Shown here: piece after piece, positions 1-64,000 of the stretch
Numbering within the stretch: the first letter of the stretch is position 1
Layout of the letters: every line of letters begins with the position of its first letter
NCBI RefSeq assembly: GCF_048403405.1
Contig: NZ_CP183129.1
Source: Escherichia coli
GTDB lineage: Bacteria > Pseudomonadota > Gammaproteobacteria > Enterobacterales > Enterobacteriaceae
Reading direction: 5' to 3' (one strand)
Length of the DNA: 64,000 bases
The notes under the pieces: generated by a model
The model's input: the letters and a program-made list of their open reading frames with translations, nothing else
The model's database searches: none
What the model was told of the DNA's origin: nothing
Program-made: the position numbers and the translations under genes

Positions 1-278
1 AGGTTGATATCATTCGCCAGCAACGTTTTTAAACGGTTACGCTTCATGCCGCGAATGACCGGGGATTCGCCTTTCCAGAAGTAGCCATGATGCACAATGA
101 CCGCATCCGCGCCCAGACGCACCGCTTCATCGAGCAAAGCCTGGCTGGCAGTGACACCGGTAACAATTTTTTGCACCGTCTCTTTGCCTTCCACCTGCAA
201 ACCATTCGGCGCGTAATCACTAATCGCCGCGCTGTTCAGTTTTTCGTTAATCAGTTGTTCCAGTTCGGTGTTTTTCAT
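1..278 (-). CDS. ybgI: Nif3-family metal-binding protein YbgI, 5' portion (continues beyond window start)
   Basis: Minus-strand translation from the ATG at 278..276 reads MKNTELEQLINEKLNSAAISDYAPNGLQVEGKE..., which I recognise as the YbgI N-terminus. The + ORF 87..320 is its antisense shadow. Confidence 0.85.
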   Translation of the reverse strand, partial: MKNTELEQLINEKLNSAAISDYAPNGLQVEGKETVQKIVTGVTASQALLDEAVRLGADAVIVHHGYFWKGESPVIRGMKRNRLKTLLANDIN

Positions 279-365
279 CTTCGCGCCTTCCGTATTCTGA
301 TAGCTACACCGTTAACATAGCGTTACCTCGCCTGTTCGTCGATAGCCAATCTTTTGACATATTAA

Positions 366-2030
<1,665 letters not shown>

Positions 2031-2048
2031 CAGGCCAGCACCGATGCC

Positions 2049-2080
2049 TGATAAAACGCTCGCTGCGTTTTATCAGGCTC
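2049..2080. terminator. Hairpin between convergent dtpD and phr (ctgataaaacgctcgctgcgttttatcag)
   Basis: Inverted repeat ctgataaaacg...cgttttatcag immediately after the dtpD stop; its far end overlaps the first codons past the phr stop. Probably a bidirectional terminator. Confidence 0.4.
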
Positions 2081-3491
2081 CTTTCCTCGCTTCTTCGTAC
2101 GCTGCCAGCGTTCGCAGCCTTGCCTCTTTGTGATCAACTATCGGTTGCGGATAATCCAGCGTCACACCTGCTTTCTGCGCCCACTTCCACGGCTCATGCA
2201 CCACTTTCCCTGGCACATCGCGCAGTTCCGGTAGCCACTGGCGGATAAACTCGCCTTCGCGGTCAAATTTCTCGCCCTGGGTTGTCGGGTTAAAAATACG
2301 AAAATACGGCGCTGCATCGGTTCCGGTTGAAGCGGCCCACTGCCAGCCACCGTTATTAGCTGCCAAATCACCATCAATCAGCTGCGACATGAAATATCGC
2401 TCGCCTTCGCGCCAGTCGATCAACAAATCTTTCACCAGAAAACTGGCTGTAATCATCCGTAGCCTGTTATGCATCCAGCCAGTGCTGTTAAGCTGACGCA
2501 TGGCAGCATCGACAATCGGGTATCCCGTTTTGCCTTCCTGCCAGACCTGTAAATGTGCGGGATTGCTCTGCCACTGCACACGATCCGTCCAGGCAATAAA
2601 CGGACAATGTTTACACAACGAGGGGTAATACGTCATCAGATGACGGTAGAACTCGCGCCAGATCAGCTCACTAAGCCAGACACTACCGGCCCCACCGTCC
2701 AGCGCCTGCGGCTGTTCCGCCAACAAGCGATGCAAACACTGGCGAGGCGATAACCCGCCCGTTGCCAGGCTGGCGGACAAACGACTGGTGCCTTCCACTG
2801 CCGGAAAATCTCGTTGTTGCTCATATTCTCCGGCACCGTTCTGGCAAAACTGGCGTAATTGCGCAATCGCCGCTTTTTCTTCCACCGGGAAATGCGCAGT
2901 ATCGAAAGGCTGACGAGGATAATTCAGCGTAATGGATGGCGCGGGATCTATCGATCCACTACTACGTACTTTTGGCGCAGCGACGCACTCCGGCATCCCT
3001 TCCCGCAGCCGTTTCAGCCAGGCGTTTTTAAATGGCGTAAAGACTTTGTACATCTCATGATTGCCAGTCATCACCGCCCCCGGCGGCAGGATCACGCTGT
3101 CGTCAAATCCTTCACACACCACGTTACGCAGCGTTCTCTCAACCTGCGCATCCCGCGCCCGCTCATTCACCTCATACTGATAGTTATAAAACAGATGGGT
3201 AACACGATTTTCCGCGCACACCTGTTTAACTATTTCGACGCTGGCAGCAAAGTCATCCACTTCATGAAACAGCAAAGGAATGCCTTTTTCCGCCAGCGCG
3301 ATTTGTAGCCTATTCAGTTGAGCATTGATAAGTTCAGCCTGACGCGGCGACACATTATGCGCCGCCCACTGGCGTGGTGTAGCGATATACAACGCCAGCA
3401 CGCGTGCAGACGAATAGCGGCAAGCGGCAGCCAGCGCGAGATTATCGTGCTGACGTAAATCCTGGCGAAACCAGACCAGATGGGTAGTCAT
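2073..3491 (-). CDS. phr: Deoxyribodipyrimidine photolyase
   Basis: 472-aa product beginning MTTHLVWFRQDLRQHDNLALAAA with the FAD-binding C-terminal region (WQWAASTGTDAAPYFRIFNP); length and sequence match E. coli photolyase. Confidence 0.95.
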   Translation of the reverse strand: MTTHLVWFRQDLRQHDNLALAAACRYSSARVLALYIATPRQWAAHNVSPRQAELINAQLNRLQIALAEKGIPLLFHEVDDFAASVEIVKQVCAENRVTHLFYNYQYEVNERARDAQVERTLRNVVCEGFDDSVILPPGAVMTGNHEMYKVFTPFKNAWLKRLREGMPECVAAPKVRSSGSIDPAPSITLNYPRQPFDTAHFPVEEKAAIAQLRQFCQNGAGEYEQQRDFPAVEGTSRLSASLATGGLSPRQCLHRLLAEQPQALDGGAGSVWLSELIWREFYRHLMTYYPSLCKHCPFIAWTDRVQWQSNPAHLQVWQEGKTGYPIVDAAMRQLNSTGWMHNRLRMITASFLVKDLLIDWREGERYFMSQLIDGDLAANNGGWQWAASTGTDAAPYFRIFNPTTQGEKFDREGEFIRQWLPELRDVPGKVVHEPWKWAQKAGVTLDYPQPIVDHKEARLRTLAAYEEARKGA

Positions 3492-3997
3492 AAAACTCCT
3501 GAATGGCGCAAGTTAATCACATGCGGCCAAAGTTCGAAATAACGCTGCCCTGAAAGCCAGGCGTCAGGATAAAGCGCCATATAGTGTTTGATACGCATCA
3601 GCGGCGCAAGAAGCGGTTGCTCGCCACGGCGATAACTGTCGATAAGCGCCGCCAGCTGCTGGCGTTCTGTGGAATCAATATGCGGGCGAAAATACCCCTG
3701 AACGTGCATCAAAACGTTGGTGTGATCGCGCGGGTTGGCGGGATGAGAAAGCAAAACAATTACGCGTTGACGGTACTGGCTGTAAAAATCATCCAGATTT
3801 TGCCACTGGTGAATATCAGCCACAAACGGGCCAAGTTTGCGGTATTCCGGCTGGGAATGCGCCAGAAAGACGAGTTTATAGCGGCTGTGATAATCGTTGA
3901 GTGCCCCGCGCGTTAAGCCATGTTCTTTCAGTCGATATAGCTCATAAATCGCGAAGATGCGGATTAGGGTGCTTTCATCAAATCGTTGCTGATTCAT
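3488..3997 (-). CDS. ybgA: DUF1722-family protein YbgA
   Basis: 169-aa ORF directly upstream of phr with a 4-nt ATGA stop/start overlap (3488..3491), the known ybgA-phr operon arrangement. Confidence 0.85.
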   Translation of the reverse strand: MNQQRFDESTLIRIFAIYELYRLKEHGLTRGALNDYHSRYKLVFLAHSQPEYRKLGPFVADIHQWQNLDDFYSQYRQRVIVLLSHPANPRDHTNVLMHVQGYFRPHIDSTERQQLAALIDSYRRGEQPLLAPLMRIKHYMALYPDAWLSGQRYFELWPHVINLRHSGVL

Positions 3998-4057
3998 TAC
4001 TGCTCCTGAGATATTAACAGGAGTAAGTGTAGACGTTGGGAAATGATGTTTGTGAAG

Positions 4058-4906
4058 TTAATCCTGTTGTAGCAGGACAAGATTACGAAAGCGCGCTCCC
4101 CGCAAGGACTGACGCCAGATAGTTTCTGTCCATGGCTGCCCTTTCCATTCAAACGTGAAATCAATAAGTTCATCAGGGACACCGCAAACAATATGAAGAC
4201 GGATTTCTTCTCTGCCGTGACTCTTTTCACTCATTGCGAAACTGTCATGCTCTGGATTATTTAATTCTTTCAGTGGGAATTTTTCCTCAAAGGCTTTATT
4301 AAGCCGTCCCTGATTTCCTTTTACAGCGAATAAATAATCACCGCCCTGTTTTTGTATCTTCTCTGCGATATCTTTCTGGCAACCCATCGCATCAGTTGTG
4401 ATAATTTTTCCTTTAATATCCAACATGTTAAGAAGTTCAGGGATAGCTGTGATCTCATTGGATTTCTCATCCGTCCTGATCTGTCCGATGACCAGACTGT
4501 GCATTGTTGAGAACGCACTAATGACATGAATCGCTCCCCTGCGGCGACTCTTGTCATAAGAATGCCGGAGCGTTTTTCCATCAATTGCAATAACGTCTTT
4601 ATCATCTGAAGAATGGCAGTCACGCATCCAGTTAATAAAGCACTCGTGAAATTTTGCAGGACTGATACAGGATACAACTCTGGCAATGGTATCGTGAACA
4701 GGAATACCATTTTCAAAATCACCATATTGCTTCAAAAAATCGAGATGTGTTTCCCCAAAATCCTCTATATCTTCCCAGCCTTCTGCACCAGAAATAACGG
4801 CACAAATAGTCAACAGTAGAATATCCGACAATTTATGTTCCACTTTCCAGGCTTGTCTGTAATCGGGGATAATAGAAATATGTTCCATCAATTTTTTAAG
4901 TTCCAT
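4058..4906 (-). mobile_element. ISAs1-family (H-repeat-associated) transposase, 3'-truncated
   Basis: 282-aa ORF starting [58 protein letters not shown], the conserved H-repeat/ISAs1 N-terminus. It is shorter than the ~370-aa full-length proteins and its last ~30 residues ([26 protein letters not shown]) read as non-conserved sequence past a deletion breakpoint. Confidence 0.8.
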
Positions 4907-5013
4907 TTTGTTCTCCTTAATTATGTAAAGAGTATTTGATCATGTATACGCAATAAAAAACAGCTTCAGGTAATGAGGAATATCTCAATTTTTAAACATA
5001 AAATGCGAATTAC

Positions 5014-5615
5014 TTAGTACAAAAAGTGTACTTCTGATGATCTTTCCCTGTCCTTGGCACCATCATTTTTTGACGCTTCAAAAATACTACTACAAGTGAG
5101 TTTAGAAAACTCTTTTCCAGATAATTCTCCAGGTTGTAATCCTCCGCCGCCAAAAATCCTACTCCCAGGATTTCCATACCTATTTAGAGCATATGAATAG
5201 CAATTATTTACGGCAAGATAATACGCATCTGAATTTAGTTCTCGATTGAATACTGGAGCAGGTTTATCAATTAAGCCCAGCGGATCAATAGAATAGGTTG
5301 GATGTATGGAAGCATATACATACTGATTCCACCCGCCTTCCAGCCCAATCGGTTCCTGAGTGATATACCGCCCCTGCAGCGGGTCATAATAGCGGTGGCG
5401 GTTGTAATACAGGCCGGACTCCTCATCATACTGCTGCCCCGGCAGACGGATAAGCTGCTGCAGGTGCTGCGGGTTCTCTTCAGTCAGCAGGTTGCCCCAT
5501 TCATCATATTCTGCGCACCATTCTGTTGCCCCGTCAGGGCTGATAAGCGTCAGCGGCAGGCCGCGATAGTCGCAGTGGTAGAGGTGGATTATTCGCAGTG
5601 GTAGAGGTGGATTAT
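5014..5615 (-). pseudogene. Orphan rhs C-terminal fragment (core end plus alternative C-terminal tip), no start codon
   Basis: My minus-strand translation gives an open frame [106 protein letters not shown] followed by a distinct ~85-aa tip ending ...[12 protein letters not shown] and a TAA at 5016..5014. Nucleotides ~5290..5560 are a near-copy of rhsC 6650..6930. The frame contains no Met, which is why the ORF track shows only the antisense ORF 5302..5604. Confidence 0.8.
5561..5613. repeat. Tandem direct repeat, 23-bp unit cgcagtggtagaggtggattatt x2 plus partial third copy
   Basis: Read directly: 5561..5583 and 5584..5606 are identical, followed by cgcagtg. It lies at the upstream boundary of the orphan rhs fragment and corresponds to rhsC sequence near 6908..6930. 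Confidence 0.85.
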
Positions 5616-5706
5616 TCGCAGTGATCTATATGCCAACGTCATCTTATTTTTCATCTACTCCAACGAGTAGACAAGTTTTTTATTAAACCATTTATACCTT
5701 TTACGA

Positions 5707-6210
5707 TTAAATTTTCTTATGTAATAGAGGTGAATAATCTTCCCAAAAATCCATACAAGCTTTACTTGCATAAAAGAATCCAGCGTCTGATTCATAAGAC
5801 ATAAACTGTGCAATAATAGATAGTTGTATATCTGAAAAATTAAAAACAAAATTCAAAAAATCATCGTGATCCCGATACTCAGGACATAAATATTGTTGAA
5901 TAAAATCGGATTCAAAAACCCAAAAATCATTCTTATTAAACAACGAGGCATAAATATACAGAGGGATGTAATAGCAGAATACTTTCTCAGGGAGGAATGT
6001 AATTCCTAACTCTAAAGCATAAGAGTCATCCTTTATTTTAAAATTGTTGGCTATTTCATTCCATTGTTTCTTTTGGAAAAAATTATATACAATATCCAGT
6101 TCCTCCAGCCCTGTAATATCATTTGAAATATGAGGTAATGGCTGGCATGGGAAATGAATCATAAGTTCATCATAGACTGCACTCTCGTTAGAGAAAATTA
6201 TTTTTTTCAT
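5707..6210 (-). CDS. Putative RhsC-associated immunity protein (RhsI-type)
   Basis: AT-rich ORF directly downstream of rhsC. The ATG at 6210..6208 ([20 protein letters not shown]...) overlaps the rhsC TGA (6209..6207) in an ATGA arrangement. The track start at 6228 is a TTG extension. No recognisable catalytic motifs; position is typical for an Rhs immunity gene. Confidence 0.7.
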
Positions 6211-9200
6211 TTTATTAAGCCACTGCAATCAGCTGCTGTTTTATATGCTTTATTCTCTTCTTCCATATGGGCCTTATCTCCACCACCAAAGCACTGATTA
6301 TTAATCTGCTTTCTGACCGAAGCGCACGCCAAATTTATCTCGTACCGTCTCAATATTTCTTTTCTCAGCATCTGAGGAGCGCAAGCTCTAGACTGGTTAC
6401 ATAATCTGTTTTTTTCATTTTGTAAGTCACTCAGGTTCTGGGGACTACAGTTACCACCAGGATTTACACCTGACTTATGTTCATCTGTTAATTTGTCGGC
6501 TTCTGGATTAACTTTACGGCCATATTGATCTCTGCGTTGTTGCCCACTTTGGATAACACCACCTGATGAAAATAAACCGCAACTCATCAGTGCTACAACA
6601 CTAAGAATTAACGGATTTAACCCTTGTGGGTCTATCTCTGAGATCGGATTTAACGGATACTGATAAAAATTCCATCCCCCCTTAAGCCCAATCGGATCCT
6701 GAGTGATATACCGCCCCTGCAGCGGGTCATAATAGCGGTGGCGGTTGTAATACAGGCCGGACTCCTCATCATACTGCTGACCCGGCAGGCGGATGAGCTG
6801 CTGCAGCTGATGCGGGTTCTCTTCATTCAGCAGGTTGCCCCATTCATCGTATTCTGCGTACCACGCTGTTGTCCCTTCCGTGCTGACAAGCGCCAGCGGC
6901 AGGCCGCGATGGTCGCAGTGGTACAGGTGGATTTTTCGCGCCGGCGTGTACACCGGGTCCATCTGGTTTTGCATCTGCTCCACCGTCAGGCCGCACGATG
7001 CCAGCCAGCGGCGGCTTTCCTCGCTCACCCGGTCAGTAAGGATTTCACTTTCCAGCCGGTCGAGCATCTGCACCAGCACCGGCGGGAACACCACTCTGCC
7101 ACCGTCTTCGCCGCCGGACTGCTGAAGGGCATCCGCCAGGCTGCGGCGCTGCGTTTTCGCCAGCTCACCGGTGGCGGTTTCAACTCTGATGAGTGGCGTG
7201 AAGCTCCCCGGCTGATAAACCGTCTGGATGCGGGTTCTGTCGTTCTGTATTGTGGTCAGCCGGTCGCCGTCCCAGCCGTACCAGGTCACTTCCGGTTTCC
7301 GTGACAGCGACATCCAGCCCGTCAGGTCCCGTTCACGCCGCCATACCCGTTTTGCCACCCTGCGGCCCAGCGGGTCGTAAAGATAGCGACTTTCGACCAG
7401 CGGCTCTGCATATTGTGTCCGCGTGTAGTGCACCAGCCGGTGCCGGCTGTCGTAATGATACCGGTGAGTCCGCTCATCATCCGTGCGGATAACCCCTTCC
7501 GGGATGAGGTCGGTTTTCTCTGTCAGCCTGCCGTGACGGTCATACCGGTAAAGATAGTGCGCGTCACGGGCGATACGGTTATCCGGCCACATGCTGAGGG
7601 TGCTGTCCGGGTGCAGCTCCGGGTCGGGCAGGCGGTTGCCTGCCGGGTCCGTGGCATACGGGATGCGGATATCCAGATTCGCTGCGGTGGTGTGGACGCC
7701 GGTCAGCCTGCCGGTGTCGCTGTAGCTGTAACTCCGGGTCTGGCGCGGGCTGCTGATGCGGATGAGTTCGCCGTTGTCGTTCCAGGTGTAATCGCGGTCA
7801 TACTGCAGGCTGTTCAGGTGCTGGCTCTGTAACTGCCCGGCAGAGGTGTAAGCGGTGGTGAGTTCATAACGGCCGAAGCTGCGCAGCGTTTCCCGGTGCA
7901 GGCGGTCGCGGGTGAAATCCACCAGCGGTGTGTCGCCGAGTTTCATGCCTGACAGCCAGCCGCTGCCGTAGGTCAGCCATTCCACGGCGGGCAGGCTGTC
8001 CGGTATACAGCGGTTCGCCAGTCCCTGCGCGTTGTACGCATGTCTGGTTTCATGCTGCCAGAGCAGTGCTTCCGTCTGCGGGTGATGCACCGTCTGGCGC
8101 TCACCGGTCAGGCGGCCTTTCTCATCATACCCGTAATGCACCGTCACCCGGTGGCCTTCGCTGAGATGGCTGATGCCTGTCAGCCAGCCGCGTTCGTCAT
8201 ACTGCCACTGCTCTGCAGGTTCACCCTTCACGGTGCGGTGAGTGAGGCGGTCTGCTTCGTCATAGTGCCAGTGGGTGACCAGCCCCTCATCCTCGCTGCG
8301 GATAAGTTTACCGGTCAGGTCGTGGTGATAACGCTGTGTGCGGCCGTCAAAGCCGGTTTCCTGTATCAGCCGGTCAAGTACATCGTAACGGAAGGTGGTG
8401 TGGCTGCCGTTTTCACTGGTCAGGCGGATGACCCGCCCGGCAGCATCGTATTCCATACTGCGCGTCAGACCGCCCTGCGTGGTACGAACGGGCTTTCCCC
8501 ACGCATCGTACTGTGTCCCGTTTCTGCTGCCGTCCGGGGCAATGACGGCGGTCAGGTCACCGGCGGCGTTGTATTCATACCGCGTTTCATGGCCCTGCGT
8601 GTCTTTCACCGCAATTAACTGTCCACGGCTGTCGTATGCGCGGTACTGACTCAGCCCTTCCTCGCGGTGCACCGCCGTCACCTGACCAAAACGGTCATGG
8701 TCATAACGGGTTACATAACCGGAACAGTCAGTGACGGTCAGCAACTGACCGTAACGGCTCCATGTCATGGTTTTCCGGCTGCCGGTGGCATCTTCCGTTG
8801 CGCAGGGTAAGTCACTGTGTGGATTATCATAACGGTAGCGGGTGATATCGCCGTTGTGTGCGGTTTCCTGAATCAGACGGCCGGATTCATCATATTTGCG
8901 GCGCAACTCCAGCCCGTCAGTCCCGGTGGCTGACGTTAACTGGTTGTGGTGGTTATAGTAAAATGCCGATGCCCTGCCATCCGGTGTGGTGATGCGCGTG
9001 ATGAGTCCCGTCACCACATCCGGGCTGTACTCAGTCGTCCGGCCTGCGGCATCCGTCTGTGCCTTAAGCCCGCCCACCGCGTCAAACTGACTCTGCGTGA
9101 CGCTGCCGTCCGCGTGTTCCTTTTTCACCACCCGCTTCAGCCCGCCTTCGCCCTGCGTGTGCAGCACTTCACGGCGGTCCAGACTGTCGGTGATGGTGAT

Positions 9201-10358
9201 GCGGTCTTTCTCATACTGATACGTGTAGCTTAAGCCTGCCGGGTTTAGCTGTTCTGTCACCCGCCCGTCGCTGTCGTAACGGTAACGGATATCCGGCCGG
9301 CCCGTGTGACGGTGCGCCACCATCCGGCCCCGGTATTTATCATCGTAAGTAAAGCTGCGCACCTGTGTATTGCTGCGGTCATACACCGCCGCCAGTTCGC
9401 CGCGTGGCGTCCAGCCATAGCGCACCAGCGGCGCGGCAGGTAAATTCTCCGGGTATTCCGGGTCGTGCGTCAGCCACACGGCAGACAGACGGATGCCGTT
9501 GTCCCGGCCATATTCGGTGTAACCCGGCAGGGTATCAGGAAAAACGGACGGTTCCGTCCCGCCGGAAATGGCCTGCTGCCGGGCTTCTTCTGCCCGCTGC
9601 GCCTGCGTGGTCAGTACCAGCCGGAAGTGACGCCCGGCACCATCCGTCACGCCGGTGATTTCGCCGCTGAATTCGCCGCCAGCCTCACGGTGAAACGTCT
9701 GTGTGCGCCCGAAGCGGTCCACCAGCCCGGTCAGTACCCGGTACGGCGGCAGCGGCGCGGGCAGCACCTCATCCGCCTCCGGCACCCGCTCACACCAGCC
9801 GAGTACCCACCACGGCCCCTGCGGACTGTTTGTCGCCAGATAACGATGCGGACTCAGGCGAAGCTCTTCCGGCAGCGCCTGCCAGAGTGCGGCCAGCCGG
9901 TGACCTTCATCCAGTTTCGCCACGCCGCCGCGCACCAGCCAGAGTGACTCGCTGCGGCTGTAACCGTCCTCACCGGGAAACAGGTGCTCAAAATACAGGC
10001 TTCTGCCGCCGTTATCACTGAGTGTCAGTGTGTTATCGCGCAGCTGTAAGCGGATATCCGCAGGCATTTTCCAGCCGGGGCCGAGGCTCCCCACCGGCGC
10101 GGGCGTTTTTGTCCGGTAACTGCTGTAGGTGCGGGAGAGGATGAACGGCAGCGGGCCGGGCAGGGCAAGGTCGGTTTCGCCGGGAAGGACCTTCGCACCG
10201 AGCAGCGGATTGACCGGATGGCCGGACGTCACCCCGCCGGGGCACACCGAACAGGCCACGCCGGTGGGGGCACCAATACGTACCCCGGCTGAACCCTGAA
10301 CAATGCTACCGCCATACTGCGTCATGTCGCCCTGACGCGCCGCCGGTTTTCCGCTCAT
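6207..10358 (-). CDS. rhsC: Rhs-family polymorphic toxin (YD-repeat protein) with variable C-terminal tip
   Basis: 1383-aa product; N-terminus [31 protein letters not shown] (PAAR-like), many YD repeats ([33 protein letters not shown]), and the core-ending PxxxxDPxGL region ([32 protein letters not shown]) followed by a ~140-aa divergent tip. Chromosomal context (ybfA, kdp) matches rhsC. Confidence 0.9.
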
Positions 10359-10546
10359 CTGCTCATCCTTGTTTTATCGGGTTATTTGTCTGCTGACAGG
10401 CGAAACCCTACAGATTTATAAGAAAGCCTTAAGTGAGATATCTGTCAGATAAGAACAATTAGGAAAATATTTATATATATTTCATGAATATATGTTTCGA
10501 TTGGTATAACGGTGTCTAAATATTCCTCTGAACATCTTCCTGATAC

Positions 10547-10580
10547 AAAAAAAACCGCCAGCGTTTCCGCTGGCGGTTTT
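10547..10580. terminator. Rho-independent terminator hairpin (aaaaaaaaccgccagcgtttccgctggcggtttt)
   Basis: GC stem ccgccagcg/cgctggcgg flanked by an A-run and a T-run, just downstream of ybfA on the minus strand. Confidence 0.6.
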
Positions 10581-10602
10581 CAATGTATTCAAAACTCAGC
10601 AA

Positions 10603-10809
10603 TCAGTAAAAATCACCAGTTGCCTTTTCGGCCTGATCCATCCACACCGGTTTCTCGCTGGTTTTCGACCAGACGCGGTGCAGGTAGCTGTAAAAGCGGG
10701 CGCGGTCTTTCCAGAAAAGCATGAAAGGCAGCGCCAGAACGCCCGCTGCAACCGCATAAGTACGGCGTAAAAAGATAAGCCATGCAGGATATTCTCTGTA
10801 GAGTTCCAT
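10603..10809 (-). CDS. ybfA: DUF2517-family small protein YbfA
   Basis: 68-aa [71 protein letters not shown] at the expected position between rhsC and the kdp operon. Confidence 0.8.
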
Positions 10810-11018
10810 ACTTTTCTCCCCCTTTTGTATCTACCCGGTGAATGGCACCGGAAAAATGAATTTGTTTATCTGATGAAAATAGTACCGCCTTTTGTGTAAT
10901 TTTACTACTCATCCGACCACCTATTTTTGCTTATTGATGGTTTATTTACATTCACACTGTAATTAAGTTACACAAAAGTTAAATTAATACTAACCATCAG
11001 TTAAATCATGGCTTTTGC

Positions 11019-11048
11019 CATTTTTATACTTTTTTTACACCCCGCCCG
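11019..11048 (+). promoter_or_regulatory. kdpFABC promoter region with KdpE-binding site (catttttatactttttttacaccccgcccg)
   Basis: T-rich element about 75 bp upstream of the kdpF start; matches my recollection of the KdpE operator in the kdpFABC promoter. Confidence 0.55.
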
Positions 11049-11121
11049 CAGATTTTTGCGAAATCTTTGCAGCCAGAATTCTACTCTTCCGGTATCACTT
11101 TTAGGCCACTGGAGGTGCACT

Positions 11122-11211
11122 GTGAGTGCAGGCGTGATAGCCGGCGTGTTGCTGGTGTTTTTATTACTGGGTTATCTGGTTTATGCCCTGATCAATGCGG
11201 AGGCGTTCTGA
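11122..11211 (+). CDS. kdpF: K+-transporting ATPase small subunit KdpF
   Basis: GTG-initiated 29-codon ORF giving [29 protein letters not shown]; its TGA (11209..11211) overlaps the kdpA ATG by 1 nt. Embedded in the longer track ORF 11008..11211. Confidence 0.85.
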
Positions 11212-12884
11212 TGGCTGCGCAAGGGTTCTTACTGATTGCCACGTTTTTACTGGTGTTAATGGTGCTGGCGCGTCCTTTAGGCAGCGGGCTGGCGCGGCTG
11301 ATTAACGACATACCTCTTCCCGGTACAGCGGGCGTTGAACGTATACTCTTTCGTTTACCTGGCGTCTCTGACAGTGAGATGAACTGGAAGCAGTATCTCT
11401 CTGCCATTCTCGGCCTGAACATGCTGGGGCTGGCGGTGCTGTTTTTTATGTTGCTCGGTCAGCACTATCTGCCGCTTAATCCACAGCAGTTGCCAGGGCT
11501 GTCGTGGGATCTGGCGCTGAATACCGCCGTCAGCTTTGTCACCAATACCAACTGGCAATCTTATAGCGGTGAAACCACGTTGAGCTATTTCAGCCAGATG
11601 GCGGGCTTAACGGTACAAAACTTTCTTTCTGCCGCCAGCGGGATTGCGGTGATTTTTGCCCTCATTCGTGCGTTTACCCGCCAGAGCATGAGCACACTCG
11701 GGAATGCCTGGGTCGATCTGTTACGTATCACGTTATGGGTGCTAGTCCCTGTGGCGTTGTTGATCGCACTGTTTTTTATTCAACAAGGTGCACTGCAAAA
11801 CTTTCTGCCCTATCAGGCGGTGAATACCGTTGAAGGAGCGAAACAGCTGTTACCCATGGGTCCGGTGGCTTCTCAGGAAGCGATAAAGATGCTCGGCACT
11901 AACGGCGGTGGCTTCTTTAATGCCAACTCGTCGCATCCGTTTGAAAACCCAACCGCACTGACCAACTTCGTGCAGATGCTGGCGATCTTCTTGATCCCAA
12001 CGGCACTGTGCTTTGCCTTTGGCGAAGTGGCGGGCGATCGCCGTCAGGGGCGCATGTTGCTGTGGGCGATGTCAGTGATTTTTGTCATCTGCGTAGGCGT
12101 GGTGATGTGGGCAGAAGTTCAGGGTAATCCTCATCTGCTGGCGCTGGGTGCGGACAGCAGCATCAATATGGAAGGTAAAGAGAGCCGTTTCGGCGTGCTG
12201 GTCAGTAGCCTGTTTGCGGTCGTGACTACGGCGGCTTCCTGCGGCGCGGTGATTGCGATGCATGATTCGTTTACCGCCCCCGGTGGCATGGTGCCGATGT
12301 GGCTGATGCAAATTGGTGAAGTGGTATTCGGCGGTGTCGGTTCTGGTCTTTACGGCATGATGCTGTTTGTCCTGCTGGCGGTGTTTATTGCCGGGCTGAT
12401 GATTGGTCGTACACCGGAATATCTGGGTAAAAAAATCGACGTACGCGAGATGAAACTGACCGCACTGGCGATTCTGGTCACCCCGACGCTGGTGCTGATG
12501 GGCGCGGCGCTGGCAATGATGACCGACGCCGGACGTAGCGCCATGCTCAACCCGGGCCCGCATGGTTTTAGCGAAGTGCTGTACGCCGTGTCGTCCGCCG
12601 CTAACAACAACGGCAGCGCCTTTGCCGGATTAAGCGCCAACTCCCCATTCTGGAACTGTTTGCTGGCGTTCTGCATGTTTGTTGGTCGCTTCGGGGTGAT
12701 TATCCCGGTGATGGCAATTGCCGGTTCGTTGGTGAGTAAAAAGAGCCAACCCGCCAGCTCCGGCACGCTGCCAACGCACGGCCCGCTGTTTGTTGGCCTG
12801 TTAATCGGCACCGTGTTGCTGGTTGGCGCACTGACCTTTATCCCTGCCCTGGCGCTTGGTCCGGTGGCGGAATATCTCTCCTGA
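11211..12884 (+). CDS. kdpA: K+-transporting ATPase subunit A
   Basis: True start is the ATG at 11211 ([24 protein letters not shown]...), giving 557 aa. The track ORF from 11067 is an in-frame upstream extension spanning kdpF. Confidence 0.95.
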
Positions 12885-12906
12885 TGATATTGAGTGAGCA
12901 CTGAAT

Positions 12907-14955
12907 ATGAGTCGTAAACAACTGGCGCTATTCGAACCAACACTTGTCGTTCAGGCGCTGAAAGAAGCGGTGAAAAAATTAAACCCGCAGGCGCAATGGC
13001 GCAATCCGGTGATGTTTATCGTCTGGATCGGCAGTCTGCTGACCACCTGTATTAGCATCGCGATGGCAAGCGGTGCGATGCCTGGCAATGCGCTGTTTAG
13101 CGCGGCCATTAGCGGCTGGCTGTGGATCACCGTACTGTTCGCTAATTTCGCCGAGGCGCTGGCAGAAGGCCGCAGTAAAGCGCAGGCCAACAGCCTGAAA
13201 GGGGTGAAAAAAACTGCCTTTGCCCGCAAGCTGTGTGAGCCGAAATATGGCGCTGCGGCGGACAAAGTTCCCGCCGATCAACTGCGTAAAGGCGATATCG
13301 TACTGGTAGAAGCTGGCGATATTATCCCCTGCGATGGTGAAGTCATTGAAGGGGGCGCATCGGTCGATGAAAGCGCCATCACCGGGGAATCGGCACCGGT
13401 GATCCGTGAATCCGGCGGCGATTTTGCCTCCGTCACTGGCGGCACGCGTATTCTTTCTGACTGGCTGGTGATTGAGTGCAGCGTTAACCCCGGCGAGACA
13501 TTTCTGGATAGGATGATCGCGATGGTGGAAGGCGCACAGCGACGCAAAACGCCGAACGAGATTGCCCTGACCATTCTCCTGATTGCCCTGACTATCGTCT
13601 TTTTACTGGCAACCGCCACGCTGTGGCCGTTTTCCGCGTGGGGCGGTAATGCAGTGAGTGTAACGGTACTGGTGGCGCTGCTGGTCTGTCTGATCCCAAC
13701 CACTATTGGCGGCCTGTTGTCAGCGATCGGCGTCGCCGGGATGAGTCGGATGCTGGGCGCGAATGTGATTGCCACCAGCGGACGTGCAGTTGAAGCGGCA
13801 GGTGACGTTGACGTTCTGCTACTGGATAAAACCGGCACCATCACACTCGGTAACCGTCAGGCGTCGGAGCTTATCCCCGCGCAGGGCGTGGATGAAAAAA
13901 CGCTGGCTGACGCCGCACAACTGGCTTCACTGGCTGATGAAACGCCGGAAGGCCGCAGTATTGTGATCCTCGCCAAGCAGCGTTTTAACCTGCGCGAGCG
14001 CGATGTGCAGTCGCTCCATGCCACCTTTGTACCGTTTACTGCGCAAAGCCGGATGAGCGGGATCAACATCGACAACCGCATGATCCGTAAAGGTTCTGTC
14101 GATGCCATTCGCCGCCATGTTGAGGCTAACGGCGGTCACTTCCCTGCCGATGTCGATCAAAAAGTCGATCAGGTTGCGCGTCAGGGAGCCACGCCGCTGG
14201 TAGTAGTAGAAGGCTCCCATGTGCTTGGCGTTATTGCGCTGAAAGATATCGTCAAAGGCGGTATTAAAGAGCGCTTCGCCCAGCTGCGCAAAATGGGCAT
14301 TAAAACGGTGATGATTACCGGCGATAACCGTCTGACTGCCGCCGCGATAGCTGCGGAAGCGGGTGTCGATGATTTTCTCGCCGAAGCGACACCGGAGGCC
14401 AAGCTGGCATTGATTCGTCAGTATCAGGCGGAAGGCCGTTTGGTGGCGATGACCGGCGACGGCACCAACGATGCTCCGGCGCTGGCGCAGGCAGATGTCG
14501 CGGTGGCGATGAACTCTGGTACTCAGGCGGCGAAAGAAGCGGGCAATATGGTGGATCTCGACTCTAACCCGACCAAGTTGATCGAGGTGGTACATATTGG
14601 CAAACAGATGCTGATGACCCGTGGCTCGCTGACCACCTTCAGCATTGCCAACGATGTGGCGAAATACTTCGCCATTATTCCGGCGGCGTTCGCGGCAACG
14701 TATCCACAGTTAAATGCGCTGAACATCATGCGCCTGCATTCGCCCGACTCCGCCATTCTCAGTGCGGTCATTTTCAACGCCTTGATTATCGTCTTTTTGA
14801 TTCCCCTGGCGTTAAAAGGCGTGAGTTATAAACCGCTTACCGCTTCTGCCATGTTGCGCCGTAACTTATGGATTTACGGTCTGGGTGGGCTGCTGGTGCC
14901 GTTTATTGGTATCAAAGTCATTGATTTACTGCTGACCGTTTGCGGTCTGGTGTGA
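12907..14955 (+). CDS. kdpB: K+-transporting P-type ATPase subunit B
   Basis: 682 aa with the P-type phosphorylation motif DKTGTIT ([12 protein letters not shown]) and the [11 protein letters not shown] hinge motif. Confidence 0.95.
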
Positions 14956-14963
14956 GGTTTACC

Positions 14964-15536
14964 ATGAGTGGATTACGTCCGGCATTATCAACATTTATCT
15001 TTCTGTTATTGATCACTGGCGGCGTTTACCCGCTGCTGACCACCGTGCTGGGGCAATGGTGGTTTCCCTGGCAGGCCAACGGTTCGTTGATTCGTGAAGG
15101 TGATACGGTGCGCGGTTCGGCATTAATCGGGCAGAATTTTACCGGCAACGGCTATTTTCATGGTCGCCCGTCGGCAACGGCAGAAATACCCTATAATCCA
15201 CAGGCTTCTGGCGGGAGCAATCTGGCGGTCAGTAACCCTGAGCTGGATAAACTAATAGCCGCACGCGTTGCTGCATTACGGGCCGCTAACCCGGATGCCA
15301 GCGCGAGCGTTCCGGTTGAACTGGTGACGGCATCGGCAAGCGGGCTGGACAATAATATCACCCCGCAAGCGGCGGCATGGCAGATCCCACGCGTGGCGAA
15401 AGCGCGTAATCTCAGCGTTGAACAGCTCACGCAACTGATCGCAAAATACAGCCAACAACCGCTGGTGAAATATATCGGCCAGCCGGTCGTCAACATTGTC
15501 GAACTCAATCTGGCGCTGGATAAGCTTGATGAATAA
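14964..15536 (+). CDS. kdpC: K+-transporting ATPase subunit C
   Basis: Start set at internal ATG ([25 protein letters not shown]...), giving 190 aa; the track ORF begins 8 codons upstream and overlaps the kdpB 3' end. Confidence 0.9.
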
Positions 15537-18213
15537 CGAACCCTTACGTCCCGACCCCGATCGTCTGCTGGAACAAACTGCCGCGCCGCATCGGGGGAAG
15601 CTGAAAGTTTTCTTCGGTGCCTGCGCAGGCGTCGGGAAGACCTGGGCGATGCTGGCAGAAGCCCAGCGACTGCGGGCGCAAGGGCTGGATATTGTGGTTG
15701 GCGTGGTAGAAACCCACGGGCGGAAAGATACCGCCGCAATGCTGGAAGGGCTGGCTGTTCTGCCGTTAAAACGCCAGGCGTACCGTGGGCGGCACATCAG
15801 CGAGTTTGATCTCGATGCCGCCCTCGCCCGCCGTCCGGCACTGATCTTAATGGACGAACTGGCGCACAGTAATGCGCCAGGTTCTCGTCATCCCAAACGC
15901 TGGCAGGATATTGAAGAGTTGCTGGAAGCTGGCATTGATGTTTTCACTACCGTCAACGTTCAACATCTGGAAAGTCTGAATGATGTGGTCAGCGGCGTCA
16001 CCGGAATTCAGGTACGAGAAACCGTGCCCGATCCTTTTTTCGATGCCGCCGACGACGTGGTGCTGGTGGACTTGCCCCCGGACGATCTGCGCCAGCGGCT
16101 GAAAGAAGGCAAAGTCTATATTGCCGGGCAGGCGGAGCGCGCCATTGAACATTTTTTCCGCAAAGGCAATCTGATCGCCCTGCGCGAACTGGCACTGCGC
16201 CGTACTGCCGATCGCGTAGATGAGCAAATGCGCGCCTGGCGGGGGCATCCTGGCGAAGAGAAAGTCTGGCACACGCGCGACGCGATCCTTTTATGCATCG
16301 GGCATAACACCGGCAGCGAAAAACTGGTCCGCGCGGCGGCGCGGCTGGCGTCACGGCTGGGAAGCGTCTGGCACGCGGTGTATGTTGAAACCCCTGCCCT
16401 GCACCGCTTACCGGAGAAAAAACGTCGGGCAATTCTCAGCGCCTTACGTCTGGCGCAGGAGCTGGGCGCGGAGACGGCAACACTTTCTGATCCAGCGGAA
16501 GAGAAAGCGGTAGTGCGTTATGCCCGTGAACATAATCTCGGCAAGATTATTCTCGGTCGCCCGGCCTCGCGCCGCTGGTGGCGTCGGGAAACGTTTGCTG
16601 ACCGACTGGCGCGAATCGCCCCCGATCTCGATCAGGTGCTGGTCGCGCTTGATGAACCACCCGCCCGCACGATAAACAACGCGCCGGATAGCCGCTCTTT
16701 TAAAGACAAGTGGCGGGTACAGATTCAGGGATGCGTGGTTGCCGCCGCGTTATGCGCCGTTATCACCTTAATTGCCATGCAGTGGCTGATGGCGTTTGAT
16801 GCCGCCAACCTGGTGATGCTGTATCTGCTTGGCGTGGTGGTGGTGGCGCTATTTTATGGACGCTGGCCTTCGGTGGTTGCCACCGTTATTAATGTGGTGA
16901 GTTTCGATCTCTTTTTTATCGCCCCACGCGGCACGCTCGCCGTCTCTGATGTGCAATATCTGCTGACCTTCGCGGTGATGTTAACCGTCGGGCTGGTGAT
17001 CGGGAACCTTACTGCGGGTGTGCGTTATCAGGCGCGGGTAGCCCGTTACCGCGAGCAACGCACACGGCACTTATATGAAATGTCGAAAGCTCTGGCTGTG
17101 GGCCGCAGTCCGCAGGACATCGCCGCCACCAGCGAACAATTTATTGCCTCCACGTTTCATGCCCGCAGTCAGGTGTTGTTGCCCGATGACAACGGTAAAT
17201 TGCAGCCGTTAACACATCCGCAAGGAATGACGCCGTGGGACGATGCCATCGCGCAGTGGAGTTTTGATAAAGGCCTGCCTGCGGGCGCGGGCACCGACAC
17301 GTTACCCGGTGTACCGTACCAGATTCTGCCGTTAAAAAGCGGCGAGAAAACCTACGGACTGGTGGTGGTAGAACCGGGGAATCTGCGTCAGTTGATGATC
17401 CCGGAACAGCAGCGCCTGCTGGAGACATTTACGCTGTTAGTCGCCAATGCGCTTGAGCGGCTGACGCTGACCGCCAGCGAAGAACAGGCGCGGATGGCAA
17501 GCGAACGAGAACAGATCCGCAACGCCCTGCTGGCGGCGCTTTCGCATGATTTACGCACGCCGCTTACGGTGCTGTTCGGTCAGGCAGAAATCTTAACGCT
17601 CGATCTGGCAAGCGAAGGATCGCCTCACGCCCGCCAGGCCAGCGAGATTCGCCAGCATGTGCTGAACACGACCCGACTGGTGAATAATCTACTGGATATG
17701 GCGCGAATTCAGTCCGGCGGCTTTAATTTGAAGAAAGAGTGGTTAACGCTGGAAGAAGTGGTCGGCAGCGCGCTGCAAATGCTGGAACCGGGTTTATCGT
17801 CGCCCATCAATCTTTCTCTGCCAGAACCGCTGACCTTAATCCACGTTGACGGGCCGCTCTTTGAACGGGTGCTGATTAATCTGCTGGAGAACGCGGTGAA
17901 ATACGCGGGGGCGCAGGCCGAAATTGGTATCGATGCCCACGTTGAGGGCGAGAAGCTACAACTGGATGTCTGGGATAACGGCCCCGGTCTTCCGCCAGGC
18001 CAGGAGCAGACGATATTTGATAAGTTTGCTCGCGGGAATAAAGAGTCGGCGGTACCGGGTGTCGGGCTTGGGCTGGCAATTTGTCGGGCGATTGTGGATG
18101 TACACGGCGGCACCATTACCGCGTTCAACCGACCGGAAGGTGGTGCCTGTTTTCGTGTTACACTTCCCCAGCAAACTGCCCCTGAACTTGAAGAATTTCA
18201 TGAGGATATGTGA
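15529..18213 (+). CDS. kdpD: Sensor histidine kinase KdpD
   Basis: Start set at [16 protein letters not shown] (894 aa). Contains the Walker-type N-terminal domain (GACAGVGKT), membrane segments and the H-box [12 protein letters not shown]. Confidence 0.95.
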
Positions 18214-18887
18214 CAAACGTTCTGATTGTTGAAGATGAACAGGCTATTCGTCGCTTTCTGCGCACGGCGCTGGAGGGCGACGGTATGCGCGTCTTTGAGG
18301 CCGAAACGCTGCAACGCGGCTTGCTGGAAGCGGCAACCCGTAAGCCAGATTTGATTATTCTCGATCTCGGCCTGCCCGATGGTGATGGGATTGAGTTTAT
18401 CCGCGACCTGCGCCAGTGGAGCGCGGTGCCGGTGATTGTGCTTTCCGCACGTAGCGAAGAGAGCGATAAAATCGCCGCGCTGGATGCCGGAGCGGATGAT
18501 TACCTGAGTAAGCCATTTGGTATTGGCGAATTGCAGGCCCGTCTGCGCGTCGCTTTACGCCGCCACTCCGCCACCACCGCGCCCGATCCGCTGGTGAAAT
18601 TTTCCGATGTTACCGTCGATTTAGCGGCTCGTGTGATCCATCGCGGTGACGAAGAGGTGCATCTCACCCCGATTGAGTTCCGCCTGCTGGCGGTGCTACT
18701 TAACAATGCCGGAAAAGTACTCACCCAGCGCCAGTTACTCAATCAGGTGTGGGGACCAAACGCGGTCGAACACAGTCATTATTTGCGTATTTATATGGGG
18801 CATCTGCGACAAAAACTGGAACAGGATCCCGCCCGGCCTCGCCATTTCATTACTGAAACCGGTATTGGGTATCGGTTTATGCTTTAG
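18210..18887 (+). CDS. kdpE: Response regulator KdpE (OmpR family)
   Basis: 225 aa; GTG start overlapping the kdpD stop (GTGA), receiver domain (IILDLGLPDGDG) and winged-helix C-terminus. Confidence 0.95.
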   Translation: MTNVLIVEDEQAIRRFLRTALEGDGMRVFEAETLQRGLLEAATRKPDLIILDLGLPDGDGIEFIRDLRQWSAVPVIVLSARSEESDKIAALDAGADDYLSKPFGIGELQARLRVALRRHSATTAPDPLVKFSDVTVDLAARVIHRGDEEVHLTPIEFRLLAVLLNNAGKVLTQRQLLNQVWGPNAVEHSHYLRIYMGHLRQKLEQDPARPRHFITETGIGYRFML

Positions 18888-18894
18888 GCGGTTA

Positions 18895-18995
18895 AATGCT
18901 GGATCCGGCATGAACGCCTTATCCGGCCTACAAAATAGCGCAAATTCAATATATTGCACCATCCTCGCAGGCCTGATAAGCGTAGCGCATCAGGC
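18895..18995. repeat. REP/palindromic-unit-like elements in the kdpE-pgm intergenic region
   Basis: Imperfect palindromes ccggcatgaacgccttatccgg and gcctgataagcgtagcgcatcaggc, typical of enterobacterial REP sequences. Confidence 0.55.
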
Positions 18996-19005
18996 AGTCA
19001 TAAGT

Positions 19006-19038
19006 AAAAAAGGGCGATCTTCCGACCGCCCTTTTTCT
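19006..19038. terminator. Rho-independent terminator downstream of pgm (aaaaaagggcgatcttccgaccgccctttttctt)
   Basis: GC-rich stem gggcg...cgccc with flanking A- and T-runs, 13 bp past the pgm stop. Confidence 0.6.
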
Positions 19039-19050
19039 TATTTAATGTGT

Positions 19051-20691
19051 TTACGCGTTTTTCAGAACTTCGCTAACAATCTCGACCGCTTCTTTCTCGA
19101 TCTGCTTGCGATGCTCTTCACCGAGGAAGCTTTCGCAATAAATCTTGTACGCGTCTTCCGTGCCTGACGGACGCGCGGCGAACCAGCCGTTGTCAGTCAT
19201 CACTTTCAGACCGCCAATAGAAGCACCATTGCCCGGTGCCGCAGTCAGGCGCGCAGTGATCGGGTCACCTGCCAGGGTGCTGGCGCTCACCATTTCCGGA
19301 GACAGCTTAGACAACGCCGCTTTTTGTGCGGAAGTCGCAGCTGCCTGCAAACGGTTGTAGCTCGGCGCACCAAAGCGTTTTGCCAGTTCGTTGTAGTGTT
19401 CCTGCGGGTTCTTACCGGTGACAGCGGTGATTTCCGCCGCCAGCAGACACATAATGATGCCGTCTTTGTCGGTGGACCACGGCGTGCCGTCGAAACGCAG
19501 GAAGGAAGCCCCTGCGCTCTCTTCGCCGCCAAAGCCGAAGCTGCCATCGAACAGACCATCAACAAACCATTTGAAACCTACCGGGACTTCTACCAGCTTA
19601 CGGCCCAAGTCATTGACCACACGGTCGATCATCGCAGATGAAACCAGCGTTTTACCGACAGCAACATCTTTGCCCCACTGCGGACGATGCTGGAACAGGT
19701 AGTTGATCGCCACCGCCAGGTAGTGGTTCGGATTCATCAAACCTGCCGGAGTGACGATACCGTGACGGTCATAATCCGGGTCGTTAGCAAACGCCAGATC
19801 GAACTTATCACGCAGTGCCAGCAGGCCCGCCATCGCACACTCGGAGGAGCAGTCCATACGGATCGCACCGTCTTTATCGAGGTGCATAAAGCGGAAGGTT
19901 TGATCGACCTGATCGTTAACGATGGTCAGGTTGAGGTTGTAATACTCGCCAATGCGCTTCCAGTATTCGATACCGGAACCACCCAGCGGATCAACGCCCA
20001 GCGTCAGGCCCGCTTTCTGAATCGCCGCCATATCAACGATATCGGCCAGCCCTTCCACAAACGGCTGCACCAGATCCTGCTCTTTCACATGACCGGATGC
20101 CATCGCTTCGTCGAGGGAGATACGCTTCACGCCTTTCAGGCCATCGGCCATCAGTGCGTTGGCCCTGTCTTCCACCACTTTGGTGACGTTAGTATCAGCC
20201 GGGCCACCATTTGGCGGATTGTACTTGATACCACCATCTTCCGGCGGGTTATGGGACGGTGTAATCACGATACCGTCTGCCAGAGGGCCACCTTTTTTAT
20301 TGTGAACCAGAATGGCATTGGAAATGGCAGGTGTCGGAGTGAAGCCATTGTTTTCCTGCACAATGACATCAACGCCGTTCGCTGCCAGCACTTCCAGTAC
20401 GGAAATGAACGCAGGCTCGGACAGGGCGTGAGTATCTTTACCCACATAGCAAGGGCCAGTGATGCCGTTTTTCGCACGTTCTTCAGCAATTGCCTGAGCG
20501 ATCGCCAGAATGTGCGGCTCGTTAAAGCTGTGGCGCGCTGCACTGCCACGGTGACCGGAAGTACCGAATTTCACCGCGTGCTCCGCATTCCCTGCTTCTG
20601 GTTTCAGTACATAATATTGCGCCGTCAGTTGGGCGACGTTAATCAAATCACTCTGTTGTGCAGGTTGGCCTGCACGATTGTGGATTGCCAT
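19051..20691 (-). CDS. pgm: Phosphoglucomutase
   Basis: Start set at [22 protein letters not shown] (546 aa); active-site phosphoserine loop [14 protein letters not shown] present. The track ORF is extended 17 codons upstream. Confidence 0.95.
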
Positions 20692-20716
20692 TGCTTTGTC
20701 CTTTGTCTGCAACGTT

Positions 20717-21262
20717 TTAGATAGTTCCGCAAACCTTCTCAATCAATTCCGCCGGGAATTGCATCGACTGCATGATGTGTTCGATCATGCTGCATTTACG
20801 GCCGGTGTTGGTGTTGGTGATCACCCAATACGGCGTGCCAGGCACATGTTTCGGCTTGGTCTGATTACCATTTTTCAGCAGCGTTTGTTCATCTGCCGCA
20901 AAGTAAACGCGTGTACGACCGTGCAACGATTCCGTTGCCTCGGCAAACGCCTGGGCGTCAAGAGAATATAGTGTAGACAACAGCAGCATGAAGCGATTGA
21001 CCGCTCGCTTTTGCTCTGCGTATTCGTCCGAAAGCAGAAGTTCACGCATTGCGCGAACCTTGTCTTTAATCGTTTTGACCGGCTTCGCTTCGACGATAGC
21101 AGGTGACGCAACGCGAACCTCTTTCGTCACCGGAGCAGCAGGCTGTGATGCGGCGGAAAATTTCAACATACGCCGTAAAATGTCGGATGCGCTCTCGCCG
21201 ATATGCTTAGTGTGGCTGGCAATATAGCTGTAGAGTTCATCATCAACTTCAATCGTTTTCAT
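20717..21262 (-). CDS. seqA: Negative regulator of replication initiation SeqA
   Basis: Start set at [33 protein letters not shown] (181 aa); the track ORF has a 45-codon upstream extension. Confidence 0.93.
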
Positions 21263-21446
21263 CTTAATCCAGTGCAGTGTCTTAGCTGAATACAAGTCGC
21301 CAGGAGTATATGAATAAATCCCGGCAGCGGATAGCGTCAAGCCTGGCTTGCAGAAAAACTCGGAATAAACCTTATTTGTTGCAGCCCTGTGGCACAATGG
21401 TCAACATAATACCCTAACCCGACAACGCGAAAAAAAGAACTTTGCC

Positions 21447-22211
21447 ATGAAATTGAATATCCGCGCGCAAACTGCACAAAACCAGCACAATAATTCTCCC
21501 ATCGTTCTTGTCCACGGTCTGTTTGGCAGCCTCGACAACCTTGGCGTACTGGCTCGCGATCTGGTAAACGATCACAATATCATCCAGGTTGATATGCGTA
21601 ACCACGGTCTTTCACCGAGAGATCCGGTGATGAATTACCCGTCGATGGCGCAGGATCTTGTTGATACCCTGGATGCACTGCAGATCGATAAAGCAACATT
21701 TATCGGTCACTCCATGGGCGGTAAAGCGGTAATGGCACTTACTGCACTGGCCCCCGATCGCATCGATAAACTGGTGGCGATTGACATCGCGCCGGTCGAC
21801 TATCACGTACGCCGTCATGATGAGATTTTCGCGGCCATCAACGCAGTCAGTGAATCGGACGCACAAACTCGCCAGCAAGCAGCAGCAATAATGCGCCAGC
21901 ATCTTAATGAAGAAGGGGTGATTCAGTTTCTGTTGAAATCTCTTGTTGACGGGGAGTGGCGCTTTAACGTGCCGGTATTGTGGGATCAGTATCCGCATAT
22001 TGTGGGTTGGGAGAAAATCCCGGCATGGGATCACCCTGCCCTGTTTATCCCTGGCGGCAATTCTCCGTATGTTAGCGAGCAGTACCGTGATGATTTACTG
22101 GCACAATTTCCACAGGCACGGGCGCATGTGATTGCAGGCGCGGGTCACTGGGTCCATGCTGAAAAACCGGATGCGGTATTACGCGCTATCCGTCGCTATC
22201 TCAATGATTAA
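21447..22211 (+). CDS. ybfF: Alpha/beta-hydrolase-fold esterase YbfF
   Basis: 254 aa with GHSMGG nucleophile-elbow motif (FIGHSMGGKAV). Confidence 0.9.
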   Translation: MKLNIRAQTAQNQHNNSPIVLVHGLFGSLDNLGVLARDLVNDHNIIQVDMRNHGLSPRDPVMNYPSMAQDLVDTLDALQIDKATFIGHSMGGKAVMALTALAPDRIDKLVAIDIAPVDYHVRRHDEIFAAINAVSESDAQTRQQAAAIMRQHLNEEGVIQFLLKSLVDGEWRFNVPVLWDQYPHIVGWEKIPAWDHPALFIPGGNSPYVSEQYRDDLLAQFPQARAHVIAGAGHWVHAEKPDAVLRAIRRYLND

Positions 22212-22215
22212 CGCA

Positions 22216-22231
22216 ACTGATTAAAAACCCA
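22216..22231 (+). promoter_or_regulatory. Possible LexA box (ctgattaaaaacccag) upstream of ybfE - tentative
   Basis: CTG-N10-CAG spacing read in sequence, about 120 bp upstream of ybfE, which I recall as LexA-regulated. The match to the CTGT-N8-ACAG consensus is imperfect. Confidence 0.2.
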
Positions 22232-22350
22232 GCGTCCGCGTCGCTTTCCGCGCGTGGGCGTTGGCGTGACTCATCGCGCTGATGTATTATGGCGCGCTAT
22301 CCATCCGGGCAGAGGCCTGGCTGATTGTTTCCCCCGAAGTCACCAAAATC

Positions 22351-22644
22351 ATGGCCAAAGAACAAACGGACCGTACGACATTAGATCTGTTCGCGCACGA
22401 GCGTCGACCGGGACGACCGAAAACTAATCCGCTTTCGCGCGATGAACAGCTGCGTATTAATAAACGCAACCAGCTAAAACGCGACAAAGTACGTGGCCTT
22501 AAGCGTGTCGAACTGAAGCTGAACGCGGAAGCTGTCGAGGCGCTGAACGAGCTGGCGGAATCGCGCAATATGAGCCGTAGCGAACTGATCGAAGAGATGT
22601 TAATGCAGCAACTGGCGGCGCTGCGTAGTCAGGGCATCGTTTAA
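22351..22644 (+). CDS. ybfE: LexA-regulated small protein YbfE
   Basis: Start set at [46 protein letters not shown] (97 aa); the track ORF is extended upstream. Confidence 0.8.
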
Positions 22645-22783
22645 ATTTCCACTTTCATGTAGCACAGTGTGCAGTCCTGCTCGTTTGCTGATTCCGCAAG
22701 ACTGCCTGTTCTGCTATGATTGCCTTTATCCGTGGGCAATTTTCCACCCCCATTTCAATAAGTTTCAAGAGGTTATTTCACTC

Positions 22784-23314
22784 ATGGCTATCACTGGCAT
22801 CTTTTTCGGCAGCGACACCGGTAATACCGAAAATATCGCAAAAATGATTCAAAAACAGCTTGGTAAAGACGTTGCCGATGTCCATGACATTGCAAAAAGC
22901 AGCAAAGAAGATCTGGAAGCATATGACATTCTGCTGCTGGGCATCCCAACCTGGTATTACGGCGAAGCGCAGTGTGACTGGGATGACTTCTTTCCGACTC
23001 TCGAAGAGATTGATTTCAATGGCAAACTGGTTGCGCTGTTTGGTTGTGGTGACCAGGAAGATTACGCTGAATACTTCTGTGACGCATTGGGCACCATCCG
23101 CGACATCATTGAACCGCGCGGTGCAACCATTGTTGGTCACTGGCCAACTGCGGGCTATCATTTCGAAGCATCAAAAGGTCTGGCTGATGACGACCACTTT
23201 GTCGGTCTGGCTATCGACGAAGACCGTCAGCCGGAACTGACCGCTGAACGTGTAGAAAAATGGGTTAAACAGATTTCTGAAGAGTTGCATCTCGACGAAA
23301 TTCTCAATGCCTGA
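22784..23314 (+). CDS. fldA: Flavodoxin 1
   Basis: Start set at [27 protein letters not shown] (176 aa), with the flavodoxin FMN-binding T/SxTGxT loop. The track ORF is a 39-codon upstream extension. Confidence 0.95.
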
Positions 23315-23330
23315 TGTGATGCGGCGTAGA

Positions 23331-23360
23331 CTCATGTCTACGCCGTATTAATAGATAATG
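23331..23360 (+). terminator. Hairpin downstream of fldA (ggcgtagactcatgtctacgcc)
   Basis: Perfect inverted repeat read in sequence; the T-tract is weak, so it may act as a stabilising stem-loop or partial terminator. Confidence 0.4.
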
Positions 23361-23519
23361 CCAATCAAAATAATTGCTACAAATTTGTAACTTTTGCTGT
23401 TGTACCTGTACAATGTCCCGGTGTTCAAGTGGCCTTGCCGTTGTAAATGTAAGCAGTGCCACGTTTTTATTAACAATATTTGCCAGGGACTTGTGGTTTT
23501 CATTTAGGCGTGGCAATTC

Positions 23520-23538
23520 TATAATGATACGCATTATC
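23520..23538 (+). promoter_or_regulatory. Fur box (tataatgatacgcattatc) in the uof/fur promoter
   Basis: 19-bp match to the Fur-box consensus GATAATGATAATCATTATC, overlapping the uof start codon. Confidence 0.75.
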
Positions 23539-23610
23539 TCAAGAGCAAATTCTGTCACTTCTCCTAATGAAGTGAACCGCTTAGTAACAGGACAGATTCC
23601 GCATGACTGA
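23524..23610 (+). CDS. uof: Upstream ORF of fur (leader peptide Uof)
   Basis: 28-codon ORF MIRIISRANSVTSPNEVNRLVTGQIPHD ending 8 nt inside fur; this is the known fur translational-coupling leader. Confidence 0.7.
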   Translation: MIRIISRANSVTSPNEVNRLVTGQIPHD

Positions 23611-24049
23611 TAACAATACCGCCCTAAAGAAAGCTGGCCTGAAAGTAACGCTTCCTCGCTTGAAAATCCTGGAAGTTCTTCAGGAGCCGGACAACCATCA
23701 CGTCAGTGCGGAAGATTTATACAAACGTCTGATCGATATGGGTGAAGAAATTGGTCTGGCTACGGTATATCGCGTACTGAACCAGTTTGACGACGCTGGT
23801 ATCGTCACCCGCCACAATTTTGAAGGCGGTAAATCCGTATTTGAACTGACACAGCAACATCACCACGATCACCTGATCTGCCTCGACTGCGGCAAGGTAA
23901 TCGAATTTAGTGATGATTCCATCGAAGCGCGTCAGCGTGAAATTGCCGCAAAACATGGCATTCGCCTGACTAACCACAGTCTCTATCTTTACGGTCACTG
24001 TGCCGAAGGCGATTGCCGCGAAGATGAGCACGCGCACGAAGGCAAATAA
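23603..24049 (+). CDS. fur: Ferric uptake regulator
   Basis: 148 aa, MTDNNTALKKAGLKVTLPRLKILEVLQ... with histidine-rich metal site (HHHDH) and C-terminal Cys motifs. Confidence 0.97.
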   Translation: MTDNNTALKKAGLKVTLPRLKILEVLQEPDNHHVSAEDLYKRLIDMGEEIGLATVYRVLNQFDDAGIVTRHNFEGGKSVFELTQQHHHDHLICLDCGKVIEFSDDSIEARQREIAAKHGIRLTNHSLYLYGHCAEGDCREDEHAHEGK

Positions 24050-24064
24050 GCCAGCCGGAACGAG

Positions 24065-24094
24065 AAAAGCCAACCTGCGGGTTGGCTTTTTTAT
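24065..24094. terminator. Rho-independent terminator after fur (aaaagccaacctgcgggttggcttttttat)
   Basis: Stem gccaacc/ggttggc followed by a T-run; lies between convergent fur and chiQ. Confidence 0.7.
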
Positions 24095-24132
24095 ACACGG
24101 GAAATAAGAAAAGCGAGAGTTACAGCTCTCAC

Positions 24133-24459
24133 TTATTTGTTATTACTGCGAATTTCCTGCCAGACCTTATCACAATCGGCTTTTACCGCCTGGTCATTAC
24201 CGGTTTGCGTTGCGCGCAGACACTGCTGATAATCCAGTACGCGTACACTTTCCTGGTCGGCAAAATGCTGATGTTGTCTCTCTTTCTTCAGCACGTTTAA
24301 CACGCTCTGGCAGGCTTCAATTTTTTCCGGCGAACCTTGCGCGGTGTTAATACAGGCGCTGTATGCCTCTTTCAGACGACTGTCTTCCTGTGGCGCGGTT
24401 GATTGCGCACAAGCTACCAGCCCCGATGCCATTATGGCGATGAGAATCAGTTTTTTCAT
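24133..24459 (-). CDS. chiQ: Lipoprotein ChiQ (YbfN)
   Basis: 108 aa with lipoprotein signal peptide and lipobox (MKKLILIAIMASGLVACAQ), immediately downstream of chiP. Confidence 0.85.
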   Translation of the reverse strand: MKKLILIAIMASGLVACAQSTAPQEDSRLKEAYSACINTAQGSPEKIEACQSVLNVLKKERQHQHFADQESVRVLDYQQCLRATQTGNDQAVKADCDKVWQEIRSNNK

Positions 24460-24508
24460 AGCAAATTCCTCAAACGTGCGGCAGGCACAAAACCTGCCGT
24501 GTCGGACA

Positions 24509-25915
24509 TCAGAAGATGGTGAATGGTGCGATTACCATAAATTTCACGTCACGCTCATCCTGGAAGATGTTGCCGTAACCACCGCCCCAGCTTGGGATGT
24601 CGGAGTGGTTGTCGTATTCGGTGAAGTGCAGTTTGAACATCGTGCCTTTGGCGCGACCGTCCTGAATGGTGTACACCGCATCCAGGCTGTAGGCAGACTC
24701 TTCAATAGTCCGGTTTTTGTCGTAGTACGCATCCGGATTGCTCTGCCAGGTAGCGGGCTTAGCATCCCATGCGTAAACGTAGGAAGCGCCGATGGCGAAG
24801 CCTGGAAGATTCCAGTTTTTCAGGTCATACATCGCACCGAAGAAGACCGCTTTTTCGCCGTTAGCGTTGAAGTCGGAACGGTTATCCCACCAGATATCCA
24901 GGCGGCCGTTGGAGGAAGCGTAGGTTGGAGTCATACGTTGCAGGAAGTATCCCTGCTGACCGTCGGCTTTAACCCAGGTGCCTTCCAGACGCAAATCCAC
25001 TACATCAGCCGCCCGGTAACCAAAGGTCAACGCTTGCAGCCAGGCAGTGCCGTCGTAAAGGTCGTTGACGCTGCGATCGTCAACTTTATCGCGCGTACCG
25101 TAGAACTGGTAGCTGGTGGTTAACGGGCTACCGGCGATATCAAATTTGTAGCTGGCTTTGGCAAAGTATTGATCGATATACCCTTCCGCCTGACCAAATG
25201 CTGCTTCCAGTACAAAGTTATTTTTGAAGTCGTACTTCGCACCGATGGAGTGCAGATAATCAACTTTGGTAGTTTTATCGTTCTGATAAAACTCATCCAT
25301 TTCGAGATGCCACGGTGCTTTGTATTCGTTGGTCCACATGTAGGAGAAACTCAACGCACCAGCATCGCCGTAATCAAAATTCGCCCCGGCTTCCGCCCCC
25401 TGATAAGTACCCGGCATAAAGCTCCAGTGCGGCGCTAACAGCGTTTGACCAGTTGGCTGAATGTAACCTGCCCTCGCCCAAACCGGACCGTATTTAAATT
25501 TGGCCGCTGCTTTATACAGGCTTATACCGCTTTTGTCGCCGGACCAGTCTTCGTCATAGGCTTTATTACTTTTTGAAAACGCGATTTCGTTCGGGTGAGA
25601 GCTGTCACCGTTTTCCGCCATTTCAATCGCCGTAAACGCAGCAATATCAAGGCCGAACATATCAGCAGCATAACCAGACTGAAAATCGAGGTTGGCGTTC
25701 CAGGTGGAGTGAGAAAGGTTGGTTTTGTATTTGTCGCCGTCGGTAACATCTTTACGGTCGCGTTCACGCTGCCAGTAATAGATACCGCCGGTTAAGGTTG
25801 AATCGTCGATGAATCCTTCGGCGCGAGCCTCCGGCATTGCCATAAAGCCCGACATTGCTGTAACACCGGCGATAGCCAGCGCCAGCGTACTACGTTTGCC
25901 ACTAAACGTACGCAT
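24509..25915 (-). CDS. chiP: Chitooligosaccharide outer-membrane porin ChiP (YbfM), OprD family
   Basis: 468 aa with signal peptide ([32 protein letters not shown]) and C-terminal aromatic residue (…FTIF), typical of a beta-barrel porin. Confidence 0.9.
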
Positions 25916-26269
25916 GGGTTAATCCTCTTTGACGTATAAATTGCTGCACCAAAGGTGAACAGCGAAAAAAATAAAAATTAAAAAAGTAGCGTTGAGAAAA
26001 GTCTCGCTGACTACAGGAACAGACTATTTTTCGCGACGCGAATTATCAATCTCTTTCTGTAACCAGAATGTAAGAACATGAGCAACCGCACATATTTTGA
26101 TGATTTTTGTTACAAGGCTTAAGTTGTAGTTGAAAGGTGTGTTGAAGAAAAAATGCGTGAATTTCCAGCAAGATGAAAGCGGTTACATTTTATTTAATTA
26201 TGATTTGTAATTTTAAATTTGCTTTATGAATAAATTACGAAGCAGAATTAATTCGCGAAGAAAAGCAGA

Positions 26270-26294
26270 AAAAAACGCCGCGGAGCGCGGCGTT
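26270..26294 (-). terminator. Rho-independent terminator downstream of glnS
   Basis: On the minus strand: hairpin cgccgcgctccgcggcg followed by a T-run. Confidence 0.6.
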
Positions 26295-26362
26295 TGGGAT
26301 TGTTTGCATATTTCTTGCCGGATGCGGCGTAAACGCCTCACCCGGCCTGGTAGAACTTAAAA

Positions 26363-28027
26363 TTACTCGCCTACTTTCGCCCAGGTATCACGCAGCCCAA
26401 CGGTGCGATTAAATACCGGTTTTTCCGCCGTAGAATGGCGGCTGTCGAGGCAGAAATAACCTTCACGCTCAAACTGGAATGCTTTACCCGCTACCGCGTC
26501 TTTCAGAGACGGTTCAGCAAAGCCCTGTTTGATCACCAGCGATTCCGGGTTAATCACCGACAGGAAATCATCCGCAGCACCTGGGTTCGGCACGCTGAAC
26601 AGACGATCGTACAGGCGGATTTCAACCGGCAGCGCATGTGCCGAGCTCACCCAGTGAATAACGCCTTTCACTTTACGACCATCTGCCGGATCTTTGCTTA
26701 AGGTGTCGGCGTCATAAGTACAGAAGATGGTGGTGATATTGCCTTCGGCATCTTTCTCCACGCGTTCTGCCTTAATGACGTAAGCATTACGCAGACGCAC
26801 TTCTTTACCCAGCACCAGACGCTTGTACTGCTTGTTAGCTTCTTCGCGGAAATCGGCGCGGTCGATCCAAATCTCACCGCTAAACGGCACCTGACGGCTC
26901 CCCATTTCCGGTTTGTTCGGATGGTTCGGCATGGTAACCATTTCGCCTTCGCCCTGGTAGTTTTCGATAACCAGTTTCACCGGATCGATAACCGCCATTG
27001 CGCGCGGGGCGTTTTCGTTGAGATCTTCACGGATGCAGGATTCCAGCGACGCCATTTCAATGGTGTTGTCCTGCTTGGTCACGCCGATGCGTTTGCAGAA
27101 CTCACGAATAGAAGCCGCAGTGTAACCACGACGACGCAGACCGGAAATGGTCGGCATACGCGGGTCATCCCAGCCTTCAACGTGCTTGTCGGTCACCAGC
27201 AGGTTCAGCTTACGCTTGGACATCACAGTGTATTCCAGATTCAGGCGCGAGAATTCGTACTGGCGCGGGTGAACAGGAATGGTGATGTTGTCCAACACCC
27301 AGTCGTACAGGCGACGGTTGTCCTGGAACTCAAGCGTACACAGAGAGTGCGTAATACCTTCCAGCGCATCGCTGATGCAATGGGTGAAGTCGTACATCGG
27401 GTAGATGCACCACTTGTTGCCAGTCTGGTGGTGTTCAGCAAATTTAATGCGGTACAGCACCGGATCGCGCATTACGATAAATGGCGACGCCATGTCGATT
27501 TTCGCACGCAGGCAGGCTTTACCTTCTTCAAAACCGCCGGCACGCATTTTTTCGAACAGCGCCAGGTTCTCTTCAACGCTGCGGTCGCGGTACGGGCTGT
27601 TTTTACCCGGCTGCGTCAGGGTGCCACGGTATTCGCGGATCTGTTCCGGCGTCAATTCATCAACGTACGCCAGGCCTTTATTGATCAGTTCGATCGCATA
27701 GGCGTGGAGCTGATCAAAATAATCGGAGGAGTAACGGACGTTACCAGACCAGTGAAAACCTAACCACTCAACGTCGTTTTTGATCGACTCGACATACTCG
27801 ATATCTTCTTTTACCGGGTTAGTGTCGTCGAAACGCAGGTTGCACTGGCCTTTATAGTCCTGGGCGATCCCGAAGTTCAGGCAGATAGATTTCGCATGGC
27901 CAATATGCAGATAGCCATTCGGCTCCGGCGGGAAACGGGTGTGTACTGTGGTGTGCTTACCACTGGCCAGATCTTCATCGATGATCTGACGGATAAAGTT
28001 AGTCGGGCGGGCTTCTGCCTCACTCAT
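26363..28027 (-). CDS. glnS: Glutaminyl-tRNA synthetase
   Basis: 554 aa; class I motifs HIGH (LHIGHAKS) and KMSKS-type (VMSKRKL). Confidence 0.97.
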
Positions 28028-28246
28028 CGTGGATTCCTCAAAGCGTAAACAACGTATAACGGCGTATGATCTTATAAGCGGGACAGGCTGACAACTGTTA
28101 GTTAGTGAAAAAGTGGTTTTGCGTAAGATATTGGGGCGTTTTCTGCGCTACAGCCAGCAGATCCTCGCGCTGGAGACGTAAGGCCAAACGTCGCCAGCCT
28201 GACGCGTCTATTAAATTTCCGGATGAGCTGGCCGCAGAGTCGTAGA

Positions 28247-29008
28247 TTAATCGGCTATGATTAAACGCGTCGATAAGGACGCAAGCGTTCTACGCGTCTG
28301 CCCATCAAGCTGATTATCCGTAATAATCTCTGTCAGTTCATTAAGATGCGCGATATTAAACAGCGACCATGAACCGTATTTTGAGCTGTCAGCCAGGAGA
28401 ATTTTGCGCGAAGCATGCGCGATAAGATCGCGTTTTAGTGCGGCTTTCTCTTCCGTGGGTGCTGTAATACCCTTTTCAAGATCCCAGCTGTTACAGCTTA
28501 AAAATGCCACGTCCGGCCAGGTATTTTGCAGCAATTTACGACCATGTTCGCCAATGCAGGACTGGCTGGAGTCGTCGATACGTCCACCGATAATCGTCAC
28601 TTCAATCTGCTTGAATTCAGCCAAAAAAAGCGCGATATGCAGGTCGCTGGTGATCACGCGAAGCGGTAAATGTGTAATCTGCCGCGCAAGTTCAATCATT
28701 GTCGTACCGGCATCAAGGACGACGGAATCCCCCGCTTTGACCATTGACGCCGCTGCGCTGGCGATGGCATGTTTTTCCGCCAGGCTGCGCTGCATTTTCT
28801 CATGGGTAGTCGGTTGGGTAGGAATAAACCGGTTGAGGGTCACACCGCCGTGTGTACGGCTGATAACACCCTGCTCATCGAGTTTTATCAGGTCTCGACG
28901 AATCGTGGCCGGCGACGCATTGGTTACCGCCACCAGCTCATCAACGGTGACCAGATTATGGCTTTTCAGGTAATCCATGATCTGCTCTAACCGGTTATAT
29001 CCCTTCAT
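28247..29008 (-). CDS. DeoR-family transcriptional regulator (island gene)
   Basis: 253 aa with N-terminal HTH ([37 protein letters not shown]) and a DeoR-type C-terminal sugar-phosphate sensor domain. Its start codon lies 1 nt from the stop of the upstream PdxA-family gene. Confidence 0.8.
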
Positions 29009-29009
29009 T

Positions 29010-29996
29010 TTATTCTCGCGAAATCTGCATTGCTAACTGGATGGAAACTGCCATGCTCTCAGACTTGGCTTTTCCTGTCCAGGCAATATCAAACGCGGTG
29101 CCGTGGTCGGCAGAAGTGCGAATAAATGGCAACCCGGCGGTGATATTCACCCCATCATAAAATCCAAGCAGTTTTAAAGGGATATGCCCCTGATCGTGGT
29201 ACATAGCCACTACCATATCGAATAGCCCTTCATGGCATTGCATAAACACGGTATCTGGCGGGCACGGGCCAGTAACATCAATATCTTCGGCCTGCATTGC
29301 TTCAATCGCAGGCGCGATAATCTCGATTTCTTCAGTGCCGAATAAACCGTGTTCCCCTGCATGTGGATTTACACCCGCCACGGCAATACGCGGACGCTCA
29401 ATACCAACACGTTTCAGGAAGTGGTTCGCAACTCGAATAACCGTTTTGACCCTTTCACCATTCAAAGTATCCAGGAATTTACGCAGTGAGATATGCGTCG
29501 AAATATGGATAACCTTGAGCTTATCGGTATAGAGCACCATCGCGTACTCTTTGCTGCCGGTAAGATGGGCCAGCAATTCCGTATGCCCCGGATAGTTATG
29601 CCCGCCAAGATGCAACGCTTCTTTATTCAGCGGCGCAGTGGCTATGGCTTTCACCTCGCCTGATAAGGCCAGGGCCGTTGCACGTTTGATACAGCGATAC
29701 GCTAAATCGCCTGCCGCAGCCTGTACCACTCCGGGTGTCAGCGCATCGGGGTTAGCCAGCGGCTCATCCATCACGTTAATCACGCCGGGAGCAAAATGGG
29801 CGTCGCACACCTTTTCAATGACGCGTAACTCTGCCTTCGGCGTGATATTCATCGCCATAATACGTCTCAGCGTGCGCACACAGCCCACCACCACCACCGG
29901 GGCACCAGCAAGCCCGGCTTCGCTCAGGGATTTAATAATGATCTCCGGGCCAATACCCGCCGGGTCGCCCATCGTTACCGCAATAATATTATTCAC
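29010..29996 (-). CDS. PdxA-family NAD-dependent dehydrogenase (PdxA2-like)
   Basis: 328 aa; N-terminus [22 protein letters not shown] matches the PdxA GxPxGIGPE signature, and [11 protein letters not shown] matches the conserved metal-binding His region. Confidence 0.8.
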
Positions 29997-31227
29997 TACG
30001 CTTCTCCTCGATAAAATTCAGAACCTGATGCAACGTGGTCTCATCGCCAAACCCACCGGCTTTCGTCATCACCGAACGGGACCAGACGCCGCCCAGAAAG
30101 TGACCGTATGGAACGCATTGCGCCACCTTCGCCGTAATACGAAATCCGGTCGCGCCTAACGCACTGGCTGTTGCCATTGCGACATCACCACCAGAGAGAT
30201 AAAGCGCATCGGGCATTGCGCGAAGCAGAACTTGCCGGGTAAGTTCGCCAAGAAACCGGCAAATTTTTTCCCCAAGCGCAGCGCGACTCATCTGCCAACG
30301 CTGGCAAAGGGTGTCGATCTGGTGCCTTGCTACAGAATCGTTACAGGTGTGGACAATGCAGTGGTCGCCTTTCTGCAAGGCCTGCACAATACGCGCGTCA
30401 TAGTCACTGGCATTGCCTGCCAGAATGTGTTCAACATCGACGTATATCTGTGTGATACGTGGGTGTGAATGAAGTGTGGCGATCTGCCGTTGAGCGATTT
30501 CGCTCATTGAACCAATAATGGCCAGCACGGTGGGTGGCGGCATAATCGTGGAGCGCCGGGCAACGGCATCACAAATACCAGCGGAGCCGACCAGCAGCAG
30601 CGGTTGTTTAGCCTGCATCACAGCGGCAGCGATGCGATCCAGGTCGCTGTCCGTCTGCGCATCTATCACGCCAATCCACGGTTGCTCATAAGACAAATGG
30701 CTGAGCTGAGAAACCGTAACGGGCTGGCATGGAATGGCCGTCTGCAACCGGATGATGTCCGCAATTCGGGCGCTCAATACCGGGGTTTTCGGATCGCTGG
30801 CAAACTCGGTTTCCGTTATCCGCACACCGTTTACCCAACACTCACCGGCCACTGTGGTCCTTCCCGCCTGAGGAAATGCGGGGGCAACCACTGCGCCCGT
30901 TATACCGCATGCCTTCATCAGGGCTTCAATTTCTGCGCCAATATTGCCTCGCAGCGTGGAATCTATCTTTTTAATCACGAGCGGAGGGTTATTCGCCAGA
31001 GGGAGATGACTCATCAGCGAGGTTATTTTCATCGCCGCCAGCTTAGGATCCATCGCCCGGCTGTCGCTGTTAATCACCCATACGCTGGCATCACCGCGAT
31101 AAGGCATTTCAAAGGCCACATCAACTGTATGCCCCACCTGCGCCAGGCTTACCCCCGCGTCATTGGCTCCCGTGAAATCATCGGCAACGACGAGAATGCT
31201 CGGCTTAGTGATTCCCTTTTCCATCAT
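29989..31227 (-). CDS. DUF1537-family four-carbon acid-sugar kinase
   Basis: N-terminal signature VVADDFTGANDAG characteristic of OtnK/DtnK-type kinases; 8-nt overlap with the downstream PdxA-family gene. Start chosen at the ATG preceded by GGAG (MMEKGITKPS...); the track ORF starts 13 codons upstream. Confidence 0.75.
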   Translation of the reverse strand: MMEKGITKPSILVVADDFTGANDAGVSLAQVGHTVDVAFEMPYRGDASVWVINSDSRAMDPKLAAMKITSLMSHLPLANNPPLVIKKIDSTLRGNIGAEIEALMKACGITGAVVAPAFPQAGRTTVAGECWVNGVRITETEFASDPKTPVLSARIADIIRLQTAIPCQPVTVSQLSHLSYEQPWIGVIDAQTDSDLDRIAAAVMQAKQPLLLVGSAGICDAVARRSTIMPPPTVLAIIGSMSEIAQRQIATLHSHPRITQIYVDVEHILAGNASDYDARIVQALQKGDHCIVHTCNDSVARHQIDTLCQRWQMSRAALGEKICRFLGELTRQVLLRAMPDALYLSGGDVAMATASALGATGFRITAKVAQCVPYGHFLGGVWSRSVMTKAGGFGDETTLHQVLNFIEEKRSE

Positions 31228-31264
31228 CACTCCAGGTTGTTTTATGATAACAATGATTATATTC

Positions 31265-31278
31265 AATCACGATTGATT
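31265..31278. promoter_or_regulatory. Operator-like inverted repeat AATCA-cgat-TGATT in the island divergent promoter
   Basis: Read directly; shares the TGATT/AATCA half-site with the second palindrome at 31360..31375. Confidence 0.4.
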
Positions 31279-31359
31279 AAATGTGAGCAAGCTCAAGTTA
31301 TTAATCACTCGAATAAATTATAAAATTAGACCATGTTACGTAGGCTACGGCATTTTGAA

Positions 31360-31375
31360 TGATTGAATTCAATCA
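31360..31375. promoter_or_regulatory. Perfect 16-bp palindrome TGATTGAATTCAATCA in the island divergent promoter
   Basis: Read directly; lies about 20 bp upstream of the Fe-ADH GTG start, consistent with a repressor operator. Confidence 0.45.
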
Positions 31376-31393
31376 CCAGAAGAGAGGTTATTT

Positions 31394-32551
31394 GTGGTAA
31401 TTATCAATAGCACGATACTGAGCGGCGCAGGCGCTATCCCTTCCCTGACGTCGCTCTTACCCGACATCAGAAAAATGCTGCTGGTCACTGACCGTAATAT
31501 TGCGCAGCTCGACGGTGTGCAGCAGATTCGCGCCTTACTGGAAAAGCACTGCCCGCAGGTTAACGTTATCGATAATGTGCCCGCAGAGCCCACGCATCAT
31601 GATGTGCGCCAGCTAATGGACGCCCCTGGCGATGCCTCTTTTGATGTGGTGGTCGGGATCGGCGGTGGCAGCGTGTTGGATGTGGCGAAGCTGCTATCGG
31701 TGCTTTGCCATCCACAATCACCAGGGCTGGATGCGCTGCTTGCGGGTGAAAAACCGACTCAGAGGGTGCAATCATGGTTGATTCCTACAACCGCCGGAAC
31801 CGGCTCAGAAGCCACGCCGAATGCGATTCTGGCAATCCCTGAGCAAAGCACGAAGGTGGGTATTATTTCCCCGGTGCTGTTACCAGACTATGTGGCGCTT
31901 TTCCCGGAACTGACCACCAGCATGCCCGCGCATATTGCGGCGTCCACGGGCATTGATGCTCTTTGCCACTTACTGGAGTGTTTTACCGCGACCGTGGCAA
32001 ATCCGGTCAGCGATAACGCGGCGCTGACTGGGTTAAGTAAGCTTTTCCGGCACATTCAACCCGCCGTGAACGATCCTCAGGATCTGCGCGCAAAACTGGA
32101 AATGCTGTGGGCGTCTTACTATGGCGGCGTAGCGATAACCCATGCGGGCACGCATCTCGTTCATGCGCTCTCCTACCCGTTAGGTGGCAAATATCATCTG
32201 CCGCATGGCGTCGCGAATGCCATCTTGCTGGCGCCGTGCATGGCGTTTGTTCGCCCCTGGGCGGTCGAGAAATTTGCCCGGGTCTGGGATTGCATTCCCG
32301 ATGCGGAAACCGCCCTGAGCGCGGAAGAAAAATCTCATGCCCTGGTGGCCTGGCTACAGGCATTAGTCAATCAACTCAAGCTACCCAACAATCTCGCGGA
32401 TCTCGGCGTACCGCCAGAGGATATTGCCTCTCTTAGCGAGGCGGCACTGAACGTGAAGCGCCTTATGAACAATGCGCCGTGCCAGCTTGATCTACAGGAC
32501 GTACAGGCCATTTACCAAACACTGTTTCCGCAACATCAATTTAAGGAATAA
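31394..32551 (+). CDS. Iron-containing (group III) alcohol dehydrogenase family oxidoreductase
   Basis: 385 aa; NAD-binding GGGSxxD motif (VGIGGGSVLDVAKLL) and conserved His cluster (HALSYPLGGKYHLPHGVANA). GTG start preceded by GAGAGG. Confidence 0.8.
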   Translation: MVIINSTILSGAGAIPSLTSLLPDIRKMLLVTDRNIAQLDGVQQIRALLEKHCPQVNVIDNVPAEPTHHDVRQLMDAPGDASFDVVVGIGGGSVLDVAKLLSVLCHPQSPGLDALLAGEKPTQRVQSWLIPTTAGTGSEATPNAILAIPEQSTKVGIISPVLLPDYVALFPELTTSMPAHIAASTGIDALCHLLECFTATVANPVSDNAALTGLSKLFRHIQPAVNDPQDLRAKLEMLWASYYGGVAITHAGTHLVHALSYPLGGKYHLPHGVANAILLAPCMAFVRPWAVEKFARVWDCIPDAETALSAEEKSHALVAWLQALVNQLKLPNNLADLGVPPEDIASLSEAALNVKRLMNNAPCQLDLQDVQAIYQTLFPQHQFKE

Positions 32552-32554
32552 ATC

Positions 32555-33442
32555 ATGCCGAAAACCATTGAAGGTGTATTAACCGCCATCGTCACCCCGT
32601 TTACCGCGACCGGCAGTCTGAATATCCCGGCGTTAAAAGTGCAGGTGAATCGTCAACTGGAAGCGGGTAACGCGATTTTTTGCGGCGGCACCAACGGCGA
32701 GTTTTTTGTGTTGAATGAACAGGAGAAGCTCAGCGTTACGCAAACCTGCGTGGATGAAGTGGCTGGTCGTGCGCCGGTCGTGGCACACATTGGCGAGATC
32801 TCGACGCGCGAAACGATTCGTCTGGGTCAGCAGATTGAAAAACTTGGCGTAGATGCTGTGTCGGTCATTACCCCTTACTTCGTACCGCTGAAACAGGAAG
32901 AGTTGATTGCGCATTACAGCGCAATTGCCGACGCGCTGAGCATTCCGATGTTTCTCTATAACATCCCGGCCCGCACTGGCAATACGATCCAGCCGGAAAC
33001 CGCGCGTGCTCTGGCGTCGCATCCCAATATCATTGGGATTAAAGACAGCGCCGGAAGCGACGAAAGCCTGAAGGGTTTTCTCGATGCTGTGCGCAACATT
33101 GACGGCTTTAATGTACTCAACGGCCCGGATTCGCTGATCCATAAAGGGTTTGTCGAGGGGTGTTCAGCCTGTATCTCTGGGCTCGCCAACGTCGCACCGC
33201 GGGAAATCAATGCTATCTGGTCTCGCGTCCATGCCGGTGATATTGAAGGGTCTTATGAAGCACAGGAGAGTGTAACGGGCCTGCGTACCGACCTTTATAA
33301 AGTAGCGTTCTCCCCGGCTGCGGTGAAAAAAGCGTTGCAGCTTATGGGGCATGATGTTGGTGATAGCCGCTACGCGGTTAATTTCACGCCTGAACAGATC
33401 AGCGAGATTCAACAAATTATTCGTCATTATAACATTAATTAA
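32555..33442 (+). CDS. DHDPS/N-acetylneuraminate-lyase-family class I aldolase or dehydratase
   Basis: 295 aa; GTNGEF motif (CGGTNGEFFVLNEQEK), the Tyr-containing ITPYF segment and the Schiff-base lysine context IGIKDSAG, typical of DapA/NanA-family enzymes. Confidence 0.8.
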   Translation: MPKTIEGVLTAIVTPFTATGSLNIPALKVQVNRQLEAGNAIFCGGTNGEFFVLNEQEKLSVTQTCVDEVAGRAPVVAHIGEISTRETIRLGQQIEKLGVDAVSVITPYFVPLKQEELIAHYSAIADALSIPMFLYNIPARTGNTIQPETARALASHPNIIGIKDSAGSDESLKGFLDAVRNIDGFNVLNGPDSLIHKGFVEGCSACISGLANVAPREINAIWSRVHAGDIEGSYEAQESVTGLRTDLYKVAFSPAAVKKALQLMGHDVGDSRYAVNFTPEQISEIQQIIRHYNIN

Positions 33443-33501
33443 ATTAACTCTATTATCCAGCCCGCGATAAAGTTTAGATAAAGAGAATAAAGGATTACTC
33501 C

Positions 33502-34260
33502 ATGTTTTTGTGGTTTATGCAGCCAGATATCTGGCTCACTTTAATTACCCTCACCTTTCTGGAAATTATTCTTGGGGTGGATAATATTATTTTTCTTTCA
33601 CTGGTGGTGGCAAAACTTCCGTTATCACAACAAAATATGGCGCGTAAACTGGGTTTAAGCTGCGCGATGATTATGCGGATATTATTGCTGATATCCATTG
33701 CGTGGCTTTCACATATTACCCAGCCGCTTTTTACCGTGCTGACGCTGGAGATTTCGTTCCGCACGTTGATTCTGCTCGGGGGCGGGCTGTTCCTGATTTA
33801 TAAAGCGATACAGGAGATACGCGAAGAGCTGTCGCCCGCGCAGGAAGACGAACATGGCAGCGGATCGCGGCAACTGTCGTTGTGCGGTGCCATCGTACAG
33901 ATAATGCTGCTCGATATCGTGTTTAGCCTGGATTCGGTGATCACCGCCGTCGGCCTTTCTCAGCATATATTTATCATGATTGCCGCCGTAATGATTGCCG
34001 TCGGTGTCATGATGTTTGCGGCGAAAACAATTGGTGATTTCGTTAACGCCACGCCGTCAATAAAAATACTGGCGTTAACCTTTTTATTATTTGTCGGTGT
34101 ATTGCTGGTTGCCGATAGTCTCAACATTCATATTGCCAAAGAGTATCTCTACTTCGCGATATTTTTCTCATTAAGTGTTGAGACACTCAATATTATCCGT
34201 GAAAGAAGAAATAAAAAAGTTTCGACATTGATCGAAACGCATGAATCGCACTCGCATTAA
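33502..34260 (+). CDS. TerC-family integral membrane protein
   Basis: 252 aa, multiple TM segments, paired TerC motifs GVDNIIF and LDIVFSLDSV. Confidence 0.7.
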   Translation: MFLWFMQPDIWLTLITLTFLEIILGVDNIIFLSLVVAKLPLSQQNMARKLGLSCAMIMRILLLISIAWLSHITQPLFTVLTLEISFRTLILLGGGLFLIYKAIQEIREELSPAQEDEHGSGSRQLSLCGAIVQIMLLDIVFSLDSVITAVGLSQHIFIMIAAVMIAVGVMMFAAKTIGDFVNATPSIKILALTFLLFVGVLLVADSLNIHIAKEYLYFAIFFSLSVETLNIIRERRNKKVSTLIETHESHSH

Positions 34261-34295
34261 TAAATCTATTACCGACTTTAAGATGGAGTCTAACT

Positions 34296-35465
34296 ATGTC
34301 TGTAGCCCTTATTCGTGACGGCGTCATCCGTCCATCCGAAAACGATTCGCATGTGCTTACCGCCATGCTGCCCTCGTCCTGCCCACAAAACCACGCGGCG
34401 AATATTCTGCCTTTGCCGGATGGCGCGTTAATGTGCGTCTGGTTTGCGGGAACGCAGGAAGGTATTGCCGATATTTCTGTCTGGGGATCGCGATTGCCCG
34501 CTGGCGGGATGCAGTGGAGCGATGCGGTCAAACTTTCCCACGATGACACGCGTTCAGAGCAAAACCCAGTGCTGTTTCTCGCGCCGGATAACGTGCTGTG
34601 GCTGCTATGGACCGCACAAATATCCGGGAATCAGGACACCGCCATCGTCCGCTACCGTAAGTCAGACGACCTCGGACAAACCTGGGGCGAGATTGCCACG
34701 CTGCTCGATAAACCCGGCACGTTCATTCGCCAGCCGATCACGGTGCTTGATAACGGCAACTGGCTGCTGCCCGTCTTTTATTGCCGTACCCAACCCGGTG
34801 AAAAATGGGTCGGCAATGATGATATCAGCGCAGTGAAAATTTCCGCTGACGGTGGTCACTCCTGGCGCGATGTCGTGGTGCCGCAAAGTCTCGGCTGCGT
34901 TCATATGAATATCACAATGCTGCACGACAGTACGTTGGTTGCTCTCTTTCGAAGCCGTTGGGCAGACAACATCTATATCAGCCATTCAGTGGACAACGGC
35001 GAGAGTTGGTCGGTGCCGCAAGCTACCGAATTGCCCAACAACAATTCGTCTATTCAGGTAACGACGCTTGCCAGCGGCGAACTGGCGCTGGTGTACAACG
35101 CGATGAGTGCGGCAGGCGCAGTAGAACGTCGCGCGTCGCTTTATGACGAAATCGACGATGGCGACGACAGCCGCAAAGAACCGACAGCCGTCGGACGCTC
35201 CGCTTTCTGGGGGGCCCCACGCGCGCCGATGACGGTAGCGATTTCTGCCGATGGTGGGAAAAGCTGGCCGTGGCGGCGCAATCTCGATGAAGGCGACGGC
35301 TACTGCATGACCAACAATTCCCTGGAAAAGCTAAATCGTGAGTTCTCCTACCCCAGCATCAAACAAAGCCCGGACGGTACGCTACATATCGCTTACACCT
35401 GGTGGCGTCAGGCCATCAAGTACGTGCGCATCTCCCCCGAGTGGGTTAAGGGGCAGGCATCATGA
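34296..35465 (+). CDS. BNR/Asp-box repeat protein (sialidase-like beta-propeller), apparently cytoplasmic
   Basis: 389 aa with four Asp-box motifs (SDDLGQTW, SADGGHSW, SVDNGESW, SADGGKSW). The N-terminus MSVALIRDGVIRPSENDSHV has no signal-peptide features. Confidence 0.75.
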   Translation: MSVALIRDGVIRPSENDSHVLTAMLPSSCPQNHAANILPLPDGALMCVWFAGTQEGIADISVWGSRLPAGGMQWSDAVKLSHDDTRSEQNPVLFLAPDNVLWLLWTAQISGNQDTAIVRYRKSDDLGQTWGEIATLLDKPGTFIRQPITVLDNGNWLLPVFYCRTQPGEKWVGNDDISAVKISADGGHSWRDVVVPQSLGCVHMNITMLHDSTLVALFRSRWADNIYISHSVDNGESWSVPQATELPNNNSSIQVTTLASGELALVYNAMSAAGAVERRASLYDEIDDGDDSRKEPTAVGRSAFWGAPRAPMTVAISADGGKSWPWRRNLDEGDGYCMTNNSLEKLNREFSYPSIKQSPDGTLHIAYTWWRQAIKYVRISPEWVKGQAS

Positions 35466-35932
35466 TTATCGGTAATCTCAACCATTTGTCGCTGGCGGGG
35501 CTTCCCGCCTGGGTGAGAAATATTCTGCTGTGCCCGGAGTGTTCGTTATCGGCGTTATCCGCCAGAGAGGACGGTCGCTGGCAACCTGAAGGATGTCGGT
35601 GGTTCTGCACGCTGGGAACTTCAGACACGCAACCCGCCGAACTCCGCCATACGGAGTATCACCATCTGTGGGCCGATATCCAGGTGGTGATTACTGGTTG
35701 TGAGGGCATTAATGCGGGAACGCGGCCCATCGCTCGCGAAAACGATGAAGAACGTAAGCCCGATCTGTTTATCGCCCCATCCCCTGAAAACAGTGTCGCC
35801 ATCACTCTACACCCCGGTGATTTCGCCGTCTTTATGCCTGAGGAACCTCACCAGGCGCTGTGCGCGATTGGCGCGGCTACGTCAGTACGCAAAGCGGTCT
35901 TTAAGGTACCGCGCGACATGCTGGAAGCCTAA
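35462..35932 (+). CDS. YhcH/YjgK/YiaL (DUF386) family protein
   Basis: 156 aa; C-terminal segment LHPGDFAVFMPEEPHQALCAIG resembles the conserved PGxFxVFxPxEPH motif of the YhcH/EbgC-like family. 4-nt overlap with the upstream BNR gene. Confidence 0.7.
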   Translation: MIIGNLNHLSLAGLPAWVRNILLCPECSLSALSAREDGRWQPEGCRWFCTLGTSDTQPAELRHTEYHHLWADIQVVITGCEGINAGTRPIARENDEERKPDLFIAPSPENSVAITLHPGDFAVFMPEEPHQALCAIGAATSVRKAVFKVPRDMLEA

Positions 35933-35945
35933 AAGGAGAGAAAAA

Positions 35946-37226
35946 ATGACAATGGAAATGATCCTGGCATTAGGAATACTGGTCCTGATGATCGTGCTGA
36001 TCATGTCGGACAAAATGCCATTTGGCGCACCGCCACTGCTTGCGTGTTTATTGCTGGTTGTCTCGGGACTTTCGACCGTTCAACAGGCTTTTGCCGGATT
36101 CGTCAATCCAAGCGTGGTGATGATTGCAGGGTTTATGGTGGTCATGGCAGCGCTACAAAAAACCCGGCTTATCAGCAACGTTAAATCTGCGATGATAAGC
36201 CTGGTCAATAAAGGCAGTTACCGCAGCTACGGGCTGTTGTTAGTCATTGTTATGCTGGGTGCCAGTCTTGCAGGCACCGGCGCGACCGGTTATTACGTGC
36301 TGATTCTGTCGCTGGTATCCACCATTCCGTACAGTAAAAAGCTACCAACATCGAAATTAATGATGCCCCTGGGATTTGCCACCAACCACCCGCTTCTTCC
36401 TATCAATCTCGCGCTTCTCTTTGGCGTTACGGCGACCGTACTCGAAACCGCGGGTTTTCATCAGGAGATTTCGATGGGGCGCTTTGCGCTGGTGAATCTC
36501 ATCATGTCAGCGGCGTTCCTCGCATGGAGTCTTATTGCCTACCGTTTTCTTCCGGATCATCCCATTGCGGATGCTTCCGAGGATGCGCTGGCGGCACGCG
36601 AGGAAACGTTTAACGCCCTTCCTGCCTGGAAAGAATATTGCACTATTGCCGCATTCGCTGTCAGCGTTATCGGCATGATGCTAATGAACATTCTGGGAAA
36701 TATCGCCTTCGTTATTCCGGGTCTTGCGGGTGCGTTTGTTCTGATGATCGATGTACTGGACTTTAAAGAAGTTCGCGATCATATGGGAGCGCCGGTCATT
36801 TTAATGATGGCGGGGGTGATCGGTGTAGCTGATGCACTGGCGGGCACCGGCTTTACGGCGATGGTTGGCGATGCCGTTGCAGGTGTGCTCGGTTCTGGCG
36901 TCTCACCGTTTGTATTTATTGTCGCCTTTGCTTTGCTTACCAGTACCTGCGCCACCTTCACGGGTTCGAATATGGGGTCTGTTTATATTTTTGCCCCCAT
37001 CGCCATTGCCGCCTGTACCAGCCTTGGGCTTAACCCGACCGCTGCAGCGATTGCGGTGGTGATTTCAGGCTGGAACGGCGGCTATATGCCTATTGACGGA
37101 ATGCCAGCCATGATCCTCGGAATGGGGAAATACAAACTTCCCGAATTCTGGGTGTTCTCTGTACCAATGTATCTCATCCGCATTCTGGCGCTTTGTGCAG
37201 GCGCTGTTTTTATCTTCCCAATGTAA
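35946..37226 (+). CDS. Ion-transporter-superfamily anion permease (GntP/CitMHS/DASS-like), putative sugar-acid importer
   Basis: About 426 aa of polytopic membrane protein from the ATG at 35946 preceded by AGGAGA. The track ORF 35700..37226 carries an 82-codon non-membrane extension that overlaps the YhcH gene in another frame. Confidence 0.7.
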   Translation: MTMEMILALGILVLMIVLIMSDKMPFGAPPLLACLLLVVSGLSTVQQAFAGFVNPSVVMIAGFMVVMAALQKTRLISNVKSAMISLVNKGSYRSYGLLLVIVMLGASLAGTGATGYYVLILSLVSTIPYSKKLPTSKLMMPLGFATNHPLLPINLALLFGVTATVLETAGFHQEISMGRFALVNLIMSAAFLAWSLIAYRFLPDHPIADASEDALAAREETFNALPAWKEYCTIAAFAVSVIGMMLMNILGNIAFVIPGLAGAFVLMIDVLDFKEVRDHMGAPVILMMAGVIGVADALAGTGFTAMVGDAVAGVLGSGVSPFVFIVAFALLTSTCATFTGSNMGSVYIFAPIAIAACTSLGLNPTAAAIAVVISGWNGGYMPIDGMPAMILGMGKYKLPEFWVFSVPMYLIRILALCAGAVFIFPM

Positions 37227-37234
37227 TCTCAGAC

Positions 37235-37272
37235 AAAAAAAGCGGCAGAGAAGATCCCTGCCGCTTTTTATT
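37235..37272. terminator. Bidirectional rho-independent terminator between the island permease and nagE
   Basis: Hairpin agcggcagagaagatccctgccgct flanked by an A-run and a T-run; a REP-like palindrome gatgcgacgctgccgtgtcgcatc follows at 37277..37300. Confidence 0.65.
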
Positions 37273-37314
37273 GTTGGATGCGACGCTGCCGTGTCGCATC
37301 AGGTATAAAGCAGA

Positions 37315-39261
37315 TTACTTTTTGATTTCATACAGCGGCGTTTGACCCGCCACGACATGGCCCTGAGCTTTAATGATCAAGCCGCTGAAATCGTCGATAT
37401 TGCTGCAAACCACCGGGCTAATCATCGAGCGGGCGTTAGCGTTCAGGTAATCCAGATCCATTTCCAGAATCGGTTGTCCTGCGCTTACCTGCGCGCCCTC
37501 TTCCACCAGACGTTTAAAACCTTTACCTTCCAGCGCTACGGTGTCGATACCCATATGGACGACGATCTCCGCGCCTTTTTCGGTTTCCAGGCAGAACGCG
37601 TGGTTGGTATTGAAGATTTTCACGATTGTCCCTGCGGCTGGTGATACGACGATTTTATCTGTCGGTTTCACCGCCACACCGTCACCCACCGCTTTGCTGG
37701 CGAATGCTTCGTCAGGAACCTGATCCAGTGCCACAACATCACCGGTAATCGGCGATACCAGCTCCGCGACAGACACCGCGTTTGGTATAGCCTGCGGTTT
37801 TGCTACAGGCGCGGCAGTTGCAGGCGCAGTTTCAGCTGACGTAGCGGCTACCGGACCACGGGCAACAACTTTCTTCATTGCATCGCCAATGGATTCCGCT
37901 TTCGCGCCAACAATCACCTGAATAGTCTGTTTGTTCAGTTTCACTACCCCAGAAGCACCCAGCCGTTTACACATCGCATCGTTGACGCGAGCCGAGTCAA
38001 CCACGGTCAGGCGCAGACGAGTAATACAGGCGTCAATTGCTTTCAGGTTGTCAGTGCCGCCAACCGCAGCAATATAGTTGGTCGCCAGTTGATTGAGGCC
38101 TTCTTCAGTGTTGCTGTTGGCTTCTTCAGTAACGATCTCATCTTCTTTATCTTCACGACCCGGCGTTTTCAGGTTGAACATGCGGATAACCAAACTGAAC
38201 ACCACGAAGTAGATAGCGAAGAAGACAACACCCATCACCAGCAGCATCCAGACGTTCTGGCTGGCGGCCGGCAGGTTATACATCAACGCGTAGTCGATAG
38301 CCCCCGCAGAGAAGGAGAAGCCCGCGTGGATACCCAGCAGCGTTGCCACAAACAGGCTGATACCGGTCAGCAGTGCGTGCAGGAGGTACAGCAGCGGCGC
38401 AAGGAACATGAACAGGAATTCCAGCGGCTCAGTCACACCGGTCAGGAACGCAGTAACAGCAACAGAAAGCAGCATACCGCCAACCATCGGACGACGCTCT
38501 TTCGGTGCTGCAAAGTACATCGCCAGCGCCGCACCCGGCAGACCGAACATCATGATCGGGAAGAAGCCGGACATGAACATCCCCGCGGTGCCGTCACCGG
38601 CATAGAAGCGGTTGATGTCACCGTGGAAAACCGTACCCGCCGCGTTGGTGAATTCACCAATCTGGAACCAGGCGATGGTGTTCAGTACCTGATGCAGACC
38701 GGTTGGGATCAGCAGACGGTTGATGAAACCAAAGATACCGGAACCCAGCGCGCCCGCAGAAACGATCCACTCGCCGCCTGCATGGATAGCGTGCTGTACC
38801 GGCGGCCAGACGTAACCAAAAATGGCCGCCAGCACCAGGCAGAAGAAGCCGGTGGCAATCGGCACAAAGCGTTTGCCGCCGAAGAAACTCAGGAAGTCCG
38901 GCAGTTTAATATCGGACCAACGGTTATAAGCTGCGCCACCAACCAGACCGGTAATGATACCCGCCAGTACACCCATGTTAATTTCCGGGTTGATGGTCAC
39001 CATCGCTTTGGTTAACACAAAGTAACCTACCGCACCCGCCAGCGCCGCCGCACCTGCGCTGTCTTTCGACCAGCTGGATGCCACACCGATGGCGAAGATT
39101 AATGCGAGGTTATCAAAAATCGCACCGCCCGCCTGGGCAATAAACGCAACGTTAAGTAAATCTGGCTGACCGAATCGCAGCAACAGCGCCGCCACCGGCA
39201 GCACCGCGATAGGGAGCTGTAACGCCCTACCGAGTCGCTGGAAAAAACCTAAAATATTCAT
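37315..39261 (-). CDS. nagE: PTS N-acetylglucosamine-specific EIICBA component
   Basis: 648 aa; EIIC membrane domain, EIIB Cys region (IDACITRLRL) and C-terminal EIIA domain. Confidence 0.95.
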   Translation of the reverse strand: MNILGFFQRLGRALQLPIAVLPVAALLLRFGQPDLLNVAFIAQAGGAIFDNLALIFAIGVASSWSKDSAGAAALAGAVGYFVLTKAMVTINPEINMGVLAGIITGLVGGAAYNRWSDIKLPDFLSFFGGKRFVPIATGFFCLVLAAIFGYVWPPVQHAIHAGGEWIVSAGALGSGIFGFINRLLIPTGLHQVLNTIAWFQIGEFTNAAGTVFHGDINRFYAGDGTAGMFMSGFFPIMMFGLPGAALAMYFAAPKERRPMVGGMLLSVAVTAFLTGVTEPLEFLFMFLAPLLYLLHALLTGISLFVATLLGIHAGFSFSAGAIDYALMYNLPAASQNVWMLLVMGVVFFAIYFVVFSLVIRMFNLKTPGREDKEDEIVTEEANSNTEEGLNQLATNYIAAVGGTDNLKAIDACITRLRLTVVDSARVNDAMCKRLGASGVVKLNKQTIQVIVGAKAESIGDAMKKVVARGPVAATSAETAPATAAPVAKPQAIPNAVSVAELVSPITGDVVALDQVPDEAFASKAVGDGVAVKPTDKIVVSPAAGTIVKIFNTNHAFCLETEKGAEIVVHMGIDTVALEGKGFKRLVEEGAQVSAGQPILEMDLDYLNANARSMISPVVCSNIDDFSGLIIKAQGHVVAGQTPLYEIKK

Positions 39262-39375
39262 CTTATTCCCCCTACGAGAACCCTATTTGGCTCGTTTAAA
39301 GCCGTATTTTTATTTTGCTGCAAATTGTACTGCCGATGTTCTGTAATCAGATTGTTAGATCATCTGCTACAGAGT

Positions 39376-39505
39376 GTGTGAAAATTTAATTCGTATCGCA
39401 AATTAAACGCGTGTCTTTTGTGAGTTTTGTCACCAAATATCGTTATCATCACTCCCTTTTACTGGCTAAACCAGAAAACTTATTTTATCATTCAAAAAAT
39501 CAGGT
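39376..39505. promoter_or_regulatory. nagE-nagB divergent control region: NagC operators and CRP site
   Basis: aatttaattcgtatcgcaaattaaacg (NagC-type operator), tgtgagttttgtcacc (CRP-like TGTGA-N6-TCAC) and cttattttatcattcaaaaaatcagg (second NagC-type site). Confidence 0.55.
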
Positions 39506-39593
39506 CGGATTGACGCCTGTCTGCGCAAATCCAGGTTACGCTTAAAGATGCCTAATCCGCCAACGGCTTACATTTTACTTATTGAGGTGAATA

Positions 39594-41602
<2,009 letters not shown>

Positions 41603-41610
41603 GAGAAAGT

Positions 41611-42831
41611 ATGACACCAGGCGGACAAGCTCAGATAGGTAATGTTGATCTCGTAAAACAGCTTAACAGCGCGGCGGTTTATCGCTTGATTGACCAGTAC
41701 GGGCCAATCTCGCGGATTCAGATTGCCGAGCAAAGCCAGCTTGCCCCCGCCAGCGTAACCAAAATTACGCGTCAGCTTATCGAACGCGGGCTGATTAAAG
41801 AAGTTGATCAGCAGGCCTCCACCGGGGGCCGCCGCGCTATCTCTATCGTCACCGAAACCCGCAATTTCCACGCAATCGGCGTACGGCTTGGTCGTCACGA
41901 CGCCACCATCACTCTGTTTGATCTCAGTAGCAAAGTGCTGGCAGAAGAACATTACCCGCTGCCGGAACGTACCCAGCAGACGCTGGAACATGCCCTGCTG
42001 AATGCCATTGCTCAGTTTATTGATAGCTACCAGCGCAAACTGCGCGAGCTGATCGCCATTTCCGTGATCCTGCCAGGACTTGTTGACCCGGACAGCGGCA
42101 AAATTCATTACATGCCGCATATTCAGGTAGAAAACTGGGGGCTGGTAGAAGCTCTGGAAGAACGTTTTAAAGTGACCTGTTTCGTCGGTCACGATATCCG
42201 TAGTCTGGCGCTGGCGGAGCACTACTTCGGTGCAAGTCAGGATTGCGAAGACTCCATTCTGGTGCGTGTACATCGCGGAACCGGGGCCGGGATTATCTCT
42301 AACGGGCGCATTTTTATTGGCCGCAACGGTAACGTCGGTGAAATTGGCCATATTCAGGTCGAACCGCTGGGTGAACGCTGCCACTGCGGCAACTTTGGCT
42401 GCCTGGAAACTATCGCCGCCAACGCTGCCATTGAACAACGGGTGTTGAATCTGTTAAAGCAGGGCTACCAGAGCCGTGTGCCACTGGACGACTGCACCAT
42501 CAAAACTATCTGCAAAGCCGCGAACAAAGGCGATAGCCTGGCGTCGGAAGTGATTGAGTATGTCGGTCGTCATCTGGGCAAAACCATCGCCATTGCTATC
42601 AACTTATTTAATCCGCAAAAAATTGTTATTGCCGGTGAGATCACCGAAGCCGATAAAGTGCTGCTCCCTGCTATTGAAAGCTGCATTAATACCCAGGCGC
42701 TGAAGGCGTTTCGTACTAATCTGCCGGTGGTACGTTCTGAGCTGGATCACCGCTCGGCAATCGGCGCTTTTGCGCTGGTAAAACGCGCCATGCTCAACGG
42801 TATTTTGCTCCAGCATTTGCTGGAAAATTAA
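41611..42831 (+). CDS. nagC: ROK-family repressor NagC
   Basis: 406 aa; N-terminal HTH and ROK domain with Cys/His zinc motif (GERCHCGNFGCLE). Confidence 0.95.
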   Translation: MTPGGQAQIGNVDLVKQLNSAAVYRLIDQYGPISRIQIAEQSQLAPASVTKITRQLIERGLIKEVDQQASTGGRRAISIVTETRNFHAIGVRLGRHDATITLFDLSSKVLAEEHYPLPERTQQTLEHALLNAIAQFIDSYQRKLRELIAISVILPGLVDPDSGKIHYMPHIQVENWGLVEALEERFKVTCFVGHDIRSLALAEHYFGASQDCEDSILVRVHRGTGAGIISNGRIFIGRNGNVGEIGHIQVEPLGERCHCGNFGCLETIAANAAIEQRVLNLLKQGYQSRVPLDDCTIKTICKAANKGDSLASEVIEYVGRHLGKTIAIAINLFNPQKIVIAGEITEADKVLLPAIESCINTQALKAFRTNLPVVRSELDHRSAIGAFALVKRAMLNGILLQHLLEN

Positions 42832-42878
42832 TGTGCTTTTATAGTGGCGCTTATTGTTGTCAATATTCTGGGTAGTCC

Positions 42879-43631
42879 ATGACCATTAAAAATGTAATTT
42901 GCGATATCGACGGCGTGCTGATGCACGATAACGTCGCCGTACCGGGTGCAGCGGAATTTTTGCACGGGATTATGGATAAAGGCCTGCCGCTGGTGTTGCT
43001 GACCAACTATCCTTCGCAGACCGGGCAAGATCTGGCGAACCGCTTTGCCACTGCCGGTGTCGATGTACCGGATAGCGTGTTTTATACCTCCGCGATGGCA
43101 ACCGCCGATTTCCTGCGTCGCCAGGAAGGCAAGAAAGCATATGTGGTGGGCGAAGGCGCACTGATTCATGAACTGTACAAAGCCGGTTTCACTATTACCG
43201 ATGTGAACCCTGATTTTGTGATTGTTGGCGAAACGCGTTCCTACAACTGGGACATGATGCATAAAGCAGCCTATTTCGTCGCTAACGGTGCACGCTTTAT
43301 CGCCACCAACCCGGACACCCACGGGCGCGGTTTTTATCCCGCGTGTGGCGCGTTGTGTGCAGGCATCGAAAAAATCTCCGGGCGTAAACCGTTCTATGTT
43401 GGTAAACCGAGTCCGTGGATCATCCGCGCAGCATTAAACAAAATGCAGGCGCATTCGGAAGAAACAGTGATTGTCGGCGATAACCTGCGTACCGATATTC
43501 TGGCGGGCTTCCAGGCCGGTCTGGAGACGATTCTGGTACTCTCTGGCGTTTCGTCGCTCGACGATATCGACAGTATGCCATTCCGCCCCAGCTGGATTTA
43601 CCCATCGGTCGCTGAAATCGACGTTATCTGA
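42879..43631 (+). CDS. nagD: HAD-superfamily UMP phosphatase NagD (UmpH)
   Basis: 250 aa; HAD motif I DxDG (ICDIDGVLM). Confidence 0.93.
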   Translation: MTIKNVICDIDGVLMHDNVAVPGAAEFLHGIMDKGLPLVLLTNYPSQTGQDLANRFATAGVDVPDSVFYTSAMATADFLRRQEGKKAYVVGEGALIHELYKAGFTITDVNPDFVIVGETRSYNWDMMHKAAYFVANGARFIATNPDTHGRGFYPACGALCAGIEKISGRKPFYVGKPSPWIIRAALNKMQAHSEETVIVGDNLRTDILAGFQAGLETILVLSGVSSLDDIDSMPFRPSWIYPSVAEIDVI

Positions 43632-43887
43632 ATAGCAACCACGCCTCAGGGCGTGGTTTCTTATTTTTACCCATCATTAAAATTCACCCATTCAATAAAA
43701 CCCGCCAAAAATTATCGATTCATCAATAAATACACCTCCACACCCTACCCTTTTTCATTAATCAGCAATCACCATTACGTTTTTTATTTACCCCCTGCCA
43801 AATCGCTTGCGTACAGTGCTGCTTTGCGGCATTTTTTTAAACAAGCAAACACAACAAGCAACAAATACCAGGTTAACGGAGAAGGTT

Positions 43888-45552
43888 ATGTGTTCAATTT
43901 TTGGCGTATTCGATATCAAAACAGACGCAGTTGAGCTGCGTAAGAAAGCACTCGAACTGTCACGCCTGATGCGTCATCGTGGCCCGGACTGGTCCGGTAT
44001 TTATGCCAGCGATAACGCCATTCTCGCCCACGAACGTCTGTCAATTGTTGACGTTAACGCGGGGGCGCAACCTCTCTACAACCAACAAAAAACTCATGTG
44101 CTGGCGGTAAACGGTGAAATCTACAACCACCAGGCACTGCGCGCCGAATATGGCGATCGTTATCAGTTCCAGACCGGATCTGACTGCGAAGTGATCCTCG
44201 CGCTGTATCAGGAAAAAGGGCCGGAATTTCTCGACGACTTGCAGGGCATGTTTGCCTTTGCCCTGTACGACAGCGAAAAAGATGCATATCTGATTGGTCG
44301 CGACCATCTGGGGATCATCCCACTGTATATGGGCTATGACGAACACGGTCAGCTGTATGTGGCCTCAGAAATGAAAGCCCTGGTGCCAGTTTGCCGCACG
44401 ATTAAAGAGTTCCCGGCGGGGAGCTATTTGTGGAGCCAGGACGGCGAAATCCGTTCTTATTATCACCGCGACTGGTTCGACTTTGATGCAGTGAAAGATA
44501 ACGTGACCGACAAAAACGAGCTGCGTCAGGCACTGGAAGATTCCGTTAAAAGCCATCTGATGTCTGACGTTCCTTACGGTGTGCTGCTATCTGGTGGCCT
44601 GGATTCCTCAATCATTTCCGCGATCACCAAGAAATACGCCGCCCGTCGCGTGGAAGATCAGGAACGCTCTGAAGCCTGGTGGCCGCAATTACACTCCTTT
44701 GCTGTAGGTCTGCCGGGTTCACCGGATCTGAAAGCAGCCCAGGAAGTGGCAAACCATCTGGGCACGGTGCATCACGAAATTCACTTCACTGTACAGGAAG
44801 GTCTGGACGCCATCCGCGACGTGATTTACCACATCGAAACCTATGATGTGACCACTATTCGCGCTTCAACACCGATGTATTTAATGTCGCGGAAGATCAA
44901 GGCGATGGGCATTAAAATGGTGCTGTCCGGTGAAGGTTCTGATGAAGTGTTTGGCGGTTATCTTTACTTCCACAAAGCACCGAATGCCAAAGAACTGCAT
45001 GAAGAGACGGTGCGTAAACTGCTGGCCCTGCATATGTATGACTGCGCGCGTGCCAACAAAGCGATGTCAGCCTGGGGCGTGGAAGCACGCGTTCCGTTCC
45101 TCGACAAAAAATTCCTCGACGTGGCGATGCGCATTAACCCACAGGATAAAATGTGCGGTAACGGCAAAATGGAAAAACACATCCTGCGTGAATGTTTTGA
45201 GTCGTACTTGCCCGCAAGTGTGGCCTGGCGGCAGAAAGAGCAGTTCTCCGATGGCGTCGGTTACAGTTGGATCGACACCCTGAAAGAAGTAGCGGCACAG
45301 CAGGTTTCTGATCAACAGCTGGAAACTGCCCGCTTCCGCTTCCCGTACAACACGCCGACGTCCAAAGAAGCGTATCTGTACCGCGAGATCTTTGAAGAAC
45401 TGTTCCCGCTTCCGAGCGCCGCTGAGTGCGTGCCGGGCGGCCCTTCCGTCGCGTGTTCTTCCGCTAAAGCGATCGAGTGGGATGAGGCGTTCAAGAAAAT
45501 GGACGATCCGTCTGGTCGTGCGGTTGGTGTTCACCAGTCGGCGTATAAGTAA
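43888..45552 (+). CDS. asnB: Asparagine synthetase B (glutamine-hydrolysing)
   Basis: Start at ATG 43888 (MCSIFGVFDIK, catalytic Cys2), preceded by GGAGAAGG; PP-loop SGGLDSS present; 554 aa. The track ORF is extended 27 codons upstream. Confidence 0.95.
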   Translation: MCSIFGVFDIKTDAVELRKKALELSRLMRHRGPDWSGIYASDNAILAHERLSIVDVNAGAQPLYNQQKTHVLAVNGEIYNHQALRAEYGDRYQFQTGSDCEVILALYQEKGPEFLDDLQGMFAFALYDSEKDAYLIGRDHLGIIPLYMGYDEHGQLYVASEMKALVPVCRTIKEFPAGSYLWSQDGEIRSYYHRDWFDFDAVKDNVTDKNELRQALEDSVKSHLMSDVPYGVLLSGGLDSSIISAITKKYAARRVEDQERSEAWWPQLHSFAVGLPGSPDLKAAQEVANHLGTVHHEIHFTVQEGLDAIRDVIYHIETYDVTTIRASTPMYLMSRKIKAMGIKMVLSGEGSDEVFGGYLYFHKAPNAKELHEETVRKLLALHMYDCARANKAMSAWGVEARVPFLDKKFLDVAMRINPQDKMCGNGKMEKHILRECFESYLPASVAWRQKEQFSDGVGYSWIDTLKEVAAQQVSDQQLETARFRFPYNTPTSKEAYLYREIFEELFPLPSAAECVPGGPSVACSSAKAIEWDEAFKKMDDPSGRAVGVHQSAYK

Positions 45553-45863
45553 GAAATGCGGTACTGCCCCGGAGAAATCCGGGGCTGTTTTAGTTATTGA
45601 GCTGCTTGTTGATTCTGATATGCAGTAAGGAAATGTTCCGGGTTTGCCACATCACTGTTTGACAACTCATCACTGTAGGCCAGTACTTCATAGATTAATT
45701 TCCCACCACTATTGTTGAATTCCGAATTTCATCCTGTATGACAAAAGAATGGCTGTAGGGTGGGGAAAAAACACAAAGTAAACAATAATTGACGAATATA
45801 GCGCCACGCTGTTCGCAACCTAACCAAACAGTCACTTTCGAGCAATTTTCCTTGAAAAAGAGG

Positions 45864-45892
45864 TTGACGCTGCAAGGCTCTATACGCATAAT
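45864..45892 (+). promoter_or_regulatory. metT tRNA-operon promoter (-35 ttgacg, 17-bp spacer, -10 cataat, GC-rich discriminator)
   Basis: Read directly upstream of the first tRNA; the GC-rich discriminator gcgccccgc is typical of stringently controlled stable-RNA promoters. Confidence 0.55.
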
Positions 45893-45931
45893 GCGCCCCG
45901 CAACGCCGATAAGGTATCGCGAAAAAAAGAT

Positions 45932-46008
45932 GGCTACGTAGCTCAGTTGGTTAGAGCACATCACTCATAATGATGGGGTCACAGGTTCGAATCCCGTCGT
46001 AGCCACCA
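45932..46008 (+). tRNA. metT: tRNA-Met (CAU), elongator
   Basis: 77-nt cloverleaf ggctacgtagctcagttggttagagcacatcactCATaatgatg...agccacca with encoded CCA. Confidence 0.9.
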
Positions 46009-46016
46009 TCTTTTTT

Positions 46017-46101
46017 GCGGGAGTGGCGAAATTGGTAGACGCACCAGATTTAGGTTCTGGCGCCGCAAGGTGTGCGAGTTCAAGTCTCGCCTCCCGCACC
46101 A
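46017..46101 (+). tRNA. leuW: tRNA-Leu (UAG)
   Basis: 85-nt type II tRNA with long variable arm; anticodon loop ...agatTTAGgtt...; ends gcacca. Confidence 0.9.
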
Positions 46102-46124
46102 TTCACCAGAAAGCGTTGTACGGA

Positions 46125-46199
46125 TGGGGTATCGCCAAGCGGTAAGGCACCGGTTTTTGATACCGGCATTCCCTGGTTCGAATCCAGGTACCCCAGCCA
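46125..46199 (+). tRNA. glnU: tRNA-Gln (UUG)
   Basis: tggggtatcgccaagcggtaaggcaccggtttTTGataccgg...ccccagcca. Confidence 0.9.
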
Positions 46200-46233
46200 T
46201 CTTCTTCGAGTAAGCGGTTCACCGCCCGGTTAT

Positions 46234-46308
46234 TGGGGTATCGCCAAGCGGTAAGGCACCGGTTTTTGATACCGGCATTCCCTGGTTCGAATCCAGGTAC
46301 CCCAGCCA
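46234..46308 (+). tRNA. glnW: tRNA-Gln (UUG)
   Basis: Identical copy of the previous tRNA-Gln(UUG). Confidence 0.9.
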
Positions 46309-46323
46309 TCGAAGAAACAATCT

Positions 46324-46400
46324 GGCTACGTAGCTCAGTTGGTTAGAGCACATCACTCATAATGATGGGGTCACAGGTTCGAATCCCGTCGTAGCCACCA
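46324..46400 (+). tRNA. metU: tRNA-Met (CAU), elongator
   Basis: Identical copy of the metT sequence. Confidence 0.9.
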
Positions 46401-46448
46401 AATTCTGAATGTGTCGAATATGTTCGGCAAATTCAAAAACCAATTTGT

Positions 46449-46523
46449 TGGGGTATCGCCAAGCGGTAAGGCACCGGATTCTGATTCCGGCATTCCGAGG
46501 TTCGAATCCTCGTACCCCAGCCA
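46449..46523 (+). tRNA. glnV: tRNA-Gln (CUG)
   Basis: tggggtatcgccaagcggtaaggcaccggattCTGattccgg...ccccagcca. Confidence 0.9.
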
Positions 46524-46550
46524 ATTTATTCAAGACGCTTACCTTGTAAG

Positions 46551-46625
46551 TGCACCCAGTTGGGGTATCGCCAAGCGGTAAGGCACCGGATTCTGATTCC
46601 GGCATTCCGAGGTTCGAATCCTCGT
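46551..46625 (+). tRNA. glnX: tRNA-Gln (CUG)
   Basis: Identical copy of the previous tRNA-Gln(CUG). Confidence 0.9.
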
Positions 46626-46629
46626 ACCC

Positions 46630-46662
46630 CAGCCACATTAAAAAAGCTCGCTTCGGCGAGCT
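46630..46662 (+). terminator. Rho-independent terminator of the tRNA operon (aaaaaagctcgcttcggcgagctttttgctttt)
   Basis: Stem gctcgc/gcgagc with ttcg loop and a T-run. Confidence 0.75.
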
Positions 46663-46757
46663 TTTTGCTTTTATGAAATCCGAAAAAATCACCCATACAT
46701 AGTGGTCGTTAATGACCAGTGATACATTGCCTGCCTTCATAACAAAAGGATCTTGCA

Positions 46758-47342
46758 ATGAATTATCAGCTATTCTCACCATTCTTTACCAAAGTCATCA
46801 TGCTGCTTATCGCATTGCTTTGCATTGTTCTTGCCTCATTTGGTATTTCTGCCCCATTTTGTTACATCGTTTTTATCGGCATCATTTTCCCCGTTGCTAT
46901 ATCAATGCGCATACACCGTCTCAATGAAACAGGAACAGCACTCACACTAACCGAAAGCTCACACTGGATCGTTTACATCCATGGTTTTCCAGCTGAGGAA
47001 CAACGTGAAGTTTTGAAAAACCCCTGTTTCTGGTCAACAGAAAGAGTGAAACAGTTTTTCCTTCGCGGTCTTGCTGGCAAGGTTATTCTTCAACTCGCCT
47101 GCCTTGCACTTCTGGTCAATGAATATTTCCGCTCAACACCAGGTTCCGGGCAAGACTTACTCGCAGCAGGCGTGCTGTTTTTTATTTTGTTTTCGATAAG
47201 CAAAAATTTCTGGACGATGTATCTTCTCGCCACAGATAAATGGCAGTGCGAATCCCTGACCACCACCAGCGGTAGCCTTTGGTATCAGGGATTTCTGTGT
47301 AAAGGAAACAGAAGAGTTACGCTGTTTTCGCGGCTGGTGTAA
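46758..47342 (+). CDS. Hypothetical small membrane protein in an AT-rich tRNA-adjacent segment
   Basis: 194-aa ORF with two or three hydrophobic segments at the N-terminus (LLIALLCIVLASFGISAPFCYIVFIGIIFPVAI); convergent with ubiF with a 6-bp gap. The composition is visibly more AT-rich than its neighbours. I do not recognise the product. Confidence 0.45.
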   Translation: MNYQLFSPFFTKVIMLLIALLCIVLASFGISAPFCYIVFIGIIFPVAISMRIHRLNETGTALTLTESSHWIVYIHGFPAEEQREVLKNPCFWSTERVKQFFLRGLAGKVILQLACLALLVNEYFRSTPGSGQDLLAAGVLFFILFSISKNFWTMYLLATDKWQCESLTTTSGSLWYQGFLCKGNRRVTLFSRLV

Positions 47343-47348
47343 CAGCTA

Positions 47349-48524
47349 CTACAACCCTAACGCATATTTCAGCGCCTGACGTTTCAACATGCCAGCACGC
47401 TCCGCCGCCATCAAACCAAGATTACGCACAAAACGCAGTGGTGGCAGATTATTGCTGAATCCGGCATAGAACAGATCCATACCGCTCTGCATAATGAAGT
47501 TATCCGCCATGCGCCGCATCTGGTAACGCTTGAGGATCGGATAACTGGCCCACGCTTCGCCATAGCTGCGAGCGTTGACCAGAACGTCAATCAGGGCATC
47601 GACATCACGATAACCAAGATTCACCCCCTGCCCCGCCAGCGGATGGATGGTATGCGCGGCATCGCCCACCAGCGCAAGCCCCGGCTGCACATACTGCAAC
47701 GCATGGCGGCGCGTCAGCGGAAAAGCGCCAGCGGCAAGCGGTGTTACATACCCAAGACGCGACGGGAAATGCTTCGCGATTTCCGCCTGTAACTGCGCCA
47801 TATTCATATTCTGCAACTGGCGAATGCGTGCCGGAGAGTCATACCACACCAGCGATGCCCAGTTATCAAACAACGGCAGAAACGCACGAGGTCCATCCGG
47901 GGTAAATTGCTGCCAGGTGCTGTCGCCGGGATCGTTCTCACACTGTACGCTAATTAACATACACGACTGTGCATACTGCCAGGCATGAACGCCAATTCCC
48001 GCCATCTGCCGCACCTGGGAATTTGCGCCGTCGGCACCAATCACCAGCTTCGCGCGGATCGTTTCACCGCCCTTCAGTTCCAGCTCCTGAAGATCATTAT
48101 GGCGATGCAGCGCAATCAGCGAGCCTGGCACACGTAACGTTACTTTCGGATGCGCTTCCAGCGCCTGCCACAGCGCCTGTTGCAGAACAGTGTTTTCCAC
48201 CATGTAGCCAAGCACAGGCAGCTTTAATTCGGCTGCATCAAACACCACATGCGCCGTTTCCCACTCCCAAGTTTCCAGTCTGCGGTAAGGATGGCAACGC
48301 ATAGCCTGTACCGCGTCCCAGACGCCTAAACCTTTAAGCAATGATACCGAAGCCGCACTGATCGCCGAGATCCGCACGTCCGGCTGGCTATCAACAACAA
48401 ACGTCGCAGATTGGGCATGTTCGATAACCGTTACCGAAAATCCGTGCTGAGCCAGTCCCAGCGCCAGTGCGCCGCCGACCATTCCTCCGCCGACAATGGC
48501 AATTTCCGTTGGTTGATTTGTCAT
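47349..48524 (-). CDS. ubiF: 2-octaprenyl-3-methyl-6-methoxy-1,4-benzoquinol hydroxylase (flavin monooxygenase)
   Basis: Start set at MTNQPTEIAIVGGGMVGGALALG (FAD GxGxxG fold); about 391 aa. The track ORF begins 2 codons upstream at a TTG. Confidence 0.93.
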   Translation of the reverse strand: MTNQPTEIAIVGGGMVGGALALGLAQHGFSVTVIEHAQSATFVVDSQPDVRISAISAASVSLLKGLGVWDAVQAMRCHPYRRLETWEWETAHVVFDAAELKLPVLGYMVENTVLQQALWQALEAHPKVTLRVPGSLIALHRHNDLQELELKGGETIRAKLVIGADGANSQVRQMAGIGVHAWQYAQSCMLISVQCENDPGDSTWQQFTPDGPRAFLPLFDNWASLVWYDSPARIRQLQNMNMAQLQAEIAKHFPSRLGYVTPLAAGAFPLTRRHALQYVQPGLALVGDAAHTIHPLAGQGVNLGYRDVDALIDVLVNARSYGEAWASYPILKRYQMRRMADNFIMQSGMDLFYAGFSNNLPPLRFVRNLGLMAAERAGMLKRQALKYALGL

Positions 48525-48669
48525 GGTCAATCATCCTGTTAGCAATATGCTTTAAGTTTACAGGATTTTTACCCCTAAGGGCTGATAACGCTCATACTGG
48601 TCACAACGGCAGCAAAGCATTACACTATGCGCCCTGCATTCCTGGCTACTATTTCGCAAGAGCAAGTCG

Positions 48670-50094
48670 ATGACCAAAAAACTCCATATTAAAACCTGGG
48701 GCTGTCAGATGAACGAGTACGATTCATCGAAGATGGCCGATCTGCTGGATGCCACCCACGGCTATCAACTGACCGACGTGGCGGAAGAAGCGGATGTGCT
48801 GCTGCTGAACACCTGCTCAATCCGCGAGAAGGCTCAGGAAAAAGTCTTCCATCAGTTGGGTCGCTGGAAACTGTTAAAAGAGAAGAATCCAGACCTGATT
48901 ATCGGCGTCGGCGGCTGCGTGGCATCGCAAGAAGGTGAGCACATTCGCCAGCGCGCCCACTATGTCGATATTATTTTTGGGCCGCAAACGCTGCACCGTC
49001 TGCCGGAGATGATCAACTCCGTGCGCGGCGACCGCAGCCCGGTTGTAGATATCAGCTTCCCGGAAATCGAGAAGTTTGACCGTCTGCCGGAACCGCGTGC
49101 CGAAGGGCCGACCGCGTTTGTCTCCATCATGGAAGGCTGCAATAAATATTGCACCTACTGCGTAGTGCCTTACACCCGTGGTGAAGAGGTAAGCCGTCCG
49201 TCCGACGATATTCTGTTTGAGATCGCCCAGCTTGCGGCTCAGGGCGTGCGTGAAGTCAACCTGCTCGGTCAGAACGTGAACGCCTGGCGTGGTGAAAACT
49301 ACGACGGCACCACCGGATCGTTTGCCGATCTGCTGCGTCTGGTTGCGGCGATCGACGGGATCGATCGTATTCGCTTTACCACCAGCCATCCGATCGAATT
49401 CACCGACGATATCATCGAAGTGTACCGCGACACGCCGGAGCTGGTGAGCTTCCTGCATCTGCCGGTACAGAGCGGTTCCGATCGCATTCTGAACCTGATG
49501 GGACGTACCCATACAGCGCTGGAGTACAAAGCGATCATCCGTAAGCTGCGTGCGGCGCGTCCGGATATTCAGATCAGTTCTGACTTCATCGTTGGCTTCC
49601 CTGGCGAAACCACCGAAGACTTCGAGAAAACGATGAAGCTGATTGCCGACGTCAATTTCGACATGAGCTACAGCTTTATCTTCTCCGCTCGTCCAGGTAC
49701 ACCAGCCGCCGATATGGTTGATGATGTTCCGGAAGAAGAGAAGAAGCAGCGTCTGTATATTCTGCAAGAGCGCATTAACCAGCAAGCGATGGCATGGAGC
49801 CGCCGGATGCTCGGCACCACCCAGCGTATTCTGGTAGAAGGTACATCGCGTAAGAGCATCATGGAGCTTTCCGGGCGTACCGAAAATAACCGCGTGGTCA
49901 ACTTCGAGGGCACACCGGATATGATCGGTAAATTCGTCGATGTAGAAATTACCGACGTCTACCCGAACTCTCTGCGCGGTAAAGTGGTGCGTACTGAAGA
50001 TGAAATGGGTCTGCGCGTGGCAGAAACACCAGAATCGGTGATTGCCCGTACCCGCAAAGAAAACGACCTTGGCGTGGGTTATTATCAGCCGTAA
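48670..50094 (+). CDS. miaB: tRNA-i6A37 methylthiotransferase
   Basis: 474 aa; radical-SAM CxxxCxxC (CNKYCTYC) plus N-terminal MTTase Cys residues and TRAM domain. Confidence 0.95.
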
Positions 50095-50246
50095 TTCTCA
50101 GGCCCGCCGTTCCGGTGGGCCTTGTTTTTTCTCTCTTTATCCCCATCTTTATTGCAATGCTTGCGCCTTTTTCCTGTGGCGTGAATAATTTCCTTATAGG
50201 CCGGTGAATGTTCAGCTTCCGGCGGCATACAGATAAGAGGAACGGT

Positions 50247-51287
50247 TTGAACATAGACACTCGCGAAATCACCCTGGAGCCAGCAGACAATGCGCGTCTG
50301 TTGAGCCTGTGCGGCCCGTTTGATGACAACATCAAACAACTCGAACGCCGTCTCGGCATCGAGATCAATCGCCGCGATAACCACTTTAAACTGACCGGCC
50401 GTCCGATTTGCGTCACCGCTGCGGCAGACATTCTGCGTAGCCTGTATGTCGATACCGCCCCGATGCGCGGTCAGATTCAGGATATCGAACCGGAACAGAT
50501 CCACCTTGCGATTAAAGAAGCGCGAGTACTGGAGCAAAGCGCGGAGAGCGTGCCGGAGTACGGCAAAGCGGTCAATATCAAAACCAAACGCGGCGTAATT
50601 AAGCCGCGCACACCAAACCAGGCGCAGTACATCGCCAATATTCTCGACCATGACATCACCTTCGGCGTTGGCCCGGCGGGTACGGGTAAAACCTACCTGG
50701 CAGTGGCTGCGGCAGTTGATGCCCTGGAGCGTCAGGAAATTCGCCGTATTCTGCTGACTCGTCCGGCGGTAGAAGCCGGTGAGAAACTGGGCTTCCTGCC
50801 TGGCGATTTAAGCCAGAAAGTAGATCCGTATCTGCGCCCGCTGTACGACGCGCTGTTTGAAATGCTGGGCTTTGAGAAAGTCGAGAAACTGATTGAGCGC
50901 AACGTTATTGAAGTCGCGCCGCTGGCCTATATGCGTGGTCGTACGCTGAATGACGCCTTTATCATTCTCGATGAGAGCCAGAACACCACCATCGAACAGA
51001 TGAAGATGTTCCTGACCCGTATCGGTTTTAACTCAAAAGCGGTTATCACCGGCGACGTCACACAGATCGACCTGCCGCGTAATACTAAATCAGGCTTACG
51101 TCACGCCATCGAAGTGCTGGCCGATGTTGAAGAGATCAGCTTTAACTTCTTCCACAGCGAAGACGTGGTTCGTCACCCGGTGGTGGCGCGTATCGTTAAC
51201 GCTTATGAAGCCTGGGAAGAAGCAGAACAAAAACGTAAAGCGGCGCTGGCAGCAGAACGCAAGCGCGAAGAACAGGAACAAAAATGA
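50247..51287 (+). CDS. ybeZ: PhoH-like ATPase YbeZ
   Basis: Walker A GPAGTGKT. Start tentatively placed at the TTG (…[11 protein letters not shown]) preceded by AAGAGG; an in-frame ATG at 50208 is the alternative. Confidence 0.85.
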
Positions 51288-51751
51288 GTCAGGTGATCCT
51301 CGATTTACAACTGGCATGTGAAGATAATTCCGGGTTACCGGAAGAGAGCCAGTTTCAAACATGGCTGAATGCGGTGATCCCGCAGTTTCAGGAAGAGTCG
51401 GAAGTGACTATTCGCGTGGTCGATACCGCCGAAAGCCACAGTCTGAATCTGACCTATCGCGGTAAGGATAAGCCGACCAACGTGCTCTCCTTCCCGTTTG
51501 AAGTGCCGCCTGGCATGGAAATGTCGCTACTGGGCGATCTGGTTATCTGCCGTCAGGTGGTTGAGAAGGAAGCTCAGGAGCAAGGCAAACCACTGGAGGC
51601 GCACTGGGCGCATATGGTGGTGCACGGCAGTCTGCATTTGTTAGGTTACGATCACATCGAAGATGACGAAGCAGAAGAAATGGAAGCCATCGAAACAGAG
51701 ATTATGCTTGCTCTGGGCTATGAGGATCCGTACATTGCCGAGAAAGAATAA
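51284..51751 (+). CDS. ybeY: Endoribonuclease YbeY (16S rRNA maturation)
   Basis: 155 aa; HxxxH metal motif in [11 protein letters not shown]; 4-nt overlap with ybeZ. Confidence 0.95.
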
Positions 51752-51840
51752 TTTGCCAGGCATTTGACTGGCAGACGTCCCCGCCGTTGGTGATTAACGA
51801 CGGCGTTTTGATTAACTAACATGAGAACCCATACGACGCC

Positions 51841-52719
51841 ATGAGCGACGACAATTCACACAGTAGTGACACGATAAGCAACAAGAAGGGATTTTTCTCC
51901 CTGTTACTCAGCCAACTTTTCCACGGTGAACCGAAAAACCGTGACGAACTGCTGGCGCTGATCCGTGATTCCGGGCAGAACGACCTTATCGACGAAGATA
52001 CGCGCGATATGCTCGAAGGGGTGATGGACATCGCAGACCAACGCGTCCGCGACATCATGATCCCCCGCTCCCAGATGATTACCCTGAAACGCAACCAGAC
52101 GCTGGACGAATGCCTTGATGTCATCATCGAGTCCGCCCACTCACGTTTCCCGGTGATTAGCGAAGACAAAGATCACATTGAAGGGATTCTGATGGCGAAA
52201 GACTTGCTGCCGTTTATGCGCAGCGATGCTGAAGCCTTCAGCATGGACAAAGTGTTACGTCAGGCGGTTGTCGTTCCTGAAAGTAAGCGCGTAGACCGGA
52301 TGCTGAAAGAGTTTCGCTCTCAGCGTTACCACATGGCGATCGTCATTGACGAATTCGGTGGGGTTTCCGGTCTGGTGACCATTGAAGACATCCTGGAACT
52401 GATTGTTGGTGAGATTGAAGACGAGTATGACGAAGAAGATGATATCGACTTCCGTCAGCTGAGTCGTCATACCTGGACCGTGCGCGCACTGGCTTCCATC
52501 GAAGATTTCAACGAAGCGTTCGGCACCCACTTTAGCGATGAAGAGGTTGACACTATCGGTGGTCTGGTGATGCAGGCATTTGGGCATCTTCCGGCGCGTG
52601 GCGAAACCATCGACATCGACGGTTACCAGTTCAAAGTGGCGATGGCCGACAGTCGGCGTATTATTCAGGTTCATGTCAAAATCCCGGATGACTCACCCCA
52701 GCCGAAGCTGGATGAATAA
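51841..52719 (+). CDS. corC: CBS-domain Mg/Co efflux-associated protein CorC (YbeX)
   Basis: 292 aa with tandem CBS domains and C-terminal CorC/HlyC transporter-associated domain. Confidence 0.93.
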
Positions 52720-52743
52720 AACCGAAACTGGATAGATAACTAC

Positions 52744-54282
52744 ATGGCTTTTGCCTCATTAATTGAACGCCAGCGCATTCGCCTGCTGCTGGCGTTATTA
52801 TTCGGTGCCTGCGGAACGCTGGCCTTCTCTCCTTACGACGTCTGGTCTGCGGCGATTATTTCGCTGATGGGGCTTCAGGCGCTGACCTTTAACCGCCGTC
52901 CACTCCAGTCTGCCGCTATTGGCTTTTGCTGGGGATTTGGCCTCTTTGGCAGCGGTATTAACTGGGTCTATGTCAGCATCGCGACTTTTGGCGGAATGCC
53001 TGGCCCGGTTAACATCTTCCTGGTGGTACTGCTGGCGGCGTATTTGTCGCTGTATACCGGATTATTTGCTGGCGTGCTGTCGCGTCTGTGGCCGAAAACC
53101 ACCTGGCTGCGCGTGGCGATTGCCGCCCCTGCTCTCTGGCAAGTGACCGAGTTTCTGCGCGGTTGGGTGCTGACTGGTTTCCCGTGGTTACAGTTCGGCT
53201 ATAGCCAGATTGATGGCCCGTTAAAAGGGCTGGCACCGATAATGGGCGTGGAAGCCATTAACTTCCTGCTAATGATGGTTAGCGGCCTGCTGGCACTGGC
53301 GTTGGTCAAACGCAACTGGCGTCCGATGGTGGTGGCCGTCGTGCTGTTCGCCCTTCCCTTCCCGCTGCGTTACATCCAGTGGTTTACCCCGCAACCGGAG
53401 AAAACCATTCAGGTTTCGATGGTTCAGGGCGATATTCCGCAATCGCTGAAGTGGGACGAAAGCCAGCTTCTTAATACGCTGAAAATTTATTACAACGCGA
53501 CGGCACCGCTGATGGGCAAATCGTCGCTGATTATCTGGCCGGAGTCGGCGATAACCGATCTGGAAATTAATCAGCAACCGTTCCTCAAAGCACTGGACGG
53601 TGAGTTGCGCGATAAAGGTAGCTCGCTGGTCACCGGGATTGTCGACGCGCGTCTCAATAAGCAGAACCGCTACGATACCTACAACACCATCATCACGCTG
53701 GGGAAAGGTGCGCCGTACAGCTACGAATCAGCCGATCGCTATAACAAAAACCATCTGGTGCCGTTTGGCGAGTTTGTCCCGCTGGAGTCGATTCTGCGTC
53801 CGTTAGCGCCGTTCTTTGATCTGCCGATGTCGTCGTTCAGCCGTGGGCCATATATCCAGCCGCTGCTGTCGGTAAACGGTATTGAGCTTACTGCGGCTAT
53901 TTGCTACGAGATCATTCTTGGCGAGCAAGTGCGTGATAACTTCCGCCCGGATACCGACTACCTGCTGACTATCTCCAACGATGCGTGGTTTGGTAAATCT
54001 ATTGGTCCATGGCAACACTTCCAGATGGCGCGAATGCGTGCGCTGGAGTTGGCGCGCCCGCTACTGCGCAGCACCAATAACGGCATTACGGCGGTGATTG
54101 GCCCGCAGGGTGAGATTCAGGCGATGATCCCGCAATTCACCCGCGAAGTATTAACCACTAACGTGACGCCGACTACCGGACTCACACCGTACGCACGTAC
54201 CGGCAACTGGCCGCTGTGGGTACTGACGGCATTGTTTGGTTTTGCTGCTGTGCTGATGAGCCTGCGTCAACGACGTAAATAA
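52744..54282 (+). CDS. lnt: Apolipoprotein N-acyltransferase
   Basis: 512 aa; N-terminal membrane domain and C-terminal nitrilase-fold domain. Confidence 0.95.
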
Positions 54283-54381
54283 TCCCTTCTTATCGTGCCG
54301 GAATACATCCCGTATTTCGGCACGCTCACCGGATGCGGCATCAGTGCGTTATCCGGATAACAAAATTCCCCTATCCAACTT

Positions 54382-54397
54382 TGGCACATCTATTGCT
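54382..54397 (+). promoter_or_regulatory. Sigma-54-like -24/-12 element (TGGCAC-N5-TTGCT) upstream of gltI - tentative
   Basis: Good match to the consensus TGGCACG-N4-TTGCW read in sequence, but it lies about 280 bp upstream of the gltI start, so assignment is uncertain. Confidence 0.3.
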
Positions 54398-54678
54398 TTG
54401 TTATACAAGGCAAAGCTTGAACCAGCATCAGTACAACCCGGTTGCACCACAGCAATCCACGGGTAGCACCAAAAGAGTGCATTTTAAGAATTTTGCTTCG
54501 GAATGGTGCGGCGCATCTCGCAAAAACAAACAATAAAACAGCAATATCTTTACATTTAACCAAACTAAATGTTACCTAACAGGCACAACACTGCACAATA
54601 AAGTTGCAGACGATAACAACACAAACACTCACAACAGGTATCCATGCGTTCTTAACGCAGAAGATAAAGGAGTTGGAT

Positions 54679-55587
54679 ATGCAATTACGTAAACCTGCCA
54701 CAGCAATCCTCGCCCTGGCGCTTTCCGCAGGACTGGCACAGGCAGATGACGCCGCCCCGGCAGCGGGCAGTACGCTGGACAAAATCGCCAAAAACGGTGT
54801 GATTGTCGTCGGTCACCGTGAATCTTCAGTACCTTTCTCTTATTACGACAATCAGCAAAAAGTGGTGGGTTACTCGCAGGATTACTCCAACGCCATTGTT
54901 GAAGCAGTGAAAAAGAAACTCAACAAACCGGACTTGCAGGTGAAACTGATTCCGATCACCTCACAAAACCGTATTCCACTGCTGCAAAACGGCACTTTCG
55001 ATTTTGAATGTGGTTCCACCACCAATAACGTCGAACGCCAAAAACAGGCGGCTTTCTCTGACACTATTTTCGTGGTCGGTACGCGCCTGCTGACCAAAAA
55101 GGGCGGCGATATCAAAGATTTTGCCGACCTGAAAGACAAAGCCGTAGTCGTCACTTCCGGCACTACCTCTGAAGTTTTGCTCAACAAACTGAATGAAGAG
55201 CAAAAAATGAATATGCGCATCATCAGCGCCAAAGATCACGGTGACTCTTTCCGCACCCTGGAAAGCGGTCGTGCCGTTGCCTTTATGATGGATGATGCCC
55301 TGCTGGCCGGTGAACGTGCGAAAGCGAAGAAACCAGACAACTGGGAAATCGTCGGCAAGCCGCAGTCTCAGGAAGCCTACGGTTGTATGTTGCGTAAAGA
55401 TGATCCGCAGTTCAAAAAGCTGATGGATGACACCATCGCTCAGGTGCAGACCTCCGGTGAAGCGGAAAAATGGTTTGATAAATGGTTCAAAAATCCAATT
55501 CCGCCGAAAAACCTGAACATGAATTTCGAACTGTCAGACGAAATGAAAGCACTGTTCAAAGAACCGAATGACAAAGCACTGAACTAA
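54679..55587 (+). CDS. gltI: Glutamate/aspartate ABC transporter periplasmic binding protein
   Basis: Start set at MQLRKPATAILALALSAGLAQA (signal peptide), 302 aa; the track ORF is a 25-codon upstream extension. Confidence 0.95.
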   Translation: MQLRKPATAILALALSAGLAQADDAAPAAGSTLDKIAKNGVIVVGHRESSVPFSYYDNQQKVVGYSQDYSNAIVEAVKKKLNKPDLQVKLIPITSQNRIPLLQNGTFDFECGSTTNNVERQKQAAFSDTIFVVGTRLLTKKGGDIKDFADLKDKAVVVTSGTTSEVLLNKLNEEQKMNMRIISAKDHGDSFRTLESGRAVAFMMDDALLAGERAKAKKPDNWEIVGKPQSQEAYGCMLRKDDPQFKKLMDDTIAQVQTSGEAEKWFDKWFKNPIPPKNLNMNFELSDEMKALFKEPNDKALN

Positions 55588-55589
55588 TT

Positions 55590-55744
55590 ACAAGAACCAG
55601 GGGCGGAAATTCCAGCCCTCTCGATTGTTACGTAGCACGGACAGACTATACGCCTGATGGTCGTTCCCCATCGGGCCTGAAAACCGCAATACGCTGGGTA
55701 ACAATCTTCGAGGGTAGCAGTTAACGCTGCTACCCTCTTTTTTC
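55590..55744 (+). ncRNA. sroC: SroC-like sRNA region in the gltI-gltJ spacer
   Basis: The 169-bp gltI-gltJ intergenic region ends in a strong hairpin plus T-run (agggtagcagttaacgctgctaccctctttttt) just 12 bp before the gltJ ATG. This matches the known SroC location; exact boundaries are not determinable from sequence. Confidence 0.45.
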
Positions 55745-55756
55745 TGGAGTAGATTT

Positions 55757-56497
55757 ATGTCTATAGACTGGAACTGGGGTATTTTTTTACAACAAGCCCC
55801 GTTCGGCAACACCACCTATCTTGGTTGGATCTGGAGTGGTTTTCAGGTGACGATCGCTTTGTCGATCTGCGCCTGGATTATCGCTTTCCTCGTCGGTTCA
55901 TTTTTCGGCATTTTACGTACCGTTCCAAACCGTTTTCTCTCCGGTCTGGGTACGTTGTATGTCGAACTGTTCCGCAACGTGCCGTTGATTGTGCAATTCT
56001 TTACCTGGTATCTGGTGATCCCGGAGCTGCTGCCGGAGAAAATCGGCATGTGGTTTAAGGCCGAGCTGGATCCCAATATTCAGTTTTTCCTTTCATCCAT
56101 GCTCTGCCTGGGGCTGTTTACCGCCGCCCGTGTTTGCGAACAGGTACGCGCCGCGATCCAGTCGCTGCCGCGAGGGCAAAAAAATGCCGCGCTGGCGATG
56201 GGCCTGACGCTACCGCAGGCTTATCGATACGTACTGTTGCCTAATGCTTATCGCGTTATCGTCCCGCCGATGACCTCCGAGATGATGAACCTGGTGAAAA
56301 ACTCTGCCATCGCCTCGACTATTGGTCTGGTGGATATGGCGGCGCAGGCGGGTAAATTGCTTGATTACTCAGCCCACGCCTGGGAGTCGTTTACCGCCAT
56401 CACGCTGGCGTATGTATTGATTAACGCTTTTATCATGCTGGTGATGACGCTGGTTGAACGTAAAGTTCGCCTGCCTGGCAACATGGGGGGCAAATAA
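55757..56497 (+). CDS. gltJ: Glutamate/aspartate ABC transporter permease
   Basis: 246-aa polytopic membrane protein with ABC permease EAA-type loop. Confidence 0.93.
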
Positions 56498-57171
56498 TGT
56501 ACGAGTTTGACTGGAGTTCCATTGTCCCTTCCCTGCCATATCTGCTCGACGGGCTGGTGATCACGCTGAAAATCACCGTCACAGCAGTCGTGATTGGTAT
56601 TTTGTGGGGCACCATGCTGGCGGTGATGCGCTTGTCCAGCTTTGCGCCCGTAGCGTGGTTTGCCAAAGCCTACGTTAACGTATTCCGCTCGATTCCTTTA
56701 GTTATGGTTTTGCTGTGGTTTTACCTGATCGTGCCGGGTTTTCTGCAAAACGTACTGGGATTATCACCAAAAAATGACATCCGTTTAATTTCGGCGATGG
56801 TGGCGTTTTCGATGTTTGAAGCAGCCTACTATTCAGAGATTATCCGTGCCGGTATTCAAAGTATTTCCCGTGGTCAGTCGAGCGCCGCGCTGGCGTTGGG
56901 GATGACTCACTGGCAGTCGATGAAACTGATTATTCTGCCGCAGGCTTTCCGCGCGATGGTGCCGCTGCTGCTCACTCAGGGCATCGTACTGTTCCAGGAT
57001 ACCTCACTGGTGTATGTGTTATCTCTGGCCGATTTCTTCCGTACCGCTTCAACCATTGGTGAGCGTGATGGTACGCAGGTCGAGATGATCCTGTTTGCCG
57101 GATTTGTTTATTTCGTTATTAGCCTTAGCGCGTCGTTGTTGGTCAGCTACTTGAAAAGAAGGACAGCTTAA
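56497..57171 (+). CDS. gltK: Glutamate/aspartate ABC transporter permease
   Basis: 224 aa; start overlaps the gltJ stop by 1 nt. Confidence 0.93.
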
Positions 57172-57896
57172 TGATTACCCTGAAAAATGTTTCAAAATGG
57201 TATGGTCACTTTCAGGTGCTGACCGACTGCTCAACCGAAGTGAAAAAAGGCGAAGTGGTGGTGGTTTGCGGCCCGTCTGGTTCCGGCAAATCAACGCTGA
57301 TTAAAACCGTCAACGGCCTCGAACCGGTGCAGCAAGGTGAAATTACCGTCGATGGCATCGTGGTTAACGATAAGAAAACCGATCTGGCAAAGCTGCGTTC
57401 CCGCGTCGGGATGGTGTTCCAGCATTTCGAGTTGTTCCCCCATTTGTCGATTATTGAAAACCTGACCCTGGCGCAGGTGAAAGTGCTTAAACGCGATAAA
57501 GCACCCGCTCGTGAAAAAGCATTGAAATTGCTGGAGCGCGTCGGGCTTTCCGCTCATGCCAATAAGTTTCCGGCGCAGCTTTCCGGCGGTCAGCAGCAGC
57601 GTGTGGCGATCGCTCGCGCATTGTGCATGGATCCTATCGCGATGCTGTTCGACGAACCGACATCGGCGCTGGATCCGGAGATGATCAACGAAGTGCTGGA
57701 CGTGATGGTGGAACTGGCGAACGAAGGAATGACCATGATGGTGGTGACCCACGAAATGGGCTTTGCCCGTAAAGTGGCGAATCGGGTGATCTTTATGGAC
57801 GAGGGTAAAATTGTCGAAGACTCGCCGAAAGACGCTTTCTTCGATGATCCGAAATCGGACCGCGCAAAAGACTTCCTCGCGAAAATCCTGCATTAA
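57171..57896 (+). CDS. gltL: Glutamate/aspartate ABC transporter ATP-binding protein
   Basis: 241 aa; Walker [13 protein letters not shown] signature LSGGQQQR, Walker [12 protein letters not shown]. Confidence 0.95.
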
Positions 57897-58013
57897 TCAC
57901 TCTGGCGCGCATACCCAAGTGCGCGCCATCTCACGCTTTATCGTTTCACTCCTCGTATCTGTTACATCCTGGCGTTACCCTTGTCGCAAAGAAGCACACA
58001 ACAAGGAGCAACA

Positions 58014-58949
58014 ATGGCACTGCCAATTCTGTTAGATTGCGACCCAGGTCATGACGACGCTATCGCAATAGTTCTTGCCCTCGCCTCACCAGAGCTTGAT
58101 GTCAAAGCAATTACGTCTTCCGCCGGAAACCAGACTCCAGAAAAAACCTTACGCAATGTTCTGCGTATGCTGACCTTGCTTAATCGCACCGATATTCCGG
58201 TAGCAGGCGGCGCGGTAAAACCGTTAATGCGTGAGTTGATTATCGCGGACAATGTGCACGGCGAAAGCGGTCTCGACGGCCCGGCATTACCGGAACCGAC
58301 GTTCGCACCGCAAAACTGTACGGCGGTGGAGCTGATGGCGAAAACGCTGCGTGAAAGTGCGGAACCTGTCACGATTGTGTCTACCGGACCGCAAACTAAC
58401 GTTGCCTTGCTGCTCAATAGCCATCCGGAACTGCATAGCAAAATTGCCCGTATCGTGATTATGGGCGGCGCAATGGGGCTTGGTAACTGGACGCCAGCCG
58501 CCGAGTTTAATATTTATGTTGACCCGGAAGCGGCAGAAATTGTTTTCCAGTCAGGGATCCCGGTGGTGATGGCCGGTCTGGATGTTACTCACAAAGCACA
58601 AATTCACGTTGAGGACACCGAGCGTTTCCGCGCGATTGGCAACCCTGTTTCAACCATTGTTGCCGAACTGCTGGATTTCTTCCTCGAATATCATAAAGAC
58701 GAAAAATGGGGCTTTGTCGGCGCACCGCTGCATGACCCATGCACCATCGCCTGGCTGTTAAACCCGGAGTTGTTTACCACTGTTGAGCGCTGGGTTGGCG
58801 TGGAAACACAAGGGAAATATACCCAGGGTATGACGGTTGTTGATTATTATTATCTGACCGGCAATAAACCGAATGCTACTGTAATGGTCGATGTTGATCG
58901 TCAGGGCCTTGTTGATTTACTGGCTGATCGTCTGAAATTTTACGCTTAA
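58014..58949 (+). CDS. rihA: Pyrimidine-specific ribonucleoside hydrolase
   Basis: Start set at [22 protein letters not shown] (nucleoside-hydrolase DxDxxxDD motif), 311 aa. Confidence 0.93.
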
Positions 58950-58993
58950 TCACTCGCCGGATGACATCACGCCATCCGGCACCACTCATTTCA

Positions 58994-59476
58994 TTAAGGC
59001 TCGAACGGGCGTCTCTGGAACTGGTCATGACCACATTTCGGGCATAGCGTCAGCACTTCCGGTGTGTAGATCGGGAGATGGAAATGACATTTCTCGCAGA
59101 CCAGATTACCCAGCCCTACCACTTCTCCGCTGTGATAAACCCCGTGATGATTGAGGTCCTGGAAAACTTCGCGCCATTCAAGCTGCGTTTTATCGGTGAT
59201 GTCTGCCAGCTCCTGCCACAAGCTTTCTTTAATCACCCGCATAAAGACGCTGTCAGACTCTTCTTTCAGGCTCTCTTCATAGCTCATGGCGAACTCTTCC
59301 AGGTCACGTCTGACAGCTCGCGTCAGCTCATCGACTTCGGTTCGCGTTAACTCCCCTGTTTTTATTACGCGCTCGCGCGCCTGTTCCACCAGTGCGTCGA
59401 TATCACGTTCGCCATTGCGCAGGCGTTCGCTCAGTGACGCGACCAGTTCACGGTAATATTGAGCAACCTTGTTCAT
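58994..59476 (-). CDS. ybeL: DUF1451-family protein YbeL
   Basis: 160 aa with C-terminal CxxC...CxxC zinc-ribbon (CEKCHF...CPKCGH). Confidence 0.85.
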   Translation of the reverse strand: MNKVAQYYRELVASLSERLRNGERDIDALVEQARERVIKTGELTRTEVDELTRAVRRDLEEFAMSYEESLKEESDSVFMRVIKESLWQELADITDKTQLEWREVFQDLNHHGVYHSGEVVGLGNLVCEKCHFHLPIYTPEVLTLCPKCGHDQFQRRPFEP

Positions 59477-59710
59477 CGTTTCATCTCCCGGGTCGTTAAC
59501 TGACTATAATAATAGACGTTCTTTGTTCCTTGCTTTGCTAATACGCCCACAAACTCTGTAAATTAATGTATGAATAATCCGGGCATCATTTCAACGTCGA
59601 ATGCGCGAAAGGCTGTTTTGACGCGGACGTTTGGGCTATGCTATGCGGATCTGAAAAACCACCTCAACGCTACATTTGTAGCCGTATTGAAAACAGGACC
59701 ACTGGCTGCC

Positions 59711-62293
59711 ATGCAAGAGCAATACCGCCCGGAAGAGATAGAATCCAAAGTACAGCTTCATTGGGATGAGAAGCGCACATTTGAAGTAACCGAAGACGAG
59801 AGCAAAGAGAAGTATTACTGCCTGTCTATGCTTCCCTATCCTTCTGGTCGACTACACATGGGCCACGTACGTAACTACACCATTGGTGACGTGATCGCCC
59901 GCTACCAGCGTATGCTGGGCAAAAACGTCCTGCAGCCGATCGGCTGGGACGCGTTTGGTCTGCCTGCGGAAGGCGCGGCGGTGAAAAACAACACCGCACC
60001 GGCACCGTGGACGTACGACAACATCGCGTACATGAAAAACCAGCTCAAAATGCTGGGCTTTGGTTATGACTGGAGCCGCGAGCTGGCAACCTGTACACCG
60101 GAATACTACCGTTGGGAACAGAAATTCTTCACCGAGCTGTATAAAAAAGGCCTGGTATATAAGAAGACTTCTGCAGTCAACTGGTGCCCGAACGACCAGA
60201 CCGTACTGGCGAACGAACAAGTTATCGACGGCTGCTGCTGGCGCTGCGATACCAAAGTTGAGCGTAAAGAGATCCCGCAATGGTTTATCAAAATCACCGC
60301 TTACGCTGACGAGCTGCTTAACGATCTGGATAAACTGGATCACTGGCCAGACACCGTTAAAACCATGCAGCGTAACTGGATCGGTCGTTCCGAAGGCGTG
60401 GAAATCACCTTCAACGTTAACGACTATGACAACACGCTGACCGTTTACACTACCCGCCCGGACACCTTTATGGGTTGTACCTACCTGGCGGTAGCGGCAG
60501 GTCATCCGCTGGCGCAGAAAGCGGCGGAAAATAATCCTGAACTGGCGGCCTTTATTGACGAATGCCGTAACACCAAAGTTGCCGAAGCTGAAATGGCAAC
60601 GATGGAGAAAAAAGGCGTCGATACTGGCTTTAAAGCGGTTCACCCATTAACGGGCGAAGAAATTCCCGTTTGGGCAGCAAACTTCGTATTGATGGAGTAC
60701 GGCACGGGCGCAGTTATGGCGGTTCCGGGTCACGACCAGCGCGACTACGAGTTTGCCTCTAAATACGGCCTGAATATCAAACCGGTTATCCTGGCAGCTG
60801 ACGGCTCTGAGCCAGATCTTTCTCAGCAAGCCCTGACTGAAAAAGGCGTTCTGTTCAACTCTGGCGAGTTCAACGGTCTTGACCATGAAGCGGCCTTCAA
60901 CGCTATCGCCGATAAACTGACTGCGATGGGCGTTGGCGAGCGTAAAGTGAACTACCGCCTGCGCGACTGGGGTGTTTCCCGTCAACGTTACTGGGGCGCG
61001 CCGATTCCGATGGTGACGCTGGAAGACGGTACCGTAATGCCGACCCCGGACGACCAGCTGCCGGTGATCCTGCCGGAAGATGTGGTGATGGACGGTATTA
61101 CCAGCCCGATTAAAGCAGATCCGGAGTGGGCAAAAACTACCGTTAACGGTATGCCAGCGCTGCGTGAAACCGACACTTTCGACACCTTTATGGAGTCCTC
61201 CTGGTACTATGCGCGCTACACTTGCCCGGAGTACAAAGAAGGTATGCTGGATTCCAAAGCGGCTAACTACTGGCTGCCGGTGGATATCTACATTGGTGGT
61301 ATCGAACACGCCATTATGCACCTGCTCTACTTCCGCTTCTTCCACAAACTGATGCGTGATGCAGGCATGGTGAACTCTGACGAACCAGCGAAACAGTTAC
61401 TGTGTCAGGGTATGGTGCTGGCAGATGCCTTCTACTATGTTGGCGAAAACGGCGAACGTAACTGGGTTTCCCCGGTTGATGCTATCGTTGAACGTGACGA
61501 GAAAGGCCGTATCGTGAAAGCGAAAGATGCGGCAGGCCATGAACTGGTTTATACCGGCATGAGCAAAATGTCCAAGTCGAAGAACAACGGTATCGACCCG
61601 CAGGTGATGGTTGAACGTTACGGCGCGGACACCGTTCGTCTGTTTATGATGTTTGCTTCTCCGGCTGATATGACTCTCGAATGGCAGGAATCCGGCGTGG
61701 AAGGGGCTAACCGCTTCCTGAAACGTGTCTGGAAACTGGTTTACGAGCACACAGCGAAAGGTGATGTTGCGGCACTGAACGTTGATGCGCTGACTGAAGA
61801 TCAGAAAGCGCTGCGTCGCGATGTGCATAAAACGATCGCTAAAGTGACCGATGATATCGGCCGTCGTCAGACCTTCAACACCGCAATTGCGGCGATTATG
61901 GAGCTGATGAACAAACTGGCGAAAGCACCGACCGATGGCGAGCAGGACCGCGCCCTGATGCAGGAAGCGCTGCTGGCGGTAGTCCGTATGCTTAACCCGT
62001 TCACCCCGCACATCTGCTTCACGCTGTGGCAGGAACTGAAAGGCGAAGGCGATATCGACAACGCACCGTGGCCGGTTGCTGACGAAAAAGCGATGGTGGA
62101 AGACTCCACGCTGGTCGTGGTGCAGGTTAACGGTAAAGTCCGTGCAAAAATCACCGTTCCGGTGGACGCAACGGAAGAACAGGTTCGCGAACGTGCTGGC
62201 CAGGAACATCTGGTAGCAAAATATCTTGATGGCGTTACTGTACGTAAAGTGATTTACGTACCAGGTAAACTCCTCAATCTGGTCGTTGGCTAA
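59711..62293 (+). CDS. leuS: Leucyl-tRNA synthetase
   Basis: Start set at [18 protein letters not shown] (860 aa); HMGH (HIGH-class) and KMSKS motifs present. The track ORF has a 47-codon upstream extension. Confidence 0.97.
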
Positions 62294-62307
62294 GCGCGGG
62301 AGGAAGC

Positions 62308-62889
62308 GTGCGATATCTGGCAACATTGTTGTTATCTCTGGCGGTGTTAATCACCGCCGGGTGTGGCTGGCATCTGCGTGATACCACGCAGGTTCCTTCC
62401 ACTATGAAGGTCATGATCCTGGACTCAGGCGATCCGAACGGGCCATTAAGCCGTGCGGTGCGTAACCAGTTACGTCTGAATGGTGTCGAGTTGCTTGATA
62501 AAGAAACCACGCGTAAGGACGTTCCATCCCTGCGTTTGGGTAAAGTGAGCATCGCGAAAGATACCGCATCGGTATTCCGTAACGGTCAAACAGCAGAGTA
62601 TCAGATGATCATGACGGTCAATGCGACCGTGTTGATCCCCGGCCGTGACATCTACCCGATTAGCGCCAAAGTCTTCCGTTCGTTCTTCGATAACCCGCAA
62701 ATGGCGTTAGCGAAAGATAACGAACAAGACATGATCGTAAAAGAGATGTACGACCGTGCTGCCGAACAGCTGATTCGTAAGCTGCCAAGCATCCGTGCTG
62801 CGGATATTCGTTCCGACGAAGAACAGACGTCGACCACAACGGATACTCCGGCAACGCCTGCACGCGTCTCTACCACGCTGGGTAACTGA
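62308..62889 (+). CDS. lptE: LPS-assembly lipoprotein LptE
   Basis: 193 aa; GTG start, lipobox LITAGC. Confidence 0.93.
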
Positions 62890-63920
62890 TGATTCGGTTG
62901 TACCCGGAACAACTCCGCGCGCAGCTCAATGAAGGGCTGCGCGCGGCGTATCTTTTACTTGGTAACGATCCTCTGTTATTGCAGGAAAGCCAGGACGCTA
63001 TTCGTCAGGTAGCTGCGGTACAAGGATTCGAAGAACACCACACTTTTTCCATTGATCCCAACACTGACTGGAATGCGATCTTTTCGTTATGCCAGGCCAT
63101 GAGTCTGTTTGCCAGTCGACAAACGCTATTGCTGTTGTTATCAGAAAACGGACCGAATGCGGCGATTAATGAACAACTTCTCACACTCACCGGACTTCTG
63201 CATGACGACCTGCTGTTGATCGTCCGCGGCAATAAATTAAGCAAAGCGCAAGAAAATGCCGCCTGGTTTACTGCTCTTGCGAATCGCAGCGTGCAGGTGA
63301 CCTGTCAGACACCGGAGCAGGCTCAGCTTCCCCGTTGGGTTGCTGCGCGTGCAAAACAGCTCAACTTAGAACTGGATGACGCGGCGAATCAGGTGCTCTG
63401 CTACTGTTATGAAGGTAACCTGCTGGCGCTGGCTCAGGCACTGGAGCGTTTATCGCTACTCTGGCCAGACGGCAAACTGACATTACCTCGCGTTGAACAG
63501 GCGGTGAATGATGCCGCGCATTTCACCCCTTTTCATTGGGTTGATGCTTTGTTGATGGGAAAAAGTAAGCGCGCGTTGCATATTCTTCAGCAACTGCGTC
63601 TGGAAGGCAGCGAACCGGTTATTTTGTTGCGCACATTACAACGTGAACTGTTGTTACTGGTTAACCTGAAACGCCAGTCTGCCCATACGCCACTGCGTGC
63701 GTTGTTTGATAAGCATCGGGTATGGCAGAACCGCCGGGGCATGATGGGCGAGGCGTTAAATCGCTTAAGCCAGCCGCAGTTACGTCAGGCCGTGCAACTC
63801 CTGACACGAACGGAACTCACCCTCAAACAAGATTACGGTCAGTCAGTGTGGGCAGAGCTGGAAGGGTTATCTCTTCTGTTGTGCCATAAACCCCTGGCGG
63901 ACGTATTTATCGACGGTTGA
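62889..63920 (+). CDS. holA: DNA polymerase III delta subunit
   Basis: 343 aa starting [30 protein letters not shown]; start overlaps the lptE stop. Confidence 0.95.
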
Positions 63921-63921
63921 T

Positions 63922-64000
63922 ATGAAATCTTTACAGGCTCTGTTTGGTGGCACCTTTGATCCGGTGCACTATGGTCATCTTAAACCCGTGGAAACGCTGG
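63922..64000 (+). CDS. nadD: Nicotinate-mononucleotide adenylyltransferase, 5' end (continues beyond window)
   Basis: [26 protein letters not shown] with the nucleotidyltransferase (H/T)xGH motif; truncated by the window end. Confidence 0.85.

Follow-up and report, generated by a model that had tools for sequence, protein, structure and literature searches.

The window, i.e. the whole analysed stretch of 64,000 nucleotides of Escherichia coli DNA (contig NZ_CP183129.1), contains at 45932-46635 a cluster of seven tRNA genes which is the known E. coli metT (supB-E) seven-tRNA operon, and nothing counts against this identification. The operon, its identification and its arrangement are already known; the finding is correct and ordinary. 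The explanation as a whole, comprising the identity of the operon, the mechanism by which it would be expressed and a scenario for the origin of its internal repetition, is given a probability of about 97 %. The original description is reportedly that of Nakajima, Ozeki and Shimura in Cell in 1981. There is no discovery value in finding the operon again: its sequence dates from 1981, and its transcription, its processing and its essential role have been under study ever since. The practical value lies in the correct explanation of repetition seen in a scan and in the avoidance of false CRISPR or mobile-element calls.

ARAGORN calls seven tRNA genes, all on the plus strand and in one cluster, and no further tRNA in the 64-kb window. 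The identical seven tRNAs are called by Infernal with the Rfam model RF00005, at 57.6-71.1 bits and E values of 4e-11 to 8e-15, the gathering score being 29. The cluster begins with metT (45932-46008), the gene of an elongator tRNA-Met(CAU) of 77 nt, followed by leuW (46017-46101), which encodes a tRNA-Leu(UAG) of 85 nt with a long variable arm. Two genes for tRNA-Gln(UUG), glnU (46125-46199, 75 nt) and glnW (46234-46308), precede a second gene for elongator tRNA-Met(CAU), metU (46324-46400), and two genes for tRNA-Gln(CUG), glnV (46449-46523) and glnX (46561-46635), complete the operon. The co-oriented order is Met(CAU)-Leu(UAG)-Gln(UUG)-Gln(UUG)-Met(CAU)-Gln(CUG)-Gln(CUG) with both programs, and the inter-gene spacers measure 8, 23, 34, 15, 48 and 37 nt. 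In all seven genes the 3' CCA is encoded in the genome. A repeat finder reports families of four Gln and two Met copies, 75-93 nt long and far above chance. Exact string comparison shows metT to be identical to metU, glnU to glnW and glnV to glnX; that metT and metU encode the identical elongator tRNA-Met is described in the literature (PMC6265465). Apart from the seven tRNAs, no family reached its gathering score in an Rfam search of 44500-48000. The sub-threshold matches in this region, Plastid-ycf2 antisense to the tRNAs and rsmX, isrB and istR over the terminator, all lie far under their gathering scores and were dismissed as chance.

The flanking genes are those of K-12. The operon is located downstream of asnB (43888-45552, plus strand), whose terminator-like hairpin lies at 45566-45585, and is convergent with ubiF (47349-48524, minus strand); K-12 has an equal layout. 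Aligned to K-12 MG1655 (NC_000913.3, 696430-697133), the seven genes show no difference, and the two operons share order, strand, promoter, terminator and the asnB and ubiF flanks. They differ at four places over 841 nt, all in leader or spacers: three changes of homopolymer length by 1 nt and one substitution. E. coli strain MS 69-1 and several further genomes match the segment at 100 % identity, and their records annotate asnB, two tRNA-Met, one tRNA-Leu and four tRNA-Gln at this place. At full length (at least 80 % coverage) the operon occurs in 5356 of 5426 complete E. coli genomes, and 5424 of them contain some match. An earlier note on this DNA, made from its letters, had named the seven genes in this order, had called the arrangement known, had held the Met copies to be identical and the Gln copies to be identical in pairs, and had proposed tRNA calling of seven genes as a check. 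The check was passed with ARAGORN as well as with Infernal and Rfam, the string comparison bears out the identities, and names, order and arrangement agree with the K-12 sequence, the flanking genes and the literature (PMC2241853, PMC6265465, PMC11480407). Its range of 45932-46625 begins correctly but cuts the last 10 nt of glnX, as the true 3' end including the encoded CCA is at 46635.

The two tRNA-Gln species, glnU/glnW on the one hand and glnV/glnX on the other, differ at 7 of 75 positions. With standard tRNA numbering equal to the sequence index plus one (position 17 being absent), the difference at index 33 is the wobble base 34, U in the first species and C in the second. Indices 30 and 38 form pair 31:39, which closes the anticodon loop and changes from U-A to A-U. 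In the T stem, pair 50:64 (indices 49 and 63) changes from C-G to G-C and pair 51:63 (indices 50 and 62) from U-A to A-U. All six stem changes are hence compensatory, as three base-pair swaps of which two are in the T stem, and both sequences form one and the same cloverleaf with equal folding energy. The earlier statement that the two species differ only in the anticodon and adjacent positions holds for the wobble base and pair 31:39, but four of the seven differences are located in the T stem, at a distance from the anticodon. For tRNA-Gln1 and tRNA-Gln2, a count of seven differences is what we take to be a classical result of RNA sequencing.

Upstream of metT a sigma-70 promoter is predicted on the plus strand at 45864-45892, with the −35 hexamer TTGACG, a 17-nt spacer and the −10 hexamer CATAAT (10 of 12 consensus matches), immediately preceded by the A-rich tract GAAAAAGAGG. 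When the DNA upstream of the operon was aligned for 16 genera of Enterobacterales (Escherichia to Budvicia), GTTGAC, GCATAAT and the 23-nt block GCATAATGCGCCCCGCAACGCCG proved invariant, in contrast to the promoter spacer and the upstream DNA. Because GTTGAC and this block are invariant while the DNA between and upstream of them varies, there is strong evidence that the TTGACG/CATAAT site would act as the functional promoter of the operon. The discriminator and 5' leader (45893-45931, plus strand) comprise the G+C-rich discriminator GCGCCCCGC and reach metT, and transcription probably starts at about 45899. The 16 nt after the −10 hexamer, GCGCCCCGCAACGCCG (window 45893-45915), are invariant in all 16 genera. 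This conserved stretch exceeds the usual length of a discriminator, which suggests that the early leader may have an additional conserved role. A G+C-rich discriminator is an established hallmark of stringently controlled stable-RNA promoters, and growth-rate and stringent control of the operon promoter would be expected. Downstream of glnX, a terminator scan gives a Rho-independent terminator at 46641-46675 (plus strand), consisting of the hairpin AAAAAGCTCGC-TTCG-GCGAGCTTTTT and a T-rich tail. Its stem covaries among genera (GCTCGC/GCGAGC, GCCCGC/GCGGGC, GCCCTAC/GTAGGGC and GCCCACC/GGTGGGC), as expected of a genuine Rho-independent terminator. The consensus scans and the 16-genus alignment thus give a single promoter 5' of metT and a Rho-independent terminator 3' of glnX, and spacers of just 8-48 nt leave no room for internal promoters.

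From the one conserved sigma-70 promoter with its G+C-rich discriminator, all seven tRNAs would be transcribed as a single RNA, ending at the terminator about 6 nt past glnX. The terminator would then be cleaved off chiefly by RNase E, with RNase G as backup. Next, RNase P would cut at every tRNA 5' end and thereby separate the units, and 3' exonucleases would trim them to the encoded CCA. Promoter use, stringent control and the order of processing are proposed here from the signals in the DNA together with published work on K-12. There, a full-length transcript of seven tRNAs is known, from which mainly RNase E, backed up by RNase G, takes off the terminator before RNase P separates the units (PMC2241853; PMC7049720), and Northern probes specific for each spacer detected all units in one transcript (PMC2241853). 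RNase P mutants show a metT species of about 125 nt with an unprocessed 5' end (PMC2241853), which is consistent with a leader of roughly 30-40 nt. All metTU, leuW, glnUW and glnVX genes are in the operon and its deletion is impossible without a complementing copy (PMC11480407; PMC6265465). The operon is essential because it is the sole source of elongator tRNA-Met, of both tRNA-Gln isoacceptors and of tRNA-Leu(UAG).

Homology to ordinary E. coli ends at 46675, right past the terminator, and resumes at the stop codon of ubiF. The intervening 46676-47348 (about 0.67 kb) takes the place of the usual REP-like spacer of about 95 nt, which in K-12 lies between terminator and ubiF, and is found in only 9 of 5426 complete E. 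coli genomes. It contains an open reading frame (ORF) of 194 amino acids (46758-47342, plus strand), in which four hydrophobic segments can be recognized by eye and a Pfam search detected no domain. Homologues with 43-61 % identity exist in Buttiauxella, Citrobacter, Intestinirhabdus, Superficieibacter and Kluyvera. Kluyvera, Intestinirhabdus and Buttiauxella carry the homologue in an equal slot and orientation, with the tRNA operon on one side and ubiF on the other; the ORF therefore looks like an ancestral small gene that most E. coli have lost and not like an insertion at a tRNA gene. A small conserved gene for a probable membrane protein, kept by 9 of 5426 E. coli genomes, is of modest interest to specialists. 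Elsewhere in the window, at about 28250-37230, a cluster of about 9 kb lies between glnS and nagE. It encodes a DeoR regulator, a D-threonate 4-phosphate dehydrogenase, a D-threonate kinase and an iron alcohol dehydrogenase, as well as a DHDPS-family protein, TerC, a sialidase-family protein, a YhcH/YjgK/YiaL protein and an SLC13 permease. Since glnS and nagE presumably adjoin in K-12, this cluster looks like an accessory island.

Contracted versions of the array were sought with a 90-nt probe joining leader to trailer, and a shortened operon was found in 28 of 5424 complete E. coli assemblies. ECCTRSRTH03 has Met-Leu-Gln-Met-Gln(CUG), HS13-1 (NZ_CP026491) has Met-Gln(CUG) and N18-04097 has Met-Leu-Gln-Gln(CUG) with a hybrid junction, shapes as expected of unequal recombination or assembly collapse between identical copies. 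NWU_1 (NZ_CP121294) reads Met-1nt-Met-Gln(CUG)-Gln(CUG), NWU_3 (NZ_CP123009) reads Met-Leu-Gln-Gln-6nt-Gln(CUG), and in CEA224S (NZ_CP166080) zero tRNA genes are left at the locus between leader and terminator. In these last three the break points lie 0-6 nt from the borders of tRNA genes and not within homologous repeats. Assembly error is the likeliest explanation of the contracted arrays, because several of the assemblies concerned are without genes deemed essential in the literature. It is improbable that the contractions are real. If they were, natural isolates would survive without tRNA genes thought essential, or hold copies elsewhere, and there would be a mechanism that excises tRNA genes exactly at their ends. 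Contracted arrays in assemblies labelled complete are of modest interest for assembly quality control. Matches to the operon are also filed in a plasmid collection, where many of the records are 0.3-5 Mb in size and resemble mislabelled chromosomes or chromosome fragments; one E. coli plasmid record of 28.8 kb (CP043024) holds a copy of the operon with 93 % identity.

The arrays of other species were surveyed with one genome per species and an exact match to the 3' 45 nt of E. coli tRNA-Met, which gave at least 120 stretches, annotated with ARAGORN; the sample is biased by the exact-match probe and many of the loci are cut at contig ends. The seven genes stand in the E. coli order in Citrobacter, E. 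albertii, Enterobacter, Klebsiella, Kluyvera, Cedecea, Silvania, Phytobacter, Pseudocitrobacter, Hafnia and Edwardsiella hoshinae, and likewise in Intestinirhabdus. Other arrays vary in their Gln genes: three Gln(CUG) occur in Superficieibacter and Pluralibacter, one Gln(CUG) in Serratia, Tatumella and Buttiauxella, one Gln(UUG) in P. gergoviae and Escherichia sp. ESNIH1, and four Gln(UUG) in Serratia silvae. Among the matches listed, the copy number of Gln(UUG) and of Gln(CUG) in Enterobacterales ranges from 1 to 4. Edwardsiella ictaluri lacks the second Met. Budvicia has Met-Leu-Gln-Gln, a gap of 222-237 nt and then Met-Leu-Gln, without Gln(CUG), and Tatumella JGM91 has ...Leu-Gln-Met-Leu-Gln-Met-Gln(CUG). 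The Met-Leu-Gln repeats of these two have identical spacers and may be recent lineage-specific duplications instead of ancestral states. Orbaceae (Gilliamella and relatives) possess Met-Leu-Gln, optionally followed by Leu(CAG) and Gln(UUG) or Gln(CUG). In Vibrio, Photobacterium and relatives Met-Leu-Gln recurs within the array, in some cases six times or more, together with additional Leu genes, and as many as seven Met genes stand in one stretch of Vibrionaceae/Photobacterium among the matches listed. Across the matches listed, Met and Leu keep a distance of about 8 nt, and Leu and Gln one of about 23 nt. Outside Enterobacterales, Leu follows Met in 119 of 123 adjacencies, and a Met directly followed by Gln(CUG) is confined to Enterobacterales (36 cases), both among the matches listed. 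A literature search on Met-Leu-Gln arrays in Vibrio retrieved nothing relevant.

Within one species the tandem copies are as a rule identical, even when they are unlike those of E. coli, e.g. in Klebsiella BIGb0407, Tatumella and Hafnia. Both Gln(UUG) copies of Klebsiella BIGb0407 have C27T/G41A, and both of Tatumella have G5A/C67T. Such agreement speaks for concerted evolution or for local duplications that recurred. For specialists in the evolution of tRNA genes, the recurrence of the Met-Leu-Gln unit in Gammaproteobacteria and the variable number of Gln copies in Enterobacterales hold modest interest.

The internal repetition of the operon consists of the duplicated tRNA genes. Selection on the tRNA preserves the identity of each pair, with gene conversion or repeated local duplication as a probable further cause, and the spacers have meanwhile diverged to randomness. 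The array most likely grew from a Met-Leu-Gln unit widespread in Gammaproteobacteria; in a second unit Leu would have been lost and Gln would have gained the CUG anticodon together with compensatory stem changes in the Enterobacterales lineage, after which each Gln would have been duplicated in tandem. The earlier note had the operon built from duplicated Met-Gln-Gln modules, of which the duplication of tRNA genes stands, but the history of the modules is only partly supported, the spacers being dissimilar and the unit that recurs elsewhere being Met-Leu-Gln. In its explicit form, an ancestral Met-Gln-Gln would have been copied as one block, the first copy would afterwards have received leuW, and the Gln genes of the second would have changed their anticodon. 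The order indeed reads Met-(Leu)-Gln-Gln / Met-Gln-Gln with identical Met genes, about 10 of 16 nt match upstream of metT and metU, and among the matches listed Met is directly followed by Gln(UUG) in Rahnella bruchi, Rouxiella and Salinivibrio costicola. However, this match upstream of the Met genes is A-rich and does not reach significance (p = 0.21). When the spacers were compared by local alignment in eight pairings, each against 2000 shuffles (among them leader with glnW-metU, glnU-glnW with glnV-glnX, the metT-to-glnU spacers with metU-glnV, and leuW with metU-glnV), no pairing between the two halves of the operon rose above the shuffles (p about 0.2-0.84), and a leuW remnant was not detected in the metU-glnV spacer (p = 0.76). 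The resemblance therefore ends at the borders of the tRNA genes and a block duplication is not demonstrable from the window; the identical pairs reflect conservation or concerted evolution of the genes alone, the spacers sharing nothing. Furthermore, the repeated unit outside Enterobacterales is Met-Leu-Gln, with the Met to Leu adjacency in the proportion given above, and the block Met-8-Leu-23-Gln is conserved from Vibrio and Gilliamella to E. coli among the matches listed. An insertion of Leu would thus predate Enterobacterales and yet miss only the second module. We regard the Met-Gln-Gln history as unlikely, although it deserves more weight than the other alternatives considered here. A duplicated Met-Leu-Gln(-Gln) with loss of Leu in copy two would be at least as likely as a duplicated Met-Gln-Gln with gain of Leu in copy one, and we infer that Met-Leu-Gln is a recurrent building block and the second half of the E. 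coli operon most simply a Leu-less copy with a changed Gln anticodon. Given the bias of the exact-match sample, the many loci truncated by a contig end and the possibly recent age of the repeats in Budvicia and Tatumella, this origin is one that we infer and do not reconstruct.

It might also be asked whether every copy counts, as some duplicates could be redundant or decaying pseudogenes with one functional copy per tRNA species. Complete E. coli assemblies with one copy per pair, such as the Met-Leu-Gln-Met-Gln(CUG) of ECCTRSRTH03, would fit this view, and with 1 to 4 copies of either Gln in other genera the copy number is evidently not fixed. Nevertheless, the copies are identical, fold into cloverleaves and are conserved in 5356 genomes, and the spacer-specific Northern probes found all units in one transcript (PMC2241853). 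A decaying copy should gather substitutions, of which none are seen, and we consider such decay very improbable. The earlier note had rightly set aside CRISPR and mobile elements, and a reading of the repetition as one of these, or as a tandem satellite or an integrated element, has a negligible probability. It could appeal to repeats of 75-93 nt with unique spacers of 15-48 nt between them, to tRNA 3' ends as classic integration sites and to the 0.67 kb past the terminator in just 9 of 5426 E. coli genomes. But each repeat is a complete tRNA of 57-71 bits, two different repeat families are interleaved, Tandem Repeats Finder reported no array, and the asnB and ubiF flanks are without a cas, integrase or transposase gene. 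A CRISPR array, with one repeat of about 23-55 nt, spacers of similar length and cas genes nearby, was rejected, for the units are tRNA genes of 75-85 nt of three kinds. An element integrated at a tRNA gene (genomic island or prophage), and with it the reading of the rare DNA past glnX as an integration site, was likewise discarded, there being no integrase, no att-like repeat and no Pfam domain, and the extra DNA amounting to 0.67 kb with one ORF that is syntenic in Kluyvera, Intestinirhabdus and Buttiauxella. A duplicate of the glnX 3' end, sought downstream with a 22-nt probe, is absent, with 0.00 matches expected in shuffles. A match of 19 of 22 nt to the glnX 3' end (TCGAATCCTTGTACCGCAGCTA) lies at 63010-63031 on the minus strand, antisense inside holA; the shuffles gave none. 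It has neither an upstream T-stem partner nor a tRNA call and is probably a chance resemblance.

With the arrays of Vibrionaceae, Photobacterium and Orbaceae, the E. coli metT operon has in common the 3' half of tRNA-Met (a consequence of how the search was designed), the Leu(UAG) and Gln(UUG) partners, the order Met-Leu-Gln and similarly short spacers. In contrast to E. coli, the whole Met-Leu-Gln unit is repeated and additional Leu genes are present in Vibrionaceae/Photobacterium, Gln(CUG) is absent from Vibrionales among the matches listed, and in Gilliamella Gln(CUG) comes after Leu(CAG) and not after Met. Within E. coli, tandem identical copies in one transcript and separation of the units by RNase P are shared with other tRNA operons, namely valV-valW, leuQPV, metZWV, argQZYV-serV and lysT-valT-lysW-valZ-lysYZQ (PMC7049720, PMC11480407). 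Unlike in those operons, the terminator of the metT transcript needs to be removed by RNase E or RNase G first (PMC2241853), and the metT operon is unusual in containing every gene of three tRNA specificities.

Follow-up and report, generated by a model that had tools for sequence, protein, structure and literature searches.

A rare gene for a predicted inner-membrane protein between glnX and ubiF of Escherichia coli

The interval between the tRNA gene glnX and ubiF of Escherichia coli invites comparison with tRNA-linked genomic islands, which the segment described here resembles in its adjacency to a tRNA operon, its AT-richness, and its variability between strains. It differs from them in lacking an integrase, an att duplication, and any link to a mobile element, and in being syntenic across genera. 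A second point of reference is given by the REP/BIME palindromes, which in strain K-12 and in nearly all E. coli occupy the homologous interval as the alternative allele, while the interval analyzed here, unlike that of K-12, is free of REP sequence. Concerning the encoded protein, the bPH proteins (Pfam PF03703, YdbS/YdbT type) and the YcxB-like proteins combine transmembrane (TM) hairpins with a small cytoplasmic domain, mostly of beta structure, that comes after them and ends in a short helix. This general plan resembles the predicted secondary structure of the protein under study and is taken as a lead only; in the latter, unlike in bPH and YcxB-like proteins, the beta domain is split by the second TM hairpin. 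Closest of all are database entries for the same gene, which carry an accession but no name or family model. These are WP_001109102.1, to which the protein is identical, WP_096986900.1 of E. coli and the orthologues of E. fergusonii, which are 96-99% identical, of the same length and in the same slot, and a "putative inner membrane protein" of Buttiauxella. WP_001109102.1 is an already annotated, yet uncharacterized hypothetical protein, encoded by an ordinary accessory gene.

Organization of the locus and expression signals

The window, that is, the whole stretch of 64,000 nucleotides that was analyzed (E. coli contig NZ_CP183129.1, assembly GCF_048403405.1), contains, according to the list of open reading frames (ORFs) and the RefSeq annotation, nagD-asnB, seven tRNA genes, an ORF of 194 amino acids, ubiF, and miaB in this order. 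The tRNA genes metT-leuW-glnU-glnW-metU-glnV-glnX (Met, Leu, Gln x2, Met, Gln x2; 45932-46635, plus strand) are followed by the intrinsic terminator of the operon, which was recognized in a terminator scan as an 11-bp stem with a subsequent T tract (46641-46666, plus strand). This terminator forms the left border of a strain-variable segment of about 673 bp (46673-47345), which was delimited by alignments with K-12 and strain CFSAN061763 and comprises a leader and the ORF. The coding sequence (46758-47342, plus strand) begins with ATG, 122 bp past the last tRNA gene, and is listed in RefSeq as the "hypothetical protein" WP_001109102.1. It is the sole ORF of note in the 673-bp segment, and an Rfam scan of 45500-48700 returned the seven tRNAs and nothing else. 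Its convergent neighbor ubiF (47349-48524, minus strand) is positioned tail to tail, with 6 bp between the two stop codons, and miaB follows at 48670-50094 (plus strand), with its start at 48670 and its end at 50094.

The initial annotation had already placed a 194-amino acid ORF between the tRNA cluster and ubiF, and this description holds. The range of 46664-47348 given there contains the ORF, which proper extends from 46758 to 47342, the remainder being 5' leader. The AT-rich character of the region was likewise recognized correctly; the GC content is 0.41-0.45 across 46600-47200, compared to 0.52-0.61 in the flanks, with a value of 0.44 for the segment. The GC content at third codon positions (GC3) of the ORF is 0.451, versus 0.590 +/- 0.054 for 38 long ORFs of the window, so the low GC content does not stem solely from a composition rich in Leu, Phe, and Ile. 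Low GC3 values of this kind are also seen in foreign or poorly expressed genes.

How the gene might be expressed can be deduced from an alignment of leaders from 12 species or genera, in which the operon terminator is perfectly conserved and the block ATGAAATCCGAAAAAA is conserved as well. A candidate extended -10 element, TGaTACATT, is located at 46720-46728 (plus strand), with the TG at 46720-46721 and the hexamer at 46723-46728; positions 1, 4, and 6 of the hexamer (T, A, T) hardly vary among the aligned species. With the block read as an extended -10 element, the -12 T, -11 A, and -7 T are retained in most species. Judged by its conservation, the TGaTAcATT block would be an extended -10 promoter element, and the A tract farther upstream (46683-46688) might serve in the manner of an UP element. 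A strict scan for the sigma-70 -35/-10 consensus found no promoter for the ORF. The Shine-Dalgarno sequence AAGGA (46746-46750, plus strand), as read from the sequence, lies 7 nt upstream of the ATG, and AAAGGA or AAGGG is conserved at this site in the aligned leaders. Transcription would proceed from the gene's own conserved extended -10 element just past the tRNA terminator, and translation from the conserved Shine-Dalgarno sequence and ATG; the gene would most probably be monocistronic. The terminator scan found no terminator-like site between or just beyond the stops of the ORF and ubiF, and the transcripts of the two convergent genes may therefore overlap.

Homologues, selection, and synteny in other genera

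The homologue search suggested by the initial annotation recovered full-length relatives at 23-61% identity to the window protein. A word-indexed search of 5.8 billion proteins yielded 26 relatives, and 1.84 billion cluster representatives, searched exhaustively with HMMER, yielded 59, of which 39 had E <= 1e-10; the figure of 59 refers to clusters at 50% identity. Most relatives comprise 188-207 amino acids (about 195) and align end to end with the ORF protein. When the 5.8-billion-protein database was searched with a profile of a 36-sequence alignment, only hypothetical proteins of Corallincola were added. The family is uncharacterized and found mainly in Enterobacterales.

Selection was estimated by the method of Nei and Gojobori, with dN/dS values ranging from 0.11 to 0.28 in unsaturated pairs. 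The two E. coli alleles differ by 10 synonymous and 7 nonsynonymous changes (dN/dS 0.21, dS 0.077), and the window ORF differs from that of E. fergusonii by 9 synonymous and 3 nonsynonymous changes. Comparable values were obtained for Pseudocitrobacter vendiensis versus P. faecalis (dN/dS 0.23, dS 0.224), for P. faecalis versus a metagenome copy (dN/dS 0.11, dS 0.295), and for Klebsiella michiganensis versus K. spallanzanii (dN/dS 0.16, dS 0.83). Because its homologues are full length and dN/dS is 0.11-0.28, the ORF is more than a chance reading frame; it is an authentic gene, conserved over its full length and under purifying selection.

The arrangement of asnB, tRNA genes, the ORF convergent with ubiF, and miaB is common to E. 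fergusonii and to genomes from nine other enterobacterial genera. It is found in Buttiauxella brennerae, Intestinirhabdus alba, Citrobacter sedlakii, P. faecalis and P. vendiensis, K. michiganensis and K. spallanzanii, Kluyvera genomosp. 3, Superficieibacter electus, Enterobacter sp. BIGb0383, Kosakonia, and E. fergusonii. The initial annotation had named identification as a conserved gene among the outcomes that would refute it, and conservation across enterobacterial genera is what was found. In each syntenic genome the ORF starts roughly 100-135 bp past the last tRNA-Gln gene; the distance from its end to the convergent ubiF stop is a few to about 75 bp in most genomes and 150 bp in Superficieibacter, and in B. 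brennerae an ISL3 transposase is located between the ORF and ubiF. The contig scan was keyed on one peptide motif and missed the E. fergusonii representative, so that absences from it are uninformative.

In the other genera, identity to the window is 39-61% for the ORF protein, with the lowest syntenic value of 39% in the Kosakonia representative P0031, compared to 73-88% for UbiF and 85-97% for MiaB. Because the gene occupies the same slot across genera while its identity is well below that of UbiF and MiaB, it looks like an old, fast-evolving resident of the glnX-ubiF locus. The identities of the ORF protein and UbiF are out of step, with 60% and 76% in Pseudocitrobacter and 49% and 88% in C. 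sedlakii, respectively; since the ORF does not track UbiF, horizontal replacement between genera may also have occurred at this locus. The phylogenetic distribution of the ORF is patchy, which counts against a simple ancestral-resident reading.

Predicted structure and possible function of the protein

An AlphaFold2 model of the ORF protein, obtained with the family alignment as input, has a pLDDT of 89.0 and a pTM of 0.80. It predicts four TM helices (residues 3-27, 32-57, 94-125, and 132-158), beta strands at residues 65-74, 77-86, 163-168, 174-182, and 185-188, and a short final helix at residues 189-193. In the model, the first two strands form a beta hairpin at 65-86, and the C-terminal strands lie within 163-188. 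Lys and Arg residues number seven in the loop 51-103 and five in the tail 157-194, with none or one in the short loops. From this distribution of positive charges, both termini are predicted to be cytoplasmic, and the two beta segments would therefore lie together on the cytoplasmic face. The product is thus predicted to be a small four-helix inner-membrane protein, in line with the small membrane protein assumed initially; the N-terminal hydrophobic helices noted then are real, but according to model and charges there are four helices in all, and they are not confined to the N-terminus. The protein would insert as four TM helices with its N- and C-termini in the cytoplasm, and the loop after TM2 would pair with the C-terminal tail, the two making up a single small beta domain on the cytoplasmic side of the membrane. 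The possibility that the protein arose by internal duplication of a unit of two TM helices plus beta segment was rejected, an hhalign comparison of the two halves giving a probability of 0.75%.

In the 36-member alignment, N88 and F91 are invariant, and 90% or more of the members share S49, Y73, G76, P78, E81, and L86; the most conserved residues overall are S49, H53, W70, Y73, G76, P78, E81, R83, L86, N88, and F91. The family signature consists of a length of about 190-200 amino acids, MNYQ at the N-terminus, and three motifs, namely S-M-R-x-H, G-(F/I)-P-x-x-E-x-R, and L-x-N-P-x-F, and the window protein fits it. Conservation peaks at residues 49-93 and is lowest in TM1, TM3, TM4, and the loop 126-131. 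The stretch of highest conservation coincides with the juxtamembrane and beta-hairpin segment predicted to be cytoplasmic; the predicted periplasmic loops are variable.

The initial annotation did not assign a function, and the database searches (Pfam, NCBIfam, PADLOC, PHROGs, and PDB profiles) gave none either. Searches of Pfam, NCBIfam, PADLOC, and PHROGs with the window protein produced no meaningful match (0 families for PADLOC), and Pfam and NCBIfam searches with the 36 relatives gave noise matches to single members alone. A relationship to SLATT-type membrane effectors was considered and rejected, as SLATT_4 matched one of the 36 members (E 0.003) and the other NCBIfam matches were likewise restricted to one member; an anti-phage defense HMM of PADLOC-DB or NCBIfam recurring across family members was not found. 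The sequence-profile search of the PDB gave two matches, both with E about 1, and Foldseek found no solved or viral structural relative in the PDB and BFVD at E <= 0.001. The Pfam models of bPH and YcxB-like proteins (PF03703 and PF14317) gave no match at E <= 10 for the query and at E <= 0.01 for the 36 members; with PDB profile and structure searches also remaining without a match, membership in these families was rejected. Literature searches by accession, locus tag, ubiF/glnX, and strain name retrieved nothing relevant.

Genome context offers little further guidance. The more distant relatives, including those of Corallincola, occupy contexts unrelated to the ubiF locus. The neighborhood consists of penicillin-binding-protein-like genes and dus in Leminorella, of an ISL3 transposase and a sugar ABC operon in Pectobacterium, of an acyltransferase and an AraC-type regulator in Buttiauxella agrestis (the second Buttiauxella type), and of MOSC and LemA genes in Chitiniphilus; no conserved partner gene emerges across these neighborhoods. 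With conservation centered on the juxtamembrane and beta-hairpin core and variation on the TM helices, the latter might mainly anchor a cytoplasmic ligand- or partner-binding adaptor module, as opposed to forming a transporter or an enzyme, a proposal that we regard as speculative and rather improbable as it stands. The conserved juxtamembrane and beta-hairpin segment would then be the working part. In E. coli, the protein would appear to be dispensable under most conditions.

Polymorphism in E. coli and exchange within Escherichia

The initial annotation was unsure whether the ORF is conserved in reference strains and proposed a comparison of the glnX-ubiF spacer across strains. That comparison revealed a polymorphism between the ORF and a 113-bp spacer of the REP type, with K-12 devoid of the gene. 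Of 5,426 complete E. coli genomes, 9 (0.17%) possess the segment, and these carriers belong to two clones; the gene in E. coli is a rare presence/absence polymorphism. Seven of the nine carriers match the window segment with an identity of 99.9% or more, and at least six of these seven represent one clone, with 16.6 kb of downstream sequence 100% identical to the window. The other two carriers, 2014C-3075 and SCU-301, are mutually identical over 12.7 kb, and their allele is 97.5% identical to that of the window. In the remaining 5,417 genomes, the match is limited to the first 37-40 bases, that is, the terminator of the tRNA operon, and the REP-type spacer takes the place of the ORF in all of them. 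In K-12, 113 bp of REP-like palindromes extend exactly from the operon terminator to the ubiF stop; we take this spacer to be of the REP type from recognizing palindromes of the GCCGGATGCG/CGTCTTATCC kind. The nearest non-carrier, CFSAN061763, contains the REP spacer, yet its ubiF is 100% and its upstream region 99.97% identical to the window; homology between the two breaks at exactly 46672 and 47349, and the homology of the window to K-12 also stops at 46672. Between the REP spacers of CFSAN061763 and K-12, which are orthologous, there are 3 SNPs. Among 142 genomes with the ubiF allele of the window (at least 99% identity), 7 contain the ORF and 135 do not.

Decayed alleles exist as well. 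Truncated forms of 146 amino acids in Shigella boydii and of 161 amino acids in E. coli, the latter also with an out-of-frame N-terminus, both end in VLFLFCFR*, and further alleles are frameshifted near codon 30. The terminator scan located a terminator-like hairpin followed by T runs inside the coding sequence (47163-47193, plus strand), including a T6 run at 47178-47183; to judge from the sequences, the truncated alleles probably originated by loss of one T from this run, which would be a frameshift hotspot. The gene appears to be ancestral to the locus and to have been lost repeatedly.

The cluster at 90% identity to which the window protein belongs is dominated by E. fergusonii proteins, which are 97-99% identical to it, and three E. 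fergusonii chromosomes share the synteny of the window. The interval from the terminator to ubiF, in which the variable segment is contained, differs between the window and these three chromosomes at 15-16 of 693 positions. For this species pair, dS is 0.069 (9 differences) for the ORF, 0.267 for asnB, 0.30 for ubiF, and 0.11 for miaB. As controls, dS values of the ORF, asnB, ubiF, and miaB, respectively, are 0.22, 0.32, 0.30, and 0.30 in the Pseudocitrobacter pair and 0.84, 0.46, 0.77, and 0.38 in the Klebsiella pair, so that the ORF value is 0.7-2.2 times the flanking values in control pairs. Since in Escherichia, unlike in the controls, the ORF dS is far below that of asnB and ubiF, the Escherichia ORF alleles coalesce more recently than these flanking genes. 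The interspecies dS of miaB is also low (0.11), which weakens the argument for introgression, and this argument depends on just 9 synonymous differences. Co-import of ubiF from E. fergusonii was considered and rejected, the window ubiF being 92.6-93.1% identical to that of E. fergusonii and 93.7% to that of K-12.

Three explanations other than an authentic resident gene have been weighed. That the ORF is spurious or decaying and functionless in the strain of the window would agree with the fact that 99.8% of complete E. coli genomes do without the gene, with the frameshifted alleles, and with the low GC3 and the absence of a consensus promoter in the strict scan; we consider it very improbable, because the frame is intact in all nine complete-genome carriers, the exact window protein is recorded on 466 contigs, the excess of synonymous changes between the E. 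coli alleles (dN/dS 0.21) and toward E. fergusonii (9 versus 3) speaks for selection on the protein, and Shine-Dalgarno sequence, ATG, and -10 block are kept across species. The idea of the initial annotation that a single AT-rich cargo gene might be the remnant of an island or prophage integrated at the tRNA-Gln (glnX) hotspot has fared no better. The segment does lie immediately 3' of the tRNA operon, and it has the traits of an island in its GC content, its GC3, and its rarity among complete genomes, none of which is island-specific. Position and orientation are nevertheless constant across about eleven genera, down to a protein identity of 39%, and the variable segment begins past the operon terminator instead of at the 3' end of a tRNA gene. 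Neither the ORF list nor Pfam, PHROG, and NCBIfam searches disclosed an integrase or recombinase gene or fragment in the 673-bp segment. A duplicated tRNA 3' end (attL/attR) flanking it was not found in 46400-47600, where the only direct repeats are the tRNA-Gln genes in tandem and a single chance match of 13 nt, and tblastn searches of 50,697 phage and 72,556 plasmid records returned no homologue. The absence of an integrase or att-like repeat had been noted correctly at the outset, but with the same slot occupied in other genera, the island-remnant reading is largely refuted, and of all explanations we give it the least credence. It is also conceivable, but unlikely, that the convergent layout is functional in itself, with mutual antisense transcription tuning ubiF and hence ubiquinone synthesis, and the protein being secondary. 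The stops are 6 bp apart with no terminator-like site for either gene, tight convergence recurs in most genera, distant homologues also abut a convergent gene, and in E. coli strains without the ORF, the REP sequences could assume a role in 3'-end formation. On the other hand, purifying selection on the amino acid sequence and the confidently predicted fold argue that the protein matters, the distant homologues are not located beside ubi genes, and B. brennerae tolerates the ISL3 transposase within the convergent arrangement. Taken as a whole, the best explanation, which we hold to be likely, is an authentic, monocistronic gene for an inner-membrane protein, which is an old resident of the locus and has been replaced by REP sequence in most E. 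coli.

How the clone of the window came by its intact allele is a separate matter. Most likely, as we believe with moderate confidence, it was regained from an Escherichia donor, either E. fergusonii-like or another E. coli; exchange within the genus is suggested by the low ORF dS together with flanks identical to those of REP-bearing relatives. The intact allele would move within Escherichia by homologous recombination through the conserved flanks, with the left crossover in the invariant tRNA and terminator sequences and the right crossover in a stretch of 30-41 bp at the 3' end of ubiF over which the alleles do not differ. Alternatively, the ancestral gene might simply have been retained in two relict lineages and removed elsewhere by deletion long ago, in one or several events, recent transfer having played no part. 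The synteny with other genera, which implies old presence at the locus, is compatible with such retention, as are the frameshifted alleles, which show decay to be ongoing, and the two E. coli alleles, which are 2.5% apart with a dS of 0.077, similar to the within-species dS of nagC and miaB. Against it stand the window flanks, 100% (ubiF) and 99.97% (upstream) identical to those of REP-bearing relatives, the lack of the ORF in 135 of the 142 genomes sharing the window's ubiF allele, and an ORF dS to E. fergusonii about four times below that of asnB and ubiF. Moreover, since CFSAN061763 and K-12 have orthologous REP spacers, the REP state predates the lineage of the window, and a recent switch was needed regardless. 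Plain retention is therefore judged doubtful, and recovery of the allele from within the genus is preferred.

Summarizing, a more far-reaching interpretation would be that of a hitherto undescribed family, in which four TM helices carry a two-segment cytoplasmic beta domain with no solved or catalogued relative, and of the glnX-ubiF interval as a site of live core-gene loss in E. coli, where intact alleles are re-supplied from E. fergusonii or other Escherichia; we rate its chances as slightly less than even. For the biology of E. coli, the finding changes little, the gene being rare and dispensable. It illustrates, however, that AT-richness beside a tRNA gene need not mean an island, and that the reference strain may represent the derived state, with REP sequence in place of the ORF, while a rare strain has the old gene. 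The family, for which neither Pfam nor NCBIfam contains a model and whose confidently predicted fold lacks structural relatives, would be a candidate for registration as a new domain of unknown function, and the locus provides a compact, well-bounded case in which presence/absence polymorphism, pseudogenization at a run of six T residues, and, probably, alleles shared between species of Escherichia come together.

The convergent junction of the ORF and ubiF

The gene encoding the 194-aa predicted inner-membrane protein WP_001109102.1 (46758-47342, plus strand) and the convergently oriented ubiF are separated in the window by merely 6 bp between their stop codons (47343-47348), and at this junction a terminator was found neither for the ORF nor for ubiF. 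In most of the other genera that carry the ORF in the slot between the tRNA genes and ubiF, the junction is likewise tight, spanning approximately 6-75 bp; it is wider in Superficieibacter (150 bp) and in Buttiauxella (>1.3 kb). In Buttiauxella brennerae, the gene of an ISL3-family transposase has inserted between the ORF and ubiF (L003, the locus of this species, 6163-6909), and the close tail-to-tail arrangement is therefore not a strict requirement. In distant homologues of the ORF, the convergent downstream gene is also found adjoining or overlapping, an example being the 4-bp overlap at locus L035.

A terminator-like hairpin followed by T6-A-T4-G-T4 is present within the coding sequence itself (47163-47193, codons ~136-146). 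Deletion of a single T within T6 would account for the 146-aa allele of S. boydii and also for the shortened C terminus of the 161-aa allele found in E. coli.

Polymorphism of ubiF

The polymorphism of ubiF (47349-48530) is unusually high. The allele of the window and that of K-12 share 93.7% identity overall (92.7-95.7% per 300-bp window), with a rise to 100% identity precisely at the 5' end of the gene, and in 4,762 of the 5,424 E. coli genomes ubiF lies in the 90-95% identity band. At least three E. coli alleles, those of the window, K-12, and 2014C-3075, are 93.7-94.8% identical to one another and 92.6-94.2% identical to ubiF of E. fergusonii; that is, the distance between alleles equals the distance to that species. 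Purifying selection on ubiF is evident from a dS of ~0.25 versus a dN of ~0.016. Possible origins of the allele divergence are old balanced alleles or repeated imports.

Variation in the flanking region

A second gene of the presence/absence type, encoding the 145-aa hypothetical protein WP_000943487.1, for which no Pfam match was recorded, is found in the neighbourhood. It is located in the interval between asnB and the first tRNA-Met gene in E. coli 2014C-3075 (L021, 4484-4921, minus strand), SCU-301, and E. fergusonii (L022 and L030, each 6532-6969, minus strand), and is missing in K-12 and in the window (compared at 45553-45931). Over the region holding it, 2014C-3075 and E. fergusonii share just 81-91% identity.

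The tRNA genes vary in number, with seven in the window (45932-46635) versus six in strain 4621 of the same clone (L001, 3409-4000), which is without one tRNA-Gln CUG copy. In other genera the number ranges from six to eight through gain or loss of tRNA-Gln copies; these changes are consistent with recombination between the tandem repeats.

For miaB (48670-50094), dS between E. coli and E. fergusonii is 0.11-0.12, which is near the values within each species (0.067-0.106), while for asnB the between-species dS is 0.25-0.28. From this contrast in sequence divergence, a mosaic recombination history is suggested for this 10-kb region.

Follow-up and report, generated by a model that had tools for sequence, protein, structure and literature searches.

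Background

NtrC enhancers are normally located upstream of the promoter, at about -100 to -150. In the glnA regulatory region, the sigma-70 promoter glnAp1 and the NtrC sites both lie upstream of glnAp2. Natural downstream enhancers of sigma-54 promoters are represented by the flagellar ftr elements of Caulobacter, which loop back to the promoter and use FlbD as the activator.

The glutamate/aspartate transporter operon gltIJKL is a listed Ntr operon, and all operons on the accepted NtrC list carry a sigma-54 peak; Zimmer 2000 is the source that Brown 2014 cites for its Ntr control. In E. coli, the 17-mer TTGGCACATCTATTGCT, which is also found in the DNA studied here, was reported as the intergenic sigma-54 ChIP-seq peak OS04, one of the strongest intergenic peaks (FAT 21; PSSM 11.7) and flagged as 'predicted in EcoCyc' (Bonocora 2015, Table 1). 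Its downstream gene was given as insH3 only because MG1655 has IS5 at this place (Bonocora 2015). The orthologous sequence TGGCACGTCTATTGCTTT upstream of gltI (STM0665) in Salmonella LT2 was enriched in sigma-54 ChIP-chip, and gltIJKL expression in Salmonella was 1.8-fold higher in the wild type than in an rpoN mutant when a promiscuous activator was expressed (Samuels 2013). For NtrC, a 55-fold ChIP-seq peak (peak 2) was assigned to gltIJKL in strain NCM3722 (Brown 2014), and in gSELEX experiments in vitro the insH/lnt spacer was bound by the RpoN holoenzyme as well as by NtrC (Shimada 2021). The operon was later described as having both sigma-70 and sigma-54 promoters, with the sRNA SroC induced by nitrogen limitation in Salmonella and in IS5-free E. 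coli but only marginally in K-12, which the authors attributed to the IS5 element upstream of gltI (Miyakoshi 2022).

The gltI locus resembles the glnAp2 and glnHp2 type of Ntr promoters in its TGGCAC-N5-TTGCW element, its role in amino acid scavenging, the occupancy by sigma-54 and NtrC in vivo, and the presence of NtrC-type dyads two to three helical turns apart and ~60-115 bp from the promoter. In contrast to the position of about -100 to -150 in those systems, the gltI dyads are found past the predicted start, at +36 to +103, and the presumed housekeeping promoter is likewise downstream of the sigma-54 promoter, so that the arrangement is a mirror image of that of glnA. The gltI leader of ~271 nt compares with mostly 18-50 bp for the classic Ntr promoters (Bonocora 2015, Table 1). 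Activator sites downstream of the start are shared with the Caulobacter ftr elements, from which gltI differs in both activator and organism.

Genomic context and the sigma-54 promoter

The stretch analysed here (the window) comprises 64,000 nucleotides of E. coli DNA and carries the genes ybeZ-ybeY-corC-lnt followed by gltI-sroC-gltJKL, all on the + strand according to the ORF list, Rfam and the RefSeq annotation of identical DNA. As this annotation places the coding sequence at the equivalent of 54679-55587, the gltI ATG was assigned to 54679, leaving a spacer of 396 bp behind the lnt stop at 54282. Several complete E. coli genomes share the spacer with 100% identity, and 5423 of 5426 have part of it. 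The sRNA sroC was detected at 55583-55745 (Rfam RF00369, 174.8 bits) and spans, as expected, the 3' end of gltI and the spacer to gltJ. The features of the region are collected in Table 1.

Table 1. Genes, promoter elements and other features of the lnt-gltI region, in window coordinates
Feature	Position	Strand	Basis or remark
lnt CDS, apolipoprotein N-acyltransferase, upstream gene	52744..54282	+	ORF list; RefSeq annotation of 100% identical record
Hairpin/palindrome	54294..54324	.	Repeat search; arms 54294-54306 and 54312-54324, 13 nt, 92% complementary, 5-nt loop
Degenerate REP-like imperfect palindrome ccggatgcggcatcagtgcgttatccgg, arms CCGGATGCGGC...TTATCCGG	54329..54356	.	Likeness to REP Y consensus
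Sigma-54 -24/-12 element TGGCAC-N5-TTGCT, TGGCACATCTATTGCT (TGGCAC-ATCTA-TTGCT)	54382..54397	+	Exact match; ChIP-seq motif OS04; 81/81 loci
Sigma-54 transcription start, predicted	54406..54410 (~54408)	+	~12 nt past -12 GC; leader ~271 nt
NtrC-like site 1, TGCACCACAGCAATCCA	54443..54459	.	Pattern scan, conservation profile; centre ~+44
NtrC-like site 2, AGCACCAAAAGAGTGCA	54465..54481	.	Pattern scan, conservation; centre ~+66
NtrC-like site 3, TGCTTCGGAATGGTGCG	54494..54510	.	Pattern scan, conservation; centre ~+95
Most conserved non-coding block, probable sigma-70 promoter region of short gltI mRNA	54511..54581	+	Conservation profile
CTAA, target of IS5D in E. coli K-12 MG1655	54576..54579	.	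MG1655 annotation and alignment; intact in window
Hairpin CTGCA...TGCAG near 5' end of presumed short transcript	54591..54609	+	Also scores as NtrC-like dyad
C/A-rich GcvB target and translational enhancer, 5' UTR	54610..54636	+	Sequence; Yang 2014, Miyakoshi 2015
Small hairpin just 5' of Shine-Dalgarno	54645..54659	+	RNAalifold: 6 pairs, 4 with compensatory changes, 20 genera
Shine-Dalgarno AAGGAG	54667-54672	+	
gltI CDS, Glu/Asp ABC transporter binding protein	54679..55587	+	ORF list; RefSeq annotation of identical DNA

A sigma-54-like element, TGGCAC-N5-TTGCT, had been marked in the first-pass annotation about 280 bp upstream of gltI. The element is confirmed as an exact match that lies 282-297 bp 5' of the ATG, with its GG at 54383-84 and its GC at 54395-96 in the canonical GG-N10-GC register. 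When both strands of the 64-kb window were scanned, this was the single exact match to TGGCAC-N5-TTGCW. The number expected by chance is 0.10 per window, and at least one match occurred in 9 of 100 shuffles; judged from the window sequence alone, the motif is only suggestive and does not prove function. Transcription is predicted from sigma-54 promoter geometry to start near 54408, and the start placed 19 bp downstream of the motif centre by Bonocora 2015 gives the same position.

Comparison with the published data shows that the motif is the documented, already known sigma-54 promoter of gltIJKL. After coordinate conversion, the OS04 peak centre (688441 in U00096.2) and motif centre (688459) correspond to window positions 54407 and 54389, respectively, and NtrC peak 2 of Brown 2014 falls at ~54387-54467, with a resolution that is too low for single dyads. 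The documented promoter of this operon (ybeJ-gltJKL; EcoCyc, OS04, STM0665) has an identical motif in the same place between lnt and gltI. Strain background is the sole difference, as the window lacks both the IS5 of K-12 and the rhomboid-family gene of most E. coli.

Conservation of the promoter in Enterobacteriaceae

A search with GltI, limited to one genome per species, yielded 80 gltI loci, which represent about 20 genera of enterobacteria, or 81 loci together with the window. An exact TGGCAY-N5-TTGCW is present in all 81, at 287-440 bp and mostly at -290 to -300 relative to gltI. Across the 80 loci and the window, the element and its spacing are conserved while the spacer and flanks vary: the N5 spacer takes 30 distinct sequences among the 80 loci, and conservation stops ~7 bp upstream of the -24 element. 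The motif columns are also invariant when the sequences are aligned without anchoring on the motif. This pattern marks the -24/-12 element itself as the target of selection.

Within E. coli, roughly two thirds of the complete genomes align to the window only from 54434 onward. In these genomes lnt and gltI are separated by a gene on the opposite strand, annotated as encoding a 'rhomboid family intramembrane serine protease' of 625 aa. The gene is absent from the window, K-12 and E. albertii, and represents an insertion/deletion polymorphism that corresponds to window positions 54283-54433. In most E. coli, lnt is more than 2 kb away. Upstream DNA in this majority haplotype is unrelated to that of the window, with the 50 bp around the promoter only ~50% identical, and TGGCATGTAAGTTGCT is retained at 42 nt from GGTTGCACC, the same distance as in the window.

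Several genera carry a second TGGCAC-N5-(T/C)TGCT, exact or with one mismatch, in sense orientation within the lnt coding sequence (e.g. TGGCACGTCCGTTGCT), ~590-680 bp upstream of gltI; the E. coli equivalent is a poor match by eye. They are reminiscent of the sigma-54 sites that Bonocora 2015 reported inside genes. Two database records stood out in the survey. The gltI locus of 'Chryseobacterium sp. 18061' looks typically enterobacterial and that of 'Citrobacter freundii M-21' seems to have an Atlantibacter-type spacer, and both assemblies are probably mislabelled or contaminated.

Candidate NtrC sites in the leader

A pattern scan predicted three dyads in this region of the window, with 2-3 mismatches each to the consensus TGCACC-N5-GGTGCA (quoted in Hartman 2016 as TGCACC(A/T)4TGGTGCA). 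The three matches fall within 68 bp, where ~0.04 would be expected from the 38 matches per 64 kb. All of them are downstream of the predicted start, at +36 to +103, and not at the usual upstream position of -100 to -150. Sites 2 and 3 are near-invariant between genera. For site 2 the cross-genus consensus is AGCACC-N5-GGTGCA (one mismatch), with near-invariant half-sites and a free central 5 nt. In 78 of 80 loci, site 3 lies at a constant distance of 39 bp from site 2. Site 1 is strongly conserved in its left half and weakly in its right half. An 8+1+8 near-perfect palindrome, GTACAACC-C-GGTTGCAC at 54431-54447, overlaps the left half of this site; its cross-genus consensus is GTGCAACC-N-GGTTGCAC, and its half-sites face outward relative to the NtrC dyad.

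Upstream of the promoter, no NtrC site with up to 3 mismatches was found by the pattern scan between 53519 and 54442. The sequence TTCACCCGnnnGGTGCT, which occurs within lnt in several genera, was considered as an upstream site and rejected, as its E. coli equivalent does not look NtrC-like and lnt is over 2 kb distant in most E. coli. The comparison also yielded no conserved upstream dyad, and the DNA upstream of the promoter shows no relationship from one genus to another or between the E. coli haplotypes. Enhancer candidates that are conserved therefore occur only downstream of the start.

The distance from the promoter to site 2 falls into four classes: 82-84 bp (69 loci), 95-96 bp (5), 106 bp (4) and 114-115 bp (3). 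These differ by roughly one, two and three helical turns, a pattern that rests on only ~3-5 independent indel events but is suggestive of looping constraints. The spacing of the dyads to the conserved block further downstream (39 and 44 bp, nearly invariant) is more rigid than that to the sigma-54 element, and the dyads could instead serve this block. Conservation is low at 54400-54430, behind the predicted start, and inspection by eye of the unconserved stretch between promoter and dyads revealed no IHF site.

Downstream conserved block and short 5' untranslated region

The ~70-bp block at 54511-54581 (CGCAAAAATAAACAAT ... CAGCAAAATCTTTACATTAAGCCAAACTAAATGTTAACAAAC) shows the highest non-coding conservation of the spacer across ~20 genera, with fixed spacing to sites 2 and 3. 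It contains an A-rich segment, CGCAAAAACAAACAAT, followed by TTTACA (54549-54554) and TGtTACCTA (54570-54578). A sigma-70 promoter probably resides in this block, with a tentative assignment of the hexamers; a simple scan for sigma-70 promoters gave no site at its threshold. As conservation of the block is denser than a promoter alone needs, an additional regulator site is possible.

A potential second sigma-54 promoter, AGGCAC-N4-CTGCA at 54581-54595, would have set the dyads at the classical distance of -100 to -150. It was rejected on account of its GG-N9-GC spacing and the absence of the GG in most genera, and in MG1655 no sigma-54 peak beyond IS5 was attributed to gltI (Bonocora 2015). 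No GG-N10-GC element is conserved downstream of the sigma-54 motif.

In the short 5' UTR, the C/A-rich GcvB site is flanked by the hairpins at 54591-54609 and 54645-54659. The first of these is putative and appears as CTGCC...GGCAG variants in other genera. The GcvB site corresponds to a 27-nt CA-rich element that in Salmonella was described 45 nt before the AUG of gltI (Yang 2014; Miyakoshi 2015).

Palindromes at the 3' end of lnt

For the sequence preceding the sigma-54 element, the first-pass annotation had noted REP-like palindromes. The quoted string is present at 54329-54356, and a second palindrome occurs at 54294-54324. Both are assigned to the 3' end of lnt rather than to the promoter, as the corresponding place in other genera is taken by canonical CTTATCCGGCCTAC tails, unrelated REPs or intrinsic terminators. 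The 54294-54324 hairpin begins 12 nt past the lnt stop and has no T-run, and it is probably a 3'-end stabiliser or a degenerate REP partner. A weak Rfam match to the REP-derived naRNA4 on the - strand (54297-54358, E = 0.26, below the gathering threshold) covers this hairpin.

The extragenic 54329-54356 palindrome, 47-74 nt after the lnt stop, is similar to REP/BIME elements in being an imperfect palindrome of ~30 bp with CCGGATGCGGC...TTATCCGG arms just past a convergent or co-directional gene end. It is identical to the REP Y consensus at 25 of 34 positions, including the 11-nt CCGGATGCGGC arm and the TTATCCGG arm. Unlike the consensus it is degenerate, with the tail ATAAC instead of CCTAC, and the RefSeq record of MG1655 does not list it as a repeat_region in this spacer. 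A blastn-short search with this string matched just the 11-nt arm. Canonical REPs occur elsewhere in the window, at 18901-18931 and 26317-26348.

IS5 insertion in K-12

The IS5D site of MG1655 lies within the most conserved block, downstream of the sigma-54 motif, and the insertion splits the sigma-54 promoter and the NtrC-like sites from gltI. The presumed sigma-70 promoter would be destroyed as well, and the weak induction in K-12 thus demonstrates a need for sequences upstream of 54576 but not which promoter is involved. The K-12 derivative NCM3722 has an intact 396-bp spacer with no IS5.

Discussion

It is highly likely that the element represents an NtrC-activated, sigma-54-dependent promoter of the gltI-sroC-gltJKL operon. 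A nitrogen-regulated promoter with a long leader, as proposed in the first-pass annotation, is supported by OS04, the Salmonella ChIP-chip data, NtrC peak 2 and the occurrence of the motif in 81/81 loci. In the proposed mechanism, sigma-54 RNA polymerase would occupy TGGCAC-N5-TTGCT as a closed complex under all conditions. Upon nitrogen limitation, phosphorylated NtrC would assemble on the cluster of TGCACC-N5-GGTGCA-type dyads, centred ~44, 66 and 95 nt downstream of the start, and loop to the closed complex, with ATP-driven opening and a start near 54408. The resulting mRNA leader would run through the NtrC sites, a second, housekeeping promoter of the sigma-70 type (~54549-54585) and the short 5' UTR, which would supply the transcript with the GcvB-targeted C/A-rich translational enhancer. 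The REP-like palindromes would have no role in this process. The length of the leader is mainly accounted for by the presumed enhancer and the second, probably sigma-70, promoter, and not by any detectable RNA element.

The strongest alternative, although an unlikely one, is that the sigma-54 site is conserved but poised and unproductive, or has another role such as insulation against lnt read-through, and that nitrogen induction arises from the downstream promoter by means of another nitrogen-responsive factor. Many sigma-54 ChIP sites indeed give rise to no transcript that can be detected (Bonocora 2015), Salmonella shows only a 1.8-fold effect of rpoN, the IS5 argument cannot tell the two promoters apart, and the distances from the dyads to the downstream block are nearly invariant. 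On the other hand, ChIP-seq and gSELEX show that NtrC and sigma-54 both occupy the spacer. The only promoters known to be activated by NtrC are those of sigma-54, which also counts against this explanation. No conserved GG-N10-GC element is available downstream, where AGGCAC-N4-CTGCA is misspaced and its GG lost in most genera, and gltIJKL is itself counted among the accepted NtrC operons, every one of which has a sigma-54 peak.

The unusual leader length could also point to an RNA regulatory element (an attenuator, riboswitch or leader peptide) with the conserved blocks as RNA motifs, and GCACC-N5-GGTGC could pair as a 5-bp RNA hairpin. This explanation is very improbable, as the predicted fold of 54408-54700 (293 nt) is not significantly more stable than those of shuffled sequences (z = -1.64; 12 of 200 fold as well), the leader has neither an Rfam family match nor a terminator-like site, and the dyad half-sites are kept as sequence without compensatory changes, with some variants that break the pairing. 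A conserved small ORF is ruled out by the 11-31 bp indels after the start. Finally, the first-pass annotation had also offered a functionless chance match to the -24/-12 consensus, and the probability of this is negligible: although a single exact match in 64 kb would by itself not be very surprising (0.10 expected; 9/100 shuffles), chance is excluded by exact conservation in 81/81 loci of ~20 genera in which spacer and flanks vary, together with in-vivo occupancy in two species.

For the NtrC-activated sigma-54 promoter, the unusual feature is the apparent geometry of its enhancer, the sole aspect with a modest potential for novelty. The downstream dyads may be the functional enhancer. It is conceivable, and proposed here only tentatively, that Enterobacteriaceae have a conserved NtrC enhancer downstream of the sigma-54 promoter, within the leader and enclosed between this promoter and a sigma-70 promoter, whose helical phasing to the sigma-54 promoter was kept through indels of 11, 22 and 31 bp. 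No description of such a downstream NtrC geometry was found in the literature covered; Reitzer and Schneider 2001 and Zimmer 2000 were outside that scope. If the enhancer is indeed downstream, RNA polymerase must transcribe through its own activator complex, and the housekeeping promoter further downstream could likewise have its activity set by this protein-DNA complex. The locus would then offer a compact natural system for a sigma-54 polymerase that is activated from an activator complex and subsequently crosses it.

As IS5 severs promoter and enhancer from gltI, E. coli K-12 MG1655 is ill suited as a model of the nitrogen control of gltI, and NCM3722 and the window strain are intact. Confirmation of the motif adds little to the connection between nitrogen and GcvB, since this connection is already in the literature. 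The promoter ties the scavenging of glutamate and aspartate to nitrogen status and, via the 3'-derived sRNA SroC, does the same for the whole GcvB amino acid regulon.

Follow-up and report, generated by a model that had tools for sequence, protein, structure and literature searches.

E. coli has a third, specialised Hsp70, HscC, whose J-domain partners are DjlB and DjlC (PMC8215388). In the work of Kluck et al. (2002), reviewed in PMC8215388, an hscC deletion strain was viable but sensitive to Cd2+ and UV; the same review, with reference to Kluck et al. (2002) and Barriot et al. (2020), notes that the patchy occurrence of HscC has been read as a hint of horizontal transfer. In E. coli K-12 MG1655 the system is encoded between ybeL (stop codon at 675500) and rihA (stop codon at 683477), where 7,976 bp and seven genes separate the two; the block products are HscC, DjlB, DjlC and a pair each of DUF1266 and Sel1-repeat proteins. 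H-NS regulons list ybeT and ybeU-djlC (PMC5797941), and the reduced strain DGF-298, from which the block has been deleted, is viable (PMC10652928). We found no paper on a presence/absence polymorphism between rihA and ybeL, nor one giving the phylogroup of strain MS 69-1.

The GC content of the K-12 block is 42–48% over ybeQ-djlC versus 50–55% in its flanks. No integrase or transposase gene is annotated within it, no repeat is common to both of its junctions and the insertion site is not a tRNA gene; the block does not classify as a classical genomic island or integrative element. A PADLOC analysis of the seven block proteins gave no credible defence match, the only hits being two marginal partial ones between Sel1 proteins and PtuA (E = 1e-4 and 5e-3) with no stretch that passed alone. 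Insertions of IS1 or IS5 disrupt hscC in several K-12-like and pig-derived strains (records H116–H120), which fits a dispensable gene.

The window studied here, a 64,000-nucleotide stretch of E. coli DNA, carries the flanking genes of this locus in the order gltI-gltJ-gltK-gltL-rihA (plus strand), ybeL (minus strand) and leuS-lptE-holA (plus strand). The rihA gene (58014–58949, plus strand) is complete and encodes a pyrimidine-specific ribonucleoside hydrolase of 311 amino acids from its ATG, the mechanically called open reading frame beginning upstream of this start at a TTG (57981). Its product has 99% amino acid identity with K-12 RihA over the full 311 residues (tblastn) and falls in a cluster with the precomputed Pfam family PF01156 (IU_nuc_hydro); the DNA of strain CFSAN061763 is 100% identical at rihA and is annotated as rihA in RefSeq. 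The ybeL gene (58994–59476, minus strand), also complete, encodes a DUF1451 zinc-ribbon protein that is 100% identical to K-12 YbeL over 160 amino acids; orthologues are annotated with PF07295 and the gene is named ybeL in matching RefSeq genomes. On the ybeL side the locus is anchored by the core gene leuS (59711–62293, plus strand), whose product is 100% identical to K-12 LeuS (tblastn), and the order leuS-lptE-holA is that of K-12. As the original prediction had it, rihA (stop 58949) and ybeL (stop 58994) converge across a gap of only 44 bp, which can be read directly from the sequence at 58950–58993.

The accompanying claim that the hscC block is absent from the window was also confirmed, both by this 44-bp gap and by the finding that none of the seven K-12 block proteins has a tblastn match anywhere in the window. 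K-12 was checked for the same adjacency, which would have run counter to the claim, and does not have it. The content given for K-12 was accurate in its size of about 8 kb and in naming hscC, djlB/djlC, Sel1-repeat genes and ybeU; the label ybeQRTUV, however, leaves out ybeS (which is djlB) and lists djlC under its former name, ybeV. When the whole window was compared with K-12 670–740 kb by megablast, homology passed both stop codons and broke at window position 58956 (K-12 683471) and window position 58993 (K-12 675501), with 7,969 bp in K-12 against 36 bp of unrelated sequence in the window between these breaks. The two loci therefore have the same flanking genes at 97–98.6% DNA identity but differ in what these enclose, 7,969–7,976 bp in K-12 versus 36–44 bp here, and a hairpin in the window spacer is found at neither end of the block. 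Nothing of the non-essential HscC-DjlB/DjlC system encoded by the block (Kluck et al., 2002; PMC8215388) occurs in the window; the strain is without the system here and, very probably, in its genome as a whole.

The window is E. coli of the MS 69-1 lineage: its identity with strain MS 69-1 is 99.99–100% in every segment covered, with gene order conserved in the parts that were compared, and its identity with K-12 is 97–98.6%. The suggestion of a strain or species outside the K-12-like lineage thus holds at the level of the strain but not of the species, other species being excluded. Among the references tested, strain 042 (phylogroup D) is the closest (97.2–99.1% by segment), followed at approximately 97–98.6% by K-12 (A), IAI39 (F), Sakai (E) and B2 strains.

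The 44-bp spacer has the sequence TCACTCGCCGGATGACATCACGCCATCCGGCACCACTCATTTCA. Between the convergent genes it contains a perfect inverted repeat with 8-nt arms, GCCGGATG-N9-CATCCGGC (58956–58980), which is the sole match to this pattern in the window, with none expected by chance. RNA folding predicted a stable hairpin on both strands, with −14.8 kcal/mol (z = −3.1) for the plus strand and −23 kcal/mol (z = −4.2) for the minus strand. The GC-rich hairpin of a Rho-independent terminator is present; no U-rich tract or terminator-like site was called on either strand between 58700 and 59700 and, as no T-run follows the hairpin, it was not called as an intrinsic terminator. A search of 58500–59800 against Rfam gave no match. 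The element is an extragenic palindrome with the GCCGGATG and CATCCGGC arms of a REP, although it spans 25 bp with a 9-nt loop by comparison with approximately 35 bp and a consensus interior and tail (e.g. ...CGCCTTATCCGGCCTAC) in a canonical REP. As this site is taken by canonical REPs in Citrobacter, the E. coli element looks like a shortened copy. Its position at the 3′ end of both convergent transcripts, together with the predicted structure, suggests that the hairpin may stabilise or insulate them.

Thirty-six bases of the spacer (58957–58992) can be matched to neither end of the block allele of K-12. The 44-bp spacer had no match in the K-12 locus at up to three mismatches, and local alignment of the spacer with the block gave only generic REP similarity, to a REP between hscC and djlC; an origin of the spacer as a fusion of the block ends was rejected on these two results. 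One spacer is common to all of the empty alleles examined: that of IAI39, where the gap is likewise 44 bp, is identical to the window spacer, which differs by one nucleotide in CFT073 and is recognisable with several changes in the Escherichia lineage SCPM-O-B-8794, the flanks of which are approximately 95% identical. The junctions of CFT073 (B2) and IAI39 (F) resemble that of the window in gene order, in the 44-bp gap and in the REP-like hairpin, but their flanking genes are 2–3.5% divergent, the window flanks being nearer to 042. That one spacer is common to IAI39, CFT073 and SCPM-O-B-8794 indicates that the allele is much older than the window strain.

The frequency of the adjacency was determined in 5,426 complete E. 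coli genomes. A 1,051-bp junction query was matched as one piece in 964 of these (approximately 18%); the other genomes split the query at the ybeL stop. With a 76-bp query consisting almost entirely of spacer, the same junction was found at an identity of at least 97% in 889 complete genomes, including those of CFT073, ATCC 25922, APEC O18 and an O2:K1:H4 APEC strain. The hscC gene was present in 4,410 of the 5,426 genomes and a shortened, ST131-type block junction in 566, which gives three alleles: the full block in roughly 71% of genomes, the partial form in 10% and the empty site in 18%. The totals for hscC (4,410) and for the adjacency (964) are compatible with mutual exclusivity but fall short of proving it. 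The full block is present in K-12 (A), Sakai (E; with ybeQ and djlC as pseudogenes), 042 (D) and a Shigella flexneri assembly. In JJ1886 (ST131, B2) the block is without ybeR-djlB and most of ybeQ, with a short 3′ remnant of djlB retained (locus extract L091, 4489–4964). Single nucleotide polymorphisms in JJ1886 look K-12-like near ybeL and CFT073-like on the rihA side, a mixed pattern that hints at an imported allele.

Both states therefore occur within B2, where CFT073 has the empty allele and ST131 strain JJ1886 the partial block, and apparently also within D, as 042 has the full block despite being the nearest tested reference to the window with its empty allele. Given that the states vary within phylogroups, the adjacency is a poor lineage marker, and it is unsuited as evidence either of a strain-specific deletion or of a different species. 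It is an ordinary, old and widespread presence/absence variant and not new biology. About one-fifth of E. coli genomes, including those of the uropathogenic strain CFT073 and of ATCC 25922, are naturally without HscC, DjlB and DjlC, and this natural lack bears on how far K-12 results on the third Hsp70 system can be generalised.

The site was also examined across the Enterobacteriaceae in a scan based on YbeL, with each bacterial species represented by one genome, which yielded 80 loci from representatives of the family (Escherichia being covered by four representatives, with E. albertii and E. fergusonii left out). The commonest arrangement was rihA directly against ybeL (32 of the 80 representatives), followed by loci in which rihA is absent and gltL lies against ybeL (27/80) and by unrelated inserts (14/80); four were unassigned to any arrangement. 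The block was found in only three representatives, all Escherichia (E. whittamii, sp. E1V33 and MOD1-EC7003). In Citrobacter spp. and S. enterica subsp. arizonae the gap contains one or two REPs, which start at the same offset past the rihA stop (TAAT.CAC.CG, then CCGGATG) and terminate in ...CCATCCGGCA just ahead of the ybeL stop, again like the window; in the block allele TAA(T)ACACG is kept and the sequences then diverge. These REP or BIME elements resemble that of the window in their position between the same convergent genes, 6–7 nt past the rihA stop, and in their arms (CGCCGGATG ... CCATCCGGCA). They differ in being one full-length REP or a REP pair in spacers of 42–113 bp, as against the 25-bp palindrome with its 9-nt loop in E. 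coli.

Salmonella enterica subsp. enterica has a homologous block at this locus too, with an extra gene of 412 codons after rihA and without ybeT. The extra gene lies between rihA and hscC (8687–9925 of locus extracts L093/L094) and its 412-amino-acid product has no Pfam match; the sequence just past its stop is conserved with the region upstream of E. coli hscC (CATTGAT.AAGATCACCACGC). HscC has 83% identity between E. coli and Salmonella; the figure is 46–63% for DjlC, DjlB, YbeU, YbeR and YbeQ, versus 91–95% for RihA, GltL and YbeL. An HscC of E. marmotae is named in one source. In MOD1-EC7003 an extra 2.5 kb lies between ybeL and ybeQ (10481–12996 of locus extract L007), with open reading frames of 326 and 321 amino acids that have no Pfam match and one region that is 29% identical to DjlC (tblastn).

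Taken with the shared spacer, these comparisons make it likely, in our assessment strongly so, that the 44-bp gap represents the empty form of a long-standing presence/absence polymorphism, in which rihA and ybeL are parted by a short REP-like palindrome. The alternative allele, as in K-12, O157 Sakai, 042, Shigella flexneri and the cryptic Escherichia clades, carries approximately 8 kb in place of the palindrome, and the MS 69-1 lineage would have inherited the unoccupied form. A simple deletion of a K-12-type allele cannot have produced the spacer, since 36 of its bases are absent from the block allele, and precise excision of the block is excluded because these bases are at neither block end. 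With no palindrome, integrase or direct repeats at the block ends, a switch of state would be expected to proceed by homologous recombination in the flanks, gltL-rihA on one side and ybeL-leuS on the other, rather than by excision. Among the variable sites within 480 bp on each side of the junction no recombination tract is visible: the window flanks follow those of the block-bearing strain 042 to within 4 bp of the junction, with some private changes, and no donor tract from the B2 or F empty alleles can be seen over the same distance. The locus is a tidy case of an old insertion/deletion polymorphism, one whose state would change only through recombination within its flanking core genes.

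With respect to polarity, the unoccupied state is probably the ancestral arrangement, either persisting or re-acquired. This is favoured by the REP at the same offset in Citrobacter and S. enterica subsp. arizonae and by the divergence of the block allele past TAA(T)ACACG, as if the block had replaced a REP. REP elements are both repeated and mobile, and for this reason the finding of one at this site in both E. coli and Citrobacter suggests orthology but falls short of proving it; the left-junction motif common to the two is only 6–9 nt long. Moreover, as the block is present in Salmonella and in the cryptic Escherichia clades, the empty state in E. coli could be the derived one on the species tree. 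It is accordingly possible, although we think it the less probable course of events, that the ancestor of E. coli and the cryptic clades had the block and that one deletion, or two flanking the hscC-djlC REP, gave rise to the rihA-REP-ybeL arrangement, which was then spread between phylogroups by homologous recombination. Such an ancient deletion is consistent with the occurrence of the block at the same locus in S. enterica, E. whittamii, E1V33, MOD1-EC7003 and most E. coli; with the REP between the convergent hscC and djlC genes (GCCGGATGCAGCGTTTACGCCGCATCCGGC), to which the spacer has its best local match; and with ST131, which shows that the block can undergo internal deletions. However, the flanks of this internal REP are unlike those of the spacer, and the Salmonella block has no REP at hscC/djlC and a different left junction. 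Two precise deletions, or a deletion plus the gain of a REP, would further be needed to arrive at the REP offset of Citrobacter and S. enterica subsp. arizonae, and direct adjacency is the commonest state outside Escherichia. Under either polarity, both alleles predate the diversification of E. coli.

Cargo of other kinds is found downstream of ybeL in several genera: a chaperone-usher fimbrial operon in Citrobacter sp. MGH106 and Cu233; a two-partner secretion pair in Leclercia, Silvania and Klebsiella oxytoca/grimontii; and Hcp with a gene of unknown function in Enterobacter quasihormaechei. The site looks like a recurrent insertion point, and the variety of these inserts would support the view that the block is just one of several cargoes, the one carried by E. 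coli. A more far-reaching reading, that the REP-bearing gap is a cross-genus hotspot for alternative cargo and that the HscC block is a conflict-type system (defence or effector handling) maintained as a balanced polymorphism, appears improbable to us, although the lower identity of the accessory proteins between E. coli and Salmonella by comparison with the flanking proteins could mark a system of this type. Were it true, the window would represent a natural null allele.

A recent deletion of the block, specific to the window strain or its lineage, is very improbable. It could be suspected from strain 042, which has the full block and flanks that are 98.3–99.2% identical to those of the window up to the junction; but the spacer is identical in IAI39 (F) and has one change in CFT073 (B2), the junction is present in 889 genomes, and a deletion cannot create 36 internal bases that the block allele does not contain. 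This possibility is in effect refuted by the shared junction. Collapse of the locus through an assembly or scaffolding artefact, for which we saw no indication, is less credible still, as 964 finished genomes from many laboratories have the same adjacency and the PGAP annotation has rihA and ybeL as intact neighbours.

Several other sites in the window differ from K-12. The original prediction had also pointed to a missing speF-potE block and to a glnS-nagE island, and both were confirmed. K-12 715363–721057 (ybfP, ybfG, ybfI, potE, speF and speFL) is absent at window positions 18886–18896, between kdpE and pgm (megablast against K-12), and the kdpE-pgm adjacency is the same in MS 69-1. Strain 042 (D) likewise lacks speF-potE, with ybfP kept; IAI39 and CFSAN061763 have speF-potE. 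The island between glnS and nagE occupies 9.1 kb (28104–37234) and is absent from K-12. In the MS 69-1 annotation it encodes a DeoR regulator, D-threonate 4-phosphate dehydrogenase, DtnK, an iron-containing alcohol dehydrogenase, a DHDPS-family protein, TerC, a sialidase-family protein, YhcH and an SLC13 permease. It was found in 1,046 of the 5,426 genomes, including E2348/69 and JJ1886 (B2) at approximately 98.3% identity, and at an identity of at least 99% in only nine; the island region is 100% identical in GN02461, 4621, MS 69-1, TUM1226 and others. CFSAN061763, which is 100% identical to the window in the junction region, has speF-potE and yet lacks the glnS-nagE island, and was on these grounds ruled out as a match for the window as a whole.

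Between the Met/Leu/Gln tRNA cluster and ubiF (46675–47349) the window has approximately 670 bp versus approximately 114 bp in K-12; in MS 69-1 this region holds a 585-bp gene for hypothetical protein WP_001109102.1. At lnt/gltI (54575–54579), a second small variable site 4 kb from the rihA-ybeL junction, K-12 has an IS5D that is absent from the window; CFT073, JJ1886 and 042 have a 1.9-kb rhomboid-family protease gene at this site that is not present in the window, K-12, IAI39 or Sakai. The Rhs region of the window (2998–7664) gives patchy, repeated matches to K-12 rhsC/ybfO/ybfL/ybfD at 91–97% identity and differs in its organisation; in 042 and IAI39 there is no Rhs element at that position and ybfA adjoins ybgA.
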